In this document: positions 1 to 64,000 of the stretch, in pieces | How the letters are laid out: the number at the start of each line of letters is the position of its first letter | How positions within the stretch are numbered: the stretch's first letter is position 1 | Assembly (NCBI GenBank): GCA_902790625.1 | Contig: CADASP010000011.1 | Coordinates: forward strand, 9,856 to 73,855 | Reading direction: 5' to 3' | Source of the DNA: an uncultured Prevotellaceae bacterium | GTDB taxonomy: Bacteria; Bacteroidota; Bacteroidia; Bacteroidales; Bacteroidaceae | DNA length: 64,000 nt | Made by a program: the position numbers and the translations under genes | The notes under the pieces: model-generated | Told to the model about the DNA's origin: nothing | What the model saw: only the letters and a program-made list of their open reading frames with translations | Database searches by the model: none

Positions 1-318
1 CCGGCCGAAATTAAGTTCGACGCAGTGTCGCACAACTTTGGCGAGTTCTCCAAGCAGAACCCCATCGTCAGCACCAAGTTCACTTTCACCAATGTAGGTG
101 AGCAGGATTTGGTCATCAACCAGGCAGTAGCTTCCTGTGGCTGCACGGTGCCCAAGTACACCAAGGAACCCATCAAGCCGGGTCAGAAGGGCGAAATCAA
201 TGTCACCTACAATGGCACTGGCAAAGCGCTGGGCCACTTCAAGAAGAGCATCACCGTCCGCACCAATGGTGCTGTGGAAATCACTCGCCTCTACATTGAA
301 GGCGACATGAAAGAGTGA
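1..318 (+). CDS. DUF1573 domain protein (Ig-like), 5'-truncated by the window edge
   Basis: Frame open from base 1 (PAEIKFDAVSHNFG...). Has the DUF1573 signature F.F.N.G...LVI..A.ASCGCT.P.Y...PI.PG..G.I.V.Y. Confidence 0.85.
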   Translation, partial: PAEIKFDAVSHNFGEFSKQNPIVSTKFTFTNVGEQDLVINQAVASCGCTVPKYTKEPIKPGQKGEINVTYNGTGKALGHFKKSITVRTNGAVEITRLYIEGDMKE

Positions 319-344
319 AGCCTTTTTAAGTGAAAAGTGAATAA

Positions 345-401
345 TGAGAATTGAAAAGTGGGCTGCGCATCAACAACGCGCAGCCCACTTTTCAATTCTC
401 A
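345..401. terminator. Long hairpin between convergent genes (copy 1)
   Basis: gagaattgaaaagtgggctgcgc (346-368) pairs with gcgcagcccacttttcaattctc (378-400). Confidence 0.7.
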
Positions 402-598
402 CTTTCCGTATCTTCTAAAATTCTCCCTTCGAAAACGATGCGCAGCTCTTCCCCTCTCACATCCTTGGTGCCCGTTTCGTTTGTTGTGGCATAGCCCAAC
501 CCCGCTATGGTTTTATCTGCCAAGCTGGGCAACCGTTGCTTTCATTGTCGTTGCCAGCTGCTTGTGGATAATCGGATAAAGGTATAAGTAGAAACGAA

Positions 599-634
599 AA
601 GTGGGCTGCGCATCGAACAATGCGCAGCCCACTT
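599..634. terminator. Hairpin downstream of rny (copy 2 of the same element)
   Basis: aagtgggctgcgcat (599-613) pairs with atgcgcagcccactt (620-634). Confidence 0.7.
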
Positions 635-666
635 ATCATTTATCACTTTTTACTTATCACTTAAAA

Positions 667-2208
667 TCACTTCGCGTATGCCACTGAGCGTGTTTCGCGG
701 ATGACGGTGATCTTCACCTGCCCGGGATAGGTCATCTCGTTCTGAATCTTCGAGGCAATCTGTCCGCTGAGTGCTTCGGTCTCGGCATCGTCCATCTTGT
801 CGGCGCCGACGATGACGCGAAGCTCGCGACCAGCCTGAATGGCGTAGGTCTTGGTCACACCGGGGTAGCTCATGGCGATGGCCTCCAGGTCGTTCAGACG
901 CTTGATGTAGGCCTCCACAATCTCGCGGCGTGCACCAGGACGTGCACCGCTGATGGCATCGCACACCTGCACGATGGGTGCCAGCAGGGTCTGCATCTCC
1001 ATCTCGTCGTGGTGGGCACCGATGGCATTGCAGATGTCGGGCTTCTCCTTGTACATCTCAGCAATCTTGGCACCGTAGAGTGCGTGTGGCATCTCGCTCT
1101 CCTCGTCGGGCACCTTACCGATGTCGTGCAGCAATCCGGCGCGCTTGGCTTTCTTCGGGTTCAGGCCCAGCTCGGCGGCCATCACAGCGCAGAGGTTGGC
1201 CGTCTCGCGTGCGTGCTGCAGCAGGTTCTGCCCATAGCTGCTGCGGTATTTCATCTTTCCGATGATGCGTATCAGTTCGGGGTGCAGACCGTGAATGCCC
1301 AGGTCGATGGCGGTGCGCTTACCCGTCTCGATGATTTCGTTTTCGAGCTGCTTCTTCACCTTTGTCACCACCTCCTCGATGCGAGCGGGGTGGATGCGGC
1401 CGTCGGCGACGAGCTGGTGCAGGGCCAGGCGGCAGGTCTCGCGGCGCACGGGGTCGAAACCGCTGATGACGATGGCCTCGGGCGTGTCGTCAACAACGAT
1501 TTCCACGCCGCAGGCAGCCTCCAAAGCACGGATATTGCGGCCCTCGCGGCCAATGACGCGACCTTTCACGTCGTCGTTGTCGATGTGGAACACGGAGACG
1601 CTGTTCTCCACGGCTGTCTCGGTGGCCACGCGCTGAATGGTCTGGATGACGATTTTCTTGGCTTGGGCGTTGGCGTTGAGCTTGGCCTCGTCCATGATTT
1701 CGTTGATGTAGCTTGCGGCAGCGGTCTTGGCCTCGTCCTTCAGGCTCTCCACCAGTCGGTTGCGGGCTTCCTCGGCGCTCAGTCCCGATAGCTCTTCCAG
1801 CTTCTCGCGCTCTTTCTGCTGCATCTTGCCCAGCTCTTCCTGCTTCAGTGCGAGTGCTTTCTTCTCGTTGTCGATGCGGTTCTGCTGGTTGTCCAGTTCG
1901 TTCTTGCGGCGTCCCAGCTCTTCCTGGCGCTGGTTGAGGCTCAGCTCGCGCTGCTTCAGCTTGTTCTCGCTCTGCTGGATGTGCTGGTTGCGCTGCTGCA
2001 CCTCTTTCTCCAGCTCACTCTTCTTGTTGAGGAATTTCTCCTTCACTTCAAGCAGTTTCTTCTCTTTGATGACCTCGGCCTCCTTGTTGGCTGCCTCAAT
2101 CATTTCGTTATACTTCCCCTTTACGACTTTGAGGAACAGGAAGTATCCAGCGGCGGCGCCGAGAATGAGCGCAGCCGCGGCAATGATAATTGTTAGTATT
2201 GGACTCAT
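667..2208 (-). CDS. rny: Ribonuclease Y
   Basis: N-terminal TM, long coiled coil, KH domain ([16 protein letters not shown]), HD motif (AGLLHDIGK), C-terminal [14 protein letters not shown]. Confidence 0.97.
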
Positions 2209-2234
2209 AAGATTTATAATGTTAATATTCTCTG

Positions 2235-2537
2235 TTATTTCAGCGTGTCCTCGATTTCGGAAGTGAGCTGTCGGAGAATATTGTCATAGGGGGTTGTGTC
2301 GTTCTTGCTGAGCTCTTTCTCGTATCGCAGTGCAATCTCTATGAGGGTCATCAGGGCGATGGTGTGATCGCTCTTCCTCCCCTTGTAGGCCTGTGCGTAG
2401 GCCCCATAGCGCTCTGTGATGAGCTTGGCCGCAGCTCGATAGTACTGCTCATCCTCGCGGTTGTGCAGCACCATGGCAATGTCTTCGTCGTAGACGTGCA
2501 ACCTTATTTTGAGTTTCTCTGTGCTATCTTCCGGCAT
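2235..2537 (-). CDS. zapA: Cell division protein ZapA
   Basis: ~100 aa with E..YR.AAK.I...Y..Y pattern and C-terminal coiled coil; directly upstream of rny as is usual in Bacteroidota. Confidence 0.8.
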
Positions 2538-2585
2538 CGTTGGTGTGTGTTGTGGTGCAGGAGCGGCCTGGTGATGGTGCCGCTG

Positions 2586-2882
2586 CTACTTCTCGTCGCT
2601 GAGCATGGTGATGCATTTGTTCAGGTTGCGGATGAGATTGGCCACCCGCTCCTTGGCTCCTTCGAGGTCGCCCTCCGATATTTGGAGCATGCGTGCCATC
2701 TTCAGCGACTCGTAGTCGCGCTCCTTCTGCGAGAGCTTAGCTTTCAGCTCTTCAATCTGCTGTTCGTTCTCTTCCACCATGGCATACAAATCTCGGTTCT
2801 CCTGTTTCAACTCCTGGAAACGGAGGATCATCTGCCTGACACGTGTCTGGAACGTTGCTAATTCTTTCTCGTTTTGGTTCAT
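2586..2882 (-). CDS. Conserved coiled-coil protein upstream of zapA (ZapB-like by position)
   Basis: Heptad-rich helical ORF in the same operon; ATG at 2882 preferred over the ORF-track start at 2888. Confidence 0.65.
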   Translation of the reverse strand: MNQNEKELATFQTRVRQMILRFQELKQENRDLYAMVEENEQQIEELKAKLSQKERDYESLKMARMLQISEGDLEGAKERVANLIRNLNKCITMLSDEK

Positions 2883-2900
2883 GACCACGGTTTTATCCTA

Positions 2901-2908
2901 CAAAGTTA
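2901..2908 (-). promoter_or_regulatory. Bacteroidota sigma-A -7 element (TAACTTTG) for the zapA-rny operon
   Basis: caaagtta on + strand = TAACTTTG on - strand, about 20 nt upstream of the ATG. Confidence 0.7.
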
Positions 2909-3026
2909 GGCAATATTCGTGAGATATGAGGAATGAGGGTCGCAAAACGGCAATAAGTTTAACAAGGTTTAACCTTTTGTGGGCTAAAATGCCTTGTTTT
3001 TCCGCTGTTGCACCCGTTTCAGCTTG

Positions 3027-3656
3027 TCATTTCTCGTTGTCTTTGTTGCGAGGCTCTTTCTTGGCGAGCATCACCACGCGGTGGACGAAATCGGTGCACC
3101 ACTTCTCCGAGAAGCCCAGCCGTTTGTTGTATTCGCGCACGTTGAGCACGGTCTTGATGACGCCAGCGTCTTTATAGTCGTTCTTCGTGAAAATGTCGTG
3201 CACGGTCTTCTGCGTCATGGCGTAGAGGGCCTTCTTGAAGAAGCTGGGCATGCGCAGCTTGAACTTCATCAGGTTGCCCGTAAGCATCATCAGGTCTTGC
3301 ACGAAGGCCTGGAACAGCAGCAGATAGTTCTGCACGTCTTGCAGCTTCTTGCATCGGCGGCCGATGCTTTGGTCGATCTCCTTGAAGAACTGGTCGTCCA
3401 TCTGATACATTTCCTTGAGCATCTTCTTGCAGCGTGCCTTCTCGCCCACGCCCAGCCGTCCCTGCTGGGTGGGCACCTTCAGCGTGGTTTTAAACATGCG
3501 CAAATCGGGCAGCGCAGCCAGGTTGGTGATGTGCAGCAGCGATGCTATCTCGGATTGAAAGTAGACACGGATGAGCATCATGAAGTCTTCCATGCCGCCT
3601 ATCTTCGTTTCGCCCTCGGCCGCCTTGCGACCGAATATTTTTCCTAATATTCCCAT
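3027..3656 (-). CDS. Conserved hypothetical protein
   Basis: 209-aa ORF with host-like codon usage and its own -7 element (TACCTTTG, 3680-3687 on -); no recognisable motif. Confidence 0.75.
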   Translation of the reverse strand: MGILGKIFGRKAAEGETKIGGMEDFMMLIRVYFQSEIASLLHITNLAALPDLRMFKTTLKVPTQQGRLGVGEKARCKKMLKEMYQMDDQFFKEIDQSIGRRCKKLQDVQNYLLLFQAFVQDLMMLTGNLMKFKLRMPSFFKKALYAMTQKTVHDIFTKNDYKDAGVIKTVLNVREYNKRLGFSEKWCTDFVHRVVMLAKKEPRNKDNEK

Positions 3657-3679
3657 AGTAAATGTTTGAAATTGTGTGC

Positions 3680-3757
3680 AAAGGTACGAAAACCGTGGCT
3701 AAAAGCAAAATAAAATCCTGTTTTTCTTTGTTTTTAGCCCGTTTGTTCGTAACTTTG
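3680..3757. promoter_or_regulatory. Divergent promoter pair
   Basis: - strand TACCTTTG at 3680-3687; + strand TTTG (3727-3730), 19-bp spacer, TAACTTTG (3750-3757). Confidence 0.75.
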
Positions 3758-3797
3758 CCCATCCAAAGTTGCTCATCAATTCAAGTTTTACATGTTT

Positions 3798-3920
3798 GGA
3801 GTGAAAAGGAGTGAGCCGACATTCATCGGCGCGAGTGAAAGTGACGTCAGACTTCACGTTGAAGAGCTATCGTCCCTTTCACTCCCCCTTTCACTCCCTT
3901 TCACTCCTTTTCACTCCCCC
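3798..3920. repeat. Inverted GGAGTGAAA / TTTCACTCC microsatellite element with no gene inside
   Basis: ggagtg at 3798 and 3808 (gagtgaaa at 3833); cactcc at 3880, 3892, 3902, 3912. Same unit as the arrays flanking 25344-25721. Confidence 0.8.
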
Positions 3921-3932
3921 TTTTTTAATCAG

Positions 3933-6059
3933 ATGAAAAGAATCCTGTTTGCTCTCTGTCTGTTGTCGACGGCTTTCTGCTATGGCAAAGACATCCCGCA
4001 AGTGACGTGGGATCGTCACAGTTTGATGATTGACGGTCGCCGTGTGTGCCCTGTGATGGGCGAAGTGCACTATTCGCGCATTCCTGCCGATGAGTGGCCT
4101 GATGTGGTGGCGAAGATGAAGGCTGGCGGCGTGACCGTCATCGCCACCTATGTGTTTTGGAACCATGTCGAGGAGCAGCAGGGCATCTTCCGTTGGGATG
4201 GGCAGCGCTCGCTTCGCCGTTTCCTGCAGGTGTGCCGCGATGCCGACTTGCCTGTGGTGCTGCGCATAGGCCCCTTCTGCCATGGCGAGGCGCGCTGCGG
4301 CGGCATCCCCGACTGGGTGTTCGCCCAGAGCCAGAAGGCTACTGGCACGCGTATAAAACCACGCAGTACCGACCCAGGGTTCCTCGCCCTGGTGGAAGAG
4401 CTGTATCGGCAAATCTTCAGTCAGGTGCAGGGCTTGCAGTGGAAGGATGGCGGGCCGGTCATGGCTTGCCAGTTCGACAACGAGTATCGTGGTTCGGGCG
4501 ATTATCTGATGGCCCTGAAGCGCATCGCCCTGCAGATAGGCTTCGACCTGCCCTTCTACACCCGCACCGGCTGGCCTGAGCTGTCGAAGCCCGTGCCTTA
4601 CGGCGAAATGCTGCCCCTCTATGGCGACTATGCCGACGGCTTCTGGGAGCGCTCGCTGGAAGAGACGGCTGGCAACTACTACAAGGCTTTCAACTTCAAG
4701 GCTTCGCCGCTCTCGGATGCCATCGCCACCGAGCAGTTTGACTATTCCAATGCCAATGCTCAACGTCCAGCCCCTAATCCTCAGCATAGCTACCCCTATT
4801 TCACCTGCGAGCTGGGCGGCGGCATGATGGTGGCCTATCATCGCAGACCCTACCTCTATCCCGAGGATGCCTACTCCATGGCACTGGTGAAGCTGGGCAG
4901 CGGCAGCAACCTGCTGGGCTACTACATGTATCACGGGGGCACCAACCCCGACGGCCTCACCACCCTGAACGAGCACCAGCGCACGCTGGCCACCAACTAC
5001 AACGACATGCCCGTGAAGAACTACGACTTCCAGGCTCCGCTGGGCGAGTTCGGGCAGACCTATCCCCATTATTATATGTTGCGCCCCCTGCATCTCTTCA
5101 TGCGCTACTGGGGCGAGCAGCTGGCTACGATGGAGGCACAGTTCCCCGTGGCGCAAGACATCAAGAAGGGCGACGACAGCCATCTGCGCTGGTGCTGGCG
5201 CAGCGTGCACCCCATCAAGGGTGAAGGTCCTGAGCGGGGATTCATTTTCATCAACAACTACGAGCGTCTGCAAAACCTGACGGCCAAAAAGGGCGTGCGG
5301 ATAGGAGCCTGTGGCGTCGACCTGCCTGCGCTCACCATCCCCGCTGGATGTATGGCCATCCTGCCGCTCAACATCGACGGCATCCGCTATGCCACTGCCC
5401 AGCTGGTGGCCAAGCGCGACGGAAAGATCTACCTGATGCAGATTCCCGGCCTCCCCACCACCATCAGCATGCTCGACGGCAAGACCCTGCGCCGTCTGAA
5501 GCCCTTGGGCATGGCGAAACCCGTCTACAAGAACCTCTATCTGCTCACCCGCGAAGAAGCCGAGCACTTCGGGCTGGAGGCTTCGGGAAGCCCGAATATT
5601 CCGAATAATCCGAATATTCTGAATAATCTGAATAATCCGAATAATCCGAAAGATTCAGAAAACCTGGCAAGCCCCTCCTACTCCAAGCTGCGTGAGGCCG
5701 GCCCCCTGCGCCTCATCAGCATGGGTGTGCAGCGCGTGGCCGAAGAACCTACCGATGCCGACTTTGAGCAGGCCGCCGTCTATCGCATCCAGGTTCCCGC
5801 CACCGAGGGGAAGAAGCTACTGAAGATTGACTACCGTGGCGACGTGGCCCGCCTCTATGCCGATGGGAAGCTGGTGGCCGACAATTTCTACTATGGCCGC
5901 CCGTTCCTCTATGGCCTGTGGCGGTTGCCCCAAGGCACCCAGCAGTTGGAGCTGCGCATCCTGCCCTTGCAGCCCGACATGCCCGTCTACTTCCCCCGCG
6001 AAGCCGACACCACGCCAGGCGAACAAGTGAACAGCATCACGATAGAACCCTTGCAGTAG
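3933..6059 (+). CDS. Glycoside hydrolase family 35 (beta-galactosidase-like), secreted
   Basis: Signal peptide MKRILFALCLLSTAFCYG; GEVHYSRIP, YVFWNHVE, LRIGP, QFDNEY, CELGGG, YYMYHGGTNP, YDFQAPLGEFG motifs. Start moved from 3792 to ATG 3933. Confidence 0.9.
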   Translation: MKRILFALCLLSTAFCYGKDIPQVTWDRHSLMIDGRRVCPVMGEVHYSRIPADEWPDVVAKMKAGGVTVIATYVFWNHVEEQQGIFRWDGQRSLRRFLQVCRDADLPVVLRIGPFCHGEARCGGIPDWVFAQSQKATGTRIKPRSTDPGFLALVEELYRQIFSQVQGLQWKDGGPVMACQFDNEYRGSGDYLMALKRIALQIGFDLPFYTRTGWPELSKPVPYGEMLPLYGDYADGFWERSLEETAGNYYKAFNFKASPLSDAIATEQFDYSNANAQRPAPNPQHSYPYFTCELGGGMMVAYHRRPYLYPEDAYSMALVKLGSGSNLLGYYMYHGGTNPDGLTTLNEHQRTLATNYNDMPVKNYDFQAPLGEFGQTYPHYYMLRPLHLFMRYWGEQLATMEAQFPVAQDIKKGDDSHLRWCWRSVHPIKGEGPERGFIFINNYERLQNLTAKKGVRIGACGVDLPALTIPAGCMAILPLNIDGIRYATAQLVAKRDGKIYLMQIPGLPTTISMLDGKTLRRLKPLGMAKPVYKNLYLLTREEAEHFGLEASGSPNIPNNPNILNNLNNPNNPKDSENLASPSYSKLREAGPLRLISMGVQRVAEEPTDADFEQAAVYRIQVPATEGKKLLKIDYRGDVARLYADGKLVADNFYYGRPFLYGLWRLPQGTQQLELRILPLQPDMPVYFPREADTTPGEQVNSITIEPLQ
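5592..5654 (+). repeat. In-frame 9-bp tandem repeat (c[c/t]gaata[a/t]t) x7 inside GH35
   Basis: Encodes PNIPNNPNILNNLNNPNNPKD; AT-rich relative to the flanking codons. Confidence 0.85.
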
Positions 6060-6123
6060 GGAAATCCCTACACGATTGTAGGGCATTTCCCACAGGAGAA
6101 TCAAGGGGAAAAGGCTACCTTTG
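6060..6123 (+). promoter_or_regulatory. Hairpin after GH35 plus internal -7 element for GH2
   Basis: ggaaat-ccctaca...tgtaggg-c-atttcc hairpin at 6060-6090; TACCTTTG at 6116-6123. Confidence 0.6.
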
Positions 6124-6143
6124 CAATAAAAAAGAGAAAACAA

Positions 6144-9101
6144 ATGAGACGCACATCGCTGGCAGCAGTTTTAGCATTCATCATCCTTCATCTGCCGTTT
6201 GGCGCAGCGAAGGCTCAGCAGGTCATCAGTCTGGCCGGCCCGTGGGATTTCGAAATCGGCGACCCCGTCGCTACGAATGCTTCCCACATTCGCACCAAGT
6301 TCCACGACTTTATCATGCTCCCAGGCTCCATGCTCACCAACGACAAGGGCACGCCCGTCTCCACCGAGACGCAGTGGACGGGGTCGCTCTACGACTCGTC
6401 CTACTATTTCAATCCTCGCATGGAGCCTTACCGCCGCGAGGGACAGATGAAGTTCCCCTTCTTCCTCACGCCTGAGCGCCACTATGTGGGCGCTGCCTGG
6501 TATCATAAGAAGGTTTACGTGCCCAAGGACTGGCGCGGACAGCGCATCACGCTCTTCCTGGAGCGCCCCCACATCGAGACCACCGTCTACGTGAACGGCC
6601 GCGAGGTGGGCCACCAGCTGTCGCTCAGCACGCCCCATCGCTACGACGTGACGAACTATATCCGTGCGGGCAAGGGCAACGACATCACCATACGCGTCTA
6701 CAATGGCGTTGAGAACGTGGGGGTAGGGCAGGACTCGCACAGCGTCACCGACCAGACGCAGGGCAACTGGAACGGCATCACGGGGCGCATAGAGCTGCAG
6801 TCGCAATGGAGGAAGCTGAACGTGAAGAGCGTCCGCGTGATGCCTTCGGCCGACCTGAGCACCATCACTGTGCACGTAGAGCTGGAGAACCATGTGCCCT
6901 ATTTGCGGGTGTTCCCCCTCTACGACTATTGGGCCAATGCCTCCATCACCCCCATCGTCAACGGCAAGCCGGGGCGCAACCTGCAGCGGCTCTCTGTCAA
7001 CGTAGAGGGGAAGAACGATGTCGATTTCACCTTCCACACCTACCGCTCGCTCTCCGACTCCACAGATGTCACCAGCAGCAGGGGCCTGAAGATGTGGGAC
7101 GAGTTCCACCCCAACCTCTATCAGCTCACCATCGAGGCTGGTGAAGACGTCTACGAGACCACCATCGGCCTGCGCCGCATCGAGGCCGATGGCCGTCAGC
7201 TGAAGATCAACGGCCGCCCCCTGTTCCTGCGCGGTACGGTAGAGAACTGCTGCTTCCCCGAGACGGGCTACCCCCCCACCGACAAGGAGTCGTGGCTCGC
7301 CATCATGCGCAAGTGCAAGGAATATGGGCTTAACCACATCCGTTTCCACAGCTACTGCCCCCCCGAGGCCGCCTTCCAGGCTGCCGACGAGGTGGGCATC
7401 TATCTGCAGCCCGAAGGACCCTCGTGGCCCAACCACGGCGTGAAGCTGCGCCAAGGACAGGTCATCGACAAGTATCTGATGGAAGAGTCGAAGCGTATCA
7501 TCGACACCTACGGACATCATCCTTCCTTCGTGATGATGGCCGCTGGCAACGAGCCGGCTGGCGACTGGGTGGCCTACTGCAACGACTGGGTGGCCGAGAT
7601 GCACCGCTACGACCCTTCGCGCATCTACTGCGGGGCCAGCGTTGGAGGCGGATGGGCGTGGGACGATGGCTCGGAGTATCACGTCAAAGGCGGTGCCCGA
7701 GGACTCGACTGGGACCGCCATGCCCCCAGCAGCGACGATGACTACTACAGCCAGATGGAGTTCCCAAGGAACTATAAATCCCTGTCGCCCAACCACTCTC
7801 CTATCATCGCCCATGAGCAGGGGCAGTGGTGCGCCTTCCCCGACTTCAAAGAGATTGACCAATACACCGGGGCATACAAAGCCCGCAACTTGGAAGTGTT
7901 TCGCGACCTGCTCGCACAGAACGGCATGGCCTCGCAAGCCGAGAAGTTCCTCATGGCCAGCGGAAAGCTGCAGACGCTCTGCTACAAGTTCGAGATAGAG
8001 CGCAACCTGCGCACTAAGGACTACGCCGGCTTCCAGCTGCTGTCGCTCAACGACTACAGCGGACAGGGCAGCGCCCTTGTGGGGCCGCTCAACGTGCATT
8101 GGAAGGAGAAAGGATATGTGAACGGCCGCGAGTGGCGCAATTTCTGCAACTGGATGGTGGTGTTGGCCCGATTCCCCAAGTTCGTCTATCAGAACAACGA
8201 GCGGTTGGAGGTGGCCGTGGAGGCGATGAACGCCTACTACGGTGATGTCCTGCCCTGTCCCACCGTCTATCAGATTCATGCCGACGACTTCTCGCTCTTT
8301 GCCATCGACACGCTCTGCGTGAAACCATTACCCATCGGCAAGAACACACAATTAGGCACCATCAGCCTCCCCCTCAGCAGCGTGAAGAACCCCACCAAGT
8401 TTACCCTCACGCTCGTCATGGGCAACCTCATACAGAACCGCTACGACTTCTGGGTGTATCCTGCCGCTCCCGCCTCTGTTTCCGAGGGTCCCACTCCCTT
8501 CATTGCTGAGTCGCTCACCCCTGCCGCCCTCGACACGCTCCGCGCTGGTGGCACCGTGCTCATCACCGCCGCAGGGCGGGTGACGCTGGGCAGCGACGTG
8601 AAGCAGAACTACCTGCCCGTGTTCTGGAACACCTCATGGTTCAAGATGCGGCCCCCGCACACCACGGGAGCCTACATCGACACGGAGCATCCGCTGTTCA
8701 AGCACGGCTTCCCCACCGACTCATGGTCCAACCTGAACTGGTGGGAGCTGCTCAACCACGCGCAGGTGATGAACCTGATGGAGCTGCCCGCCACCTATCA
8801 GCCGCCCATACAGCCCATCGACACGTGGCACATCAGCCGCAAGCTGGGCATGCTCATCGAGGCCCGCGTGCTGGGGGGCCGTCTGCTCATGACCACCATG
8901 GACATCACCAGCAACCTCGACCAGCGCCCCGTGGCCCGGCAGATGCGCCACGCCATCCTGAGCTACATGCAAAGCCCCGATTTCCAGCCCGCCATCACGT
9001 TGGAGCCTCAGGTGATATGCGATTTCTTTGAGAAGCAGGCCCCGCCCGTTGACATGTTCACCCGCGAAAGCCCCGACGAGCTGAAGCCCAAGCTGAAATA
9101 A
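6144..9101 (+). CDS. Glycoside hydrolase family 2 (beta-galactosidase/glucuronidase-like), secreted
   Basis: Signal peptide; GAAWY.K.V.VP..W.G.RI.L.LERPH sugar-binding domain; IGLR.I...G....INGRPLFLRG, NHIRFHS and catalytic GNEP. Confidence 0.9.
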   Translation: MRRTSLAAVLAFIILHLPFGAAKAQQVISLAGPWDFEIGDPVATNASHIRTKFHDFIMLPGSMLTNDKGTPVSTETQWTGSLYDSSYYFNPRMEPYRREGQMKFPFFLTPERHYVGAAWYHKKVYVPKDWRGQRITLFLERPHIETTVYVNGREVGHQLSLSTPHRYDVTNYIRAGKGNDITIRVYNGVENVGVGQDSHSVTDQTQGNWNGITGRIELQSQWRKLNVKSVRVMPSADLSTITVHVELENHVPYLRVFPLYDYWANASITPIVNGKPGRNLQRLSVNVEGKNDVDFTFHTYRSLSDSTDVTSSRGLKMWDEFHPNLYQLTIEAGEDVYETTIGLRRIEADGRQLKINGRPLFLRGTVENCCFPETGYPPTDKESWLAIMRKCKEYGLNHIRFHSYCPPEAAFQAADEVGIYLQPEGPSWPNHGVKLRQGQVIDKYLMEESKRIIDTYGHHPSFVMMAAGNEPAGDWVAYCNDWVAEMHRYDPSRIYCGASVGGGWAWDDGSEYHVKGGARGLDWDRHAPSSDDDYYSQMEFPRNYKSLSPNHSPIIAHEQGQWCAFPDFKEIDQYTGAYKARNLEVFRDLLAQNGMASQAEKFLMASGKLQTLCYKFEIERNLRTKDYAGFQLLSLNDYSGQGSALVGPLNVHWKEKGYVNGREWRNFCNWMVVLARFPKFVYQNNERLEVAVEAMNAYYGDVLPCPTVYQIHADDFSLFAIDTLCVKPLPIGKNTQLGTISLPLSSVKNPTKFTLTLVMGNLIQNRYDFWVYPAAPASVSEGPTPFIAESLTPAALDTLRAGGTVLITAAGRVTLGSDVKQNYLPVFWNTSWFKMRPPHTTGAYIDTEHPLFKHGFPTDSWSNLNWWELLNHAQVMNLMELPATYQPPIQPIDTWHISRKLGMLIEARVLGGRLLMTTMDITSNLDQRPVARQMRHAILSYMQSPDFQPAITLEPQVICDFFEKQAPPVDMFTRESPDELKPKLK

Positions 9102-9137
9102 ACCTGAATCCCCCAAAATTGTTCCTTCTTTGTTTAC

Positions 9138-9181
9138 GGCGTAACGCGAATGACCGAGCACTCGGCCATTCGCGTTACGCC
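9138..9181. repeat. 44-bp near-perfect palindrome after GH2 (terminator or REP-like)
   Basis: ggcgtaacgcgaatgaccgag-ca-ctcggccattcgcgttacgcc, one mismatch; 15 nt identical to 59120-59134. Confidence 0.8.
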
Positions 9182-9880
9182 ATAGGCGAGATATAACAGA
9201 AGGTACGGTTGAAAATTGGTGGCATCAAGTGATTGAGACGCTTTCAGCGTCAGTTGCACTACTTTGCGGATAATCATTTTATTTTTTATCATTACACTGG
9301 CGAGACCACCCCGAAGATTAAAAAAATATTAAAACGGATGCCTCCCTAAAACGGCTAAAGACCCTCATATTTCGAAAATTTTCCACAAGAAAACTTTTGG
9401 CCGAAAAAACGCGAGTTTTGAGAGGGTTTGTCAAACAGCTGGCTTTCAGTTGATTAGCTTCAATATGCCATAAAAACCCCTACGATGGCTCGAAAAAGTC
9501 AACGCCGAAAAAAAATTTGGCGTTGCCGTTTTCTGAAAGGGCGTGCTTGCGGAAACGAAAATCGGCCCCATAATCGTCTAAAATATTGCACAAAACTGCC
9601 ACAGATGTGCAAAATTCGCCTTGAAAGTCCTTTTCCCCTCGCCCCTCATCCCTGCACAAACCGCCGAAAGTGTGCATTCTCCGTTCCAGAATGAAATTTT
9701 ATTTTGTAAAAAATCAAAAATTTTCATTTTACATCCGTTCACAATTTTTCTCTTGGCTTAAGCAGAAATTAACCATTCAAAACGCTCGGTCGGATTAATT
9801 AGATTGAGCGTGAGTACAATTATGAAAAATGATTATCCGCATATAAGTGAATAATTTAGGACGATTATAATGAACGTATA

Positions 9881-10104
9881 AGCCCCGAAGGGGCGGCGGA
9901 AGACGATGGTGAGCACCAATCGTCCGATGGTGAGCACCAATCGTCCGATGGTGAGCACCAATTGTCCGATGGTGAGCACCAATCGTCCAGGCATGGGCGC
10001 ATCTCTGTGAAGGTGGGATACTCTGTCGCCCCTCCGGGGCTTTCGTTCCGTCTGCTTTCACAGGGGTTACACCCCTGCCTATAATCCGCTGCCCCTCCGG
10101 GGCT
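9881..10104. repeat. REP-like cluster enclosing a 21-bp x4 tandem repeat
   Basis: agccccgaaggggc (9881, inverted copy); gcccctccggggct at 10028-10041 and 10091-10104; caggggttacacccctg at 10061-10077; (gatggtgagcaccaatcgtcc)x4 at 9905-9988. Confidence 0.8.
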
Positions 10105-10176
10105 TCTGCTGCAACCTAAAGCGGGCAAATCGTCATTCAGCGTCTTTTCAACCCTTCAGCTCTTTCCCATCAGAAT

Positions 10177-10209
10177 GAAAAAGCCGAACCCGGCAGGGTT
10201 CGGCTTTTC
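10177..10209 (-). terminator. Rho-independent (bidirectional-type) terminator
   Basis: aaaagccgaaccc-ggca-gggttcggctttt just downstream of the 10235 stop. Confidence 0.85.
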
Positions 10210-10234
10210 ATAGGATGGTGGTTGAGCATGCGGC

Positions 10235-13200
10235 TTAACGCACCACGAACTTCTTGCCTCCGACGACATACACGCCCTTTGGCAGATTGGCGGGGTTGGT
10301 GCCCACGTAGCGGCCGTCGGTGGTGTAGATGCGCAGTGTGGCGTTGTGGTCGAAGCGCACGCCGTTGATGCCGGTGATGGCCTGCACACCCTGCGGGGTG
10401 ACGTTCTCGGTGTTGCCCACGTTGTCGATGGCCAGCACGTAGAACGAGTATGCGTCGCCGTCGACATAGTTCTCCACGGCATAGTCCATCTCGCCAGCGA
10501 AGGTCTGTCCGTAGTAGGCGTAGTCGGCTCCGTTGTGCGATGCGAAGAGCAGATAGCTCTGCACACCCGAGGCGGCATCCTGCGACTGGCACTTCACGTG
10601 GATGGTGTTGGCAGCCGGGTCGTAGTCGGCCGAAGCCATCACCGTCACGGGTGGTGTGAGGTCGAGCGTGTTGGAGTAGACGTTGGTCTCAATGGGCAGG
10701 TTCTTGTCGAAGATGATGGTGGCCTTGTTGCTGATCACGGTGCCATCCTTCAGTCCGGGCTTCAGGTCGACCGAGAAGCTGACGTAGCCCTCGCCCTCGG
10801 GAGCGTTCACGTTGGGCGGCAGCTCGATGCCCTGGATGTCCCACGACAGCTTGTTGCCCTCGCGCTTCATCACCCAGTTGTAGCCCACGCCGTCGTGGCT
10901 GGTCTCGCCGAAGCGGACGGTGGAGACGTCGAAGACGTTCTCGTCGAGCTCGTCGCTGATGCGCACGCGGTAGGCGGCGTCGCCGGCCTCGGCCTTGTTC
11001 TCAAACAGGATGCGGTAGTTCACCGTTTGCGTCTCGCCGATGTAGTGCTGCTCGCCCACGCCGGCAGGACCCACCATCTCGTTGGGATCCCACGAGGCAA
11101 CGACATCGTTGATGGCGGCCTTGCCGTCGAGGATGTCGAGGAACTCATCGTCTATGTCGGTCTGGTAGATCCATCCGAAGACGTGCTGGCGAATGAGGCT
11201 GATGAGGGGACAGGTGGCATCGATGAGGTCCATGCCGCACAGCTCGGAGGCGCGCTTCAGCAGCTCGAGCACGCTGTAGGCGGCCATGCCCGTCTGCTCC
11301 TTCTCGTCGTTGAGCTGGTCCATCAGCTGCGACACCTTCAGTCGCTGCTCGCCGGTAAGCTCGTAGACGTCGCCGAGGCGGTGCACCACGTAGTCGCTCA
11401 CGTTGATGTGGCGGTCGGCGCCTTCCACATTGCCCAGGATGGCCACCACGGCGAAGGTGGTGGAGTTGACCACAATCTTGTTCTTGCCGCTGTAGAATTC
11501 GGTGTAGTCGCGGCTGTAGGCGATGTCGCCCTTACCCTCGCTGACCATGGTGAAGGTGTAGCTCTCCCACGGGTCGAGGCTGGGCACGAGGAACACGATG
11601 GTGTGCTGGCAGGTGGCGCCGTCGAGCACGGTGACGCTGTCGACGGGCAGATACTGCGTGCCTCGGTTGCTGGGCATGCGGAATCCCAGGATGTCGATGT
11701 TGTCGGTGGCGGTGATGCTGACGAGGAACTTGCCGGTCTTCTGTGCCGAGGTGTTGGTGATGGTGATGGGATTCTCGCAGGGCACGCCTTTGCGCACGGT
11801 GTTGCGGCCGCCAGTCATCACGGCGATGTCGCTGCTCACATTGGCCTGGCCCTCCTGGACGGGATTGCCGAAGGTGACGGCATAGCCGCCGTAGCCACTG
11901 TAGCGGGGCATATAGAAGATGTAGTGGCTGTCCTCGGTGTTCTTGTCGAGGTAGCTGATGGTGCCCGAGCTGCGCTCCAGCCGCAGGTCTTTCACCCTTT
12001 CGAGGATGGGTGCGCCATCGTCGCGGTCGCCCTTGTACTTATAGATTCCGACAACGCCGATGGACAGCGAGTGGCTGCTCTCCACATTTACCGTCACGTC
12101 GATTTGCCTTCCGTGCATCAGGCCCAGGTCGAACCATGCCTCCGTGGCAGCGTCGTTACCGCGATAGGCGTAGCCCATGGTACCCTGCACAGGCACGCCC
12201 TCCTGCAGGGTGATGCGGTTGGCAAAGTCGGTGTTGGTCATCTTCTGCTGGTAGAACGGGTTCTTGGTGAAGGTGCTCTTCACGGTATAGCCGCCGTAGC
12301 CGCCACGATGAGGCACGTAGAGATAGTAGGTGCCGGCGGCGAGGTCGTCGCGCTTGAAGACGAGGGCAGAGTCGGGATAGTCGAGCCACTTGCCTTCGCG
12401 CCTGACTGTTCCTGTGCCATCGGCATTGAGGGCGAGGATTTCAGCGTAGCCCAGCGTAAGCGTTTTCTCCGACTGGATGATGAAGCTGGCCGAGCCGTCG
12501 GCGGGCATCACGAACTGATACCAGTCTTGATTGTCTAAGGAATTGCTGTAGTCGTAGCCAAGGCGGCCCTGTGTGATGGTGCCGTTCTCAATGAGGGTGG
12601 TATTCTCCCACGAGTCGTTGCCGGCGATGTCGTTGGCAATGGCGCATGGGATGAAGTCGTAGGTGATGCGATAGCCGCCATAGCCTCCACGCAGGGGCAT
12701 GTAGAGATAGTAAGCTCCGGCGGCGGCGTTGTTCAGCTTGAAGGTGAGCGTGTCGCCCGGATGGTCGAGCCACTGGCCGTCGCGTCTGAGTGTGCCGGTG
12801 CCGTCGGCATTGGGCACGCTGATTTCAGCGTAGCCCAGGGTCAGCGTCTTCTCGCTGCAGATGGTGAGCTGGATGGCGCCCTCCTCAGGCACGTCGAGAC
12901 GGAACCAGTCGTGGTCGTTGAGCGAGTTGCTGTAGTCGTAGCCTAAGCGGGCCTCCTTGGTGGTGCTGGGCTCGATGATGGCGGCAGTGTCCCATGTGTA
13001 ATTGCCGGCAGCATCGTTGGCCATGGGACAGGGGATGAAGTCGTACTTCACGGTGTAGCCGCCGTAACCGCCACGGTGGGGCATATAGAGATAGTAAGCT
13101 CCGGCGGCAGCGTTGTTCAGCGAGAAGGTGATGGTGTCGCCCGGATGGTCGAGCCACTTGCCGTCGCGACGGATGGTGCTAGTGCCTTCGGCATTGGGCA

Positions 13201-14959
13201 CGCAGATTTCGGCGTAGCCCAGGGTGAGCGTCGTCTCGCTGCAGATGGTGAGCTGGATGGCACCCTCCTCGGGCACGTCGAGGCGGAACCAGTCGTGGTC
13301 GTTCAGTGAGTTGCTGTAGTCATAGCCTAAGCGGGCATCCTTGGTGGTGCCTGACTCGATGATGGCGGCAGTGTCCCATGTGTAATTGTCGGCAGCATCG
13401 TTGGCCATGGCACAGGGGGTGAAGGTGTATTGCAGCGAATAGGTGCCGTAGCCTCCACGCAGGGGCAAATAGAGATAGTAGTCGCCAGCGGCGGCGTTGT
13501 TCAGCACGAAGGTGAGGGTGTCGCCCGGATGGTCGAGCCACTGGCCATTGCGACGGATGGTGCTGGTGCCTTCGGCATTGGGCACGCAGATTTCACCATA
13601 TCCGATGGTTAGCGTCGTTTCGCTGCTGATGGTCAGCGTAATCTTGCCTTCTTCGGGCACGTTGAGCTTGTACCAGTCGTATATGTCCTTCGTGTTGTTG
13701 TAGTCGTAGCCCAGCTGGCCCGTCACGGCGGGGCCTTGTCGCAGCGGGGTGGCCGACACCCATTCATCGTTGGGCTCTGGGTCGGCCTCGGCACTGTGGC
13801 CCGTGAAATAGGAGGTCACGGTGTAGGTGCCGTATCCTCCGCGTAGCGGCATATAGAGATAATAGGTGCCAGCCGAGACGTTGGGCGTCTCAAACACCAG
13901 GGTGCTGTCGGGATAGTCGAGCCACTGTCCGTTGCGGCGATCCACGCCGGTCTGGTCGGCATTGAGCGCGCACAGCTCGGCATAGCCGATGGTAAGTGTC
14001 GAGTTGCTGCGCGCGACGATGGTCAGCTTGCCGTCCTCGGGCACCTCGATGGAGTACCAGTCGACCACATCCTGATTGTTATTGTAGGCATAGCCCAGGT
14101 GGCTGTTCTGTAGCACACCGTCGGCAAGTGGCGTAGCCGTCTGCCACGTGTCGTTCAGCTCGGGGTCGCTGTCGGTCACAGGCGGGATGAAGCGGTAGGT
14201 GAGGTGGTAGATGCCGTAGCCGCCGCGCCGTGGCATATAGAAATAGTAGGTGCCAGCTTGGCAGTTGGGCACTTCGAACACCAGCGTGGAGTCGGGATGG
14301 TCGAGCCACTGTCCGCCACGGCGCATCACGTCGGTACCTTCGGCATTGAGGGCGCAAAGCTCCACATAGCCAACGGTGAGGGTGGGTGCGCTGCGGAATT
14401 CGAACTGCACCTTGCCGTCCTTGGGCACTTCAATTTTGAACCAGTCCACGTTGTCCACGTCGGCCGGGGCATAGGCATAGCCCATGTGGCCGCCCAGCGT
14501 CACGCCGCTCTGCAGCAGGGGGCAGTCGTCCCAGGTGGCATTGGGCGTGGGGTCGGTCTTCACCGTCGGGGCGGTGAAGACGTAGGTCAGGCGGTAGGTG
14601 CCGCTGGCCTTGTCGTTCCTGGGGTTGGCGTGCATCTTCACCTTGTAGATGCCCGGCTTCAGGTTCGGACAGTTGAACGTGCGGTTCGAGCCGTCCACCC
14701 AGCTGAAGTCACGCTGCACGTTCTCGCCGTCGACGACGGCATAGAGCGTGATGTTCTCGCCACTGATGTTGCCCAGTGGCTCATGGGTGATGGTCACCTC
14801 GCCGTCTTCAGGCAGGCTGATGGTGTACCACACGTCGTGTACGTTCTTCGACACCGCTCCTGTTTTGCTGGTGCCGCTCTCCCAGTACTGCTGTGCCATG
14901 ACCCACAAGGGCGCTGTGAGCAGCAGTACGAGTGTTGTTAGTAATTGTTTGCGTTTCAT
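10235..14959 (-). CDS. Secreted surface protein with tandem PPC/collagenase-CBD-like domains, a DPNE-type domain and a T9SS-type tail
   Basis: Signal peptide (WVMA|QQ); 128-aa repeats EPND.W..A..L..G....G.LGY.Y...D..DW....AG.YY.Y.P.RGGYG.Y; SWDPNEMVGP..Y.I.FEN; tail IYTTDGRY..LPKGVYVVGGKKFVVR. Confidence 0.85.
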   Translation of the reverse strand: MKRKQLLTTLVLLLTAPLWVMAQQYWESGTSKTGAVSKNVHDVWYTISLPEDGEVTITHEPLGNISGENITLYAVVDGENVQRDFSWVDGSNRTFNCPNLKPGIYKVKMHANPRNDKASGTYRLTYVFTAPTVKTDPTPNATWDDCPLLQSGVTLGGHMGYAYAPADVDNVDWFKIEVPKDGKVQFEFRSAPTLTVGYVELCALNAEGTDVMRRGGQWLDHPDSTLVFEVPNCQAGTYYFYMPRRGGYGIYHLTYRFIPPVTDSDPELNDTWQTATPLADGVLQNSHLGYAYNNNQDVVDWYSIEVPEDGKLTIVARSNSTLTIGYAELCALNADQTGVDRRNGQWLDYPDSTLVFETPNVSAGTYYLYMPLRGGYGTYTVTSYFTGHSAEADPEPNDEWVSATPLRQGPAVTGQLGYDYNNTKDIYDWYKLNVPEEGKITLTISSETTLTIGYGEICVPNAEGTSTIRRNGQWLDHPGDTLTFVLNNAAAGDYYLYLPLRGGYGTYSLQYTFTPCAMANDAADNYTWDTAAIIESGTTKDARLGYDYSNSLNDHDWFRLDVPEEGAIQLTICSETTLTLGYAEICVPNAEGTSTIRRDGKWLDHPGDTITFSLNNAAAGAYYLYMPHRGGYGGYTVKYDFIPCPMANDAAGNYTWDTAAIIEPSTTKEARLGYDYSNSLNDHDWFRLDVPEEGAIQLTICSEKTLTLGYAEISVPNADGTGTLRRDGQWLDHPGDTLTFKLNNAAAGAYYLYMPLRGGYGGYRITYDFIPCAIANDIAGNDSWENTTLIENGTITQGRLGYDYSNSLDNQDWYQFVMPADGSASFIIQSEKTLTLGYAEILALNADGTGTVRREGKWLDYPDSALVFKRDDLAAGTYYLYVPHRGGYGGYTVKSTFTKNPFYQQKMTNTDFANRITLQEGVPVQGTMGYAYRGNDAATEAWFDLGLMHGRQIDVTVNVESSHSLSIGVVGIYKYKGDRDDGAPILERVKDLRLERSSGTISYLDKNTEDSHYIFYMPRYSGYGGYAVTFGNPVQEGQANVSSDIAVMTGGRNTVRKGVPCENPITITNTSAQKTGKFLVSITATDNIDILGFRMPSNRGTQYLPVDSVTVLDGATCQHTIVFLVPSLDPWESYTFTMVSEGKGDIAYSRDYTEFYSGKNKIVVNSTTFAVVAILGNVEGADRHINVSDYVVHRLGDVYELTGEQRLKVSQLMDQLNDEKEQTGMAAYSVLELLKRASELCGMDLIDATCPLISLIRQHVFGWIYQTDIDDEFLDILDGKAAINDVVASWDPNEMVGPAGVGEQHYIGETQTVNYRILFENKAEAGDAAYRVRISDELDENVFDVSTVRFGETSHDGVGYNWVMKREGNKLSWDIQGIELPPNVNAPEGEGYVSFSVDLKPGLKDGTVISNKATIIFDKNLPIETNVYSNTLDLTPPVTVMASADYDPAANTIHVKCQSQDAASGVQSYLLFASHNGADYAYYGQTFAGEMDYAVENYVDGDAYSFYVLAIDNVGNTENVTPQGVQAITGINGVRFDHNATLRIYTTDGRYVGTNPANLPKGVYVVGGKKFVVR
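12375..14310 (-). repeat. Six intragenic repeats at exact 384-bp period
   Basis: ggat(g/a)gtcgagccact at 12375, 12759, 13143, 13527, 13911, 14295. Confidence 0.9.
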
Positions 14960-15087
14960 AATGATTGTTTGTTGGTGATTAATATTCGGTTGTAAAATTA
15001 GGAAATAATTGGCAAGCTGCCAAGAAATCTGTCACTTTTTTTGTCTTTGCTTCGAAAGATGCGTTCCTTTCCTCGCCAATGGTGCGT

Positions 15088-15255
15088 TCACCACCCCATG
15101 TCGTCATCGTCGTCCCACTGCTTGTTGCGGAAACTGCGCGACTCGGCGCCTGACTGGTCGCCCCAGCCGCTGGGGTCGACGCTAACGGCGTTCATGAAGG
15201 GTTCGTCGTCGACTACTATGGCACAACGTGGCATTTCGTATTTCTTCTTTTCCAT
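15088..15255 (-). CDS. 55-aa small peptide not in the ORF track (MEKKKYEMPRCAIVVDDEPFMNAVSVDPSGWGDQSGAESRSFRNKQWDDDDDMGW)
   Basis: Hand-translated open frame; ATG 12 nt after the upstream stop with GGAGGAG in between; GC-rich third positions; K-K-Y-x-x-P leader and acidic Trp-rich tail. Confidence 0.7.
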   Translation of the reverse strand: MEKKKYEMPRCAIVVDDEPFMNAVSVDPSGWGDQSGAESRSFRNKQWDDDDDMGW

Positions 15256-15267
15256 GATTGCTCCTCC

Positions 15268-17892
15268 TTATTTAATATATAGTTTCTTTCCGTTGACAAT
15301 ATAAAGGCCCTTCTTTAATGACGAATTCCGAATTCCGAATTCCGAAAGGCAGCGGCCCTGCAGGTCGTAAGCACGTTCATTGTTCATCGTTAATCGTTCT
15401 GCGTCGGCGATGGCGGTTGTCGTCTCGTCCCAAATCAGGGTGATGGGGCGTGCTACGCTGACGATGCTGGCCGTTGGAATCTGCAGATAAGCCTTGTTGG
15501 CGGGCATCTTCACGTTGGCGTCGGCCTCCTGTATCTTCACAAAGTGTCCGCCCGTGAGCATGAAGTTGGTGAAGTCGCCATCAGTAGCCAGTACATGGGT
15601 GGCGGTGGTGACGGCCACGAGGCTGTTGTCGGCGATGGCCTCGGCGGCCTCGGTGGTGGTTTCAAGAGCGAAGGTCTGCCCTGCCTCGCCGCGCAGCAGC
15701 ACGCCGGTGGCGGCGGGAATCACGTCGCCCTCGATGGCCTGGATGGCGATGGTGCTGGCATCGGCATCGAAGGCAGTGCAGTAGTAGGCGGTGAGCCCTG
15801 CGGGCACGACGACGGCCTCGTCGGCGCTGAAGGTGCCTATGCCCGAGGCGGGCACGGTGAAGGCGTAGGTGGTGGTGCCCGATTCGGTGGTGACGGTCCA
15901 GCCTCCGGGGATGCCGTTGATTTGAATTTCGTCATCATAGTCGGTCGTAGGCACTTTCACGCTCCAGTCGGTACCGTCGGCCAAGACGAAGGTGCCCGTG
16001 GCGGGCACACCGGTGAGCCAGCCGTAAGTACTGTTCTCGGCCGAGATGTCAGTGGCGAGGCACTTCACATAGTTCAGGCTGGTGCAGCCGTTGAACATCA
16101 TGCTATAGCATCCTTCTACCAAGGTCTCGGCAAGCAGGTCGGGGGCTGTCGTCAGGCTGGTGCAGCCCATGAACATCTCGGAGTAGCAGCCCTCGGCCAG
16201 GATGGGGGCTGGCAGCGCGGGGGCTGTGGCCAGGTTCTCGCAGTTCATGAAGATGCCGTCGTAGCACATGTTGGCCAGTGTGGTGGCGGGCAACGTCGGA
16301 GCCAATGTGAGCGCCGTGCAGCCCCAGAACATGAAGGTGTAGCAGCCCTCGGCCAGCGTGGTGGCCGGCAGCGCGGGGGCAGCCGTCAGTGATGTGCAGC
16401 CGTTGAACATATCGTTGTAGCAATACGCGGTCATCACCTTTGCAGGAAGCTCAGGGGCGCGTGTCAGACCAGTGCAGCCATTGAACATCGAATTGTAGCA
16501 GTAGTCGGTGAGCGTCGTAGCTGGCAGCACGATGTCCTTGGTGGGATGGTTCTTGATGGTGGTGTTCGGTTCCCATTGGTTGCAGAACAAATCGCTGAAG
16601 CAATACTCGTCGGTCAGTGTGGTCTCGGTGGCGAATGTCGTGGAGTGGAGCAGACTCATCACATTGCCATAGACGTAGCAGTCGTTGGAACAGACAAAAT
16701 AATAGTGCTCCCAGTTCTCCGAGTCGTAGCAGCTGGGGTTGTCGCCACGGAAGCTGATGACATCGTTGGCAGCCAAGGCGATGTCTTCATCCCATGTCAC
16801 CTCAGTCCAGCTTCCGTCGTTCAGCTTGTACTGGATGGGCTGGATGTACCCTGAGGGGGCGTCGCCGTAGTAATCGTACTTCACCGTGATGGTTCCTGCC
16901 TCCACGGCCTCGAAGGTCAGTGGCTCACCTGCCATGTCAGTGGCTTCGCTGGCTTCTTCCACCGTCCAGCCTTCGGGGATGCCGTCCACCTCGTTCCATT
17001 CGCCCTGCGGCCCTACTGTCCAATCGTTCATGCCTGCGGCCTTGACGAAGGTGCCCGTGGCAGCTACACCTGTCAGCCATCCACCCGTGCAGCCCTCGAT
17101 AGAGATGTCGGTGGCCAGGCACTTCACGTAGTTCAGCTTCGTGCAACCATTGAACATCCAGCTGTAGCCCTCCGAGGGAACGCTGGCAGCGGGCAACTCG
17201 GGCGCTCTCTCCAGGTTGATGCAGTTGGAGAACATCTGATGATAGCAGCCCCAGCCCAGGTCGGTGGCGGGCAGTTCTGGCGCACGCGTCAGCCCTTGGC
17301 AGCCGGAGAACATATACATATAGCCGCTGCGGGTGACGTTCATGGCTGGCAGCACGATGTCCTTCGTGGGGTGGTTCTTGATGGTGGTGTTGTCCTTGGG
17401 TGCCCAATCGTCTTCCGATACAGGAGTTGTGAACAAAAAGGCGAGGTTGATATCCATATCCCACTCCTCGTCGCCTCCAACGATGGGCAGCGTGGTGAGC
17501 GTGGGATAGCCCGTGGAGCTGATGAGGCTCATCACATTGCCATAAATATAGACATCATTGGTGGCGGTGAAACGGGTGTACTGCTCCTTAAAGCTCCATT
17601 CGTCGGGTGCCAACATGCCATAGGCAGGGTTGTCGCCTCGGAAGCGCACCTGGTCGCCAGCGGCCACGGGGATGCTGATGGGGTTGCTGCTGGCTGCAGT
17701 CCATGTGGCACCGTCCTTGCTGAATTCTATCGTCAGCAAGTTGGGGTTGACGATGTTGATCGTCCCCGCCTCCACGGCCTCGAAGGTGAGCGGCGTGGCG
17801 GTCATGTCGTCGGCCTTCGTTCCCATGGCGGTGGCCATGAGCGCGAGCAGTGAGAGCAAAATTCTCTTGAAGTAACGTTGAATTTGTTTCAT
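15268..17892 (-). CDS. Secreted BspA/TpLRR-like leucine-rich-repeat surface protein, two modules, T9SS-type tail
   Basis: Signal peptide from ATG 17892 (MKQIQRYF...TKA|DD); 26-aa repeats LPATTL..xCY..MF.GCT.L..AP; duplicated PLTFEAVEAGTI and LNYVKCLATDIS..WL.GV.ATGTFV; tail KKGLYIVNGKKLYIK. Confidence 0.85.
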   Translation of the reverse strand: MKQIQRYFKRILLSLLALMATAMGTKADDMTATPLTFEAVEAGTINIVNPNLLTIEFSKDGATWTAASSNPISIPVAAGDQVRFRGDNPAYGMLAPDEWSFKEQYTRFTATNDVYIYGNVMSLISSTGYPTLTTLPIVGGDEEWDMDINLAFLFTTPVSEDDWAPKDNTTIKNHPTKDIVLPAMNVTRSGYMYMFSGCQGLTRAPELPATDLGWGCYHQMFSNCINLERAPELPAASVPSEGYSWMFNGCTKLNYVKCLATDISIEGCTGGWLTGVAATGTFVKAAGMNDWTVGPQGEWNEVDGIPEGWTVEEASEATDMAGEPLTFEAVEAGTITVKYDYYGDAPSGYIQPIQYKLNDGSWTEVTWDEDIALAANDVISFRGDNPSCYDSENWEHYYFVCSNDCYVYGNVMSLLHSTTFATETTLTDEYCFSDLFCNQWEPNTTIKNHPTKDIVLPATTLTDYCYNSMFNGCTGLTRAPELPAKVMTAYCYNDMFNGCTSLTAAPALPATTLAEGCYTFMFWGCTALTLAPTLPATTLANMCYDGIFMNCENLATAPALPAPILAEGCYSEMFMGCTSLTTAPDLLAETLVEGCYSMMFNGCTSLNYVKCLATDISAENSTYGWLTGVPATGTFVLADGTDWSVKVPTTDYDDEIQINGIPGGWTVTTESGTTTYAFTVPASGIGTFSADEAVVVPAGLTAYYCTAFDADASTIAIQAIEGDVIPAATGVLLRGEAGQTFALETTTEAAEAIADNSLVAVTTATHVLATDGDFTNFMLTGGHFVKIQEADANVKMPANKAYLQIPTASIVSVARPITLIWDETTTAIADAERLTMNNERAYDLQGRCLSEFGIRNSSLKKGLYIVNGKKLYIK

Positions 17893-17924
17893 AATGATAC
17901 GTGTTTGATGAATTAATCTGGTTG

Positions 17925-17932
17925 CAAATTTA
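17925..17932 (-). promoter_or_regulatory. -7 element (TAAATTTG) for the LRR gene, with no consensus -33 TTTG at 19-21 bp
   Basis: caaattta on + strand; the expected -33 position reads non-consensus. Confidence 0.65.
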
Positions 17933-17973
17933 AGCAGAAAAAGCAAAAGAATAACCGTTGAAATGGCGTTTTT

Positions 17974-18004
17974 TGACGAACTGCCCCCTGCGAATGACGA
18001 ACTG
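17974..18004. promoter_or_regulatory. 10-bp direct repeat TGACGAACTG x2 at 21-bp period; candidate LytTR binding site
   Basis: tgacgaactg at 17974-17983 and 17995-18004, between the divergent promoters. Confidence 0.65.
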
Positions 18005-18035
18005 AATGCCTAATTCCACATTTTTTTGCCTTTTT

Positions 18036-18067
18036 TTTGCCCGTTCCGTATTTTTGTCGTACTTTTG
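18036..18067 (+). promoter_or_regulatory. Canonical -33/-7 promoter of the LytTR regulator gene
   Basis: TTTG (18036-18039), 20-bp spacer, TACTTTTG (18060-18067). Confidence 0.75.
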
Positions 18068-18071
18068 CAAC

Positions 18072-20498
18072 ATGCAAACAACGCGGCGAACCATCCTTTT
18101 GATGCTGGCACTCGGCTGCTGCCTTCTGATGCGGGGGCAGATGTTGAGCGACCTCACCTATCGGCGCTACACCGTGCAGGACGGTCTGCCGCAGATGCAG
18201 ACCGAACGGTTGTGGCAAGACTCGCGCGGATATATATATGTGGGTACGCTGTCGGGCTTCGTGCGCTTCGATGGCCGTGCCTTCACCCCCTTCCTCAAGG
18301 GTCGCCGCCTGAACATCGTGGGGTTTGCCGAGGTCGATGACAATGGTGCTCCCCTGCATGGCCATGGCGAGGTGAGGGCGCTGGGATTCTTCCGGCAGTG
18401 GACGGTGGACTACGACGGCGTGGAGCCGCTGCCCCTCGACGAGGATGGCCACTGGCTGCTGAACAACCTGAATGCCGGCAGCCTGCCCAACGGCTACGTG
18501 CTGATGGAGGACAGCCTGGAGCAGCAGCGGCGGCTGTGCCTGATGACGCGGCAGACCATCACCCCCGTGTTGGCACATCCACTGCTCGACACGATGACCC
18601 CCGACCGCAAGCTCTACTACGACCCCGAATCAGGCGAAGCGATAGCCCCCACAGAGCAAGGGACCTTCCTGCTGAAGCCTGACGGGGGACAGCCCACCAA
18701 ACTGTGGGACAAAACCGACGTCTACACCCTGCTGCGCACCGACTCGGCCCTGCTGGCCTTCGCCTCCGACGGCATTTATGCCTGGCAGGGCGACAGTCTG
18801 CGACTGCTGACCCAGGCCGACTGGACGGCGGCCAGCTATGGACTGACGGTGAGGAAGATACGCACGGACTGCGTGGTGGCCGACGAGCACAGCGTGTATC
18901 TTTGCGATGGCGAGGGCGTGCACCAGGTGGTGACGGGCATCAATCTCATCCGCGACGTGCTCGTCGACCGCTGGGACCGCCTGTGGGTGGCCACCTATCA
19001 GGGCGTCTACTGCTTCTTCACCCGCTGTTTCACCAATCATCAACTTGCTGACGAGAACGACATTGTGAGAGCCGTGGCCGCTTGTGGCGACGGACGACTG
19101 TTGATGGGTACGCTCAACGGCAAGCTGATGGTGCGCAGTCAGCGGGGCGCCACCACCATCGTCGACGACAATCCCGAACAGTTCTATGCCCCCAGTGCTG
19201 CCAAGGTGGGCGATGAGGTGTTCATGGCCGGCAATGGCGACGTGGTGGCCATCACCACGCATAACGACACCACCGCCACCCTGCGCTGGATAGGCTTGCC
19301 CCGCGACCGCTACCAGTTTGTGGCCTCGGCATGGGGCCGGGTCATTGTGGGCAGCCGCACCACCATCAGCGCCTACGACCCCGCCACAGCCACCATCGAC
19401 ACGCTGACCACCACCATCATACATCCGTGGTGCGCCGCACAGGATGCCAGCGGCAAGCTGTGGATAGGCAGCAGCGGGGGACTCTACTGCATCGACAAGA
19501 ACCGTCAAATGAGCAAGGTGGAATATGGCCAACAGAAACTCGTTGTCAGCGCCTTGGCCATCGACCAGCGGGGCAACATCTTCTTCGCCTCGGCCGACTC
19601 GCTCTTCTGCGTGGTCGACGGTCATGTGGCATCACTCACCCCTCAGATGCCGCAGCTCAGCGGCCACGAGGTGCGCTCGCTCCACCTGTCGCCACGGGGC
19701 TTCTTGGTGGCGGCGGTTGTCGACGGTCTGTTTGTCTGCCATGTCGACGACAAGGGTCGTCTCAGCGACCAGCGGTTCTTCAACCACCTGAATGGCTTCA
19801 CCATGACCGAACCGCTGAAGGCGGTGATGGCCGAAGAGGACGACGGCACCGTGTGGCTGCCCGGCATAGAACAGATGACCTCCTTCCGCCCCGAAGAGTT
19901 GCTGGCCTACAGCGAGGAAGACACCTACATCGCCCCGCCGCTGGCGTGGTGGCAGCACTGGTGGGTGTGGGCGCTGGTGTTGCTAACTGTGTCGCTGATG
20001 GTGTGGGCCGCCACCCGTTGGCATGAGAAGAGGGTGAACCGGAAGCGCATGGTGAAGCTGCAACGCGAGAACATCCAGCGCGAGGAGCAGATAGAGGCCA
20101 TACGCCAGAAAGCCATCGGCGAGGCCGACAGCGAGCTGGCCAAGGACATTGTGAAGATGACGGAGAAGACCTTTGCCGAGCGGCTCACCCTGCGCACCGC
20201 CAGCGGTACCGTCGTGGTGGAGGTGAAGGACATCGCCTACTTCAAGGGCGAGGGCAACTACTCGCAGCTGGTGACTTTCCACCACAACGACATGGTGCTG
20301 ATGGGCCTCGGTGCCTTGGAGAAGATGCTCAGCCCCGAGGTGTTTGTGCGTGCCGACCGCAGCACGCTGCTCAACATCCACCATGTGAGCAACCTGCTGC
20401 CCAAGCAGCGCCGCTGCATCTTCCGCTCGCCCGGTGGTCAGGAGGTGGAGACCACGCTGCTGGCACCCGCCTTCAAGCGTCTGGAGTATCTGCTGTAG
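18072..20498 (+). CDS. Membrane-spanning one-component regulator: periplasmic beta-propeller (Reg_prop-like), TM helix, LytTR DNA-binding domain
   Basis: Signal peptide; YTVQDGLPQ..LWQDSRGYIYVGT and D..G.LWIGS..GL propeller motifs; TM WWQHWWVWALVLLTVSLMVWAA; C-terminal DIAYFKGEGNYS...FVRADRSTLLN. No His-kinase or receiver motifs. Confidence 0.85.
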   Translation: MQTTRRTILLMLALGCCLLMRGQMLSDLTYRRYTVQDGLPQMQTERLWQDSRGYIYVGTLSGFVRFDGRAFTPFLKGRRLNIVGFAEVDDNGAPLHGHGEVRALGFFRQWTVDYDGVEPLPLDEDGHWLLNNLNAGSLPNGYVLMEDSLEQQRRLCLMTRQTITPVLAHPLLDTMTPDRKLYYDPESGEAIAPTEQGTFLLKPDGGQPTKLWDKTDVYTLLRTDSALLAFASDGIYAWQGDSLRLLTQADWTAASYGLTVRKIRTDCVVADEHSVYLCDGEGVHQVVTGINLIRDVLVDRWDRLWVATYQGVYCFFTRCFTNHQLADENDIVRAVAACGDGRLLMGTLNGKLMVRSQRGATTIVDDNPEQFYAPSAAKVGDEVFMAGNGDVVAITTHNDTTATLRWIGLPRDRYQFVASAWGRVIVGSRTTISAYDPATATIDTLTTTIIHPWCAAQDASGKLWIGSSGGLYCIDKNRQMSKVEYGQQKLVVSALAIDQRGNIFFASADSLFCVVDGHVASLTPQMPQLSGHEVRSLHLSPRGFLVAAVVDGLFVCHVDDKGRLSDQRFFNHLNGFTMTEPLKAVMAEEDDGTVWLPGIEQMTSFRPEELLAYSEEDTYIAPPLAWWQHWWVWALVLLTVSLMVWAATRWHEKRVNRKRMVKLQRENIQREEQIEAIRQKAIGEADSELAKDIVKMTEKTFAERLTLRTASGTVVVEVKDIAYFKGEGNYSQLVTFHHNDMVLMGLGALEKMLSPEVFVRADRSTLLNIHHVSNLLPKQRRCIFRSPGGQEVETTLLAPAFKRLEYLL

Positions 20499-20590
20499 TC
20501 CTCCCTGTCCTTTGCCCTCCTCTCCATCCTCTCCCCGTCGGTGCCTTTTCCAGCCGCAAGCGTTTTTTTTCAAATAAACCCACGAATTGC

Positions 20591-20622
20591 TTTGGCTGTC
20601 TGAAAGAATTTTCGTAATTTTG
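20591..20622 (+). promoter_or_regulatory. Canonical -33/-7 promoter
   Basis: TTTG (20591-20594), 20-bp spacer, TAATTTTG (20615-20622). Confidence 0.75.
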
Positions 20623-20685
20623 CATCCCGTATTGTGGCCCCTTAACTTATTTTTCGCATCGAAAAGCCGCAATGCAGACACAAAG

Positions 20686-22152
20686 ATGATGAAGACAGGA
20701 TTCGACAACGAGAAGTACCTCAAAATTCAGAGCGAACACATTCGCGACCGTATTGCCCAGTTCGACGGCAAGCTCTACATGGAACTGGGTGGAAAACTCT
20801 TCGACGACCACCACGCCTCGCGCGTGCTCCCCGGCTTCAAGCCCGACAGCAAGCTGCGCATGTTGGCACAGCTGCGCGACAGCTTGGAGATTGTTATCGT
20901 GGTCTCAGCCGACGACATCGAGAAGAACAAGGTGCGCGCCGACCTGGGCATCACCTACGACGAGGACGTGCTGCGTCTGCGCGAGGAGTTCCAGAGTCGG
21001 CAGTTCATGGTGGGTAGCGTGGTCATCACCCACTACAACGGCCAGCATGCCGCCGACCAGTTCCGTCACCGCTTGGAGCGCATGGGCATCCGCAGCTACG
21101 TGCACTACCTCATCGACGGCTACCCCCACAACGTGGAGCTTATTGCCAGCGAAGACGGATTTGGCAAGAACGATTATGTGGAGACGTCGCGCGAGCTGGT
21201 CATCGTCACCGCTCCCGGCCCCGGCAGCGGCAAGATGGCCGTGTGCCTCAGCCAGCTCTACAACGAGAACAAGCGAGGCATCCACGCAGGATATGCAAAG
21301 TTCGAGACCTTCCCCGTGTGGAACCTGCCGCTGAAACACCCTGTGAACATCGCCTATGAGGCTGCCACCGCCGACCTGAACGATGTGAACATGATCGACC
21401 CCTTCCATCTGGAGGCCTACGACAAGATTGCTGTCAACTACAACCGCGACATCGAGATATTCCCCGTGCTCAACGCGCTCTTCGAGGGCATCTACGGCGT
21501 GAACCCCTACAAGAGTCCCACCGACATGGGCGTGAACATGGTGGGGTTCTGCATCAGCGACGACGAGGTGTGCTGCAATGCCAGTCGCGAGGAAATCATC
21601 CGCCGCTACTACGATGCCACCAACAAGCTGGCCGACGGTGCCGACAACGAGCGCGAGGTGAACAAGATTCTGCTGCTCTTCAACCAGGCACACATCACCA
21701 CCGCCTATCGCCGCGTCACCGTGGCCGCAGCCGCCAAGCGCGAGCTGAGCGGGCACACCGCCGCCGCCATGGAGCTGAGCGACGGCACCATCATCACATC
21801 GAAGAGCTCGCCCCTGCTGGGATGCTCTGCCGCCCTGCTGCTCAACGCCACCAAGCACTTGGCCGGCATCCCCCACGAGGCCAGGCTCATCCCGCAGTCG
21901 CTCATCGAACCCGTGCAGAAGACGAAGACCGAATACTTGGGTGCACACAACCCACGTCTGCACACCGACGAGGTGCTGGTGGCGCTGAGCGTGCTGAGTC
22001 AGGGCGATGAGCGCTGCCGCCGTGCGCTGGAGCAGTTGCCACAGCTGAAGGGGTGCCAGGTGCACAGCACCGTGATGCTGAGCGAGGTGGACCGCAAGAT
22101 TTTCAAGAAACTGGGTTGCGGACTCACCTGCGATCCCGTGAAGAAGAAGTGA
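20686..22152 (+). CDS. DUF1846 family protein (P-loop containing)
   Basis: MKTGFDNEKYL.IQS.HI..RI.QF.GKLY.E.GGKLFDD.HASRVLPGF; TAPGPGSGKMA; YAKFETFPVWN. Start moved to ATG 20686. Confidence 0.9.
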   Translation: MMKTGFDNEKYLKIQSEHIRDRIAQFDGKLYMELGGKLFDDHHASRVLPGFKPDSKLRMLAQLRDSLEIVIVVSADDIEKNKVRADLGITYDEDVLRLREEFQSRQFMVGSVVITHYNGQHAADQFRHRLERMGIRSYVHYLIDGYPHNVELIASEDGFGKNDYVETSRELVIVTAPGPGSGKMAVCLSQLYNENKRGIHAGYAKFETFPVWNLPLKHPVNIAYEAATADLNDVNMIDPFHLEAYDKIAVNYNRDIEIFPVLNALFEGIYGVNPYKSPTDMGVNMVGFCISDDEVCCNASREEIIRRYYDATNKLADGADNEREVNKILLLFNQAHITTAYRRVTVAAAAKRELSGHTAAAMELSDGTIITSKSSPLLGCSAALLLNATKHLAGIPHEARLIPQSLIEPVQKTKTEYLGAHNPRLHTDEVLVALSVLSQGDERCRRALEQLPQLKGCQVHSTVMLSEVDRKIFKKLGCGLTCDPVKKK

Positions 22153-22248
22153 TAACGGGATGTCGTTATACCGTGATTTCGTTATAACGGCATCCCGTCA
22201 TTTCGTTATCTCGTCATTTCGTTATATCGTTATTCCGCCATCCCGTCA

Positions 22249-23286
22249 ATGAACCGATATTTATCATTTATCATTTTCCGTTTGTCCTTCAGCGTAGCGC
22301 TCTGTGTGGCGCTTTGCTTCACGCTTTCGTCCTGCGTCGACGAGGAGGAACTGCCCGACACACCGACGGGGAATTTCGAGGCGCTGTGGCGCATCATCGA
22401 CGAGCACTACTGCTTCCTCGACTACAAGCAACATGAGCTGGGAGTGGACTGGCAGCAGGTGTACTATAAGTATAAGGAACGCGTGAACGACAAGATGAAC
22501 GACCTGCAGCTCTTCGAGGTGCTGTGCCAGATGCTGGGCGAGCTTCGCGATGGGCATGTGAACCTCTCGGCGGCCCACGACTACGGACGCTATTGGAGCT
22601 GGTTCGAAGACTATCCGGCCAATCTGAGCGACTCGCTGCTGCGCGTCTATCTGGGCACCGACTACAGGATTGCTGGCGGTTTGGACTACCGCATCCTTGA
22701 CGACAACATCGGCTATGTGCGCTACGACAGCTTCACATCGGGCTTCGGCGAGGGCAACCTCGACGAGGTGCTGATGCATCTGATGCTCTGCCAAGGGCTT
22801 ATCATCGATATCAGGGGCAACGGGGGAGGCAACCTGACCAATGCCGACATGCTGGCCGCCCGCTTCTGCCACGAGAAGACCCTCGTGGGCTACACGCAGC
22901 ATAAGACGGGACCAGGCCACAACGACTTCTCAGACTTGCAGCCCCATTATCTGGAGCCTTCGAAGAACATCCGCTGGCACAAGCCCGTGGTGGTGCTCAC
23001 CAACCGCCACGTCTTCTCGGCGGCCAACGAGTTCACCATGTATATGAAGGCTCTGCCGCAGGTGAAGGTGGTGGGCGACCATACCGGCGGCGGTGCTGGC
23101 ATGCCCTTCTCGTCGTCGTTGCCCAATGGCTGGAGCGTGCGCTTCTCAGCCGTGCCCACCTACGACGCCCAGCGCCATTCCACCGAGTTCGGCATCGAAC
23201 CCGACTACTACGTCAGCCTCACCGACGATGACTTCCGGCGTGGCCGCGACACCATCATCGAGTTCGCCCGCCAGTTGCTGAGATGA
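22249..23286 (+). CDS. S41 family peptidase lipoprotein (tricorn C1 + S41)
   Basis: Lipobox LSSC; NFEALW.IIDEHYCF, L.DGHVNL, IIDIRGNGGG, FSAANEF, VGDHTGGG, GIEPD. Confidence 0.9.
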   Translation: MNRYLSFIIFRLSFSVALCVALCFTLSSCVDEEELPDTPTGNFEALWRIIDEHYCFLDYKQHELGVDWQQVYYKYKERVNDKMNDLQLFEVLCQMLGELRDGHVNLSAAHDYGRYWSWFEDYPANLSDSLLRVYLGTDYRIAGGLDYRILDDNIGYVRYDSFTSGFGEGNLDEVLMHLMLCQGLIIDIRGNGGGNLTNADMLAARFCHEKTLVGYTQHKTGPGHNDFSDLQPHYLEPSKNIRWHKPVVVLTNRHVFSAANEFTMYMKALPQVKVVGDHTGGGAGMPFSSSLPNGWSVRFSAVPTYDAQRHSTEFGIEPDYYVSLTDDDFRRGRDTIIEFARQLLR

Positions 23287-23317
23287 CGAAGCCCCCTCCC
23301 TCTCCTTTGCAAGTTCA

Positions 23318-23359
23318 AAACAGAAGAAGCGCAGCCAAAAGACTGCGCTTCTTCTGTTT
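23318..23359. terminator. Bidirectional terminator between convergent genes
   Basis: aaacagaagaagcgcag...ctgcgcttcttctgttt. Confidence 0.75.
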
Positions 23360-23409
23360 CTCGCATCGGCGTTTGGCCAATGATGCTGTTCCTTCATGCC
23401 TAAGAGCCG

Positions 23410-25260
23410 TTAGCTCTCGTAGTCTATCTCGTGGTCGAGCTTCTCCAAGAAATCGTCGAACACCTCGCGGTCAACGTCGCCCATGGCATACTCCTTCTCG
23501 GCATCCTTCCTGATTTCGGCTATCCAGGCGCGGCGAGCCTGCACATAGTCTTCGCGTATGCGCTCACAAGCCTGCTCGTCGAGTTCCGTCAGGTGGTAGT
23601 AGTCAAGTATGAGCTGGTAGCTCCATGCCCAGCGGTAGTCGCTGTATCGGTTGTTGATGTCGTCGAAGCGGTCGAGCACCTGGGTGATGTTGTCGATGGC
23701 ACCATTGTTGATGTCGTCGATGAGGCGCTGCTCCTCGCTCACGGGGGTGAGCAGTCCGCTCAGGTCGGACCAAGGGCCTTTGCCCACTTCCGATTTTGGC
23801 TTGCCGAAGAATCCCTCCTTGGTGGCGCGCTTCAGCACGGCTCCCATATAGATGCGCAGGGCGATGTCGTAGTACTTCAAGCCCTTTTGTAGACTGGAGG
23901 CGTTGATGACGTATTCATGGAAGTTGTAGGTGGTGACGTTGTCGCCGCTGGCCTGGCGCAGCGCTTCCAGAATCTTGATGCCTTCCACAATCTCGCCCAC
24001 GGTGTAGGGGCTGAGCCAGTCGAAGTTGATGATGCTCTTCTTGGCCAACTTTGAGCGCTTGTCGCGCTTGGGCCATTTCTTGATGTCGCGGTAGAGACCC
24101 ACCGTGGTGATGTTGCGTCCGGGCACGATGTACATCGTCTCGCCGTAGGCCATCAGATAGCTGAACGGCAGGTTGCGTGTGTCGGGGTGGTGCATCAGCT
24201 TGCCGAAGCAGACGCTGAAGGCGCCGATGGTGGCGGGCATCAGCACATAGCTGCCCGAGGCGGTCTTCGTGCCGCGCTCCAGCGTGCCGTAGTGCATAGG
24301 CCCCATCTTGTAGGCGTGGTTCGAGAAATTGGTGTTCGAGCCGGCGTTGTAGAACGAGAACTGTCCGCCGATGAGCAGGCTCGACTTGTGGTGGCTGGCC
24401 GAGAAGGGGCCGCAGAAGGCGGCGCAGGCCTCGCCGTTGGCCATGAACGAGTTGGCGAAGAACAGACTGGCCTCGGCGGTGAAGCCGTTGGTGATTTGGC
24501 AGGCCTCGCCCACAAAGCAGTCCTGCATCTTCACCGAGTTGTTGATGCTGCAGCCGTCGCAGATGATGCTGTTCTCGCAGATGACACCCGTGCCGATGAA
24601 CACGCTGGCATCCTCGCTGCTGAGGATGGTGCACTCGTTGAGTCGTGCGCAACCGCTGATTTCGCAGTCGCCTTTGATGACGGTGTTGGTGATGTCCTTG
24701 GTGTTGATGATTTTCACGCGATTGCCGATGATGCCGCGGTCGGGCGTGGAGATGCGCACCTCGTCGTCGATGAGCTGGTGCAGACGCTGCATCAATGCCT
24801 TGTCGTCGTGGTGCTTCACCATGAAGGCGGCCAACTGCGAGTTCAGCTCGCGGAAGAGCGTCACGTTGCCGTCGCCCATCTCGTTGAGCACGCTGATGGT
24901 AGAGCCGGCGCCATAGCTGGCACCCTCGGTGGTCTCCAGCGTCGAGATGTTCGAGATGTAGCAGTCGTCGCCGATGGTGTAGTTGTTGATGAAGTTGCCC
25001 ACCTTTTCAATCAGGCAGTCGTTGCCCACACTGACGTTGCGCAGCGTGGCGTCATTGATGCCCGAGTGCTTGAAGAAGCCCTTGGCCACCTCAATCTTCT
25101 TCTCGAAACGTCCTAAGCGGATGTCGCCGTAGAACATCACGCGATGGAAGTTGTACGGCCGGAATTCCTCATGCACCAGCACACGTGTCCAGTCCTCGGC
25201 CCAGCACACGTTCTGCTCTAAAACCCGAATCTCGTCTTGAGTTAGTTGTCTGTAGTTCAT
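23410..25260 (-). CDS. DUF4954 family protein (left-handed beta-helix-like)
   Basis: MNYRQLT..EI..LE.N.CWAEDW; hexapeptide-like repeats; CGPFSASHHKSSLLIGG.FSFYNAGS.TNFSNHAYKMGP.H.G.LERG.KT.SG. Confidence 0.88.
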   Translation of the reverse strand: MNYRQLTQDEIRVLEQNVCWAEDWTRVLVHEEFRPYNFHRVMFYGDIRLGRFEKKIEVAKGFFKHSGINDATLRNVSVGNDCLIEKVGNFINNYTIGDDCYISNISTLETTEGASYGAGSTISVLNEMGDGNVTLFRELNSQLAAFMVKHHDDKALMQRLHQLIDDEVRISTPDRGIIGNRVKIINTKDITNTVIKGDCEISGCARLNECTILSSEDASVFIGTGVICENSIICDGCSINNSVKMQDCFVGEACQITNGFTAEASLFFANSFMANGEACAAFCGPFSASHHKSSLLIGGQFSFYNAGSNTNFSNHAYKMGPMHYGTLERGTKTASGSYVLMPATIGAFSVCFGKLMHHPDTRNLPFSYLMAYGETMYIVPGRNITTVGLYRDIKKWPKRDKRSKLAKKSIINFDWLSPYTVGEIVEGIKILEALRQASGDNVTTYNFHEYVINASSLQKGLKYYDIALRIYMGAVLKRATKEGFFGKPKSEVGKGPWSDLSGLLTPVSEEQRLIDDINNGAIDNITQVLDRFDDINNRYSDYRWAWSYQLILDYYHLTELDEQACERIREDYVQARRAWIAEIRKDAEKEYAMGDVDREVFDDFLEKLDHEIDYES

Positions 25261-25285
25261 ATTAATATTTGTTGGTTGATTAGTT

Positions 25286-25325
25286 GGAGCGAAGGGGAGT
25301 GAAAAGGAGTGAAAGGGAGTGAAGG
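25286..25325. repeat. GGAGTGAAA array, left arm of the four-helix-bundle cassette
   Basis: ggagcg at 25286; ggagtg at 25296, 25306, 25316. Confidence 0.8.
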
Positions 25326-25343
25326 GACATCAGTCCTTTGGCT

Positions 25344-25721
25344 TCAGTCTTTGATTCCATTGTTGTTTATTATTCCTTTACAATAAGAATTCAAGAACCT
25401 GCTGGCTTCTTCCAATGAATTGTAAAGTAGCTGAATATCAGTTTCGTCAATATATGCAATATCTCTTGATAGAATCAAGTAGTCCCGGCATTCTTCAAGA
25501 CTTCCCTGAGCGATGTTGAGCATTCTAAGTTTATCTGCTTTGCTTATCCTTTTATATCCTTCTGCTATATTGGCTTCTATAGATACTGCAGCCCGGCGAA
25601 ATTGTGATGTCAAGCCAAAACGTTCATCTTCGGGGAACTTCTTTGTCACCCGATAAGCTTCTATGACAAAAGCATGTGCTTTTTGCCATGCTATCACATT
25701 TTGAAATCCATATAGTATCAT
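25344..25721 (-). CDS. Four-helix-bundle protein (23S rRNA IVP / Avd-like family)
   Basis: F..VIAWQKAH.F...Y..TK.FP.DERFGLTSQFRRAAVSI.ANIAEG...L.IA.GSL.E; low GC (21/60 in line 25381). Start moved to ATG 25721. Confidence 0.92.
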   Translation of the reverse strand: MILYGFQNVIAWQKAHAFVIEAYRVTKKFPEDERFGLTSQFRRAAVSIEANIAEGYKRISKADKLRMLNIAQGSLEECRDYLILSRDIAYIDETDIQLLYNSLEEASRFLNSYCKGIINNNGIKD

Positions 25722-25763
25722 GCGATTATATGATTGTATAAACAGTTCCAAATTATATAGTGT

Positions 25764-25856
25764 TCTCACTCCTTTCACTCCCTTCACTCCCTTTCACTCC
25801 TCCTCATCTAACGTCCTTTCACTCCCTCTCACTCCCTTTCACTCCCTTTCACTCCT
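25764..25856. repeat. TTTCACTCC array, right arm of the cassette; overlaps the hflX stop
   Basis: cactcc at 25767, 25776, 25785, 25795, 25820, 25830, 25840, 25850. Confidence 0.85.
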
Positions 25857-27168
25857 CCCACTCACTTTGGTACAAAAAGTCATTGTAGGGGTACTTCTGC
25901 ACGTGCAGCTCGCGTACCTTTTTATATAATAACGCGCGAAGCTCTTCGATATTGTCTTTTTGGCGTGCAGAAATGAAGATGCAGTCGCTGGCCGTCGTGA
26001 AGTCGGGGCTTTGGATGCGGGCCATCCAGGTGCGCTGTAGCTCGGCCAGTGAGATGTTCTCGCGTGTGGGCTCTGTCAGGTCGTCTTCGTCCTGCGGTGT
26101 CCAGCGGTAGGCATCGATTTTGTTGAATACAATCATCGAGGGCTTCTCGGCGCAGCCCAGCTCGGCCAGCGTCTGCTCCACCACCTTCAGCTGCTCCTCA
26201 AAGCCGGGGTGGCTGATGTCCACCACATGCACCAGCAAGTCGGCCTCGCGCACCTCGTCGAGGGTGCTCTTGAAGCTCTCCACCAGGTCGCTGGGCAGCT
26301 TGCGGATGAATCCCACGGTGTCGGCCAGCAGGAACGGCAGGTTTTCGATGGTCACCTTGCGCACGGTGGTGTCGAGGGTGGCAAAGAGCTTGTTCTCAGC
26401 GAAGACGTCGCTCTTCGCCAACAGGTTCATCAGCGTCGACTTGCCCACGTTGGTATATCCCACCAGCGCCACGCGTATCAGCCGTCCACGGTTCTTGCGC
26501 TGGGTGGTCTTCTGCTGGTCAATCTCTTGCAGACGCTGCTTCAGCAGGGTGATGCGATGCAGGATGATGCGGCGGTCCATCTCCAACTGCGTCTCGCCGG
26601 GGCCGCGCAGTCCCACGGTGCCCTTGCCGCCACCGCCGCCGCTGCCGCCTCCCTGACGTTCCAGGTGGGTCCACAGACGCTGCAGTCGGGGCAGCATATA
26701 GCGGTGCTGCGCCAGCTCCACCTGTGCCTTGGCCTCGGCGGTCTGGGCACGCATGGCAAAGATGTCGAGGATGAGGCTGGTGCGGTCCAGAATCTTCACC
26801 TGCAGCTCCTTCTCGATGTTGCGCAGCTGCTTGGCGCTCAGCTCGTCGTCGAAGATCACCATGCCCACGGGCTGGGGGCGCTGGCCGTTGGGCCATTCGG
26901 CATCATCGGCAGCTTCGTCGGCGGCATCTTGGCATTCTTTGATATAATTCTTAATCTCTTGCAACTTGCCGCTGCCCACATAGGTCACCTGACTGGGACC
27001 ATTGGCGCGCTGGGTGAAGCGGCGCATGGTGGTGGCACCGGCCGTCTCGGCCAGGAACTCCAGCTCGTCAAGGTATTCGCGGGTGGTGGCTTCGTCTTGC
27101 TGGGGGGTAATCAGTCCCACCAGCACCGCTGTCTCGGTTTTGGCTTCTGAGATGACAAATTCTTTCAT
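25849..27168 (-). CDS. hflX: GTPase HflX
   Basis: LDRT.LILDIFA.RA.T.EAK.QVELAQ; GPGETQLEMDRR; G1 VGYTNVGKST; LFATLDTT; DTVGFI; NKID. Confidence 0.97.
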   Translation of the reverse strand: MKEFVISEAKTETAVLVGLITPQQDEATTREYLDELEFLAETAGATTMRRFTQRANGPSQVTYVGSGKLQEIKNYIKECQDAADEAADDAEWPNGQRPQPVGMVIFDDELSAKQLRNIEKELQVKILDRTSLILDIFAMRAQTAEAKAQVELAQHRYMLPRLQRLWTHLERQGGGSGGGGGKGTVGLRGPGETQLEMDRRIILHRITLLKQRLQEIDQQKTTQRKNRGRLIRVALVGYTNVGKSTLMNLLAKSDVFAENKLFATLDTTVRKVTIENLPFLLADTVGFIRKLPSDLVESFKSTLDEVREADLLVHVVDISHPGFEEQLKVVEQTLAELGCAEKPSMIVFNKIDAYRWTPQDEDDLTEPTRENISLAELQRTWMARIQSPDFTTASDCIFISARQKDNIEELRALLYKKVRELHVQKYPYNDFLYQSEWEE

Positions 27169-27217
27169 TTCAAGGCATAATGATGTATGAATCCTCGTTG
27201 GCGTTCACTGCGGTGGC

Positions 27218-27982
27218 TCACACCTGGCTCTCGCCCTCAATATACTGTTGCAGAAACAGGTGCTGCCCGTCGTAGACCACATAGCTGAAGTGCGTGATCC
27301 AGTCGCCCAGCACCACCACGCGAGCCTTCTTCGTCAGCTGCAGGTCTATCTCCACGTGGCGGTGGCCGTAGATGAAGTAGTCAACGTTCGAGTGGTACTG
27401 AATATATTGCTTGGTATAGCGTATCAGGTACTCGCGGTCCTCGCCCATGTAGGGTGGCTCCTCGCCGTTGGGGTGCTTCATGCGTGAGCGCTTGGCCCAC
27501 GTGTGGCCGAACCAGATCCCCCAGCGGGGATGGATGGTGGAGAAGGCCCACTGGCACGCCCGGTTGTGGAAGAGGTAACGAACGAACTTGAATTTCTTGT
27601 CGGGGTCGCCCAGCCCGTCGCCGTGGGCCAGGAAGAACACCTTCCCATACAGCTCGGTGGTGATGGCCTGTTTGTGCAGGATGACGCCACACTCCTTCTC
27701 TAAGTAGCCGAAGGTCCAGATGTCGTGGTTGCCGGCGAAGTAGTGCACCTCCACGCCCAGGTCGGTCAGCTCCGACAGCTTACCTAAGAAGCGGGTGTAG
27801 CCCTTGGGCACCGCGTACTTGTATTCAAACCAGAAGTCGAACATGTCGCCCAGCAGATAGATGGCGGCAGCCTTCTCCTTGATGCTGTCGAGGAAGCGCA
27901 CCAGCCGCCGCTCCTGCATGCGTCGGTGCTCCAAGGCCCAAGATCCCAGGTGGGCATCGGAAAGAAAATAGATAGGCTTCAT
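27218..27982 (-). CDS. lpxH: UDP-2,3-diacylglucosamine diphosphatase
   Basis: Metallophosphoesterase motifs SDAHLG, LGDMFD, GNHD, HGDG, GHRH, LGDW. Confidence 0.88.
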   Translation of the reverse strand: MKPIYFLSDAHLGSWALEHRRMQERRLVRFLDSIKEKAAAIYLLGDMFDFWFEYKYAVPKGYTRFLGKLSELTDLGVEVHYFAGNHDIWTFGYLEKECGVILHKQAITTELYGKVFFLAHGDGLGDPDKKFKFVRYLFHNRACQWAFSTIHPRWGIWFGHTWAKRSRMKHPNGEEPPYMGEDREYLIRYTKQYIQYHSNVDYFIYGHRHVEIDLQLTKKARVVVLGDWITHFSYVVYDGQHLFLQQYIEGESQV

Positions 27983-28113
27983 ATTAAGTGATTTCTATTT
28001 GTTCGCGTTTCAATGCGCAGCCCTTCCCATCCCTTCAACGAGAGGGGGTAGGGGTGGGGTCCGTGTCTTCTATCTGTCGGCTCACCTCCCACCTCCCACC
28101 TCTCACCTCTGAC

Positions 28114-28434
28114 TTATTCAAACCCTAATTCCACGCGGGCTTCCTCGCTCATCATCGACTGGTCCCAGGCGGGTTCGAACACCAGGTTGACGGTGGCGCC
28201 GTTCACGCCTTCGAGGCTCTCCACCTTTGTCCGCACATCTTCCAGGATGAAGTCGGCGGCAGGGCAGTTCGGGGCGGTGAAGGTCATATCGAGTTCCACG
28301 GAGGCATCCTCGTGCACGTCAATCTTGTATATCATGCCCAGGTCGAAGATGTTCACGGGAATCTCCGGGTCGTAGACGGTCTTCAGCACCGCCACGATTC
28401 TCTCTTCCAGCAGCGCCTTGCTCTGATTATTCAT
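28114..28434 (-). CDS. Fe-S cluster assembly factor (SufT/PaaD-like, DUF59)
   Basis: LKTVYDPEIPVNI.DLG.IY, MTFTAPNCP, VNLVFEPAW...MMSEEAR..LG. Confidence 0.9.
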   Translation of the reverse strand: MNNQSKALLEERIVAVLKTVYDPEIPVNIFDLGMIYKIDVHEDASVELDMTFTAPNCPAADFILEDVRTKVESLEGVNGATVNLVFEPAWDQSMMSEEARVELGFE

Positions 28435-28512
28435 GTCAACAACAATTATTCTCTTTTCTATATCAACTATAAATACTATGTCAACTATACATACTATCCC
28501 TACTATCCCCCC

Positions 28513-30534
28513 TTACTTCTTCATCCTATAGATCCTGAAGGTCATGGCGGGCAACTGGTCGCTCACCACCAGTGTGTTCTTGGCACCGGCGGTGCAGTTC
28601 ATCGTGCCCAGTCGGGGCATTATCTTCTCCGGCTGTTCCAGCGTGTTCTCGTCGTCCCACGAGCCATTGTGCTGCAGGGTGATGGTCTGGGCGGTGCGCT
28701 CGCCCTTGATGTTGTTGATGTTCAGCACCACCTCCTGTGGCTGCTTCGACGTGTTCACCACCTTCACCACGACCTCGCCGGTGGGGCTGTCGAAGACGGC
28801 CGAGGCGAAGAGCCCGTCCTGTCCCTCCTGTCCGGCCACGGGCTTGCCACCCATGGTCAGCGGCAGCACGTTCGTGCCCTTGTTCATGGCGAACATCTGC
28901 TGCACGTAGTAGCTCACGCTCTTAAACGACCGCAGGTTGTCGAACCAGATGGCGTCGGGGCGCCACTGCCAGCCCTCCACGTGGGCAAACAGCGGGGCGT
29001 AGGTGGCCATGTGCACGATGTCGGCGTTGCGCTCGATGCCTGTCATGTGGGCGGCCTCGTAGAGTGATGTCTCAAAGTGGTTCCATTTCTTGCCCCGTCC
29101 GTGGCAGGCATACTCGCCGGCAAACACCTTCGGACCCTTGCGGTCGTAGCTGTCGTAGCGCAGGCCGTGGGTCAGGAACCACTGCTCGTTGCGATAGTAG
29201 TGCTCGTCGTAGAGGTCCACCTTCAGCTCCTTCATGCGAGGCTGCAGCAGGTCGAAGTCCCAGCCCTCGCTGTTCGGACCGGTGGTGCCGATGAGCTTCA
29301 GCTGGGGGTACTTGGCGCGCAGGGCGTCGTTGAACTTCTTCAGTCGCTCGGTGAACACAGGACCGTAGCCGCCGTGCTGCTCGTCGTAGTCCCACTGCTC
29401 ATTGCCCACACCGAGATATTTCAGGTTGAAAGGCTCGGGATGCCCCATGTCGGCACGCACCTTGCCCCACTTCGAGTCGACGGGACCGTTGGCAAACTCC
29501 ACCAGGTCCAGGGCATCCTGTATGTACTCGTCGAGCTGGTCCACGGGCACGTGCACGCCGGGCTTCGTGGGGTCGGGGTTCTGGAACTGGCAGCTCAGTC
29601 CGCAGCTGATCACGGGCAGTGCCTCGCAGCCGAAGTCCTCGCAGAGCTGGAAGAACTCAAAGAAGCCCAGGCCGTAGCTCTGGAAATAGTCGGGGAAGAA
29701 GCGGTGACCGAAAGTGTAGTGCCAGCGGTTCTCGTTCAGCGGACGGTTCTCCACGGGTCCCACGGTGTTCTTCCAGTTGTAGCGCGTGGCCAGGTCGGTG
29801 CCCTCCACGATGCAACCGCCGGGGAAGCGGAACACGCCGGGGTGCATGTCGGCCAGCGCCTGGGCCAGGTCGCGGCGCATGCCGTTCTCACGACCTTTCC
29901 ATGTGTCGGTGGGGAACAGGCTGATGTGCTCCACGTCGGTGGTGGCCTTCCGTCCAGCCAGGAAGATGCGCAGGGCACCCTTCGGCTCGGTGCGTGGGCT
30001 CTTCAGCTCGGCGGTGTATTTCTTCCATTCCTTGCCGCTCACCTCCACCTTTGCGGTGGCGAAGCGCTGATCCTCGCCCATGGTGTCGTTGTCTACGAGG
30101 CTCACCTCCAATGTCGAGCTGCCGCCCTCGGGACAGCGTGCCCACACGCTGAAGCGGTAGGTGGCATCTCTGAAGGTGGCGATGCCGAAGAAGCCTTCGT
30201 TCTCCAGACCAGTGAACTTGTCGTTATGCCCACTGTAGCGCAGACGCACATAGTGGGGGTTGCGGTCGAAGGGACCGTCGTCGCGCACCTCGAAGCGACC
30301 GAAGGCGCGCCAGCCCATCAGACGCTCGGGAAACTCAAACGAGCGGTTCTTCACCATCTCGGCATACAGGCCACCGTCGGCGGCGTAGTTGATGTCTTCG
30401 AAGAAGATGCCATACATCGTGGGCTGCACGGCGGCGCCCAACTTCTTGGTGTTCACGTCCATCACGTGCTGGGCCTGGGCCGTCAGGGTACCAGCCAGCA
30501 GAAGGGTGCAAGAGAATAGTTTTAGTTTCATCAT
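28513..30534 (-). CDS. Alpha-L-arabinofuranosidase, GH51
   Basis: Signal peptide; YGIFFEDIN.AADGGLYAEMV.NRSFE, RFPGGCIVEG, GVGNEQW, DEHYY, FAGEYA, RNADIV.MA.YAPL. Confidence 0.93.
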   Translation of the reverse strand: MMKLKLFSCTLLLAGTLTAQAQHVMDVNTKKLGAAVQPTMYGIFFEDINYAADGGLYAEMVKNRSFEFPERLMGWRAFGRFEVRDDGPFDRNPHYVRLRYSGHNDKFTGLENEGFFGIATFRDATYRFSVWARCPEGGSSTLEVSLVDNDTMGEDQRFATAKVEVSGKEWKKYTAELKSPRTEPKGALRIFLAGRKATTDVEHISLFPTDTWKGRENGMRRDLAQALADMHPGVFRFPGGCIVEGTDLATRYNWKNTVGPVENRPLNENRWHYTFGHRFFPDYFQSYGLGFFEFFQLCEDFGCEALPVISCGLSCQFQNPDPTKPGVHVPVDQLDEYIQDALDLVEFANGPVDSKWGKVRADMGHPEPFNLKYLGVGNEQWDYDEQHGGYGPVFTERLKKFNDALRAKYPQLKLIGTTGPNSEGWDFDLLQPRMKELKVDLYDEHYYRNEQWFLTHGLRYDSYDRKGPKVFAGEYACHGRGKKWNHFETSLYEAAHMTGIERNADIVHMATYAPLFAHVEGWQWRPDAIWFDNLRSFKSVSYYVQQMFAMNKGTNVLPLTMGGKPVAGQEGQDGLFASAVFDSPTGEVVVKVVNTSKQPQEVVLNINNIKGERTAQTITLQHNGSWDDENTLEQPEKIMPRLGTMNCTAGAKNTLVVSDQLPAMTFRIYRMKK

Positions 30535-30570
30535 TTGTTAGTGTTTTATTACGTTATGGTTCATCACATG

Positions 30571-30578
30571 CAAAATTA
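30571..30578 (-). promoter_or_regulatory. -7 element for the GH51 gene
   Basis: caaaatta on + strand = TAATTTTG on - strand. Confidence 0.65.
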
Positions 30579-30828
30579 GTTAAAAAAAACCACACCCGCA
30601 AGTCTTTTGGAAAAAAACATTACTTTAGTGCCCCTTTTAGCATAATTCTTGGCTCACCATCCCCTCCTTCCCGCCAATAGCATCCATCCCGCCTATCCGT
30701 CTATGTCATCTATAGCATCTATAGCATCTATCCCGAAGAGCCGCCCTTTGGATGAATCCATCCAAAGGGCGGCTCCCTTTCCGCGCGGAGAAATAAATCG
30801 GCGTTCCCCTAAGAACTCCTCATCTCCT

Positions 30829-31695
30829 TCACTTCACCTGCACCACCAGATACTTGCTCGTGCTCCAGAACAGGCGTTGGTCGTTGATCTGCAGCGTATA
30901 CAGCCCATTCGCGCCCTTCGCCAGCGTATACGAGGCGGCGGGGTGCGAGGTCAGCAGCTCCGCTTTCTTCGAGTTCAGGTTCAGCTGGTTCATCTCGCGG
31001 ATGTCAATCTCGGTGAAGTACGAGGCGTCGAAGCCATCCTGCAGCACCTTACCGCTGCGCAGGATGTTATGGTCCTTCAGCTCACGTTTCGTGCCCACAG
31101 CATACCACGCGGCGTTGATCTGTCGGTCTTGCTGGTTGATGGTCTGGCTCTGCTGCTGGCTCTGCTGCTCCAGGTTGTTCAGGTTCTCGTTCAGGGTCGC
31201 CGTCTGCTGTTCCAGCTCGTCTATGCGGATGTTCTTCGCCTCCAGCTCCTGTCGCAGCTGGTTGATCTCCGCAGTCTTCTGTTCCATCTGCGCCGTCAGG
31301 TTCTCGATGGTGTGTTGCAGCTGTTTGCTCTTCTTGGTGCCCTCGCCCATCTGTTTCTTCAGCTTCTCTATCAGCTCAGCGTTCTGCGCCATCGTCTGCT
31401 GGATATACTGCATGTTCTCCTTGATGCGCTCACGGGCGCTGGCACCCTCGCCGCGTCGTGCCACGGTGAGGCGTCCCTGGGCCTCGTTGATCTCGCGGAA
31501 CCCGTCCTCAATCTCGTTCAGCGTCGACAGCAGCTCATCCTGGTCGTTGCGCAGCATCTCGTTCTCACGTTGCAGCTCCTCAATCGCCGATGCCTCACTG
31601 CCTTCGCCTTTACTTGCCAGTCCGGCTTTCTTCTCGTCGCAGCCACTGATGACCACGGACATCAGTGCCATCAATAACAGTTTTTTCATCTTCAT
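30829..31695 (-). CDS. Conserved Bacteroidales coiled-coil lipoprotein (Cbp1-like, tentative)
   Basis: Lipobox ISGC; long heptad region; conserved C-domain AWY..GTK.ELK...IL...F...YFT.IDIR...LLT.HP..SY....FWSTSKYLVV.VK. Confidence 0.75.
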   Translation of the reverse strand: MKMKKLLLMALMSVVISGCDEKKAGLASKGEGSEASAIEELQRENEMLRNDQDELLSTLNEIEDGFREINEAQGRLTVARRGEGASARERIKENMQYIQQTMAQNAELIEKLKKQMGEGTKKSKQLQHTIENLTAQMEQKTAEINQLRQELEAKNIRIDELEQQTATLNENLNNLEQQSQQQSQTINQQDRQINAAWYAVGTKRELKDHNILRSGKVLQDGFDASYFTEIDIREMNQLNLNSKKAELLTSHPAASYTLAKGANGLYTLQINDQRLFWSTSKYLVVQVK

Positions 31696-31742
31696 TCTAT
31701 TTTAGGTTAATGAATATCTTCCATTGCGCTTCCCCCTCTCTC

Positions 31743-32414
31743 TCACTCCTTCCCCGCCACCACAATCACGAACTCCCCTCTCGGCTCCGTCTCTGTGAAG
31801 TGTGCCGTCAGCTCTCCCAGCGTCCCTCTCACGCACTCCTCATGCACCTTCGATATCTCTCGGCATGCGGCTGCCTGTCTCTCCGCCCCGAAGCACTCGG
31901 CCAACTGTTGCAGCGTCTTCAGCACCCTGTAGGGCGACTCATACAGCACGATGGTGCGTGGCTCGTCGCGCAGGGCCTCTATGCGGCTCTTCCGTCCTTT
32001 CTTCTGTGGCAGGAACCCCTCGAAGAGGAACCTGTCGCAGGGCAGGCCGCTGCTCACCAGTGCCGGCACGAAGGCTGTCGCCCCCGGCAGCGTCTGCACC
32101 TCGATGCCCGCACGCACGGCCTCGCGCACCAGGAAGAAGCCCGGGTCGCTGATGCCTGGCGTGCCCGCGTCGCTCACCAGCGCCATGTTCTCCCCCGCCA
32201 ACAGCCGGGCCACCACCTGCTGACTCGTGCCGTGCTCGTTGAACTTATGGTGCGACAGCAGGGGCTTGTGGATGTCGAAATGCTTCAACAGGATGCCCGA
32301 CGTGCGGGTGTCCTCGGCCAGCACCACGTCCACCTCTTTCAGCGTGCGGATGGCGCGCAGCGTCATGTCTTCCATGTTACCCACAGGCGTGGGAACGATA
32401 TACAGTATACCCAT
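31743..32414 (-). CDS. rsmI: 16S rRNA (cytidine1402-2'-O)-methyltransferase
   Basis: LYIVPTPVGN.ED.T.RA, AEDTR, LVSDAGTPGISDPG, FEGFLP.K.GR, YESP.R, REISK.HEE..RG. Start at ATG 32414. Confidence 0.96.
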   Translation of the reverse strand: MGILYIVPTPVGNMEDMTLRAIRTLKEVDVVLAEDTRTSGILLKHFDIHKPLLSHHKFNEHGTSQQVVARLLAGENMALVSDAGTPGISDPGFFLVREAVRAGIEVQTLPGATAFVPALVSSGLPCDRFLFEGFLPQKKGRKSRIEALRDEPRTIVLYESPYRVLKTLQQLAECFGAERQAAACREISKVHEECVRGTLGELTAHFTETEPRGEFVIVVAGKE

Positions 32415-32631
32415 AGCAGCCGCAAAATTAAGCAAAAGTTGCCACTAACACTCGCTTCCCGCCATTTTAATTCCCGCATTTAACTTTTTTTATTCATCCA
32501 CCGCCCCTTTCTCACCCTCTCGCCCTCATCCGTAGCCCCCATCTTCATCGAAACTATGATGCTCCCCCAGCGTTTTTCCCCTGTCTTCATCTCCCAGAAA
32601 AAATCCACGCCCTGGAATAAAAATTTGGAGC

Positions 32632-32685
32632 CGCCAAATTTTCAAAAGTCAACGCCAAATTTTCAAAAGTCAACGCCAAATTTTT
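32632..32685. repeat. 21-bp tandem repeat (cgccaaattttcaaaagtcaa) x2.5
   Basis: Copies at 32632 and 32653, partial at 32674; shares words with 9494-9525. Confidence 0.8.
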
Positions 32686-32740
32686 ACCCGGAGCGCTCCA
32701 ATTATTTCCAGCCCCTGCTTCCCCGCCTCCCCGCCCCCTC

Positions 32741-32940
32741 CCGGTTGGGTGTCGCGCGTATTCGCGCGCTCTCGCCCCCCCCCCCGGTTGGGTGGCGCGC
32801 GTATTCGCGCGCTCTCGCCCCCCCTCCCGGTTGGGTGTCGCGCGTATTCGCGCGCTCTCGTCCCCCCCCGGTTGGGTGGCGCGCGTATTCGCGCGCCCTC
32901 GTCCCCCCCCGGTTGGGTGGCGCGCGTATTCGCGCGCCCT
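32741..32940. repeat. Five palindromic 41-43-bp units separated by poly-C
   Basis: ccggttgggtg(t/g)cgcgcg-tatt-cgcgcgc at 32741, 32784, 32827, 32868, 32909. Confidence 0.9.
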
Positions 32941-33195
32941 TTGTTGGCAAGCCCGCCCAGGGCATTCTCTCTCCCTCCTGCCTCCACTCATTATATATTA
33001 TATACGCGCGCACGCGACAGCGATGCCGCCGCCCTCTAATCCTTTGTCCCACTGTCGCTTTTCTCTCCTTTCGCTGTCCAAAAGTGGAAATCTCCTTCGC
33101 TCCTCTCTATTTTGGCTATTGTATAATTTCTGTTAAAAATGCGGCTAAATGATAAAATAATGTAAATAAAAGTGTTGTTTTATCAAAAAAAATAC

Positions 33196-33203
33196 TAACT
33201 TTG
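33196..33203 (+). promoter_or_regulatory. -7 element of the pilus operon
   Basis: TAACTTTG about 60 nt upstream of the DUF3575 ATG. Confidence 0.7.
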
Positions 33204-33261
33204 CGGCTGATTTGTAGAACTCAATAGGCATTTTGATAAACGTCATAAACTGAATTAACTT

Positions 33262-33855
33262 ATGAAGCGAATGAAGACCGCGCTCTTGGCCGTCTGTTCA
33301 ATATTGTTAGCGACCATCAGTCCCTCTGACTGCCATGCTCAGCAAGTGGCCCTGAAGACCAACCTGCTCTATGACGCAACTACCACACCTAACCTCGGAT
33401 TGGAGATGGGAGTGGGCAAGAAGCACTCCATGCAGGTGTTCTATGGACTCAACCCCTTTAAGTTTAATCACGGCGCCGACCGAAAGTACCTCAAGCACTG
33501 GATCGTCAACCCCGAGTATCGTTACTGGTTCTGCCACCGTTTCAACGGCTCTTTCGTCGGCGTTCATGCCTTCGGAGGCGAGTACAGCGCCAGCAACATC
33601 AAAATGCCACTCGGATGGTGGAAAGAGCTGCGCGACCATCGCTTCGAGGGATGGTACATCGGAGCCGGCGTCAGCTACGGCTACCAGTGGGTGCTCTCGC
33701 AGCACTTCAACTTCGAGGCTGCCATTGGGTTCGGTGCCGCATACATCAACTACGAGAAGTTCAAATGCGCCAACTGCCAATATAAAGAGGGTAGTGGCGA
33801 CAAGACTTATGTGGGCCCCACCAAGGCAGCCCTCTCATTAGTATATATGTTCTAA
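33262..33855 (+). CDS. DUF3575 outer-membrane beta-barrel protein (fimbrial locus)
   Basis: VALKTNLLYDATTTPNLG.E, W.V.PEYRYWFC.RF.G.F.GVH, G.SYGYQW, YVGPTKA.LSLVY.F. Confidence 0.9.
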   Translation: MKRMKTALLAVCSILLATISPSDCHAQQVALKTNLLYDATTTPNLGLEMGVGKKHSMQVFYGLNPFKFNHGADRKYLKHWIVNPEYRYWFCHRFNGSFVGVHAFGGEYSASNIKMPLGWWKELRDHRFEGWYIGAGVSYGYQWVLSQHFNFEAAIGFGAAYINYEKFKCANCQYKEGSGDKTYVGPTKAALSLVYMF

Positions 33856-33921
33856 CAGCTGACCCACATCACGCCCATTAACACCATTCCCCCCATAAGA
33901 CCCATTCACCCCATCAATACA

Positions 33922-35400
33922 ATGAAATACTTCCTCATCATAGCAACCGCCCTGCTGGCCACTACCACCGCCCGCGCGCAGAACACACTGCGCCTCTCGG
34001 ACGACAACGATGTGGTGGCTGCGAAAAACCTGCAGGTGACACCCGCCGAAGGGCGAACCATCCTCACACTCGACATCGTGCTCGACAACCTGCGCGTGCC
34101 CAGTAACCGCTACCGCGCATTCACACCCGTCATCCGCTCGCTCGACGACACCACCCTCGTCACGCGCATGAAGACGCTCATCGTCAGCGGACGCACACAG
34201 GACATCATCTTCGAGCGCGACGGCATCGACGAGCTCTATCGCGACAACTGCGAGAAGATACGCCGCTACAACGGCACCGAGCAGACATACGCCTACACCG
34301 ATGCCATCGAGCGACAGCCATGGCACCAGAACGCACAGGTGCTGCTCGAATGCGACCTCTGCGGATGCGGCGACAAGAAGAAGAACCAGGAGTTCCCACT
34401 CGCCACGCTCAAGCAGCTCGACCCATGGGAGCTCACAGAGCTGGCCAACCAGGAGCCTGACACCTACAAGCCTATGCGCGAGCTGCATGGCACGGCTTAC
34501 ATCACCTTCGTCGTTGACCGCTGGGAGATGAAGCCCGACTATATGGACAACTATCGCGAGCTGCGCAAGATCACCGACACGCTCGACATCATGGTCGCCG
34601 ACCCCAACATCACCGTCAACCGCATCAAGATTCACGGTTGGGCCAGCCCGGAGTCGCCCTATAACCACAACCACATGCTGGCCACCAACCGCGCCAAGAG
34701 CCTCACAGACTGGCTGCGGCAGAACTATCAGCTGCCCGTCAGCGCCTTCGCTCCAGCAGAGGCCACACCCGAGAACTGGTTAGGTCTGCAAGAGGCATTG
34801 CCCAACCTCGATGCCACCCTGCTGCCCCACAAGAGCGAGATTGCCAACATCGTCAGCGACCTGCTGCAGCAGGATAGCACCGTCATCGCCAAGACAGCCG
34901 ACGCCACCGAGGCACGCATCAAGAAGCTCTACCCGCAGGAGTATATGTACCTGCTGAAGAACATCTATCCCGGTCTGCGCCGCTCCGACTATGAGATCAC
35001 CTTCAACATCAAGCAGTTCAACACCATCCAGGAGTGCCTCGACATCTACCGCACCAAGCCCCACCAGCTCTCACGCCACGAGCTGTGGCAGGTGGCACAG
35101 ACGATGAAGCCCTTCAGCGACGAGTACAACCGCGTGATGCAGACCACCCTCAACTACTATCCCGACGATGAGACGGCCAACGTCAACCTCGCTGCCGTCG
35201 CTCTCTCGCAGCGCGACATCCTCAAGGCTAAGACGCTCCTGCAGCATGCTGGCAACGGCGGTGCCGCCGAACAGCTCCGTGCCGTCATCGACATCGTAGA
35301 GGGCAACTACGACACCGCCAAGCGTCACCTCGACGCAGCAGAGCGCAAGGGCATCAACGTGGCCAAGAACCGCGAGGCCATCCGCCTCCTCACCCAGTAG
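33922..35400 (+). CDS. DUF3868 / OmpA-like / TPR pilus-associated protein
   Basis: Signal peptide; N-terminal Ig-like DUF3868-type region; I.I.G.ASPE.P..HN..LA..RA..L, ENW.GL, IYP.LRR.DY, TPR tail AN.NLAA.AL. Confidence 0.85.
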   Translation: MKYFLIIATALLATTTARAQNTLRLSDDNDVVAAKNLQVTPAEGRTILTLDIVLDNLRVPSNRYRAFTPVIRSLDDTTLVTRMKTLIVSGRTQDIIFERDGIDELYRDNCEKIRRYNGTEQTYAYTDAIERQPWHQNAQVLLECDLCGCGDKKKNQEFPLATLKQLDPWELTELANQEPDTYKPMRELHGTAYITFVVDRWEMKPDYMDNYRELRKITDTLDIMVADPNITVNRIKIHGWASPESPYNHNHMLATNRAKSLTDWLRQNYQLPVSAFAPAEATPENWLGLQEALPNLDATLLPHKSEIANIVSDLLQQDSTVIAKTADATEARIKKLYPQEYMYLLKNIYPGLRRSDYEITFNIKQFNTIQECLDIYRTKPHQLSRHELWQVAQTMKPFSDEYNRVMQTTLNYYPDDETANVNLAAVALSQRDILKAKTLLQHAGNGGAAEQLRAVIDIVEGNYDTAKRHLDAAERKGINVAKNREAIRLLTQ

Positions 35401-35420
35401 CCCCGTGCCCCTCCCCTCCA

Positions 35421-35448
35421 CCGGTCGGGTGGGCGGCGTATTCGCCGC
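35421..35448. repeat. Solo variant of the 32.7-kb palindromic unit
   Basis: ccggtcgggtgg-gcggcg-tatt-cgccgc. Confidence 0.65.
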
Positions 35449-35485
35449 TAAGCACAAAGAAAAGAACTCTATGTGAAATAGATAT

Positions 35486-36349
35486 ATGGATGACAAGCGC
35501 ATCATTAGATTCGACTATGCCATGAAGCGAATGCTTCGCGACAAGGCGAACTTCGCAATCCTCGAAGGACTCATACAAGTCTTGACAGGGCGAAAGCTGC
35601 GCATCGTCGAGATCCTCGAGAGCGAGGGGAACCAGTACGACAAGGACGACAAGTATAATCGTGTCGACATCATGGCTAAAGACCAAAGCGACGACATCAT
35701 CATCGTCGAGGTTCAGCTCACCCGCCAGCGACACTACTATGAGCGTATACTCTATGGCACAAGTAAGGCCATAGTAGACCACATCAGTCTTGGAGAAGGC
35801 TACGAGAAGGTGAAGAAGGTCTACAGCATCAACATCCTTTATATGAACTTCGGAGAGGGCAACGACTACCTCTATCACGGCACAACAAAGTTCATCGGGG
35901 TGCACACACACGACCAACTCAACCTGAGTGACAAGGAGAATGGGGCAATCGTGACAAAGACGGCCGCTGACATCTTCCCAGAGTACTACATCATACGTGT
36001 CAACGAATTCGACGACATGGCTACCACACCCCTCGAAGAGTGGATGGACTACCTGAAGAATGCGCGCATTCGCCCCGACACCACCACACCAGGCCTTCAG
36101 GAGGCTCGCGAAAAGCTCAACATCCTGCGCATGAACCATCAGGAACGGCTCGCATACGAGCGGGTGCTCATTGGACAGATGAACGAGAACGAGTCGTTTG
36201 AAACCGCTCGACACGACGGGTTCGAAGAAGGACTGGAAGAAGGAAGACGAAAGGCAATAAAAGAAATGACACAGCGGCTGATTGATGCGGGCATCGATCC
36301 GAAGGTAATAGCTAAAGCTACGGGAACCACACCCATCCCAACAGCATAA
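35486..36349 (+). CDS. Rpn family PD-(D/E)XK nuclease-like protein (copy 1)
   Basis: FDYAMKRMLRDKANF.ILEG, RVDI.AKD...IIVEVQ, ERILYG.SKAI, L.EW..YLKN, C-terminal EEG.EEG + HTH-like tail. Confidence 0.9.
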   Translation: MDDKRIIRFDYAMKRMLRDKANFAILEGLIQVLTGRKLRIVEILESEGNQYDKDDKYNRVDIMAKDQSDDIIIVEVQLTRQRHYYERILYGTSKAIVDHISLGEGYEKVKKVYSINILYMNFGEGNDYLYHGTTKFIGVHTHDQLNLSDKENGAIVTKTAADIFPEYYIIRVNEFDDMATTPLEEWMDYLKNARIRPDTTTPGLQEAREKLNILRMNHQERLAYERVLIGQMNENESFETARHDGFEEGLEEGRRKAIKEMTQRLIDAGIDPKVIAKATGTTPIPTA

Positions 36350-36468
36350 CGAATTCATTAACCCCCCAAAACAATTACACGTACCGGCAAACAAAAGTAA
36401 AACAAAGAAACAACAAATCAATTTTTTTTAATTCATCTTTATTATTAACTCTTTAAAAACAAAAGTTT

Positions 36469-38466
36469 ATGAAAAAACTAAGTTTATTTGCGCTCGCAGC
36501 CGCCGGACTCTTCCTCGGCGCCTGCTCGAGTGACAAGGATGAGATTGCTGAAGTGCAGCCCATCAATGTCGAAGAGGACGGCGGAAAGCAGTTCATCGCC
36601 CTCAACATCAATCTGCCCGTTGACAACGGTTTCGCTACCCGTAGTGATGTGACCGATGACAACAACTATGCCGACGATCCTGCTACTTTCGAGCTGAACG
36701 ACGGTATGGAGTCGGAGTACAAGGTCAACGACGCTACCCTGATTGTCTTCCGTCCCGCTGCAAGTGGAAAAGAGGCTGATGCTACTTTCGTCGCTGCTTA
36801 CCAGATCAATCCTGAGCCTTGGACAATGTCCAGCGACAAGCAGGTGACGGACTACAGCACGAAGATTGTGCAGAAAGTCGGTACGACCGTTGCAGAAGGT
36901 GACCTCGCTCTGGTTATCCTGAACAAGAACAACCTGATTGCTTTTGATGCCTCAGGCGCTCTGGAGGTTGGCGGTGCAGCATTCTCTGGCACTTTCGGCG
37001 ATTTCCAAAAGACTATTGCAACTAACGCTACGGGTGCCCAGACTGCAGCCATGGAGATGACCCAAAATGGCTTCTATATGGCCAATTCGCCTCTTACTGA
37101 CAAAGATGGTTCCAGCACTACCGTACCTACTGGTGCCAAGACGCAGACACTGGTTGTGATTGAGAATGTCTATGAGACAGAGCAAGAGGCTCGCGATGGC
37201 AAGTGCGCTGAGATCTATGTGGAGCGTGGTATGGCAAAGGTGACCGTCAACGGAACACCGGCAAAGGCAACGCTTGACACTCAGTACAACGGTGGTGCTA
37301 CTCCTGTTGACCTGAACATTACCATCGATGGCTGGGTGCTCGACCAGACGAACCAAAAGTCATACTATGTGCGTTCGACTGAGGGGCACGACGACTTCAT
37401 TTCCATCATCAACGGGAAGGCTAACAAATACCGTTATATTGGTATCTCCCCAATCGTAGAGGGTAATCCTGGTGCCTATAAGTATCGCACTTATTGGGCA
37501 AAGGATCCTAACTACACGAAGGATTTGGCTTCGCCTGCAACGTTTGGCGACCTCATCGCTGACGAGCTGACAAAGACGACTGTAAACGATGCTGCTCTTT
37601 CTACCGAGTTCGGTGACACGCATCCGCAGTATTGCTACGAGAATACCTTCGACGTGGCTCACCAGTCGGTGAACAACACCACGCTGGTTCGCCTGAAGGT
37701 GACTGCAAAGGTTGGAAGTACTGCTGACGACCTCTACATCATCAATGGCAACAAGAGCATGATCTACAAGGAGGCTGACGTTTTGACGCTCATCCAGAAT
37801 AAGGCCCTCGAATTTGTCAAGAGCAAGAACCTGACTTTGAAGACCGGCGAGACTCTCACTTCAGCTGACTTCACGGTCACTCTGAGCGCACGTGATGCTG
37901 CTGGCTACAAGAACATTTCTGCAATTACGTTCTTGGCTGCTGGCAAGGCTAAGGTGATTGATGCCGATGTTGCTAAGATTCCTGCTGATGCTGACATTCT
38001 TGCTGACGTTGTCAAGCTCTACAAGAACAATACAATCACTGGTGGCGTATCTGCTAATGATGGTTCTATCCTCTGCTATGAGGGTGGTGTTTCTTACTAC
38101 ACCATTCGTGTGAAGCACTTCGGCGACCAGCTCACTCCGTGGAAGACTTGGGAGGGAACAACTGGCTATACGAATGTTGTGGCTCCCACGCTGGCAAATG
38201 GCTCCTATCCTGGTTCAATCGGCAATATTACCGTAGGTACTGCTGAAGCTACTGCTGCAACTGCTGCCAACAACTACCTTGGCCGCTATGGCATGCTCCG
38301 CAACAACTGGTATGACATCAAGGTCAACAAGATCAAGTATCTGGGTGAGGCTGTTCCCACCGACTACTCCAAGGATCCCACTCCCGATGATGAGATCGAC
38401 GGCTACATCGCTGTGCAGATCAACATCCTCAGCTGGGCAAAGCGTACTCAGTCTTGGGATCTCTAA
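36469..38466 (+). CDS. Mfa1/FimA-like major (shaft) type V pilin
   Basis: Lipobox LGAC; propeptide site FATR|S; GFYMANS, IYVERGMAKV, YCYENTF, C-terminal YLGRYGMLRNNWY.I.V..I..LG...INILSWAKRTQSWDL. Confidence 0.9.
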   Translation: MKKLSLFALAAAGLFLGACSSDKDEIAEVQPINVEEDGGKQFIALNINLPVDNGFATRSDVTDDNNYADDPATFELNDGMESEYKVNDATLIVFRPAASGKEADATFVAAYQINPEPWTMSSDKQVTDYSTKIVQKVGTTVAEGDLALVILNKNNLIAFDASGALEVGGAAFSGTFGDFQKTIATNATGAQTAAMEMTQNGFYMANSPLTDKDGSSTTVPTGAKTQTLVVIENVYETEQEARDGKCAEIYVERGMAKVTVNGTPAKATLDTQYNGGATPVDLNITIDGWVLDQTNQKSYYVRSTEGHDDFISIINGKANKYRYIGISPIVEGNPGAYKYRTYWAKDPNYTKDLASPATFGDLIADELTKTTVNDAALSTEFGDTHPQYCYENTFDVAHQSVNNTTLVRLKVTAKVGSTADDLYIINGNKSMIYKEADVLTLIQNKALEFVKSKNLTLKTGETLTSADFTVTLSARDAAGYKNISAITFLAAGKAKVIDADVAKIPADADILADVVKLYKNNTITGGVSANDGSILCYEGGVSYYTIRVKHFGDQLTPWKTWEGTTGYTNVVAPTLANGSYPGSIGNITVGTAEATAATAANNYLGRYGMLRNNWYDIKVNKIKYLGEAVPTDYSKDPTPDDEIDGYIAVQINILSWAKRTQSWDL

Positions 38467-38481
38467 ATCCTGCATTCTCTT

Positions 38482-38551
38482 TCAGGCCACTGGCCTGACA
38501 TGAATACCCTTTAACGTTGGCCGCCCCTCCTCGCGAGTGGCGGGGCGGCCA
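38482..38551 (+). terminator. Hairpins after the major pilin gene (attenuator or stabiliser)
   Basis: tcaggcc-act-ggcctga (38482-38498) and tggccgcccc...ggggcggcca (38518-38551). Confidence 0.6.
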
Positions 38552-38731
38552 CTTCCTTAAAAAAACAAGCGTGCCTACACAGGCTGCAACACAGCCGGGA
38601 ACACTTCGGGCACCGGCAGGCTTAGGGCACCGCCCCGCCAAACAGCCCGTACATCGATGCACACCAGCATCCACCAAATGTGAACACAACGTGCGCAGAC
38701 ATCCTCTGTACACACCATATAATAAAAAATA

Positions 38732-39622
38732 ATGGACGACAAGCGCATCATCAGTTTCGACTGGGCCGTGAAGCGAATGCTCCGCGATAAGGCGAATTTC
38801 GGCATCCTCGAAGGGCTGTTCCAAGTCCTCACAGGCCGTCAGATGCGCATCGTCGAAATCCTCGAAAGCGAGGCAAACCAGCTGAGCGACACCGACAAGT
38901 TCCGCTCGAACTTTGTTCGCTTGCTACCAGAGGGACGCAAGAATCGTGTCGACATCAAGGCCAAGGACGAGAACGGCAACATCATCATCGTCGAGGTGCA
39001 GGTGAATCGTGAGATACACTACCTCGAACGCATACTCTACGGAGCCAGCAAGGCCATCACAGAGCATATCGCACTCGGACAAGGCTACGAGCAGGTGAAG
39101 AAGGTATATAGCATCAGCGTGCTCTACTTCAACATCGGCGAAGGCAGTGACTACCTCTATCACGGAACAACGAACTTCGTCGGAGTACATTCCAACGACA
39201 CGCTGAAGATGAACGACAAGGAGAGGAAGGCATTGAAGGTGGAAACACCTGCCGACATCTTCCCGGAGTACTACCTCTTGCGTGTCAACCAGTTCAACGA
39301 CGTCGCCACAACTCCGCTCGAAGAGTGGCTCGACTACCTGAAGAACCAGCGCATCAGTCCCGATACCACAACGGCAGGGCTGCAGCAGGCAAGGACACGA
39401 CTGGCAGAGATGAATATGAGCGACGACGAGAAAGCGGCATACTACCGTCACCTCGAAAATCTCATGATAGAGAAAGAAGACATCTCCACCGCGCGCGCCG
39501 AGGGCAGGGAAGAAAGTGCCAGGGCCATCGCCCACCGCCTCCTCAGTGCCGGCATAGACAAGGCCATCATCACACAGGCCACAGGCATCACCGAAGAGGA
39601 GCTCAGCCTCATGGCCCAATGA
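38732..39622 (+). CDS. Rpn family PD-(D/E)XK nuclease-like protein (copy 2), with a 13-aa insertion
   Basis: Same motifs as copy 1; extra RSNFVRLLPEGRK (38903-38941) before NRVDI. Confidence 0.9.
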   Translation: MDDKRIISFDWAVKRMLRDKANFGILEGLFQVLTGRQMRIVEILESEANQLSDTDKFRSNFVRLLPEGRKNRVDIKAKDENGNIIIVEVQVNREIHYLERILYGASKAITEHIALGQGYEQVKKVYSISVLYFNIGEGSDYLYHGTTNFVGVHSNDTLKMNDKERKALKVETPADIFPEYYLLRVNQFNDVATTPLEEWLDYLKNQRISPDTTTAGLQQARTRLAEMNMSDDEKAAYYRHLENLMIEKEDISTARAEGREESARAIAHRLLSAGIDKAIITQATGITEEELSLMAQ

Positions 39623-39666
39623 CATCAAACACACAGAATAAATAATAAGGAACAAAATATCAACAA

Positions 39667-40539
39667 ATGACCGACAAGCGCATCATCAGTTTCGACTGGG
39701 CCGTGAAGCGAATGCTCCGCGACAAGGCGAATTTCGGCATCCTCGAAGGACTCTTCCAAGTCCTCACAGGCCGTCAGATGCGCATCGTCGAAATCCTCGA
39801 AAGCGAGGCTAACCAGCAAGATGCCACTGATAAGTTCAATCGTGTTGACATCAAGGCTAAAGACGAGAACGGCGAGATTATCATCGTGGAGGTGCAGGTG
39901 TCGCGCGAGGTGCATTATTTTGAACGCATCCTCTACGGTGTCAGCAAAGCAATCACCGAGCACATCTGCCTCGGAGAGACCTACAATCAGGTGAAGAAGG
40001 TGTACAGTATCAACATCCTCTACTTCAATCTCGGTGAAGGCACTGACTATCTCTACCATGGCACCACGCAGTTCGTGGGGGTACACACCAAGAAATGTCT
40101 GACGATGACAAAGAAAGAGCGCGATGCCCTCGGAGTTTCGTCGACGGCAGATGTCTTCCCGGAGTACTACCTCATTCGCGTCAACGAGTTCAATCAAATG
40201 GCCACCACACCGCTCGAAGAGTGGCTCGACTACCTGAAGAACCAGCACATCAGCCCCGACACTACCGCCCCTGGACTTCAGGAGGCTCGGCAGAAGCTGG
40301 AAGTGATGAACATGACACGCAACGAAAGGCTTGCCTACGAGCGACATCTGGAGAACTTGATGATTGAGAAGGATGTCATAGAGACAGCACAGGCCGACGG
40401 CTATGAACAAGGTCGCGAAGAGACTGCTATGAAGATTGCTCAGCGCATGCTGGCTGTCGGCATTCAGCCAGATATCGTTGCACAGACAACGGGCATCACA
40501 GTAGAGCAGCTCGAAACCTACGAAAAGCCCACTCGATAA
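39667..40539 (+). CDS. Rpn family PD-(D/E)XK nuclease-like protein (copy 3)
   Basis: Same motifs; first ~140 nt nearly identical to copy 2. Confidence 0.9.
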   Translation: MTDKRIISFDWAVKRMLRDKANFGILEGLFQVLTGRQMRIVEILESEANQQDATDKFNRVDIKAKDENGEIIIVEVQVSREVHYFERILYGVSKAITEHICLGETYNQVKKVYSINILYFNLGEGTDYLYHGTTQFVGVHTKKCLTMTKKERDALGVSSTADVFPEYYLIRVNEFNQMATTPLEEWLDYLKNQHISPDTTAPGLQEARQKLEVMNMTRNERLAYERHLENLMIEKDVIETAQADGYEQGREETAMKIAQRMLAVGIQPDIVAQTTGITVEQLETYEKPTR

Positions 40540-40577
40540 CATATAGACGAAGAGAACAATAAAAAAAGAACGACATA

Positions 40578-41792
40578 ATGAAAAGACTGAACCTGAAAAC
40601 CTGGCTCCTGGCAGCTTCTGCTGCGGTCGCCTTCACAGGCTGCGACCTGATGAAGGAAGACCTCGAAGACTGTCCCACAGGCCTGTATGTCAACTTTGTC
40701 TACGACTACAACATACAGCGTTCCGACATGTTCAAGGACCACGTCGGAGCTGTGATGCTCTATGTCTACGACGACCAAAACCGCATGGTGGCAAAGAAGA
40801 TCGTCGGCGACGGATTCTTCAAGGCATATGGCCGTTATGTACACATCTCTGAGGAAGAGTTGCAGCCCGGCACCTATAGCCTCCTCGCCGTGGCCATGCA
40901 GAAGAACTTCAGCGACGCCCTCGCAGCACCCGGTGCCAAGTACCGTGTGGCCGGCGACGCCATCGGCGACCAGCGCTCGCAGCTCTCCATCACCCTCGAC
41001 CACAGCCCCGCGCCGGCACTCGCCCCGTCTGTTGTGGCACTGCCCGGCACTCGCGCCACCACATTCGTGTCCACCGTGGCACCCTTAGACACCCTGTGGC
41101 ACACCCTCAGCACCATCGTCACACCCGCCAGCCAGCATCCTCTGCAGCTGACACCCGCCATGCTCACCCCCGCTGCCACCGAGTATACCTGGCAGCGCGA
41201 CGGCAGCATCAAGAGCAACGGCGTGAGCACCGTCACCGTGGTCAAGGGAGAACCCACCTACGCCACCATGAGCCTCATCCGCGACACCAAGCACCTGAAC
41301 ATCTCGCTGCGAGAGCTCGATACCCCGGAGAATGTGGTTGACACCGACTATGATGTCTTCATTATCGATGACAATTCCTACCTCGACTGTGATAATAATC
41401 TGGTTCAGCGGGGTGACAGTGTCATCTACAGACCCTATGCACAGTGGACTACTATCTTTGATGGCAAAGGTTTGGTAGCCAATGAGCATTCGGCGCACTA
41501 TGACTTGATGTTCAATCGCATGATGTACAACGCTACTAATGCCGATGATAATGCCATTCTATGCATACGCAAGAAGAGCACAGGACAGGAAGTTGCTGTC
41601 ATCAACCTGCCTTACATCCTCAGTCAAGGACGCACGGCATACGAGATTAATGCTTACCAGCCACAAGAGTACCTCGACCGTGAATATGATTATCGTTTGG
41701 AGTTCTTCATCAAGAATGGTCGTTGGCTCTTTATCGACATTCATATCGATATCCTGTCATGGGCTAAACGGATACAATATGTGGATCTTTAA
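40578..41792 (+). CDS. FimB/Mfa2-family anchor pilin
   Basis: Lipobox FTGC followed by DLMKEDLEDCPTGLYVNFVYDYN; no early TR propeptide site; DTLWH, MSLIRDTK.L.I.L, YLDREYDY.L.FF, I.ILSWA.RIQ..DL. Confidence 0.9.
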   Translation: MKRLNLKTWLLAASAAVAFTGCDLMKEDLEDCPTGLYVNFVYDYNIQRSDMFKDHVGAVMLYVYDDQNRMVAKKIVGDGFFKAYGRYVHISEEELQPGTYSLLAVAMQKNFSDALAAPGAKYRVAGDAIGDQRSQLSITLDHSPAPALAPSVVALPGTRATTFVSTVAPLDTLWHTLSTIVTPASQHPLQLTPAMLTPAATEYTWQRDGSIKSNGVSTVTVVKGEPTYATMSLIRDTKHLNISLRELDTPENVVDTDYDVFIIDDNSYLDCDNNLVQRGDSVIYRPYAQWTTIFDGKGLVANEHSAHYDLMFNRMMYNATNADDNAILCIRKKSTGQEVAVINLPYILSQGRTAYEINAYQPQEYLDREYDYRLEFFIKNGRWLFIDIHIDILSWAKRIQYVDL

Positions 41793-41842
41793 ATAATGAA
41801 TGTACCGCTACGATATTTTACCATAATTTTTTAGATAAAAAT

Positions 41843-43438
41843 ATGATGATGAATAACTGGGTTTGGAAAGCGATGTCGGTGTTGCTGGCATTGCCACTGC
41901 TCGTGGCATGCCAATGGATAACCGAGGATCACGCCTGGGATGATGGCATCATCAATTCTGATGATAATTTAAATAGGCGCTTTGTCAACTTCAGCATCAG
42001 CGTCAATACCGGCAATAATCCAACACGTGCCGGGGAGACTCCATTGGGTGGAGAGAATGGTGATGGACGCGAGGCAGGCTTCCATCGTGAGAATACGGTC
42101 ACAGGCGCAACCTTTTTCTTCTATCAGGATGATAATGGCATTAATTGCCAGGGCGGAACGCAAATAGTGCATGAGGTCTATTATGTTTTTACACCAGAAA
42201 CCATTAAACGCGATAATGCAGGAACTGAAGAGGCTGACTTGAACAACGATACACGTCCAGGTATCACTCCTGATGAGTATGTATTCACCACAGGCGACCA
42301 GCTGCTCGATGAGGCTATCAAACCTGCATCAGCCTATCATGTCATTGCTGTACTCAATGCCAACTTAACAGGGAAAAACCTCAATACGGTGGAAAAAGTG
42401 CGCAACTACACCTTCACGCAAATTTATAATTCTAACAATAGCAATAATCCTGAGCAGTTCTCAGATTTCATCATGACCTCTGAGCAGGACTATACCATGC
42501 AACTCAGCGACGGCAATGCATGGGAAATCACTTCTACTCCTACGGCAGATTATTATCGCGCCAAGAATTTCATTCGCGTGGAGCGCCTCACTGCCCGCAT
42601 TGATTTCTGGGCTGCTGGTTCCAATGGATACAAAGATACTTATAGCACACCAGGCTATGAGTATACCGTGAAAAAATCCAATGGCGACCCAACAAATGAC
42701 CGTTTCGTGCTCACGGGCGTCATGCCTTTCAATCTCAATGCAGGCAATGGAACCAGTGGAGGGGAATTCCTTATCAAACGACTGGCATCAGACATGACCA
42801 ACGACCGTGTTATCACCTATTTGGCAGATGAGACCACCACCAATTATGTCATCGACCCCGCAACGCTGAACAAAACGGATGGAAACCTCACCTATTATCA
42901 AAATACACTTGCCAGTTTGGTGCCCTCGGGAGGTACTTCCCTTGCTGATGTCACCACGTTAGCTAACAACAGCCGGTATCATAGTGTGGCTGCACGCCAT
43001 GCAGCAGTGCTTGCCGAGGGGAGCAGTGCAGGCTTCACCACACTTACCGACAACGGGCGCTCGGGTGAGGACATCATTGTGGGCTATCCTATGGAGAACA
43101 CCCTTTGGAGCGCATCGCTGCTCTATAATTATGCCACAGGATTAGCCCTGGAGGGCGACTATTATGCCGGTGGAACCGGTACCCCGGAACACCGTGTGTA
43201 CTACGGTTACCTTCGCCATCAAGGAACGGCCTCTTCCTACCAGGCATTGCGGGGTGAAGACATGCCTACAGATGCCACTGCTGTAGGCAGTGTCGCCATG
43301 GAGTATGGTATCGTGCGTAACAACATCTACCGTATCTGTATTCAGAGCATCACTTCTGATGTGGAGAATCCAAAAATCACCCTACTTATAAAGGTCAAGA
43401 AATGGGATAAGTTCGTGCATACGCCCATCATCATGTAG
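41843..43438 (+). CDS. Minor type V pilin A (cassette 1)
   Basis: Lipobox LVAC-QW; NPTR|A; GGENGDGREAG, FIMTSE, VERLTARIDF, GYPMENT, C-terminal YGIVRNNIYRI.I...KKW. Confidence 0.85.
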   Translation: MMMNNWVWKAMSVLLALPLLVACQWITEDHAWDDGIINSDDNLNRRFVNFSISVNTGNNPTRAGETPLGGENGDGREAGFHRENTVTGATFFFYQDDNGINCQGGTQIVHEVYYVFTPETIKRDNAGTEEADLNNDTRPGITPDEYVFTTGDQLLDEAIKPASAYHVIAVLNANLTGKNLNTVEKVRNYTFTQIYNSNNSNNPEQFSDFIMTSEQDYTMQLSDGNAWEITSTPTADYYRAKNFIRVERLTARIDFWAAGSNGYKDTYSTPGYEYTVKKSNGDPTNDRFVLTGVMPFNLNAGNGTSGGEFLIKRLASDMTNDRVITYLADETTTNYVIDPATLNKTDGNLTYYQNTLASLVPSGGTSLADVTTLANNSRYHSVAARHAAVLAEGSSAGFTTLTDNGRSGEDIIVGYPMENTLWSASLLYNYATGLALEGDYYAGGTGTPEHRVYYGYLRHQGTASSYQALRGEDMPTDATAVGSVAMEYGIVRNNIYRICIQSITSDVENPKITLLIKVKKWDKFVHTPIIM

Positions 43439-43483
43439 CCGACAGCCCCATAACAACGATTTATACATCATTAAAGAAATAAG

Positions 43484-45448
43484 ATGAAAACGATGAAGCG
43501 GCTACATATTTATTCTATACTTGCACTCACATCCCTCCTCGCACTCACTGCCTGTCAGCAGGACGATGAGGACAACAGAGGCGGCGATGCCAAAGGCTCG
43601 GCCTTGGTCACCCTGCGCTTGGGCACTGCCGACATGGAGAACACCACCCGTGCCTGGAATGACGACAATGCCGAGACCGACCGCTCGGAGATGATGTACA
43701 ACTGGACGGTGCTGCTGCTCAACAATGGCCAGATTCAGTACAAGTTTGCCGGCACACCAACTGATGCTAACGCTGAAATCGACAATGTATGCACAGACTA
43801 TGAGATGACATCTGGCGCCTACACTGTTTATTCTTTCGCCAACATCAGCGAAGCCAGTTTGAAAACAGTGCTTGGTATCAGTAGTCTGGAGCCAGGAACA
43901 GCACTGACCGACAACGCCATTCAAACAGCAACGGCCACTATCAATGCCAATGGCAAAACGCGAACAGACCTGACGGCAGATGACGCGTTTGGCTTCGGTT
44001 CAAAGGGTATCCCCATGAGCAACCAGCAGGTGCTGGAAGTTCCTGCAGAGGGAACCATAGAGAAAGACCTCATCGTCGTGCGTATGGTGGCCAAGCTGGA
44101 GTTCGTGTTCTTCAATAACACTGCAGTTCCAGCTGAAAATGGCGAGGACTTCACTGTGAAGTCGGTATCTATCAGTGACATCACCAAGGGAACGGCCAAC
44201 AACCTGAAGTTGTTGCCAAATCTGAATAATAACGGCAATGGTCACGAGAACGAGATGACCTTTACCCACGGCGACATCAAGCCCAACCTCAATACGGGCG
44301 TAACGACCGAGGAGGTGAAATATGCTCCTACAACGGCGCTCACCGTGGCTTCCTCAGATACTTACGAAATAGGCAAGCTGCAGAGCAATAGCACTTACGC
44401 TAAAAAGTTCACCTTCTACGTCAACGAGAGCCAGCTGGCCTCCGGCAAGCAGTTCGAGCTGAATGTGGAGCTGGCTAACGGAGACTACCGTTACGCCCTC
44501 GTCAGCACAGGCACCGATGCAGGTCTCACCGTCACCAAAGACCCTGCCAACCCCGGCGGCAACGAGAATGCGACGACCACGCCCGTCACCGAGACCAAGC
44601 GCTCGGACGATTGGACCTACATCGCCCGCAACGACTACCGCGTCATCCCCATCGTGCTCGACAACTACCGTCTGGAGCTGGTGCCCTACGACTTCCCAGC
44701 CATCGGCGTCTACCCCGCCAGCGTGAAGACCATCGACGCGAACACCAACCTCCACGAAATCCTCTTCCACGACTACGGACACTTCCACCTCGTGCCCCAC
44801 GTCTATCGTGGTGCAGCATGGGACGGGACGGAAAATAACACCGCAGCCTTCCCCTGGGCAGGCAAGGATATCACATTCTCGGCTACGAAGGGAAATTTCT
44901 CCAATACCGTGTGGACCCTTGACAAGACGGGTGCTACTGCAGTTGCCGCCGACTGGACCAACGCCTTCTCATCCTTCACCACAACAGGAACAGGCGCGAC
45001 TCTGGCAAAAGATGCTGCACTGACGATAGCCCTCAACAGCGGTACCACGAAGTTCTACGGTGCTCCAGGCACCACTGGCCTGCCCGCTAACAATGTCTAT
45101 CCCACAGCTCTCCCCGTCTACGGCACGAACTTCGATGCCGAGGTGACACACACCGCCGACGGCAAGACCTACTCACAGGGCGATTTCCCCATGCTCGATG
45201 CCGTGACGCAGTGGAAGCCGAAGTCAACAGACGCCTACCGCCCCTACATCTTCGGGCAGATAGCGCCGCAGGAAGACAACGCCGACAAAACCGTCTACCA
45301 CGAGTTCCGTGTGAATGTCTACGTGCAGGGGGAGAGTGTCGCCCGCCTACTCATCTACCGCTTCTACATGCATCTGAAGCAGGACTTTGGTTTGGCGCGT
45401 CGCTATGCTGCGGCTCGGCCCACCTGTCGTCTGCACTGCCACGAATGA
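43484..45448 (+). CDS. Minor type V pilin B (cassette 1)
   Basis: Lipobox LTAC; NTTR|A; GIPMSN, VRMVAKLEF.F.N, FYVNES, IARNDYRVIPI. Confidence 0.85.
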   Translation: MKTMKRLHIYSILALTSLLALTACQQDDEDNRGGDAKGSALVTLRLGTADMENTTRAWNDDNAETDRSEMMYNWTVLLLNNGQIQYKFAGTPTDANAEIDNVCTDYEMTSGAYTVYSFANISEASLKTVLGISSLEPGTALTDNAIQTATATINANGKTRTDLTADDAFGFGSKGIPMSNQQVLEVPAEGTIEKDLIVVRMVAKLEFVFFNNTAVPAENGEDFTVKSVSISDITKGTANNLKLLPNLNNNGNGHENEMTFTHGDIKPNLNTGVTTEEVKYAPTTALTVASSDTYEIGKLQSNSTYAKKFTFYVNESQLASGKQFELNVELANGDYRYALVSTGTDAGLTVTKDPANPGGNENATTTPVTETKRSDDWTYIARNDYRVIPIVLDNYRLELVPYDFPAIGVYPASVKTIDANTNLHEILFHDYGHFHLVPHVYRGAAWDGTENNTAAFPWAGKDITFSATKGNFSNTVWTLDKTGATAVAADWTNAFSSFTTTGTGATLAKDAALTIALNSGTTKFYGAPGTTGLPANNVYPTALPVYGTNFDAEVTHTADGKTYSQGDFPMLDAVTQWKPKSTDAYRPYIFGQIAPQEDNADKTVYHEFRVNVYVQGESVARLLIYRFYMHLKQDFGLARRYAAARPTCRLHCHE

Positions 45449-45458
45449 TTACCCCTGC

Positions 45459-45500
45459 ACTCCGGCTTAGGCAAAATGAAGAGTCGGAGTACTTTTTTTA
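45459..45500 (+). terminator. Rho-independent terminator after pilin B
   Basis: actccggct...agtcggagt stem followed by a T7 run. Confidence 0.7.
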
Positions 45501-45591
45501 AAGATTAGAACGGTCCTCTAATCATACATAGATCAACCATCGTTCTTTGACATTCTGTAACGACCTTAACATTAAGAAAAGTGGTACAAGG

Positions 45592-45698
45592 CCACCAAAT
45601 TTGGTGGTACAACCTATTGCTGTAACCCCAAAAAGGTTATCACTGTAAACCTTTTTTGGCTTTTTCCTTGGCCGATTTGAAAAGAAACATTAATTTTG
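45592..45698 (+). promoter_or_regulatory. Promoter region of the Fic gene with a perfect 16-bp palindrome
   Basis: ccaccaaatttggtgg (45592-45607); TAATTTTG (45691-45698). Confidence 0.6.
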
Positions 45699-45713
45699 CA
45701 GCGCAAAACCATC

Positions 45714-46805
45714 ATGTATGAAGCCATGAACAGTCAATTACAGCAAGTATTATCGCAGTGGCAAGCCATGCAGCCACTCAGTGAGCGTGATCAGATGCGG
45801 CTCAGCCAGCTTTTCACTGTTGACTTTAACTACAATTCAAACCATATCGAAGGCAACACACTCACATACGGACAGACCGAACTTCTTCTCATGTTCGACC
45901 AGGTTGTGCAGACAGCCAGGATGCGCGATCTGGAAGAGATGAAAGCCAGTAACGTCGGTCTGCTGATGATGAAACAAGAGGCCAGTGTCGGCGACTATCC
46001 CCTAACGGGAACCTTCATCCGCCAGCTGCACAAGACACTGCTGCGCCAGGACTATGAGGAGCATCGCACTCTTCCAGGAGGCGCCTACACTTCTTTCACC
46101 ATTCATGCCGGACAATACAAGACACGCCCCAACTCCGTCATTACCCGTTATGGAGATCGCTTCGAGTATGCCTCGCCCGAAGAGACCCCAGCGCTGATGA
46201 CCGACCTTGTCAACTGGTACAACGACACAGAGCGTGAAGGCTCCATGCACCCCGTTGAACTGGCTACGCTGTTCCACTACCGCTACATCCGTATTCATCC
46301 CTTCGAGGATGGCAATGGTCGGATAGCCCGTCTGCTGGTGAACTACATTCTCTCGCGCCATGGCTATCCCATGGTCGTGGTCCGGTCGCGCAAAAAGAAG
46401 GAATATCTCGAAGCCCTCCACCAGGCCGACATCCGCGTAGGCCCTGTGCCTTCAGATGGCGCTCATGCCACACTCGAGCAGATAAAGCCGTTCCACAGCT
46501 ATTTCACCCGTCTGGTGACAAGTGAAATTAAGTTTACCATCGACTTCCTGACGGCACGCGAGCAGACCACCTGGTGGTTCGACGGCGAGCGCATCACCTT
46601 TAACAGCCCTACCGTGAGCACCATCCTTCAGGCTATGCACGACAATCCCGATGTCACCGTCACGCAGTTGGCCGAGACCGCGGGGGTCAGCAGGACGGCG
46701 GTGCAGAAAACCGTGAAGTCGCTCGTCGACAAAGGCTATGTCTTGCAGAATGCTGACATCCTCGGACGTTGGCATGTCGTCATTGCCTGCTCGTTGTGGG
46801 GATAG
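45714..46805 (+). CDS. Fic-domain protein with C-terminal HTH
   Basis: NYNSNHIEGNTLT; catalytic HPFEDGNGRIAR; tail ILQAMHDNP.VT..QLAE..G.SRTAVQK..KSL..KG. Start at ATG 45714. Confidence 0.92.
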   Translation: MYEAMNSQLQQVLSQWQAMQPLSERDQMRLSQLFTVDFNYNSNHIEGNTLTYGQTELLLMFDQVVQTARMRDLEEMKASNVGLLMMKQEASVGDYPLTGTFIRQLHKTLLRQDYEEHRTLPGGAYTSFTIHAGQYKTRPNSVITRYGDRFEYASPEETPALMTDLVNWYNDTEREGSMHPVELATLFHYRYIRIHPFEDGNGRIARLLVNYILSRHGYPMVVVRSRKKKEYLEALHQADIRVGPVPSDGAHATLEQIKPFHSYFTRLVTSEIKFTIDFLTAREQTTWWFDGERITFNSPTVSTILQAMHDNPDVTVTQLAETAGVSRTAVQKTVKSLVDKGYVLQNADILGRWHVVIACSLWG

Positions 46806-47080
46806 GCAGTCACGGCGCAACCCTCAATAAAAAACTACCGCTATACCGCTTGGCCGGACTTGCTGCTGGGCAGCGCCGACAGCGCAGAGCGTCCATATAT
46901 AGATGAATAATAGAAAACAAAATAGGCATATTGATATGAAAACACATACATCGACAGTTCACTACCGAACTGTTTCAGATAATACTAACCCCTCCCATCG
47001 CCCGACAGGATTCCCCTGCTGGGCTTTCTGCGTTGTACACGGTAAGATTGAGAATTAACGATAGAAAAACAACATAAGTC

Positions 47081-50000
47081 ATGAAACAGATTTTTAAGAT
47101 AAACAACAACAACAAAGTGCAACACACTGCTGCCGCCGCCCCGCTGGCTGGGCGGCAAAAGCACAAGCACTACAGAACCACAACAGCCACGACAGGCCTC
47201 GCCTGCCGGGCCTTGCTCGTCCTCGCACTCCTCATGGGGTGGGGGAGCAGAGCCACGGCACAAGGGGAATGGGAACTTTGGACTGGTAACACACATAATA
47301 ATCGTAATTCAATAGCGTTCGATGATTTTCCCTCCAGTTTAGATGACTATAATGTTTTTCGTATATATACGTCAGATAACGGTGTTGGCACTATCTCTAC
47401 AGGTTGGAGTAACTCTGTTCTTAAATCAGGGGCTACTTCAATACCTCAAGGCAAGTATTATGTTCAAGAGTTGAATTGCTATCAGATACCTCTGTCTGAA
47501 TTTGATGACCTTCTTAATAAGGTAAAAAATCAGAGTGGTTTGATTATAGCTACAGGATGGGAACAATATCTCACAAAAGTTTCTTTGGCCAAGTCGATAA
47601 TTGTAGACTTTGAGTTTGACGGCACGCCCACAAATACCGACATCACTCAGACGCTTGACAGCCGCACAGACGTAACTTCTGTTACGCTTGACTGGACAGG
47701 GGCAAAGACCACTCCTGCTATCACGTCGACAGGCTATAAGTATGCCCGTTTCTATGTGGTAGACCAGAGCGGCACGCCCTTGTCGCCCACTGACAATGCA
47801 CATAAGTTGACTGTCAATGGTGGAACTGCTTGCGTTAAAGCCACCAGCGGCTATTATGTCTATAGTGGCGGCAGCGACATAACCCTACCCATTGTGACAC
47901 TGTCCTGCACTGGAGGCGACGTGCGCGATTACAGTGTCGTTTGCTGGTTAGCCACCACTACCGACAACATCAATGCCACGGGCAACGACGTGGCTGAGGA
48001 ACCAGACATTGACGTGAGCTATACCTATAGTTTCGTGAAACCTGCACTGACAGAGACCGTCTACAAGACGGGCGACATCGCATGGGGCACCACCATGCAG
48101 GCCGATGCCTCCGAGGGCGCTCCTACAGACTGGGACGTTACTTGGGCCGAGCTTTCGCGCGAGCAGCGTGTTGTGTGGTATGTCACCGACGGCACCACGA
48201 AGCAGACGCTGGCCCTTGGCACGGCTGCGCAAGCCAATACATGGGTGCTGAACCTGCCTACCGACAAGTTCACCGTCAGCAGCAACGAGGCAGTGCTCAC
48301 CGGCCAGACCACCTTCACCGCTACCGAGTGGGACACCTGGGGCAAGCCCGCCCTCATAGCCCCGAGCGGCATGGCCTACGCCGATGTCCATACCTACAAA
48401 GTGGTTTGCGAGGTCTACGAGACCGCCGCTGGCACCGTGCCCAACGTGCGCTACACCTTCTCCTTCACCAAGGACTTCCTCGGCGAGCTGAAGAGCGGCG
48501 TGACGGCCACCACCGTGCCCGTCGTCCTGGCTGATGCCAACGCCACGAGCCACGAGCTGACCGACATCACCCTGCCCACCGGGGCTAAGTATGCCCGTTT
48601 CTACCTGACTGATGTCACCGGCACACCTGTTGACCCCACGGGCAAGCTCAGCGTAAGCGGCACAGTCAGCACCGTGAGCGGTCATGCCGAATACGGCTAT
48701 TATATATATAATGAAAGTGGCATCGCCTCGACGCCTACCGTGACGTTGACACTCTCGGATGCCACGCTCAACCAGTACCGCGTGGTGATGGTCGCCTCGG
48801 CCGACAACGCTGTCACCGATGGCGGAGCCGTCGTCAACGAGCCGGACTATGACGCGCAGACCACCTGGACTTTCAAGTACCCCGTCAGCCATACCGAGGC
48901 CACGGGCGAGGTGGAGTGGAGTCCCGTCGCCATGACCGTGCCCCTCGACATCGATACCCATAAGGGCAGCGGCTATCTGTCCACCCTTACCGACTACCAC
49001 GTCGTGTGGACGGTAGAGGACGGCGGCACCGCCCAGTCTCTCACTACGGGTACTGCCCGTCAGGCCAGCACCTGGACCTACAGCGTGGATGGCAACAACG
49101 CCACCTTCTATGCTCCCACCGGTCAGACCTTCGCCAACATGAGCAACGTCACCTTCGTCGCCCGCCTCTATGAGACGGCGACTGGTGAGAATGATGCCGA
49201 CAAGAGCCTTACCTACACCGTCAGCATCACCCGCACGGAGTTCCTCGGCACGCTGAAGGGCACCGGCAACACGGATAGCGAGACGGTGACGCTCGAAGAT
49301 GGCAGTGCCGCCACGGTCGACGTGCCCCTGAGCCACGCCACCCTCAGCGGTGCCAAGTACGCCCGCGTATGGCTCACGCAGGGTGGCACGATGGTCAGCC
49401 CCGTCGGCAAGCTCTCTGTGCCCACGGGCATGAAGGCCTTTGGCACGAACCACGACGCCACCTACGGCTACTACCTCTACGACGAGAATGGCATCACCCT
49501 CACCGACGTCACCCTCGCAGCCCCCGGCAGCTACACCGACTACCAGGTGCACGTTGCCCTCTCCGTCGATGCCCCCATCAGCTATGCCGACTTCGCCCGC
49601 ACCGACAGCCCCCGCCGCGCTCCAGCAGATGCTTACGAGCCCGACTACGACTATGAGTACACCATCTCCTTCCAGGACAACTCGATGAAGGTCATTAAGA
49701 TCTATGTGCAGGCAAGTGATAGTGAAGGACAGGTAGATTATCCCGCTAACCTTCAATCTACTGTTGTGGATTACTTCACAGAGCAGTCATGGACTTTGAA
49801 TGCCGAGAACTGCTTTGCCAAGTGGGATGTAATTAAAGATGGAAATCTTGTCCCCTTCACCGCGTGGAACGCCTCCGTCCAGTTTACCGACAATAATAAT
49901 TTCGCCCACAATGTCGATGACAACAAGAAATACATTTACAGTGCTGGTTCCAATTCTTGGGAACAGAGCACCTTGGCTCAGACCCTAAACCAAAATCTGC

Positions 50001-53000
50001 GTTTCCCTGTCGGTAAGTATCAGCTTGGCAGTGTTGTCGAGCTGTGGGTGACCAACGAGAATAGTCACACCGCCGCCGACCCTGCTGACGGCTACAAGGT
50101 GAAGGTGGAAGTCCACTTCAACGAAGATGGCCTTGCTCCCTTTGATCTGATAAACGAGACCGACATTGCTGCCGACAAGGTAGTGGTTCCTGTGACTGCC
50201 TTCAAGTCAGCCGACCGCGTGCTCGACCTTACCGATGCCTTGGCTGCCAATGCCAAGTACGTGCGTGTCTACCTGACCAAGCAGGGAGGATATGACGAGG
50301 CAAGCGAGAACCTGCAGATCACCTACGATGGCAGCAGCAGCGACGTGGTGCAGTGTGAAAGGACGAAGTACGGCTACTACCTCTCGTTGGCCGAGGGCAT
50401 CGACGTGTCGAAGCTGCGTGTGCGGGTGAACCTTACTCCCGACGAGATGCTGAAGTACAACGTGGTGATGGTGTCGGCCGACAGCCAGCTTACGGGTGCC
50501 CAGGAGCCGACATGGCAGAAGAAGCGCGTCTACACCTTCCAGAAGGAGATATCCCGCCAGGTCATGGCCGACATGGCGAACAATGAGCAGACGTCCATCC
50601 CCGCCTTCAACCTGCAGAGCGACATCCTGACACGCCTCGATGCTCAGGTGTCCGACTTCTCCAAGACACTCTATGGTCGATGGTATGTGATTGATAAGAA
50701 TGGTGTAAAGCAGCCCGTTACAGGTGGCAACGGCTCCAACAGCCCCAGCTGGTCGTTCGACATCCGATGGTCGGGCTTGGGCTCTTGGCAGAATGTCGAC
50801 AATGTGCTGAGGTTCTACACTGGCATGGAGTACGACAATAATGGCACCACGTTCACTGTCACACCTGCCTACATCGAAGGCGCTGACGGCTGGGCAGCTC
50901 AGGTGGCTGAGGTGGGTGGCATCCATGTGCCACAGTCCTCCAGCCTCAACAACTATGTCAACTGGAGCGTAGTGTTCGAGTTCTGCGATGAGTACGACCC
51001 CTCTTCTGGCACCGACCCCGACTACAAGTTGCGTTATGTTGTCACCATCAGCGACCCCACCGCCTTCGAAGGCACCGGCCCCGCTGGTGATGAGCATGTG
51101 CAGGAGGTGAACCGCAATGCCTCATCGGTGAATGTGGCCCTGGCCCCATCCTTAGCCCACCCGACGCTGAGCGGCGACGTGAAGTATGCTCGCTATTATC
51201 TTACCGATGCCCAAGGCAATGCCATTGACCCCACAGGGCTGCTCACCGTGAGCTACGATGGAGGCACCGTAACCACATGCAACGTGCCTGAGCACGGCTT
51301 CTATATCTATCCCGGTGACGACCAGCCCATCGACAAGACGAAGATTACGGTAACTCTCACTGCTCCTAAGGCCTACAGGAGCTACCAGGTGGTGGGACTG
51401 TACTCCACCGAGCTTCTCTCCATGATTCCCGACGACTATACCACTCCGCTCAGCCGTGAGCCCAACTGGGAGCAGAAGTGCACCTATACATTCCGTTATC
51501 CTACACCTACCACCAAAGAGATAGAAATCACCATTCCATGGAGTAAGACGGGTATGAAGCTCGATGCCTCTACTACAGATGTAGAGGATGACTGGGGCAT
51601 CTCGTTCAAAGACCTCGCAGCAGGGCAGAATGTCAGGTGGTTTGTTGAGCGTAGAGGACCTGACAACCAGATACAGCGACAGCAGTTGATTGCAGGAACC
51701 GGGCGCAACACAGACACGTGGACGATTAAGGTGGCCAGTGCCTATGCTGTAAACGAAACAACTGATGAAGCAGTGTTGACAGGAAGGACAGACTTTACAG
51801 ATGCAAATTGGAATCAGATGTGGAGTACACCCACTTTCTATCCTCCCACAAATTTTCAACCCCGTGGGCCTGAGTTTGATCAATGTCGCCTAATCTGTGA
51901 GGTGGCAACAAGCGATACGCCTAATGTACCTTATGTGCGCTACATCTATACGATGGAGAAGTTCCTGGGCGACCTGAAGGATGAAGGTACTGAAGGCAGC
52001 GAAACCATCCTGATTCCCAGGGAGACTACCACTTACGATGTTCCTCTTGACAATATCTATGAGGCGTTGAACATCCCCGCCAATCAGAAAATCGTCTATG
52101 CCCGTGTGTGGCTGACGAAGAGTGATGGTACGCCGGTAGCCCCCAATGGGCTTTCATGGACACAAATGTACAATGGTAACAACCAGGCGCAGGTGCTCCC
52201 TGGCAACAGAGAAGTTTACGGCTGGTATTTCTGCTCGGCAGATATAGGTGAACATCATGTCGGAATGACTCATGGGCAACTTGCCGGCAGTCCAAATTCT
52301 TGCACGTTGTCTCTTCCTGTAGGTACCTATTCGCAGTATCAGGTACATGTGGCCCTCTCTACCGACAATCCCTCAGGAATGAGATGGAGCAATGAACACT
52401 CACGTTGGGAATACGCCAATGGAAATGTGGGGCCTGGGCAACAGAATTCTCTTCCCGGTCAGCCTGCCGAGCCCGACTTCAACTACGAGTACACCATCAA
52501 GTTCGACTACGGTTTCGAGGCTAAGAATATCAACGCGGTGAAGACGAAGTACAAGACAGCCATCTACGACGAGACAACGCGCCAGTTTAAGCCTCACTTG
52601 TTCCAGAACTGGTTGGAGGTGTCTGCCGACTGCGATGTGACGAAGGAAGGTCTTGCCAACAATGGCTACGCCCGCTGGTACTTAGAGGACCTCGATGGCA
52701 ACCGCATTCAGATTGAGGAGCTGATTTCCAACGAGCCCTACACGTCGCTGAACAACACCTACGGCTACTATCGCTACAAGTTCGACGTGAGCCACTTCGG
52801 CGACCCTCGCGGTCTTTCCGATACCGGCTATGACCCCACCATCACGCTGCCTGCTGGCTACAACTACGACGAAGTGCGCTTGGTATGCGTGGTGACCACG
52901 AATACAGAGCCTCAGGCCGAGCCTAACCAGCACCTGCCCAAAGATATTCCCGCCCAGGAGCCGCAGCAACTGCAGGTGAAGTACATCTACAACCTTGAGC

Positions 53001-56000
53001 CGCGCAGCGACTACGTCGATCTGCCCTTCGTACACTATCAGGGCGAGGCCTACAAGTATCTTATGCAGATGGGCAAGACCGACGAGGCCGCCAATCGTGA
53101 CTACATCACTGTTGAGGGCACTGCAGGCGCCACCGAGCAGTCGTGGGATTTTGAGCATAGTGTCATCTCCGAAGAGACCTTTGGCAACATCCGCCAGAAC
53201 GTGCACACCGTTGACTACTACGTCTACTTTGACCCCGCCGATGCCCAAAACAAGACATTGATGCTGCCCTCGCAGTATTACTTTGGAGGAGGTAACGACA
53301 CTGAGCCTCGTGCCTACTATCGCTGGTACGACTGGCAGACCGATATGAAATCTGATTATCTGAGCATCCACGGCTCTGAGCTGCATCTTTATCCTAACCG
53401 ACCTGAGTTGACCGAGGAAGATGTCAGCAATCCCAGCCGAGGCTTTTTCGGCATGCTGCTGAACGGCAAAAACAGTATGAATCCCTGCGATGGCAACATC
53501 GGTGTGCGCTTCAATGCTCCTGATGGCTGGGGCGCCGACTCCGAGGAGATCCTGGTGGCTTGCGATGTGTCGCGCTACCTTGACGGCATGGACGACTCGT
53601 TCACCTATCTCGTCCATGAGCCCACGCTCTCCGTGCGCTACATCTATCACATCCTTCCCGCTCAGCAAATTGCAAACAACATTGCAGACGCCGCTGTCGA
53701 CCATACGTCGGGAAGTGCAACAGGCTTACAGGCTGTGGAAGCCAATCTGAAGGCTGGAATAGATACCGAGCTTTACGAATACAACGGTCGCACGGTGGTG
53801 TCGCTCAACGGCACCACAGGTGCGTTCACCATGCGCTCCGACCTGCAGCAGCTCAGCAGCTACTGGATTTGGAGCGATGACAGCAAGACTACTCTTGTCA
53901 ATTGCACCCAGCTGCAGTGGTATGCCTATTATCTGGATGACGATGGCAAGTTGTGGAAGCATACTGTGCCGATGAATGGCCGCGAAACCTCCCGTCTGGG
54001 GCGTTTCACTTTGGCCGACCTGGGTGGCACCTACACTGCCGTTGATGGCGGTGGAACACAAGAAAAGGCTATCCAGCCTGGCGACCGTCTCTACATGATT
54101 GCCTGCATGGGCAATGGTGTTGCGGAGGCCCCTGTGGTATGGGACGAGTTTAACTTCATCGATGCCAAGCCGCTGCTCATAGGTACCGAGCGTACGGTGC
54201 CCGAGCGTACCGACCAGTATATGCACAACGAGCACACCTTGGCACAGGTGCTCGACTTCAATAACTTCTTCGACGAGGACGAGCGTTTCAACAAGCCCAC
54301 CGCCTCTAATGAAAACTATGCCACTGTGCCCATCATCTGGCCCGACGCCCAGTATGGCTTCTGCTACCCGCAGCTCTATGGCCTTTGCGGCAGCAACAAG
54401 TACGCTGATTGGGGTGTCTATGGAATCTCTCCGACTCACGGCGATTACACGCTGCTGAAGTCGATGAACATGCCAGGCGTGTCGGAAGATGCCAACTTTG
54501 AAAACCAGAGTATCGGCAGCCAGTGGTGGTGGGGAGAGCAACTCTACGACGTCACCCACACCCGTGCCGCCAATGGCAATGTGGTCACTGATGCCAACGA
54601 CTATGGCACCTTCCTCTATGTCGATGCTTCTGACGAGGCCCGCGTCATCGCCGAACTGGAGTTTGATGCCGCCCTGTGTGCCGATGCCGAGATTTATTAT
54701 ACCGCCTACGTGGCCGACATGACCGATAACGTCACCCGTCCGCAGGTGCGCTTCCGTGTGTCAACCGATGTGGATGGCAAGCGTGTGCCCGTTGTGACCT
54801 TCGAGACAGGCGACATCATTTCGGAAGGTGCCTCTACGGGCTTCTGGCATCAGGTCTATGGCCACACCACGCTGCCTGCCCGCCTGCACCACATCCTCAA
54901 CGGAACTACGCGCCACTACTATGTGTCGGTGGAGAACAGTTGTGAGGACACCAATGGTGCCGACTACTGCGTCGACCAGATCTCGTTCTACACCCACCAG
55001 GCCAGTGTGAAGGCCAGGATTGTGAGCGACATCTGCGACGATGGCCCTGTCAGGGTGAAGATTGTAGCCGAGGCCGAGCAGCTGCTGAAGTCGCTCAAGG
55101 CGCTGACCACGGCAGCTACGAAGGACGTGTTCTTCTGCATCGTGGAGCGCAGTGCCGACCTGAACCACGAGCTGCACGCTGAGGACGTCCTCACCGGTCT
55201 GGGCTATTATACCGACCAGAATAACCAGCCCAGCAATGAATATAGCGTGGTGTCGGTGCCACTTAATGAGGATCTCCTCACCAATGCCACCGACCTGCAC
55301 GACGGCACGAAAGCCAATACCGGTTTCTATTACGATGCCACCGACGATAAGGTGTACTTCCAGCTCGACGAGCGTGAGTTCCATCTGGAGCCTGGCAAGA
55401 AGTATTTCGTGTCCATCTACGACATCGCCGAGAACAGGGTCGGCAGCCTCACCGGCTGGGGCACACCCTATAGTGGCAACGCCTGTACCATCTACAGTAA
55501 CGATGTGTCGCCCAACCGCATGTACATAGATCTGAGCATCGACGGACAGTCCACCGACGGACACATCGAATTCGGCTGTAACGCCACGACGGTGACAAAG
55601 AAGTACGACATCGCCATCAACTATCCTACGGGTGACGGTTATGACAAGTACACCTTCTTCAATTACGACTTCTTCGAGCTGGCCGATGGAAAGACCAAAG
55701 CCGACTTCTTGGGCATCAATGTCACGGTTGGAGAGAAGGTTATTTCTCTCGCCGACGCCCTCCAGACGTTCCGTGATTGGATGCGCAATGACATGATTGA
55801 AAGAAGTATTCCGGAATCGGAGAGAGACTATGCTGTTCCTGGCACGGTCTATGACGAGCTTCCTAAGCCCGCTGATGACGATACGGAGCACATGGCGATG
55901 TACAACCTCATCAAGAAATACATGGGAGGTGGCGAGGATTGTCCTGAGGGCAAGCTCTATCTCTCTGCCACGAGCAGCATCGAGCGCACCTTTACAAAAG

Positions 56001-58957
56001 CTGGTATTTATAAGTACTTGGCCATCCCGCTGACGAAGGAGATTCCAACCGGTGGTGAGGTCTGCTCACCCTTGGAGTTCGCTTTCGACGTGGATGCTGC
56101 CTACGGCGGTCCGCAGATTGAGCTGGGCTTCGACGATGTGGACTATCCCGACGGCTACATCCGCTCGGTGCGCGTCGGTCTGGAGCAGCTCAACAAAATG
56201 ATTACCAAACCTACAGGTGGCAGCAACTACATGCTCCACATCCCCGTCAGCAGCTACACCAACAAGGGCAATGGCTTCGGCAACAGAATCTATTTCCAGC
56301 ATACGGTGCTTTACCTCGCAAAGACTAACGACCCGTCCATCGCTACCGACGAATATGGCAATCCCACAAGCACCAATCCCATCAAGGTGGGCGAGATTAA
56401 GGTGCCTGAGCACATCGGCAGCGGGCGAGCCTACGTAGGTCCCGACCGCATGTTCCTGCCCATCGACTTCAGCACGTGTGATATCACCTTCCACGAGGGC
56501 TACTACTATGAGGTGGGCACGACCTTCGTCGACGAGGAGGACGACCAAGCTGCCGACCCCTGCACGGGCGACCTGTTCTTCATCATCAAGGTGGTGCCGG
56601 AGTTCGCCACCTGGCAGTCTACCGAAATCATGTCGCACGACACGGGTGTCGACACGCCTACGGGCTTCTACAACGCCAACTGGTATAACGACCAGAACTG
56701 GCAGCGCTCCGTGCGCGGCGACCTGTACAAGGATGCCGTCGACACGCGCAATCAGAACACCGCCACGCTGGGCCATCCCAACGGCTACAGCGACGACACC
56801 GAGATCGATGCCGCCATGACGGGCAACCCCGGCTTCGTGCCCATGAAGTTCACCTACGTCACCATCCTCGGCGGCAACCACGCCCCCAGCTTGATTAAGG
56901 AGCCGAAGGTGTCGACGTCGATATCACAACAGGGCGGTGGTCTGCTCGACCCGAACCTCACCCGTATGCTGACCGACCCCAGCCCTTACTCCAACCAGTT
57001 GTCGAGCGAGCCTACCGAGAATATCCGCTACGACATGTTGGTGCGCTATGGTGCACACAGCGAGGGCGGAGAGGGATGCTTTGGCCACCGCATGATGTCG
57101 ATGAACCAAGCTGGAAAGTATATCTGGGGCAATGACCCGCGCAGCGAAGAGCAGATGACGCAGTTCAACACCGACCGCAAGGCTTTCGACGTGGAGAAGT
57201 TCTATGGTAACATCTGTAAGGAAATCTATTTCAAGCCCGGTGCCGAGTTGCTGCGCCAGCAGCGACTCCGTTACAACCGTGCATGGGTGGAGAAGGAGGT
57301 CAATGCCAACAAGTGGTATCTCGTCAGCAGTCCGCTGAAGGACACCTACGCTGGCGACATGTATGTGCCCGTGACGATGAGCGACCTCTCGATGGATACA
57401 CCCACCGACAAGGCTGGACGACAGATGACAGAGGCCTTCCAGCCCATCAGCTTCAACACGGCAGCTGTCAATGCCGATGCCGACCACACCGTTACCTCAC
57501 AGCCGGCCTACAGCCGCACGAAGTACCCCATCTACCAGCGGTCGTGGAACAATGACGGAGCAAAGGTCTACACCAAGACTACCGATGCCCGCCAGACGGA
57601 CTACAGCGCCAACCTGGTGTACGATAAGGTGACCACCGTGGACATGGAGTGGAGCCATACCTACAACGACGTGCAGGTGCCCTACACCACGCTGAACGGC
57701 TTCAGCATCCGCGCTGACAGGAAGCAGCATGTGAAGACCGATGGTAGCAACTCGGTCGACGTGCCAGCACTCATCCGTCTGCCCAAGGCTGATACGCAGT
57801 ATGACTACTACCAGTGGGACAATACGTCGCCTGCCGATGGTAAGCTGACACATAGCGTTGTCAGGACCACCACGCCCCGGACGAGCTATCCGCTGCCTTC
57901 GCGCTATCCTGCCGGCATCACCGACAACTACCGCTTCGTCGTTGACGACCCAGAGGCCGATGGTATTCTCACCGTCGACATCAGCGACCTGCAGCAGCAG
58001 GACGGCTATATCCTCGTGGGCAACCCCTACATGGCTTCGCTCCGCATGGACGAGTTCTTCAAGGGCCAGCCTGGACTTGTTCCCAGTTATTGGACATTCA
58101 ATGGCAGCGTGGCGTCGGCAGCACTCGCCACGCCGACAGTCATCACTGCCACGGGCGATGACAATGCCGACGGCATCATCCGTCCGCTGCAGGCGTTCTT
58201 CGTGAAGAAGAAGACCGCCAGCGAGCTGGACGAGGGCGAGGACGAGGCCACGGCCATCGTTTTCACCCGAGCAATGACCATCGATGGCAACTATCCCGCC
58301 ATACCTGAAACGTCGCCGTCGCGTCAGCTCACCCTGAGCGTCGCCGACACGGAGGGCGCAAGCAGTGCCGTGGTGCTGCTCAGCGACGAGGCTGACGGCG
58401 ACTACCGCGAAGGTGAGGACGTAGAGACGCTCTTCGACTCGAACCTCGCCGACGTGCCTATGGTCTACACCGTGGCCGACGGCGGACAGGCCGTCAGCAT
58501 CGACCAGCGGCCGCAGCTCGACATCGTGTCCTTCGGTGTTGTGCAGGCAAAGAACGAGCCTGTCGAGGTAAAGGTGACCTCTCACCTCTCGTCTCTCGCC
58601 TCTCACCTCTACTTCGTCGACGCCCTCACTGGCGAGCAGACCGAGGTAGGGCAGGAGAGCACCATCCGTGTGCAGCCCAACGACTATGGCCGCTATTTCC
58701 TCACTACCACTGGTCTGGGCATCGACGCGCTCCCGTCGCAGGAGGCGATCGTCATCAGCGTGCGTCAGCACCAGGTGACGGTGACGGCCACTTCGAACCT
58801 CACTGCCGTCAGCGCTGTCACCCTTGGCGGTGCCAACGTCTTCCGTCAGTCTGACACGGGCAACACCTGCACCTTCCAGTTGTCGCCGGGCATCTATGTC
58901 ATCGATGCCAGCACTGCTGGCGGCATCAACCGCCGCATGAAGGTTGTCGTCAACTGA
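47081..58957 (+). CDS. Giant (3958 aa) secreted repeat protein with T9SS-type C-terminal domain; putative adhesin
   Basis: Long signal peptide (ATA|Q); seven KYAR.YL..YGYY..EPD modules; C-terminal GNPYMASL, PLQAFFV, ED..TLFDSNL..P.VYT and CTD ...GIYVI...RRMKVVVN. Confidence 0.88.
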   Translation: MKQIFKINNNNKVQHTAAAAPLAGRQKHKHYRTTTATTGLACRALLVLALLMGWGSRATAQGEWELWTGNTHNNRNSIAFDDFPSSLDDYNVFRIYTSDNGVGTISTGWSNSVLKSGATSIPQGKYYVQELNCYQIPLSEFDDLLNKVKNQSGLIIATGWEQYLTKVSLAKSIIVDFEFDGTPTNTDITQTLDSRTDVTSVTLDWTGAKTTPAITSTGYKYARFYVVDQSGTPLSPTDNAHKLTVNGGTACVKATSGYYVYSGGSDITLPIVTLSCTGGDVRDYSVVCWLATTTDNINATGNDVAEEPDIDVSYTYSFVKPALTETVYKTGDIAWGTTMQADASEGAPTDWDVTWAELSREQRVVWYVTDGTTKQTLALGTAAQANTWVLNLPTDKFTVSSNEAVLTGQTTFTATEWDTWGKPALIAPSGMAYADVHTYKVVCEVYETAAGTVPNVRYTFSFTKDFLGELKSGVTATTVPVVLADANATSHELTDITLPTGAKYARFYLTDVTGTPVDPTGKLSVSGTVSTVSGHAEYGYYIYNESGIASTPTVTLTLSDATLNQYRVVMVASADNAVTDGGAVVNEPDYDAQTTWTFKYPVSHTEATGEVEWSPVAMTVPLDIDTHKGSGYLSTLTDYHVVWTVEDGGTAQSLTTGTARQASTWTYSVDGNNATFYAPTGQTFANMSNVTFVARLYETATGENDADKSLTYTVSITRTEFLGTLKGTGNTDSETVTLEDGSAATVDVPLSHATLSGAKYARVWLTQGGTMVSPVGKLSVPTGMKAFGTNHDATYGYYLYDENGITLTDVTLAAPGSYTDYQVHVALSVDAPISYADFARTDSPRRAPADAYEPDYDYEYTISFQDNSMKVIKIYVQASDSEGQVDYPANLQSTVVDYFTEQSWTLNAENCFAKWDVIKDGNLVPFTAWNASVQFTDNNNFAHNVDDNKKYIYSAGSNSWEQSTLAQTLNQNLRFPVGKYQLGSVVELWVTNENSHTAADPADGYKVKVEVHFNEDGLAPFDLINETDIAADKVVVPVTAFKSADRVLDLTDALAANAKYVRVYLTKQGGYDEASENLQITYDGSSSDVVQCERTKYGYYLSLAEGIDVSKLRVRVNLTPDEMLKYNVVMVSADSQLTGAQEPTWQKKRVYTFQKEISRQVMADMANNEQTSIPAFNLQSDILTRLDAQVSDFSKTLYGRWYVIDKNGVKQPVTGGNGSNSPSWSFDIRWSGLGSWQNVDNVLRFYTGMEYDNNGTTFTVTPAYIEGADGWAAQVAEVGGIHVPQSSSLNNYVNWSVVFEFCDEYDPSSGTDPDYKLRYVVTISDPTAFEGTGPAGDEHVQEVNRNASSVNVALAPSLAHPTLSGDVKYARYYLTDAQGNAIDPTGLLTVSYDGGTVTTCNVPEHGFYIYPGDDQPIDKTKITVTLTAPKAYRSYQVVGLYSTELLSMIPDDYTTPLSREPNWEQKCTYTFRYPTPTTKEIEITIPWSKTGMKLDASTTDVEDDWGISFKDLAAGQNVRWFVERRGPDNQIQRQQLIAGTGRNTDTWTIKVASAYAVNETTDEAVLTGRTDFTDANWNQMWSTPTFYPPTNFQPRGPEFDQCRLICEVATSDTPNVPYVRYIYTMEKFLGDLKDEGTEGSETILIPRETTTYDVPLDNIYEALNIPANQKIVYARVWLTKSDGTPVAPNGLSWTQMYNGNNQAQVLPGNREVYGWYFCSADIGEHHVGMTHGQLAGSPNSCTLSLPVGTYSQYQVHVALSTDNPSGMRWSNEHSRWEYANGNVGPGQQNSLPGQPAEPDFNYEYTIKFDYGFEAKNINAVKTKYKTAIYDETTRQFKPHLFQNWLEVSADCDVTKEGLANNGYARWYLEDLDGNRIQIEELISNEPYTSLNNTYGYYRYKFDVSHFGDPRGLSDTGYDPTITLPAGYNYDEVRLVCVVTTNTEPQAEPNQHLPKDIPAQEPQQLQVKYIYNLEPRSDYVDLPFVHYQGEAYKYLMQMGKTDEAANRDYITVEGTAGATEQSWDFEHSVISEETFGNIRQNVHTVDYYVYFDPADAQNKTLMLPSQYYFGGGNDTEPRAYYRWYDWQTDMKSDYLSIHGSELHLYPNRPELTEEDVSNPSRGFFGMLLNGKNSMNPCDGNIGVRFNAPDGWGADSEEILVACDVSRYLDGMDDSFTYLVHEPTLSVRYIYHILPAQQIANNIADAAVDHTSGSATGLQAVEANLKAGIDTELYEYNGRTVVSLNGTTGAFTMRSDLQQLSSYWIWSDDSKTTLVNCTQLQWYAYYLDDDGKLWKHTVPMNGRETSRLGRFTLADLGGTYTAVDGGGTQEKAIQPGDRLYMIACMGNGVAEAPVVWDEFNFIDAKPLLIGTERTVPERTDQYMHNEHTLAQVLDFNNFFDEDERFNKPTASNENYATVPIIWPDAQYGFCYPQLYGLCGSNKYADWGVYGISPTHGDYTLLKSMNMPGVSEDANFENQSIGSQWWWGEQLYDVTHTRAANGNVVTDANDYGTFLYVDASDEARVIAELEFDAALCADAEIYYTAYVADMTDNVTRPQVRFRVSTDVDGKRVPVVTFETGDIISEGASTGFWHQVYGHTTLPARLHHILNGTTRHYYVSVENSCEDTNGADYCVDQISFYTHQASVKARIVSDICDDGPVRVKIVAEAEQLLKSLKALTTAATKDVFFCIVERSADLNHELHAEDVLTGLGYYTDQNNQPSNEYSVVSVPLNEDLLTNATDLHDGTKANTGFYYDATDDKVYFQLDEREFHLEPGKKYFVSIYDIAENRVGSLTGWGTPYSGNACTIYSNDVSPNRMYIDLSIDGQSTDGHIEFGCNATTVTKKYDIAINYPTGDGYDKYTFFNYDFFELADGKTKADFLGINVTVGEKVISLADALQTFRDWMRNDMIERSIPESERDYAVPGTVYDELPKPADDDTEHMAMYNLIKKYMGGGEDCPEGKLYLSATSSIERTFTKAGIYKYLAIPLTKEIPTGGEVCSPLEFAFDVDAAYGGPQIELGFDDVDYPDGYIRSVRVGLEQLNKMITKPTGGSNYMLHIPVSSYTNKGNGFGNRIYFQHTVLYLAKTNDPSIATDEYGNPTSTNPIKVGEIKVPEHIGSGRAYVGPDRMFLPIDFSTCDITFHEGYYYEVGTTFVDEEDDQAADPCTGDLFFIIKVVPEFATWQSTEIMSHDTGVDTPTGFYNANWYNDQNWQRSVRGDLYKDAVDTRNQNTATLGHPNGYSDDTEIDAAMTGNPGFVPMKFTYVTILGGNHAPSLIKEPKVSTSISQQGGGLLDPNLTRMLTDPSPYSNQLSSEPTENIRYDMLVRYGAHSEGGEGCFGHRMMSMNQAGKYIWGNDPRSEEQMTQFNTDRKAFDVEKFYGNICKEIYFKPGAELLRQQRLRYNRAWVEKEVNANKWYLVSSPLKDTYAGDMYVPVTMSDLSMDTPTDKAGRQMTEAFQPISFNTAAVNADADHTVTSQPAYSRTKYPIYQRSWNNDGAKVYTKTTDARQTDYSANLVYDKVTTVDMEWSHTYNDVQVPYTTLNGFSIRADRKQHVKTDGSNSVDVPALIRLPKADTQYDYYQWDNTSPADGKLTHSVVRTTTPRTSYPLPSRYPAGITDNYRFVVDDPEADGILTVDISDLQQQDGYILVGNPYMASLRMDEFFKGQPGLVPSYWTFNGSVASAALATPTVITATGDDNADGIIRPLQAFFVKKKTASELDEGEDEATAIVFTRAMTIDGNYPAIPETSPSRQLTLSVADTEGASSAVVLLSDEADGDYREGEDVETLFDSNLADVPMVYTVADGGQAVSIDQRPQLDIVSFGVVQAKNEPVEVKVTSHLSSLASHLYFVDALTGEQTEVGQESTIRVQPNDYGRYFLTTTGLGIDALPSQEAIVISVRQHQVTVTATSNLTAVSAVTLGGANVFRQSDTGNTCTFQLSPGIYVIDASTAGGINRRMKVVVN

Positions 58958-58982
58958 ACACCCATCATCATCTGAACTGAAC

Positions 58983-59018
58983 AACCGCGAATCATCACGA
59001 CGTGAATGATTCGCGGTT
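58983..59018 (+). terminator. Terminator after the giant gene
   Basis: aaccgcgaatcatcac-gac-gtg(a)atgattcgcggtt followed by T-rich sequence. Confidence 0.8.
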
Positions 59019-59080
59019 CGTTCTTTTATGTTTATGGTCACACACTGATGGCTGGATGACATTGATTCCCCCATGAAGAC

Positions 59081-59276
59081 TACGTACAATTCACGACTCA
59101 TTCACGAGTCATTTACGTACATTCGCGTTACGCCGAAGGCACAAAGTTTGTCTGCGACGCTACGCGAATTTCCGTGAATGTCCCGTGAATGTTCCGTGAA
59201 TGTCCCGTGAATGCTGCGCAATGCTCTAATTCACGATTCATTCACAATTTTACGTACATTTGCGTTACGCCGTAGG
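59081..59276. repeat. Composite repeat: two attcac-rich ...cattYgcgttacgcc modules around (ccgtgaatgtY) x4
   Basis: Modules at 59081-59139 and 59227-59276; 11-bp tandem at 59172-59215. Confidence 0.8.
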
Positions 59277-59476
59277 AAAGGAAAACTCCACCCAAAATTT
59301 GAAATAGCCGTGGCAAAAGTTCATTCCACGACGTGGAACGAGAATTTCACGATGAGAAACTAACTTTTTCATGATTATCCGCATGTACCCGTTTGACGGT
59401 CTGCGCTCGTCCTCTGATAGCTCTTGCTACTTAAGGATAACCATTTTCTATATCCATCGTCATTTAGAAATTTCGG

Positions 59477-59540
59477 TTGGCAGCGGCCGCTGCCATCATT
59501 GGCGGCGTTCGCTGCCATCATTGGCAGCGGCCGCTGCCAA
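59477..59540. repeat. 22-bp tandem x3 of a GC palindrome
   Basis: ttggcagcggccgctgccatca / ttggcggcgttcgctgccatca / ttggcagcggccgctgccaa (third copy is a perfect 20-bp palindrome). Confidence 0.85.
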
Positions 59541-59897
59541 TCATGTCCCCGCCCGCTGCCAACCTAGCCCCTTTTCCCTCTGCGGTGCCTCCCGCTTCCT
59601 GTTTGTCGTGCGCCGAATCTCCTGGATGCACCCCATTTCGCTCGTCATCAACAATGCTCATCTGCGTGTCATCTGTCACTATTCGCGTTTCATTTGCGGC
59701 TTTCCTGTTCAGCTTGTCGTATCAGTGCCACAACAGACAGGTCGTGCGTGGAAGGCGCAACGCAAATGTCCCAACGTTAGCATTTTCGTGTTCTGCAGCA
59801 ATCACAAAGATTTTGACGAAAGGTTAAATATTGCTAAATAAATTTCATTTAAGAGAAATATTTTGGCCGTTAAGGGCGCAAGATGGGAAAAAAGTAG

Positions 59898-59905
59898 TAA
59901 CTTTG
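59898..59905 (+). promoter_or_regulatory. -7 element of pilin cassette 2
   Basis: TAACTTTG; no consensus -33 at 19-21 bp. Confidence 0.65.
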
Positions 59906-60063
59906 CAGCCGACTACTATTAATCATGACAAATGGAGCTTATCGAGAGGGGCTATAGTTTCTCTTGGTGTGAGTGATTTGGTTGTTGTGCCATACTGACG
60001 ATACCCCAAGGTGTTGGGAACTGTTTGAATAGGTTTAATAATGGATATAACAACGTACAAGAT

Positions 60064-61596
60064 ATGAGGCGACTATGCTTACTCCTGCTGTTACTCCCCG
60101 CGCTTGCTTCGTGCCAGTGGATGACAGAAGATTATGAAGACGAGAGATATTATGTCGATTCGTCTGCCAATCAATATATTAACTTAACAATCAGTGTTGG
60201 CAGCGGACATCAGGTGACAACTCGTGCCCTTCCCGCTGGTGGTGAAAATGGCGACGGGCGTGAGGCTGGATTCGAACGTGAGAATGCCATTAGGGGCATT
60301 ACCTTTATCCTTGCTGATGGTCCTTTAGGCTCGTCAACGGCTAAGGTGCAATACGTCAGGTATTTCCCCGTGTTTCGTGGTACTGCCCTTGATCCTGGCG
60401 CAACTACCAGCCATTCTCACACCGATGGCGGCGGAGAGGAGGTGATTTACACTACCGGCGACTGTTTGGTCGACGACTTTGACCTGCGTGAGAATAAGGA
60501 TTATCACGTCATCGTGTTGGCAAATTGCTATATGGCGGCCAGCGTGGGCGACAATCTGAGCGACATACAAGACCGAACTCTCTCTCTCTCTGCTTTGTGT
60601 CAGCGTACGGGTACGAGCTATGTCCCCGACAACTACAACACATTTGCAATGGCATCCGAGCAGGATGTGGTCATCAATTTCGGAGGCGGCACAGGTGTCA
60701 CCCAGACTTCTACTCCTAATTCTGTCACCTACACTGTCAACCGTGCCATCATCATCGAGCGCCTCGCCGCTCGCATCGACTACTGCTCCAACTACGCTGG
60801 CGGCTCAAAGACTGCTCCTTATGGTACCTATAACGTCACAGTCAACAACGAGTCGACGACTGTGAAGGGATACAAATACGAGGTTGATGATTATACCTAT
60901 TTCGTCTTGGAGAGCATCATCCCCTTCAACCTCTTCAACGAGCAGGAGTTTTTCTTCAAACGTGTAAGGGCTGACTGGGATACTTCAACTCCAAATTATT
61001 ATTTGGCTGAAGAGACTGCCTCTAATTTCGTCGCCGACCCAAAGACCAACCTAAAGACAGCGACGGCGATGAATTATATCAACCCCATCAGCGTCGCAGA
61101 CGAACCAGCTTGGACGGCTACTACTCCCTACTATCGCTCGTGCGAGAGTATGAATGCACAAGCCACAACCAGCAAACTCTCTATCAACTCCCACCTGACA
61201 GGCGATGGCGACAAAAGCAATGTGTTTGTGTTGGCTTATGCCATGGAGAACACCCTCAAGCCTGCCTCGCCCCTGAAGGCCTATGCCACTGGTTTGGTGC
61301 TCATAGGCAGCTACTATGATGCCAACACCAACAGCTTCCTCGCCCGCAAGACGCATTATGGCTTCCTGCGACATCAGGGAGAGACACGTGACGGCTCGGG
61401 GCCTTATCCTACCTATGAGTGGAGCGATCTCACCAGTGAGTTGACGGGTGCCTCATCCGTTCCCATGAACTTCAGCATCGTGCGCAACAACATCTACCGT
61501 GTCAGTATCGACCATGTGTCGGCCATCGGTCGACTGCGGCTGCGCATGGCCGTACACGACTGGCGAAATGTGTGGAATCCAGAAATATTCATTTAA
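60064..61596 (+). CDS. Minor type V pilin A' (cassette 2; paralog of 41843-43438)
   Basis: Lipobox LASC-QWMTED; VTTR|A; GGENGDGREAGFEREN, FAMASE, IERLAARIDY, AYAMENT, FSIVRNNIYRV. Start at ATG 60064. Confidence 0.85.
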   Translation: MRRLCLLLLLLPALASCQWMTEDYEDERYYVDSSANQYINLTISVGSGHQVTTRALPAGGENGDGREAGFERENAIRGITFILADGPLGSSTAKVQYVRYFPVFRGTALDPGATTSHSHTDGGGEEVIYTTGDCLVDDFDLRENKDYHVIVLANCYMAASVGDNLSDIQDRTLSLSALCQRTGTSYVPDNYNTFAMASEQDVVINFGGGTGVTQTSTPNSVTYTVNRAIIIERLAARIDYCSNYAGGSKTAPYGTYNVTVNNESTTVKGYKYEVDDYTYFVLESIIPFNLFNEQEFFFKRVRADWDTSTPNYYLAEETASNFVADPKTNLKTATAMNYINPISVADEPAWTATTPYYRSCESMNAQATTSKLSINSHLTGDGDKSNVFVLAYAMENTLKPASPLKAYATGLVLIGSYYDANTNSFLARKTHYGFLRHQGETRDGSGPYPTYEWSDLTSELTGASSVPMNFSIVRNNIYRVSIDHVSAIGRLRLRMAVHDWRNVWNPEIFI

Positions 61597-61607
61597 TTAG
61601 TATCGAA

Positions 61608-63134
61608 ATGAGACGACTGCGCTATACATCTCTGGTTGGAATGTTTTTTGTGGCCCTTCTGTTAGTGGGCTGCTCAGAAGAGGAACAACAGCAAGAACAG
61701 CTGCCCGATGGCTATGGACGGCTCGCCATTACCATCAGCACCCCTGAGGCGGTGCAGACGCGTGCTGTCCACACTACTAACCCATGGCTTGAAGGGACGA
61801 AAGACGAACGTAGCATCAAAAGCTACCATCTACTGATATGCACCGGCACCACCATTAGACAGGTTATCAGCGGCACCACGCTGGCACTCGAAGCCCACGA
61901 AGGAGCGCCTAAGAACTATTTCCCAACAGTTACGCTGATGAGCGACATTATTGGCAACGGCACATACAATCTCACCTTCTACTGTCTGGCCAACTTCACC
62001 ACCGACATGCTGGCGCAAGCAGGTCTGACACTCTCCAACGGCAGCATAACCAATACCACGCTGCCTGAGAATTTTGAGAATAAGGTGATGCGCCCCATCG
62101 TCAACTGCATCGACGTTGTGCCCACGACGGGGCTGCCCATGACAGGCAAGCTGGTAAAGGAAAACCTTGTAGTCGATGGTACTACCATTATTGACGATCC
62201 CCTCATCTTGTGGCGTATGATGGCCAAGCTCGAGTTCCTGTTCACCAACAAGTCGCATAGCCCTGTGCAGGTGAAGGGCATCGAGGTGGAACCCATCAAC
62301 CTTGTCTCTGAAGGCAAGGGCATCTACCTCATCAGTAAGGACGATTTGACATTGACCGACAATGCGAATCCCAATGTTTCCACCGTCAGCTTGCCCACCA
62401 GTGCTGTCAGCGACCATGGCACGGTGAGGTATCAGCCCGATGTCGCCCCCTTGACACTTGACGCAGCTGAGGGCGCCACCACACCCGCGGGCACCATTTC
62501 CTTCTACGTCAACGAGAGCTATGGCACTTTCACCACCTACGACAACCAATATTCCCTGCGCTTTAAGATTGCTCGTAAGAAGCCCAATAGCAACGATTGG
62601 TACGACACCGAGCTGCGCTATGGCTTCACCACTCCACATAATGGTACAGTAGGTGGCTTCAACGTCATCCGTCGCAACGATTGGATACATATCCCCGTCA
62701 CGCTCACCGACTGGCAGCTACGCCTCGAGGCCATGCCCTTCGTGCCCATTGCCGGCTACCCAGTAGTCCTCTATGGCAACGATGGATTGACGGCGACTTT
62801 CCTCACCGGTGGTTTTATCATCCTGCAGCCCTTCGTCAAGAAAAACGAAGATGCCACATGGCGCGACTTCAGCGACCCCGAGGTGGAGTTCGTGTCTATC
62901 AGTTGGAAAAACAGTGACGGCACCAACGTAGCGGAGGCAGACAAGATACTGACGAAGCCTTTCGAATACGATGCCGCCACTCAGTGCATCATCGGCGAAT
63001 TGAACAACAACCTTGATTCAAACTATGCCTCGGGCGACCATAAGACCACCCTTACTATTACGGTGAAGCTGGGCCCCGACGGCGAACAGTACACCTACAC
63101 CTTCTCCTGCAACATCATCCTGAGGAAGAGTTAA
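61608..63134 (+). CDS. Minor type V pilin B' (cassette 2; paralog of 43484-45448)
   Basis: Lipobox LVGC; VQTR|A; GLPMTG, WRMMAKLEF.F.N, FYVNES, IRRNDWIHIPV. Start at ATG 61608. Confidence 0.85.
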   Translation: MRRLRYTSLVGMFFVALLLVGCSEEEQQQEQLPDGYGRLAITISTPEAVQTRAVHTTNPWLEGTKDERSIKSYHLLICTGTTIRQVISGTTLALEAHEGAPKNYFPTVTLMSDIIGNGTYNLTFYCLANFTTDMLAQAGLTLSNGSITNTTLPENFENKVMRPIVNCIDVVPTTGLPMTGKLVKENLVVDGTTIIDDPLILWRMMAKLEFLFTNKSHSPVQVKGIEVEPINLVSEGKGIYLISKDDLTLTDNANPNVSTVSLPTSAVSDHGTVRYQPDVAPLTLDAAEGATTPAGTISFYVNESYGTFTTYDNQYSLRFKIARKKPNSNDWYDTELRYGFTTPHNGTVGGFNVIRRNDWIHIPVTLTDWQLRLEAMPFVPIAGYPVVLYGNDGLTATFLTGGFIILQPFVKKNEDATWRDFSDPEVEFVSISWKNSDGTNVAEADKILTKPFEYDAATQCIIGELNNNLDSNYASGDHKTTLTITVKLGPDGEQYTYTFSCNIILRKS

Positions 63135-63160
63135 TCGTTGGACATTGCAAATACAGTAGG

Positions 63161-63421
63161 ATGGGTTATTACATCAATATAGGTAACTCGGCATTCCAGA
63201 GCGTGCGGAACGGCGAATATGTTGACAAGTCAGGCTTGATCACCGTTGTCAACAATACGCTTTTTTCGGAGCGCCGTTTCAGCTGTGTCATCGACCAGAC
63301 ACACCGCAAGGACTATCCCGCCAAGTTGCGCGATGATGCCGACCGCCTACTGCTCGTGGGCATCAGCTACGACCGCGACACCAAGCAGCACAGCTGCCGC
63401 ATTGAAGAATTGACAAAATAA
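63161..63421 (+). pseudogene. Internally deleted AAA-ATPase / PD-(D/E)XK nuclease gene (only N- and C-terminal stubs, in frame)
   Basis: N-stub MGYYINIGN..F.S.RNGEYVDKSGLI..VN.TL..ERRFSCV stops just before the family's Walker A; joined at about 63289/63290 to the C-stub ..KDYP.....LLLVGISYDRDTKQH.C.IE. Confidence 0.8.
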
Positions 63422-63435
63422 AAACGATATAAGCT

Positions 63436-64000
63436 ATGATAAAGAAAAAGCTTCTCATACATACCACCACCCTGTTCCGCGCAGTTCTGCTGCTCGGTGT
63501 CCTCACATTCACCAATGTGCAGCCGACCCAGGCGCAGAACGCGGAACAACTTGCAGCAATGCCCAGTGCCTTTGACTTCAAGAATCCTGGAGATGTCATA
63601 GGCGACGGGAATTACTACTATATACAGTTCCGTATCAATAATGACATCACCTATCTGTCAGACCAAGGGACAGGCAATGCCTTACGGTCAAAAGATTACA
63701 TGCCATTTGTAAAGAACCTCCAGTGGACACTGGTCAGTACAGGAACGGCTAATCAGTTCAAGCTGAAGAGCCTTATTGGCAACTGGGCATATTTAGATTT
63801 AGATGATACGTATAAGAGTTCTGACAGCGAAGCAACTGGTGCCACTTTCACGTTTTACACTCGCAACGACGGAGGCTATGAGATAGGCCCAACTACCGAT
63901 ACGGGTCACACCATGGCTGGTAATAGTAACGGTAAGATATGGGTAGATATTTGGAATAACACCAAAGGCAATGCCCGTAGCTGCCTACGTGTAGGTAAAC
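63436..64000 (+). CDS. Secreted protein, 3'-truncated by the window edge (not in the ORF track); probably a second large surface protein
   Basis: Hand translation open from ATG 63436 to the end: MIKKKLLIHTTTLFRAVLLLGVLTFTNVQPTQA|QNAEQ...YYYIQF...QWTL... Confidence 0.8.
   Translation, partial: MIKKKLLIHTTTLFRAVLLLGVLTFTNVQPTQAQNAEQLAAMPSAFDFKNPGDVIGDGNYYYIQFRINNDITYLSDQGTGNALRSKDYMPFVKNLQWTLVSTGTANQFKLKSLIGNWAYLDLDDTYKSSDSEATGATFTFYTRNDGGYEIGPTTDTGHTMAGNSNGKIWVDIWNNTKGNARSCLRVGK

Follow-up and report, generated by a model that had tools for sequence, protein, structure and literature searches.

The repeated motif in a giant gene of an uncultured Prevotellaceae bacterium raises two questions: what is this module, and what could a protein with so many copies of it do? 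The gene is a single open frame of 3,958 aa (47081..58957, + strand, as for all features below); coordinates are positions in the window, the 64,000-nt stretch of contig CADASP010000011.1 (GCA_902790625.1) that was analyzed. An earlier note, made from the letters alone, had listed seven starts of the motif (47738, 48587, 49355, 50255, 51182, 52094, and 52664), and all of them indeed lie in frame 0 of this ORF, with the signature K/V/G-Y-A/V-R-x-Y/W at aa 220, 503, 759, 1059, 1368, 1672, and 1862. Residues Y, R, G, L, G, Y, E, and P are invariant in all seven copies. Could such a periodicity arise by chance or from low-complexity sequence? Comparisons between units by BLASTP reach E values of 6e-27 (units 1 and 2), 4e-23 (1 and 5), and 7e-21 (2 and 5), with the weakest pairs at about 1e-2. 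When each copy is scored with an HMM profile built from the other six, it obtains 24-90 bits, against a best score of 7-11 bits for 500 shuffles per copy, so the significance over shuffled controls, on which the earlier note had staked its claim, is clear. The module is also conserved in about 90 related proteins. The inter-unit similarities and the leave-one-out scores refute the artefact, to which we give practically no credence.

The array is longer than first described. Iterated profiles identify 13 tandem copies of an all-beta module of ~130-170 aa between aa 191 and 2192, in the order ABABABABAB-AA-(gap)-A: seven copies of type A, of which the first five alternate with the five W-rich copies of type B, and a further A-like copy. 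The seven A-type domains are the copies 1 to 7 of the earlier note. The first, d1 (aa 191-321; 47651..48043), is matched by the HMM and has a pLDDT of ~90 in the AlphaFold2 (AF2) model; the others, supported by the HMM and by the leave-one-out analysis, are d3 (aa 471-601; 48491..48883), d5 (aa 727-867; 49259..49681), d7 (aa 1024-1156; 50150..50548), d9 (aa 1340-1474; 51098..51502), d11, which has long loop insertions (aa 1642-1811; 52004..52513), and d12 (aa 1822-1974; 52544..53002). The B-type domains, all matched by the HMM, are the W-rich d2, which is part of the AF2 model (aa 331-465; 48071..48475; followed by FLGELK), d4 (aa 608-719; 48902..49237; followed by FLGTLK), the divergent d6 (aa 875-1016; 49703..50128), d8 (aa 1163-1326; 50567..51058), and d10 (aa 1482-1627; 51524..51961; followed by FLGDLK). 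The extra A-like copy, d13 (aa 2052-2192; 53234..53656; RAYYRWYDW...VACDVSRY...), was found with the iterated profile at E 2e-19; it belongs to the conserved back half of the protein and is kept in all family members and in the paralogue encoded in the same genome. The repeats placed at 47738-53000 are thus real, but this range and the count of seven miss the copy at aa 2052-2192, with which the array has 13 copies and spans 47651-53656.

The alternation with a second, W-rich domain also needs qualification. It holds after copies 1-5, but only five of the seven A copies have a B copy next to them, and the FLG.LK ending is present in three of the five B copies (at aa 466, 721, and 1628). The B copies have 3-7 tryptophans and most A copies 1-2. 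Yet a separate second domain is probably not what they represent: the A and B profiles align in hhalign with 98.4% probability (E 1e-14), a value that becomes 93.8% (E 1.8e-7, 30 aligned columns) with cleaned sets, and the iterated A and B profiles converge onto the same 12-13 regions. We conclude, with support that is moderate after profile cleaning, that A and B are probably subtypes of one domain that diverged from one ancestor.

Is this domain already known under another name? The AF2 model of one A+B unit (aa 189-468; pLDDT 89.8, pTM 0.77) has two beta-sandwiches with 8-10 strands per domain (pLDDT ~90), as the earlier note had guessed when it spoke of a two-domain beta-sandwich repeat. 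The two-sheet arrangement and the size class (~100-150 residues) are those of Ig-like beta-sandwiches, an assignment at the level of fold class. The module could then belong, as a very divergent relative, to one of the existing Ig-like families (Big, cadherin-like, FN3, PKD, etc.), in which case there would be nothing new at the family level, and the generic matches that Foldseek, the check proposed along with AlphaFold, returns to tandem Ig-like proteins (PrgB, SbsB, TCR) fit this idea. Still, the best Foldseek match of the two-domain query is weak (E 2e-4, TM ~0.2). Even at a threshold as loose as E <= 10, neither the full-length protein nor any single unit matched Pfam or NCBIfam, if three unrelated matches to Pfam by chance among the seven units (E 0.07-0.14) are set aside, and the curated Ig-like, FN3, cadherin, PKD, and CBM families of Pfam do not claim the module by HMM. 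A 33-sequence module profile found nothing relevant among PDB sequences, and the search of 1.84e9 proteins described below returned the giant-protein family alone. Membership in an existing family is improbable on this evidence, and the earlier view that the module has no named family was right: the motif marks an all-beta domain of Ig-like sandwich type that lacks any annotation, and the family is new although its kind is well known.

The profile search that had been suggested as a check gave 94 matches among 1.84 billion representative proteins, all from the giant-protein family. The long matches are all proteins of 2,000-4,400 aa of the same kind, and the giant protein itself has 69 full-length homologues of 2,454-4,724 aa. 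The distribution of the module is very narrow: among 301 sampled genomes from the bacterium's own taxonomic family, 2 have it, within its own genome it is confined to the giant gene, and the homologues that were checked come from ruminant-gut Prevotellaceae. Their arrays read (AB)1-7, then AA, and the back half behind them is constant. A given copy shares 40-85% identity with its positional orthologue but only 24-40% with any other copy of the same protein. Two distant homologues (P0062 and P0065) have a CBM_4_9 insertion in the array, mapping to d12 (aa ~1939-1953), which may point to a glycan as ligand.

The rest of the protein indicates how it may reach the cell surface. Aa 1 to ~60 (47081..47260) read as a Sec-type signal peptide with a long n-region and a hydrophobic segment, LLVLALLMGWGS, followed by RATAQ; cleavage would fall between LLVLALLMGWGSRATAQ and GEW, and no lipobox was seen in this reading. 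An N-terminal cap (aa ~61-190; 47261..47650) lies outside the A and B profile matches and has no Pfam match. Neither vWA nor any other Pfam family matches the giant protein; FimA, Mfa, and Fimbrillin_C are among the Pfam families that found nothing, so it does not class as a type V pilin. After the array comes a body (aa ~1975-3879; 53003..58717), free of repeats apart from d13, which also includes a putative jelly-roll-type region and a multi-beta-domain core. This back half of ~1,900 aa is much better conserved than the array and occurs more widely; its mean column identity is 0.5-0.68, vs 0.1-0.2 at the array front. The jelly-roll-type assignment (FLYVDASDEA...NGADYCVDQISFYT, aa ~2510-2640) is suggested by the motif only. 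An AF2 model of aa 2960-3958 is mostly beta (pLDDT 73.9, pTM 0.78).

Near the C-terminal end, a region of aa ~3638-3879 (57992..58717; LVGNPYMASL ... IRPLQAFFVK) resembles the part of RemZ and RemA that precedes the sorting domain, and the family profile matches PDB chain 8gl8_D (RemZ) at E 2.3e-16 over chain residues 760-1110. [quoted passage not shown] TIGR04183 scores 17-18 bits on the giant protein (E 0.002), below its curated cut-off of 23, but the match ends exactly at the C terminus, and the same model matches 8 of 36 family members (best E 6.6e-8). In Foldseek, the tail model matches the CTDs of RemA and RemZ with prob 1.00, TM 0.79-0.80, and rmsd 1.9 A. The family alignment shows no variation at K3954, which lies four residues from the end and aligns within one residue of RemZ K1110, the lysine conserved among type-A CTDs that contacts PorV (PMC10994853). 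The genome also encodes SprA (TIGR04189, 2,616 bits). Hence the sorting domain, the near-terminal lysine, the Sec signal peptide, and a translocon in the genome are all there, and the giant protein is a predicted T9SS type-A cargo. It would be a secreted protein of a rumen Prevotella, presumably displayed at the surface.

Upstream of the gene lies a type V pilus gene block in the same orientation (33262..45448), recognized with Pfam: DUF3575 (33262-33855), a DUF3868-like gene (33922-35400), the shaft pilin (36469-38466), the Mfa2 anchor (40578-41792), and two accessory pilin-like lipoproteins (41843-43438 and 43484-45448). All four upstream pilin-type genes have a lipobox Cys, and lipoboxes are found in six neighboring pilin-type genes. 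PDDEXK_2 (Rpn-type) genes are interspersed among the upstream pilus genes. No terminator-like site was found on the + strand from the pilin genes to the giant gene. The order DUF3575, DUF3868-like, shaft pilin, Mfa2, two accessory pilins, giant is found at most related loci with enough upstream DNA, and even in distant relatives (26-30% identity) the giant gene keeps a nearly invariant place behind two accessory pilin genes. It almost always closes a type V (Mfa-type) pilus operon. At two loci, a further giant gene and not a pilin gene comes directly before it. The accessory-accessory-giant cassette is duplicated as a unit, and in this genome a copy with a different N-terminal half lies directly downstream.

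This arrangement recalls Mfa5, the T9SS-dependent tip protein of the Mfa1 fimbria of Porphyromonas gingivalis. Both are encoded by the last gene of an operon, after the shaft, Mfa2, and two accessory pilins, both begin with a Sec signal peptide and not with a lipoprotein signal, both have a C-terminal T9SS sorting domain, both belong to families with a conserved C-terminal and a variable N-terminal half, and both have tandem second copies in some genomes. For Mfa5, the dependence on T9SS and CTD, the two unequally conserved halves, and tandem mfa5 genes in some strains have been described (PMC8512630, PMC7835359), which makes it a precedent for a CTD-bearing protein incorporated in a type V pilus (PMC8512630). 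The differences are also clear: with 3,958 aa vs roughly 1,200 aa, the giant protein has about three times the size of Mfa5, the vWA domain is found only in Mfa5, and the array of 12-13 beta-sandwiches only in the giant protein. Family profiles found no Mfa5 chain in the PDB, which holds a crystal structure of part of Mfa5 (PMC7835359), and neither a vWA domain with MIDAS nor isopeptide domains could be recognized. The link to Mfa5 accordingly rests on gene position and a shared secretion route.

RemA, a gliding-motility surface adhesin, and RemZ are type-A T9SS substrates of Flavobacterium johnsoniae and offer the closest parallel at the other end of the protein. The last ~320 residues of the giant protein are homologous to RemZ, the CTDs of RemA and RemZ seen inside the translocon superpose on its CTD model, and the near-terminal lysine is common to them; but the rest of the giant protein is unrelated, and RemA-type proteins lack the A/B module and are not encoded in pilus operons. 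The array itself resembles the Ig-like stalks of giant adhesins such as SasG (with alternating G5-E domains), SiiE, and the ice-binding adhesin MpIBP, in having many sandwiches of 100-170 aa, two alternating subtypes, variable copy number, and a predicted surface display. PDB structure matches include GhpA, the "grappling hook" that Aureispira exports by T9SS, and the Ig-like domains of PrgB. These stalks belong to another sequence family, though, and the structural likeness is weak and generic; the copies are old and highly diverged (24-40%) rather than near-identical, and the array sits on the N-terminal side, beyond a large conserved body, and not between anchor and head.

We think it rather likely that the array serves as an arm of variable length in an adhesin that is exported by the T9SS and probably associated with the pilus. 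The "stalk" of the earlier note survives in part: the AB unit count of 1 to 7 among homologues is as expected of a length-variable arm, but a spacer between anchor and head is doubtful, since the array is N-terminal, far from the C-terminal sorting domain and ahead of the ~1,900-aa body. The Sec signal peptide would take the giant protein into the periplasm, and afterwards the protein may stay on the surface. The conserved back half would dock on a pilus tip complex of the two accessory pilins, and the array would act as a semi-rigid arm that carries the N-terminal end outward, roughly 50 nm long if each sandwich spans 4-5 nm; evolution could tune its length by gain or loss of whole AB units. 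What the data show is the repeats with their fold class and narrow distribution, the sorting domain, and the conservation of gene order; display at the surface, pilus attachment, the role as an arm, and the ligand are inferences. The ligand is probably a plant or microbial glycan of the rumen.

Two other roles must be weighed, and we regard each as somewhat unlikely. The A and B domains could themselves be ligand-binding modules, e.g., of a new carbohydrate-binding family, in which case the array would bind glycans of plant cell walls or microbes polyvalently instead of being a passive arm. The domains are Tyr/Trp-rich, as are many carbohydrate-binding sites, the hosts are rumen fiber-associated Prevotellaceae, and a bona fide CBM_4_9 occurs inside the array of two homologues. 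Orthologues strongly conserve each copy at its position, which is as compatible with specific binding roles as with a passive arm, and given the divergence from neighbors (40-85% vs 24-40%) each copy may have its own specificity; but tandem Ig arrays typically show low identity between adjacent domains, which limits misfolding between neighbors, so that this pattern is also expected of purely structural arrays. Furthermore, the conserved aromatics (YAR.Y, YGYY.Y, Y.VV, YTY.F) lie in predicted strands, which suggests core and not surface positions, no CBM in the PDB was matched structurally by Foldseek, and the number of units is free to vary from 1 to 7.

The second possibility leaves the array aside and concerns its carrier. 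Other type-A cargos are anchored at the surface through anionic LPS, and the giant protein could be such an ordinary T9SS adhesin, anchored after CTD cleavage and co-regulated with the pilus without being part of it; the pilus link would then be regulatory only. It has the type-A CTD of these cargos, neither a lipoprotein signal nor a recognizable pilin domain, and a tail homologous to RemZ and RemA, which are cell-surface adhesins and not pilus parts (PMC10994853). Against this speak its nearly invariant position behind two accessory pilin genes even at 26-30% identity, the duplication of accessory-accessory-giant cassettes as units, and the precedent of Mfa5 (PMC8512630). A difficulty for the pilus-borne arm is that no mechanism is known by which a T9SS cargo becomes part of a type V pilus, Mfa5 included.

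Finally, the pilus-borne arm that we prefer allows a broader proposal, which we put forward tentatively and would not yet expect to hold: type V pili of Prevotellaceae in the rumen and gut may be tipped with giant, modular proteins exported by the T9SS, with a conserved CTD-bearing docking body of ~1,900 aa and interchangeable N-terminal ends, here an arm of 12-13 domains that is longer or shorter depending on how many AB units it has. If this is true, one shaft could carry alternative tips; in this genome, the duplicate cassette downstream has a different N-terminal half. Lipoprotein/pilin and T9SS export would then cooperate on one fiber, and both the choice of tip and the length of the arm would be tunable.

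The 3,958-aa protein encoded in a single frame of 11,877 nt at 47081..58957 on the forward strand, hereafter the giant, contains a real repeat. An earlier note made from the sequence alone had placed seven starts of one motif in it; all seven coordinates are in the frame of this gene, and the motif (K/V/G)Y(A/V)R.(Y/W) lies at residues 220, 503, 759, 1059, 1368, 1672, and 1862. A BLAST search of the whole giant against itself gave the identity match only, and the seven units cut at these starts (U1-U7) were compared with each other instead. BLASTP between units gave E values of 6e-27 (U1/U2), 4e-23 (U1/U5), and 7e-21 (U2/U5), the last two units being the weakest (1e-2 to 1e-11 against the others), and eight positions (Y, R, G, L, G, Y, E, and P) are invariant over the seven copies in a MAFFT alignment. 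We consider the repeat real because it withstands the comparison with shuffled controls that the earlier note had proposed: when a profile built from six copies was used to score the seventh, the left-out copies reached 24-90 bits, against 7-11 bits for the top-scoring of 500 shuffled versions per copy.

The organization of the array is richer than first described. Profiles made from the window copies revealed seven domains of a type that we call A and five of a second type, B, which come after A copies 1-5, and an iterated profile added an A-like copy outside the original seven (d13, aa 2052-2192, E 2e-19). The array (d1-d13), ordered ABABABABAB-AA-(78-aa gap)-A, occupies aa 191-2192 (47651-53656). 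The seven copies reported between 47738 and 53000 are all there, but that range and count fall short of an array of 13 copies, and the proposed alternation with a second domain holds for A copies 1-5 and fails for the later ones, which have no B. The second domain was rightly described as rich in tryptophan (3-7 W in B, 1-2 W in most A copies), and the FLG.LK ending attributed to it comes after three of the five B domains. When iterated on 69 homologs, the A or the B profile reaches the same regions and also recruits the other subtype. An hhalign comparison of A with B gave a probability of 98.4% (E 1e-14, 98 columns), which became 93.8% (E 1.8e-7, only 30 columns) once matches overlapping both sets were taken out, and 71% (E 3.6e-5, 76 columns) for the window copies alone. 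Several motifs correspond between them (Y.RWYV.D with YAR.YL.D, Y.VVCE with Y.VV, and RY.F.F with YTY.F). Given these profile-profile scores and shared motifs, A and B are likely, though not proven, to be diverged subtypes of one domain.

The suggestion that the module is a two-domain beta-sandwich was upheld by structure prediction. An AlphaFold2 model of d1+d2 (aa 189-468), made with an alignment of 33 AB units, has a pLDDT of 89.8 and a pTM of 0.77 and consists of two all-beta domains; each has 8-10 strands, and B also has a few short helices. Foldseek searches of the PDB with this two-domain query gave weak matches only (best E 2e-4, TM about 0.2), and these are generic tandem Ig-like proteins, namely, the Ig-like domains of PrgB, the S-layer protein SbsB, and T-cell receptors. 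Nor could the module be assigned to a named family, as the earlier note had supposed. Searches of Pfam and NCBIfam with the whole giant, or with 500-aa pieces of its back half (the conserved part from aa ~2000 onward), gave no family match apart from a sub-threshold type IX secretion system (T9SS) tail; the same libraries gave nothing for each unit at E <= 10 except three unrelated chance matches (E 0.07-0.14). PDB sequences included nothing relevant for the whole giant, for a 33-sequence A+B profile, or for a 12-sequence full-length profile. The module is new at the family level, with no annotation, a confident model, and a very narrow range. This makes it a clean, well-bounded candidate for a new DUF-type domain family entry, while a tandem Ig-like arm on a giant surface adhesin is a well-known kind of thing.

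How narrow this range is became clear from the large-scale profile search that had also been proposed. Against 1.84 billion cluster representatives, the A+B profile found 94 proteins at E <= 0.001, including 86 at 1e-10; the long ones all have 2,000-4,400 aa and the short ones resemble contig fragments. Within the window's own genome the module is confined to this gene, and a sample of 301 genomes from the same taxonomic family had it in two, of which the window's own is one. Named records with homologs are nearly all metagenome-assembled genomes of ruminant-gut Prevotella or Prevotellaceae (cattle, sheep, buffalo, roe deer, and reindeer), together with the cultured strain Prevotella sp. tf2-5, whose homolog is in locus L001/L034. 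Seventy family proteins share one architecture, (AB)n followed by AA, occasionally an extra A, and then the constant back half; n varies between 1 and 7, and each protein has 5-18 domain copies. The window copies are 40-85% identical to their positional equivalents in orthologs and 24-40% identical to the other copies of the same protein, which points to old duplications without concerted evolution. Recent duplication or concerted evolution is ruled out by the low mutual identity, and slippage-type phase variation is not expected between copies so diverged. Array length changes by whole units, gained or lost; d1 of the giant, for instance, matches d3 of the homolog P0002 in position.

The two halves of the protein differ in conservation. 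Column identity in the 12-sequence full-length alignment stays at 0.1-0.2 through residue 1,000 and reaches 0.5-0.68 between aa ~2000 and the C-terminus. The conserved back half includes d13, a region with a putative jelly-roll motif, a multi-domain beta core of ~900 aa, and the C-terminal tail. The motif pair FLYVDASDEA ... NGADYCVDQISFYT of this region is of a kind typical of jelly-roll domains of the sugar-binding type, which makes it a candidate for such a domain. At 54600-55000 (aa ~2510-2640) the strongly conserved pair FLYVDASDEA...LEFDAALCA and NTNGADYCVDQISFYT looks like the ends of a jelly-roll of the lectin or CBM type, with no library match.

The end of the protein is more informative. 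A 36-sequence profile of aa 2960-3958 matched a single chain of the PDB, that of RemZ (8gl8_D, E 2.3e-16, over the chain's last 350 residues), and, weakly, the C-terminal sorting domains (CTDs) of gingipains. The AlphaFold2 model of this region has a pLDDT of 73.9 and a pTM of 0.78, and its tail superposes on the translocon-bound CTDs of RemA and RemZ (probability 1.00, TM 0.79-0.80, rmsd 1.9 A over 74 residues), the CTD being the only confident Foldseek identification in the back-half model. The "grappling hook" protein GhpA was discarded as a homolog, its Foldseek probability of 0.08-0.35 giving no evidence of homology. The TIGR04183 match in the giant is below cut-off (E 0.002) but ends exactly at the C-terminus, and this family matches 8 of 36 relatives (best 6.6e-8). 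K3954 is invariant in the family and corresponds to the near-terminal Lys of RemZ, which was singled out as the one conserved contact (PMC10994853). The window's genome encodes SprA, and the N-terminus of the giant is a predicted Sec-type signal peptide without a lipobox. Since all these elements concur, the giant is, by every criterion testable in silico, a predicted type-A T9SS cargo. Ahead of its hydrophobic core, the signal peptide (47081-47260, predicted start) has a basic n-region of unusual length that is rich in Asn (MKQIFKINNNNKVQHT...RQKHKHYR).

The genes upstream, all in the orientation of the giant, form a pilus operon: DUF3575 (33262-33855), a DUF3868-like gene (33922-35400), a Fimbrillin_C shaft pilin of 665 aa (36469-38466), an Mfa2 anchor (40578-41792), and two accessory pilin-like genes of 531 aa (41843-43438) and 654 aa (43484-45448), the last four with lipoprotein signals. 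Three PDDEXK_2 (Rpn-type) nuclease genes are interspersed (35486-36349, 38732-39622, and 39667-40539), and the corresponding operons in the related loci that were compared have none of them. A Fic/DOC gene with a winged-helix (MarR-like) domain (45696-46805) separates the giant from the last accessory pilin gene. Copies of this gene at the same position are 98% identical in locus L006 and 71% in L018; most related operons lack it. No terminator-like hairpin was found on the forward strand between the pilin genes and the giant, and a weak one follows its stop codon; a scan for sigma-70 promoters is not informative in Bacteroidota. Prevotella sp. tf2-5 and other loci for which genes were called have this gene order immediately in front of the giant, and tblastn found it in nearly every locus with at least 8 kb of upstream sequence among 41 related loci, including Bacteroides-labeled and human-gut Prevotella relatives that match the back half only, at 26-30% identity. 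In two loci the upstream neighbor is a second giant gene. Downstream, a small AhpC/redoxin-like gene lies just after or overlaps the giant's stop in L001 (18731-19222) and L004 (21337-21834); the window has instead an unrelated ORF of 156 aa (59371-59841), with no family match and no relatives in the related loci compared.

The back half is far more widespread than the array. The aa 2960-3958 profile matches 86 of the 301 same-family genomes; 41 of these reach E <= 1e-50, with open frames 1,400-3,600 aa long. It also matches many unnamed proteins of ~1,800 aa. The window's genome has two distant paralogs of the giant. One, of 3,130 aa, starts at 63436, within a cassette at 59371-64000 that continues to ~82683 on contig G000:C11 (L042:92-9484) and includes a second accessory-pilin-like pair (60025-61596 and 61572-63134), paralogous to the upstream accessory pilins and with lipoboxes. 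This paralog has d13, the jelly-roll motif (FLYIDASEQ..., NGGDFMLDNVEVYT), the core, and the CTD in common with the giant, while its front half is different and unannotated, with neither A/B array nor Pfam match. Because the back half is so common and the paralog lacks the array, the A/B array is an N-terminal addition, specific to its lineage, to a scaffold that is widespread in pilus operons. By analogy, the downstream cassette of two accessory genes and a giant may provide an alternative tip for the same shaft.

This arrangement is that of the mfa1-mfa5 operon of Porphyromonas gingivalis, where Mfa1-4 are lipoprotein pilins, the CTD-bearing, T9SS-dependent Mfa5 ends up in the tip complex of the type V fimbria, and two mfa5 genes stand in tandem in many strains (PMC8512630, PMC7835359), comparable to the second giant cassette directly downstream here. 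The 550-1,750-aa relatives of the core found by profile search are unnamed proteins only and gave no evidence of homology to Mfa5. The giant has 13 tandem beta-sandwich domains, in a number variable between homologs, and a T9SS sorting domain of type A, and its gene keeps its place at the end of a type V pilus operon. We infer that the protein would pass through Sec and then the T9SS, losing its CTD. As has been proposed for Mfa5, the conserved back half would then join a tip complex that the two accessory pilins form, and the array would hold the N-terminal cap some 50 nm out if each domain adds 4-5 nm. Alternatively, the giant could be LPS-anchored on the cell surface and merely co-regulated with the pilus. 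We regard this as less likely.

What the arm binds can be approached from its relatives. Two distant family members have a CBM_4_9 domain (P0062, aa 912-1034, and P0065, aa 742-866; loci L005 and L010), inserted at a point corresponding to aa ~1939-1953 of the giant, inside d12, which hints at a polysaccharide ligand. Together with the lectin-like motif of the back half and the fiber-degrading rumen hosts, these insertions make a glycan the probable ligand. It is also conceivable, if doubtful, that the A/B domains are themselves the binding units: the low identity between copies is compatible with a distinct binding role for each, and neighboring domains of natural tandem Ig arrays are likewise known for low mutual identity.

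We found no literature on giant T9SS proteins encoded in pilus operons of Prevotella, and this class of cargos in the position of Mfa5 is a more interesting point than the module itself. Prevotellaceae are the dominant bacteria of the rumen and of many human guts, and their attachment to fiber, mucus, and other microbes is poorly known. Here is a family of fully unannotated T9SS cargos of 2,500-4,700 aa in the Mfa5 position, with a conserved half that would serve for docking and a variable outer half. This combination makes it a concrete, testable candidate for the main long-range adhesin of Prevotellaceae. The family would also provide a test of how type IX secretion is coupled to type V pilus assembly.
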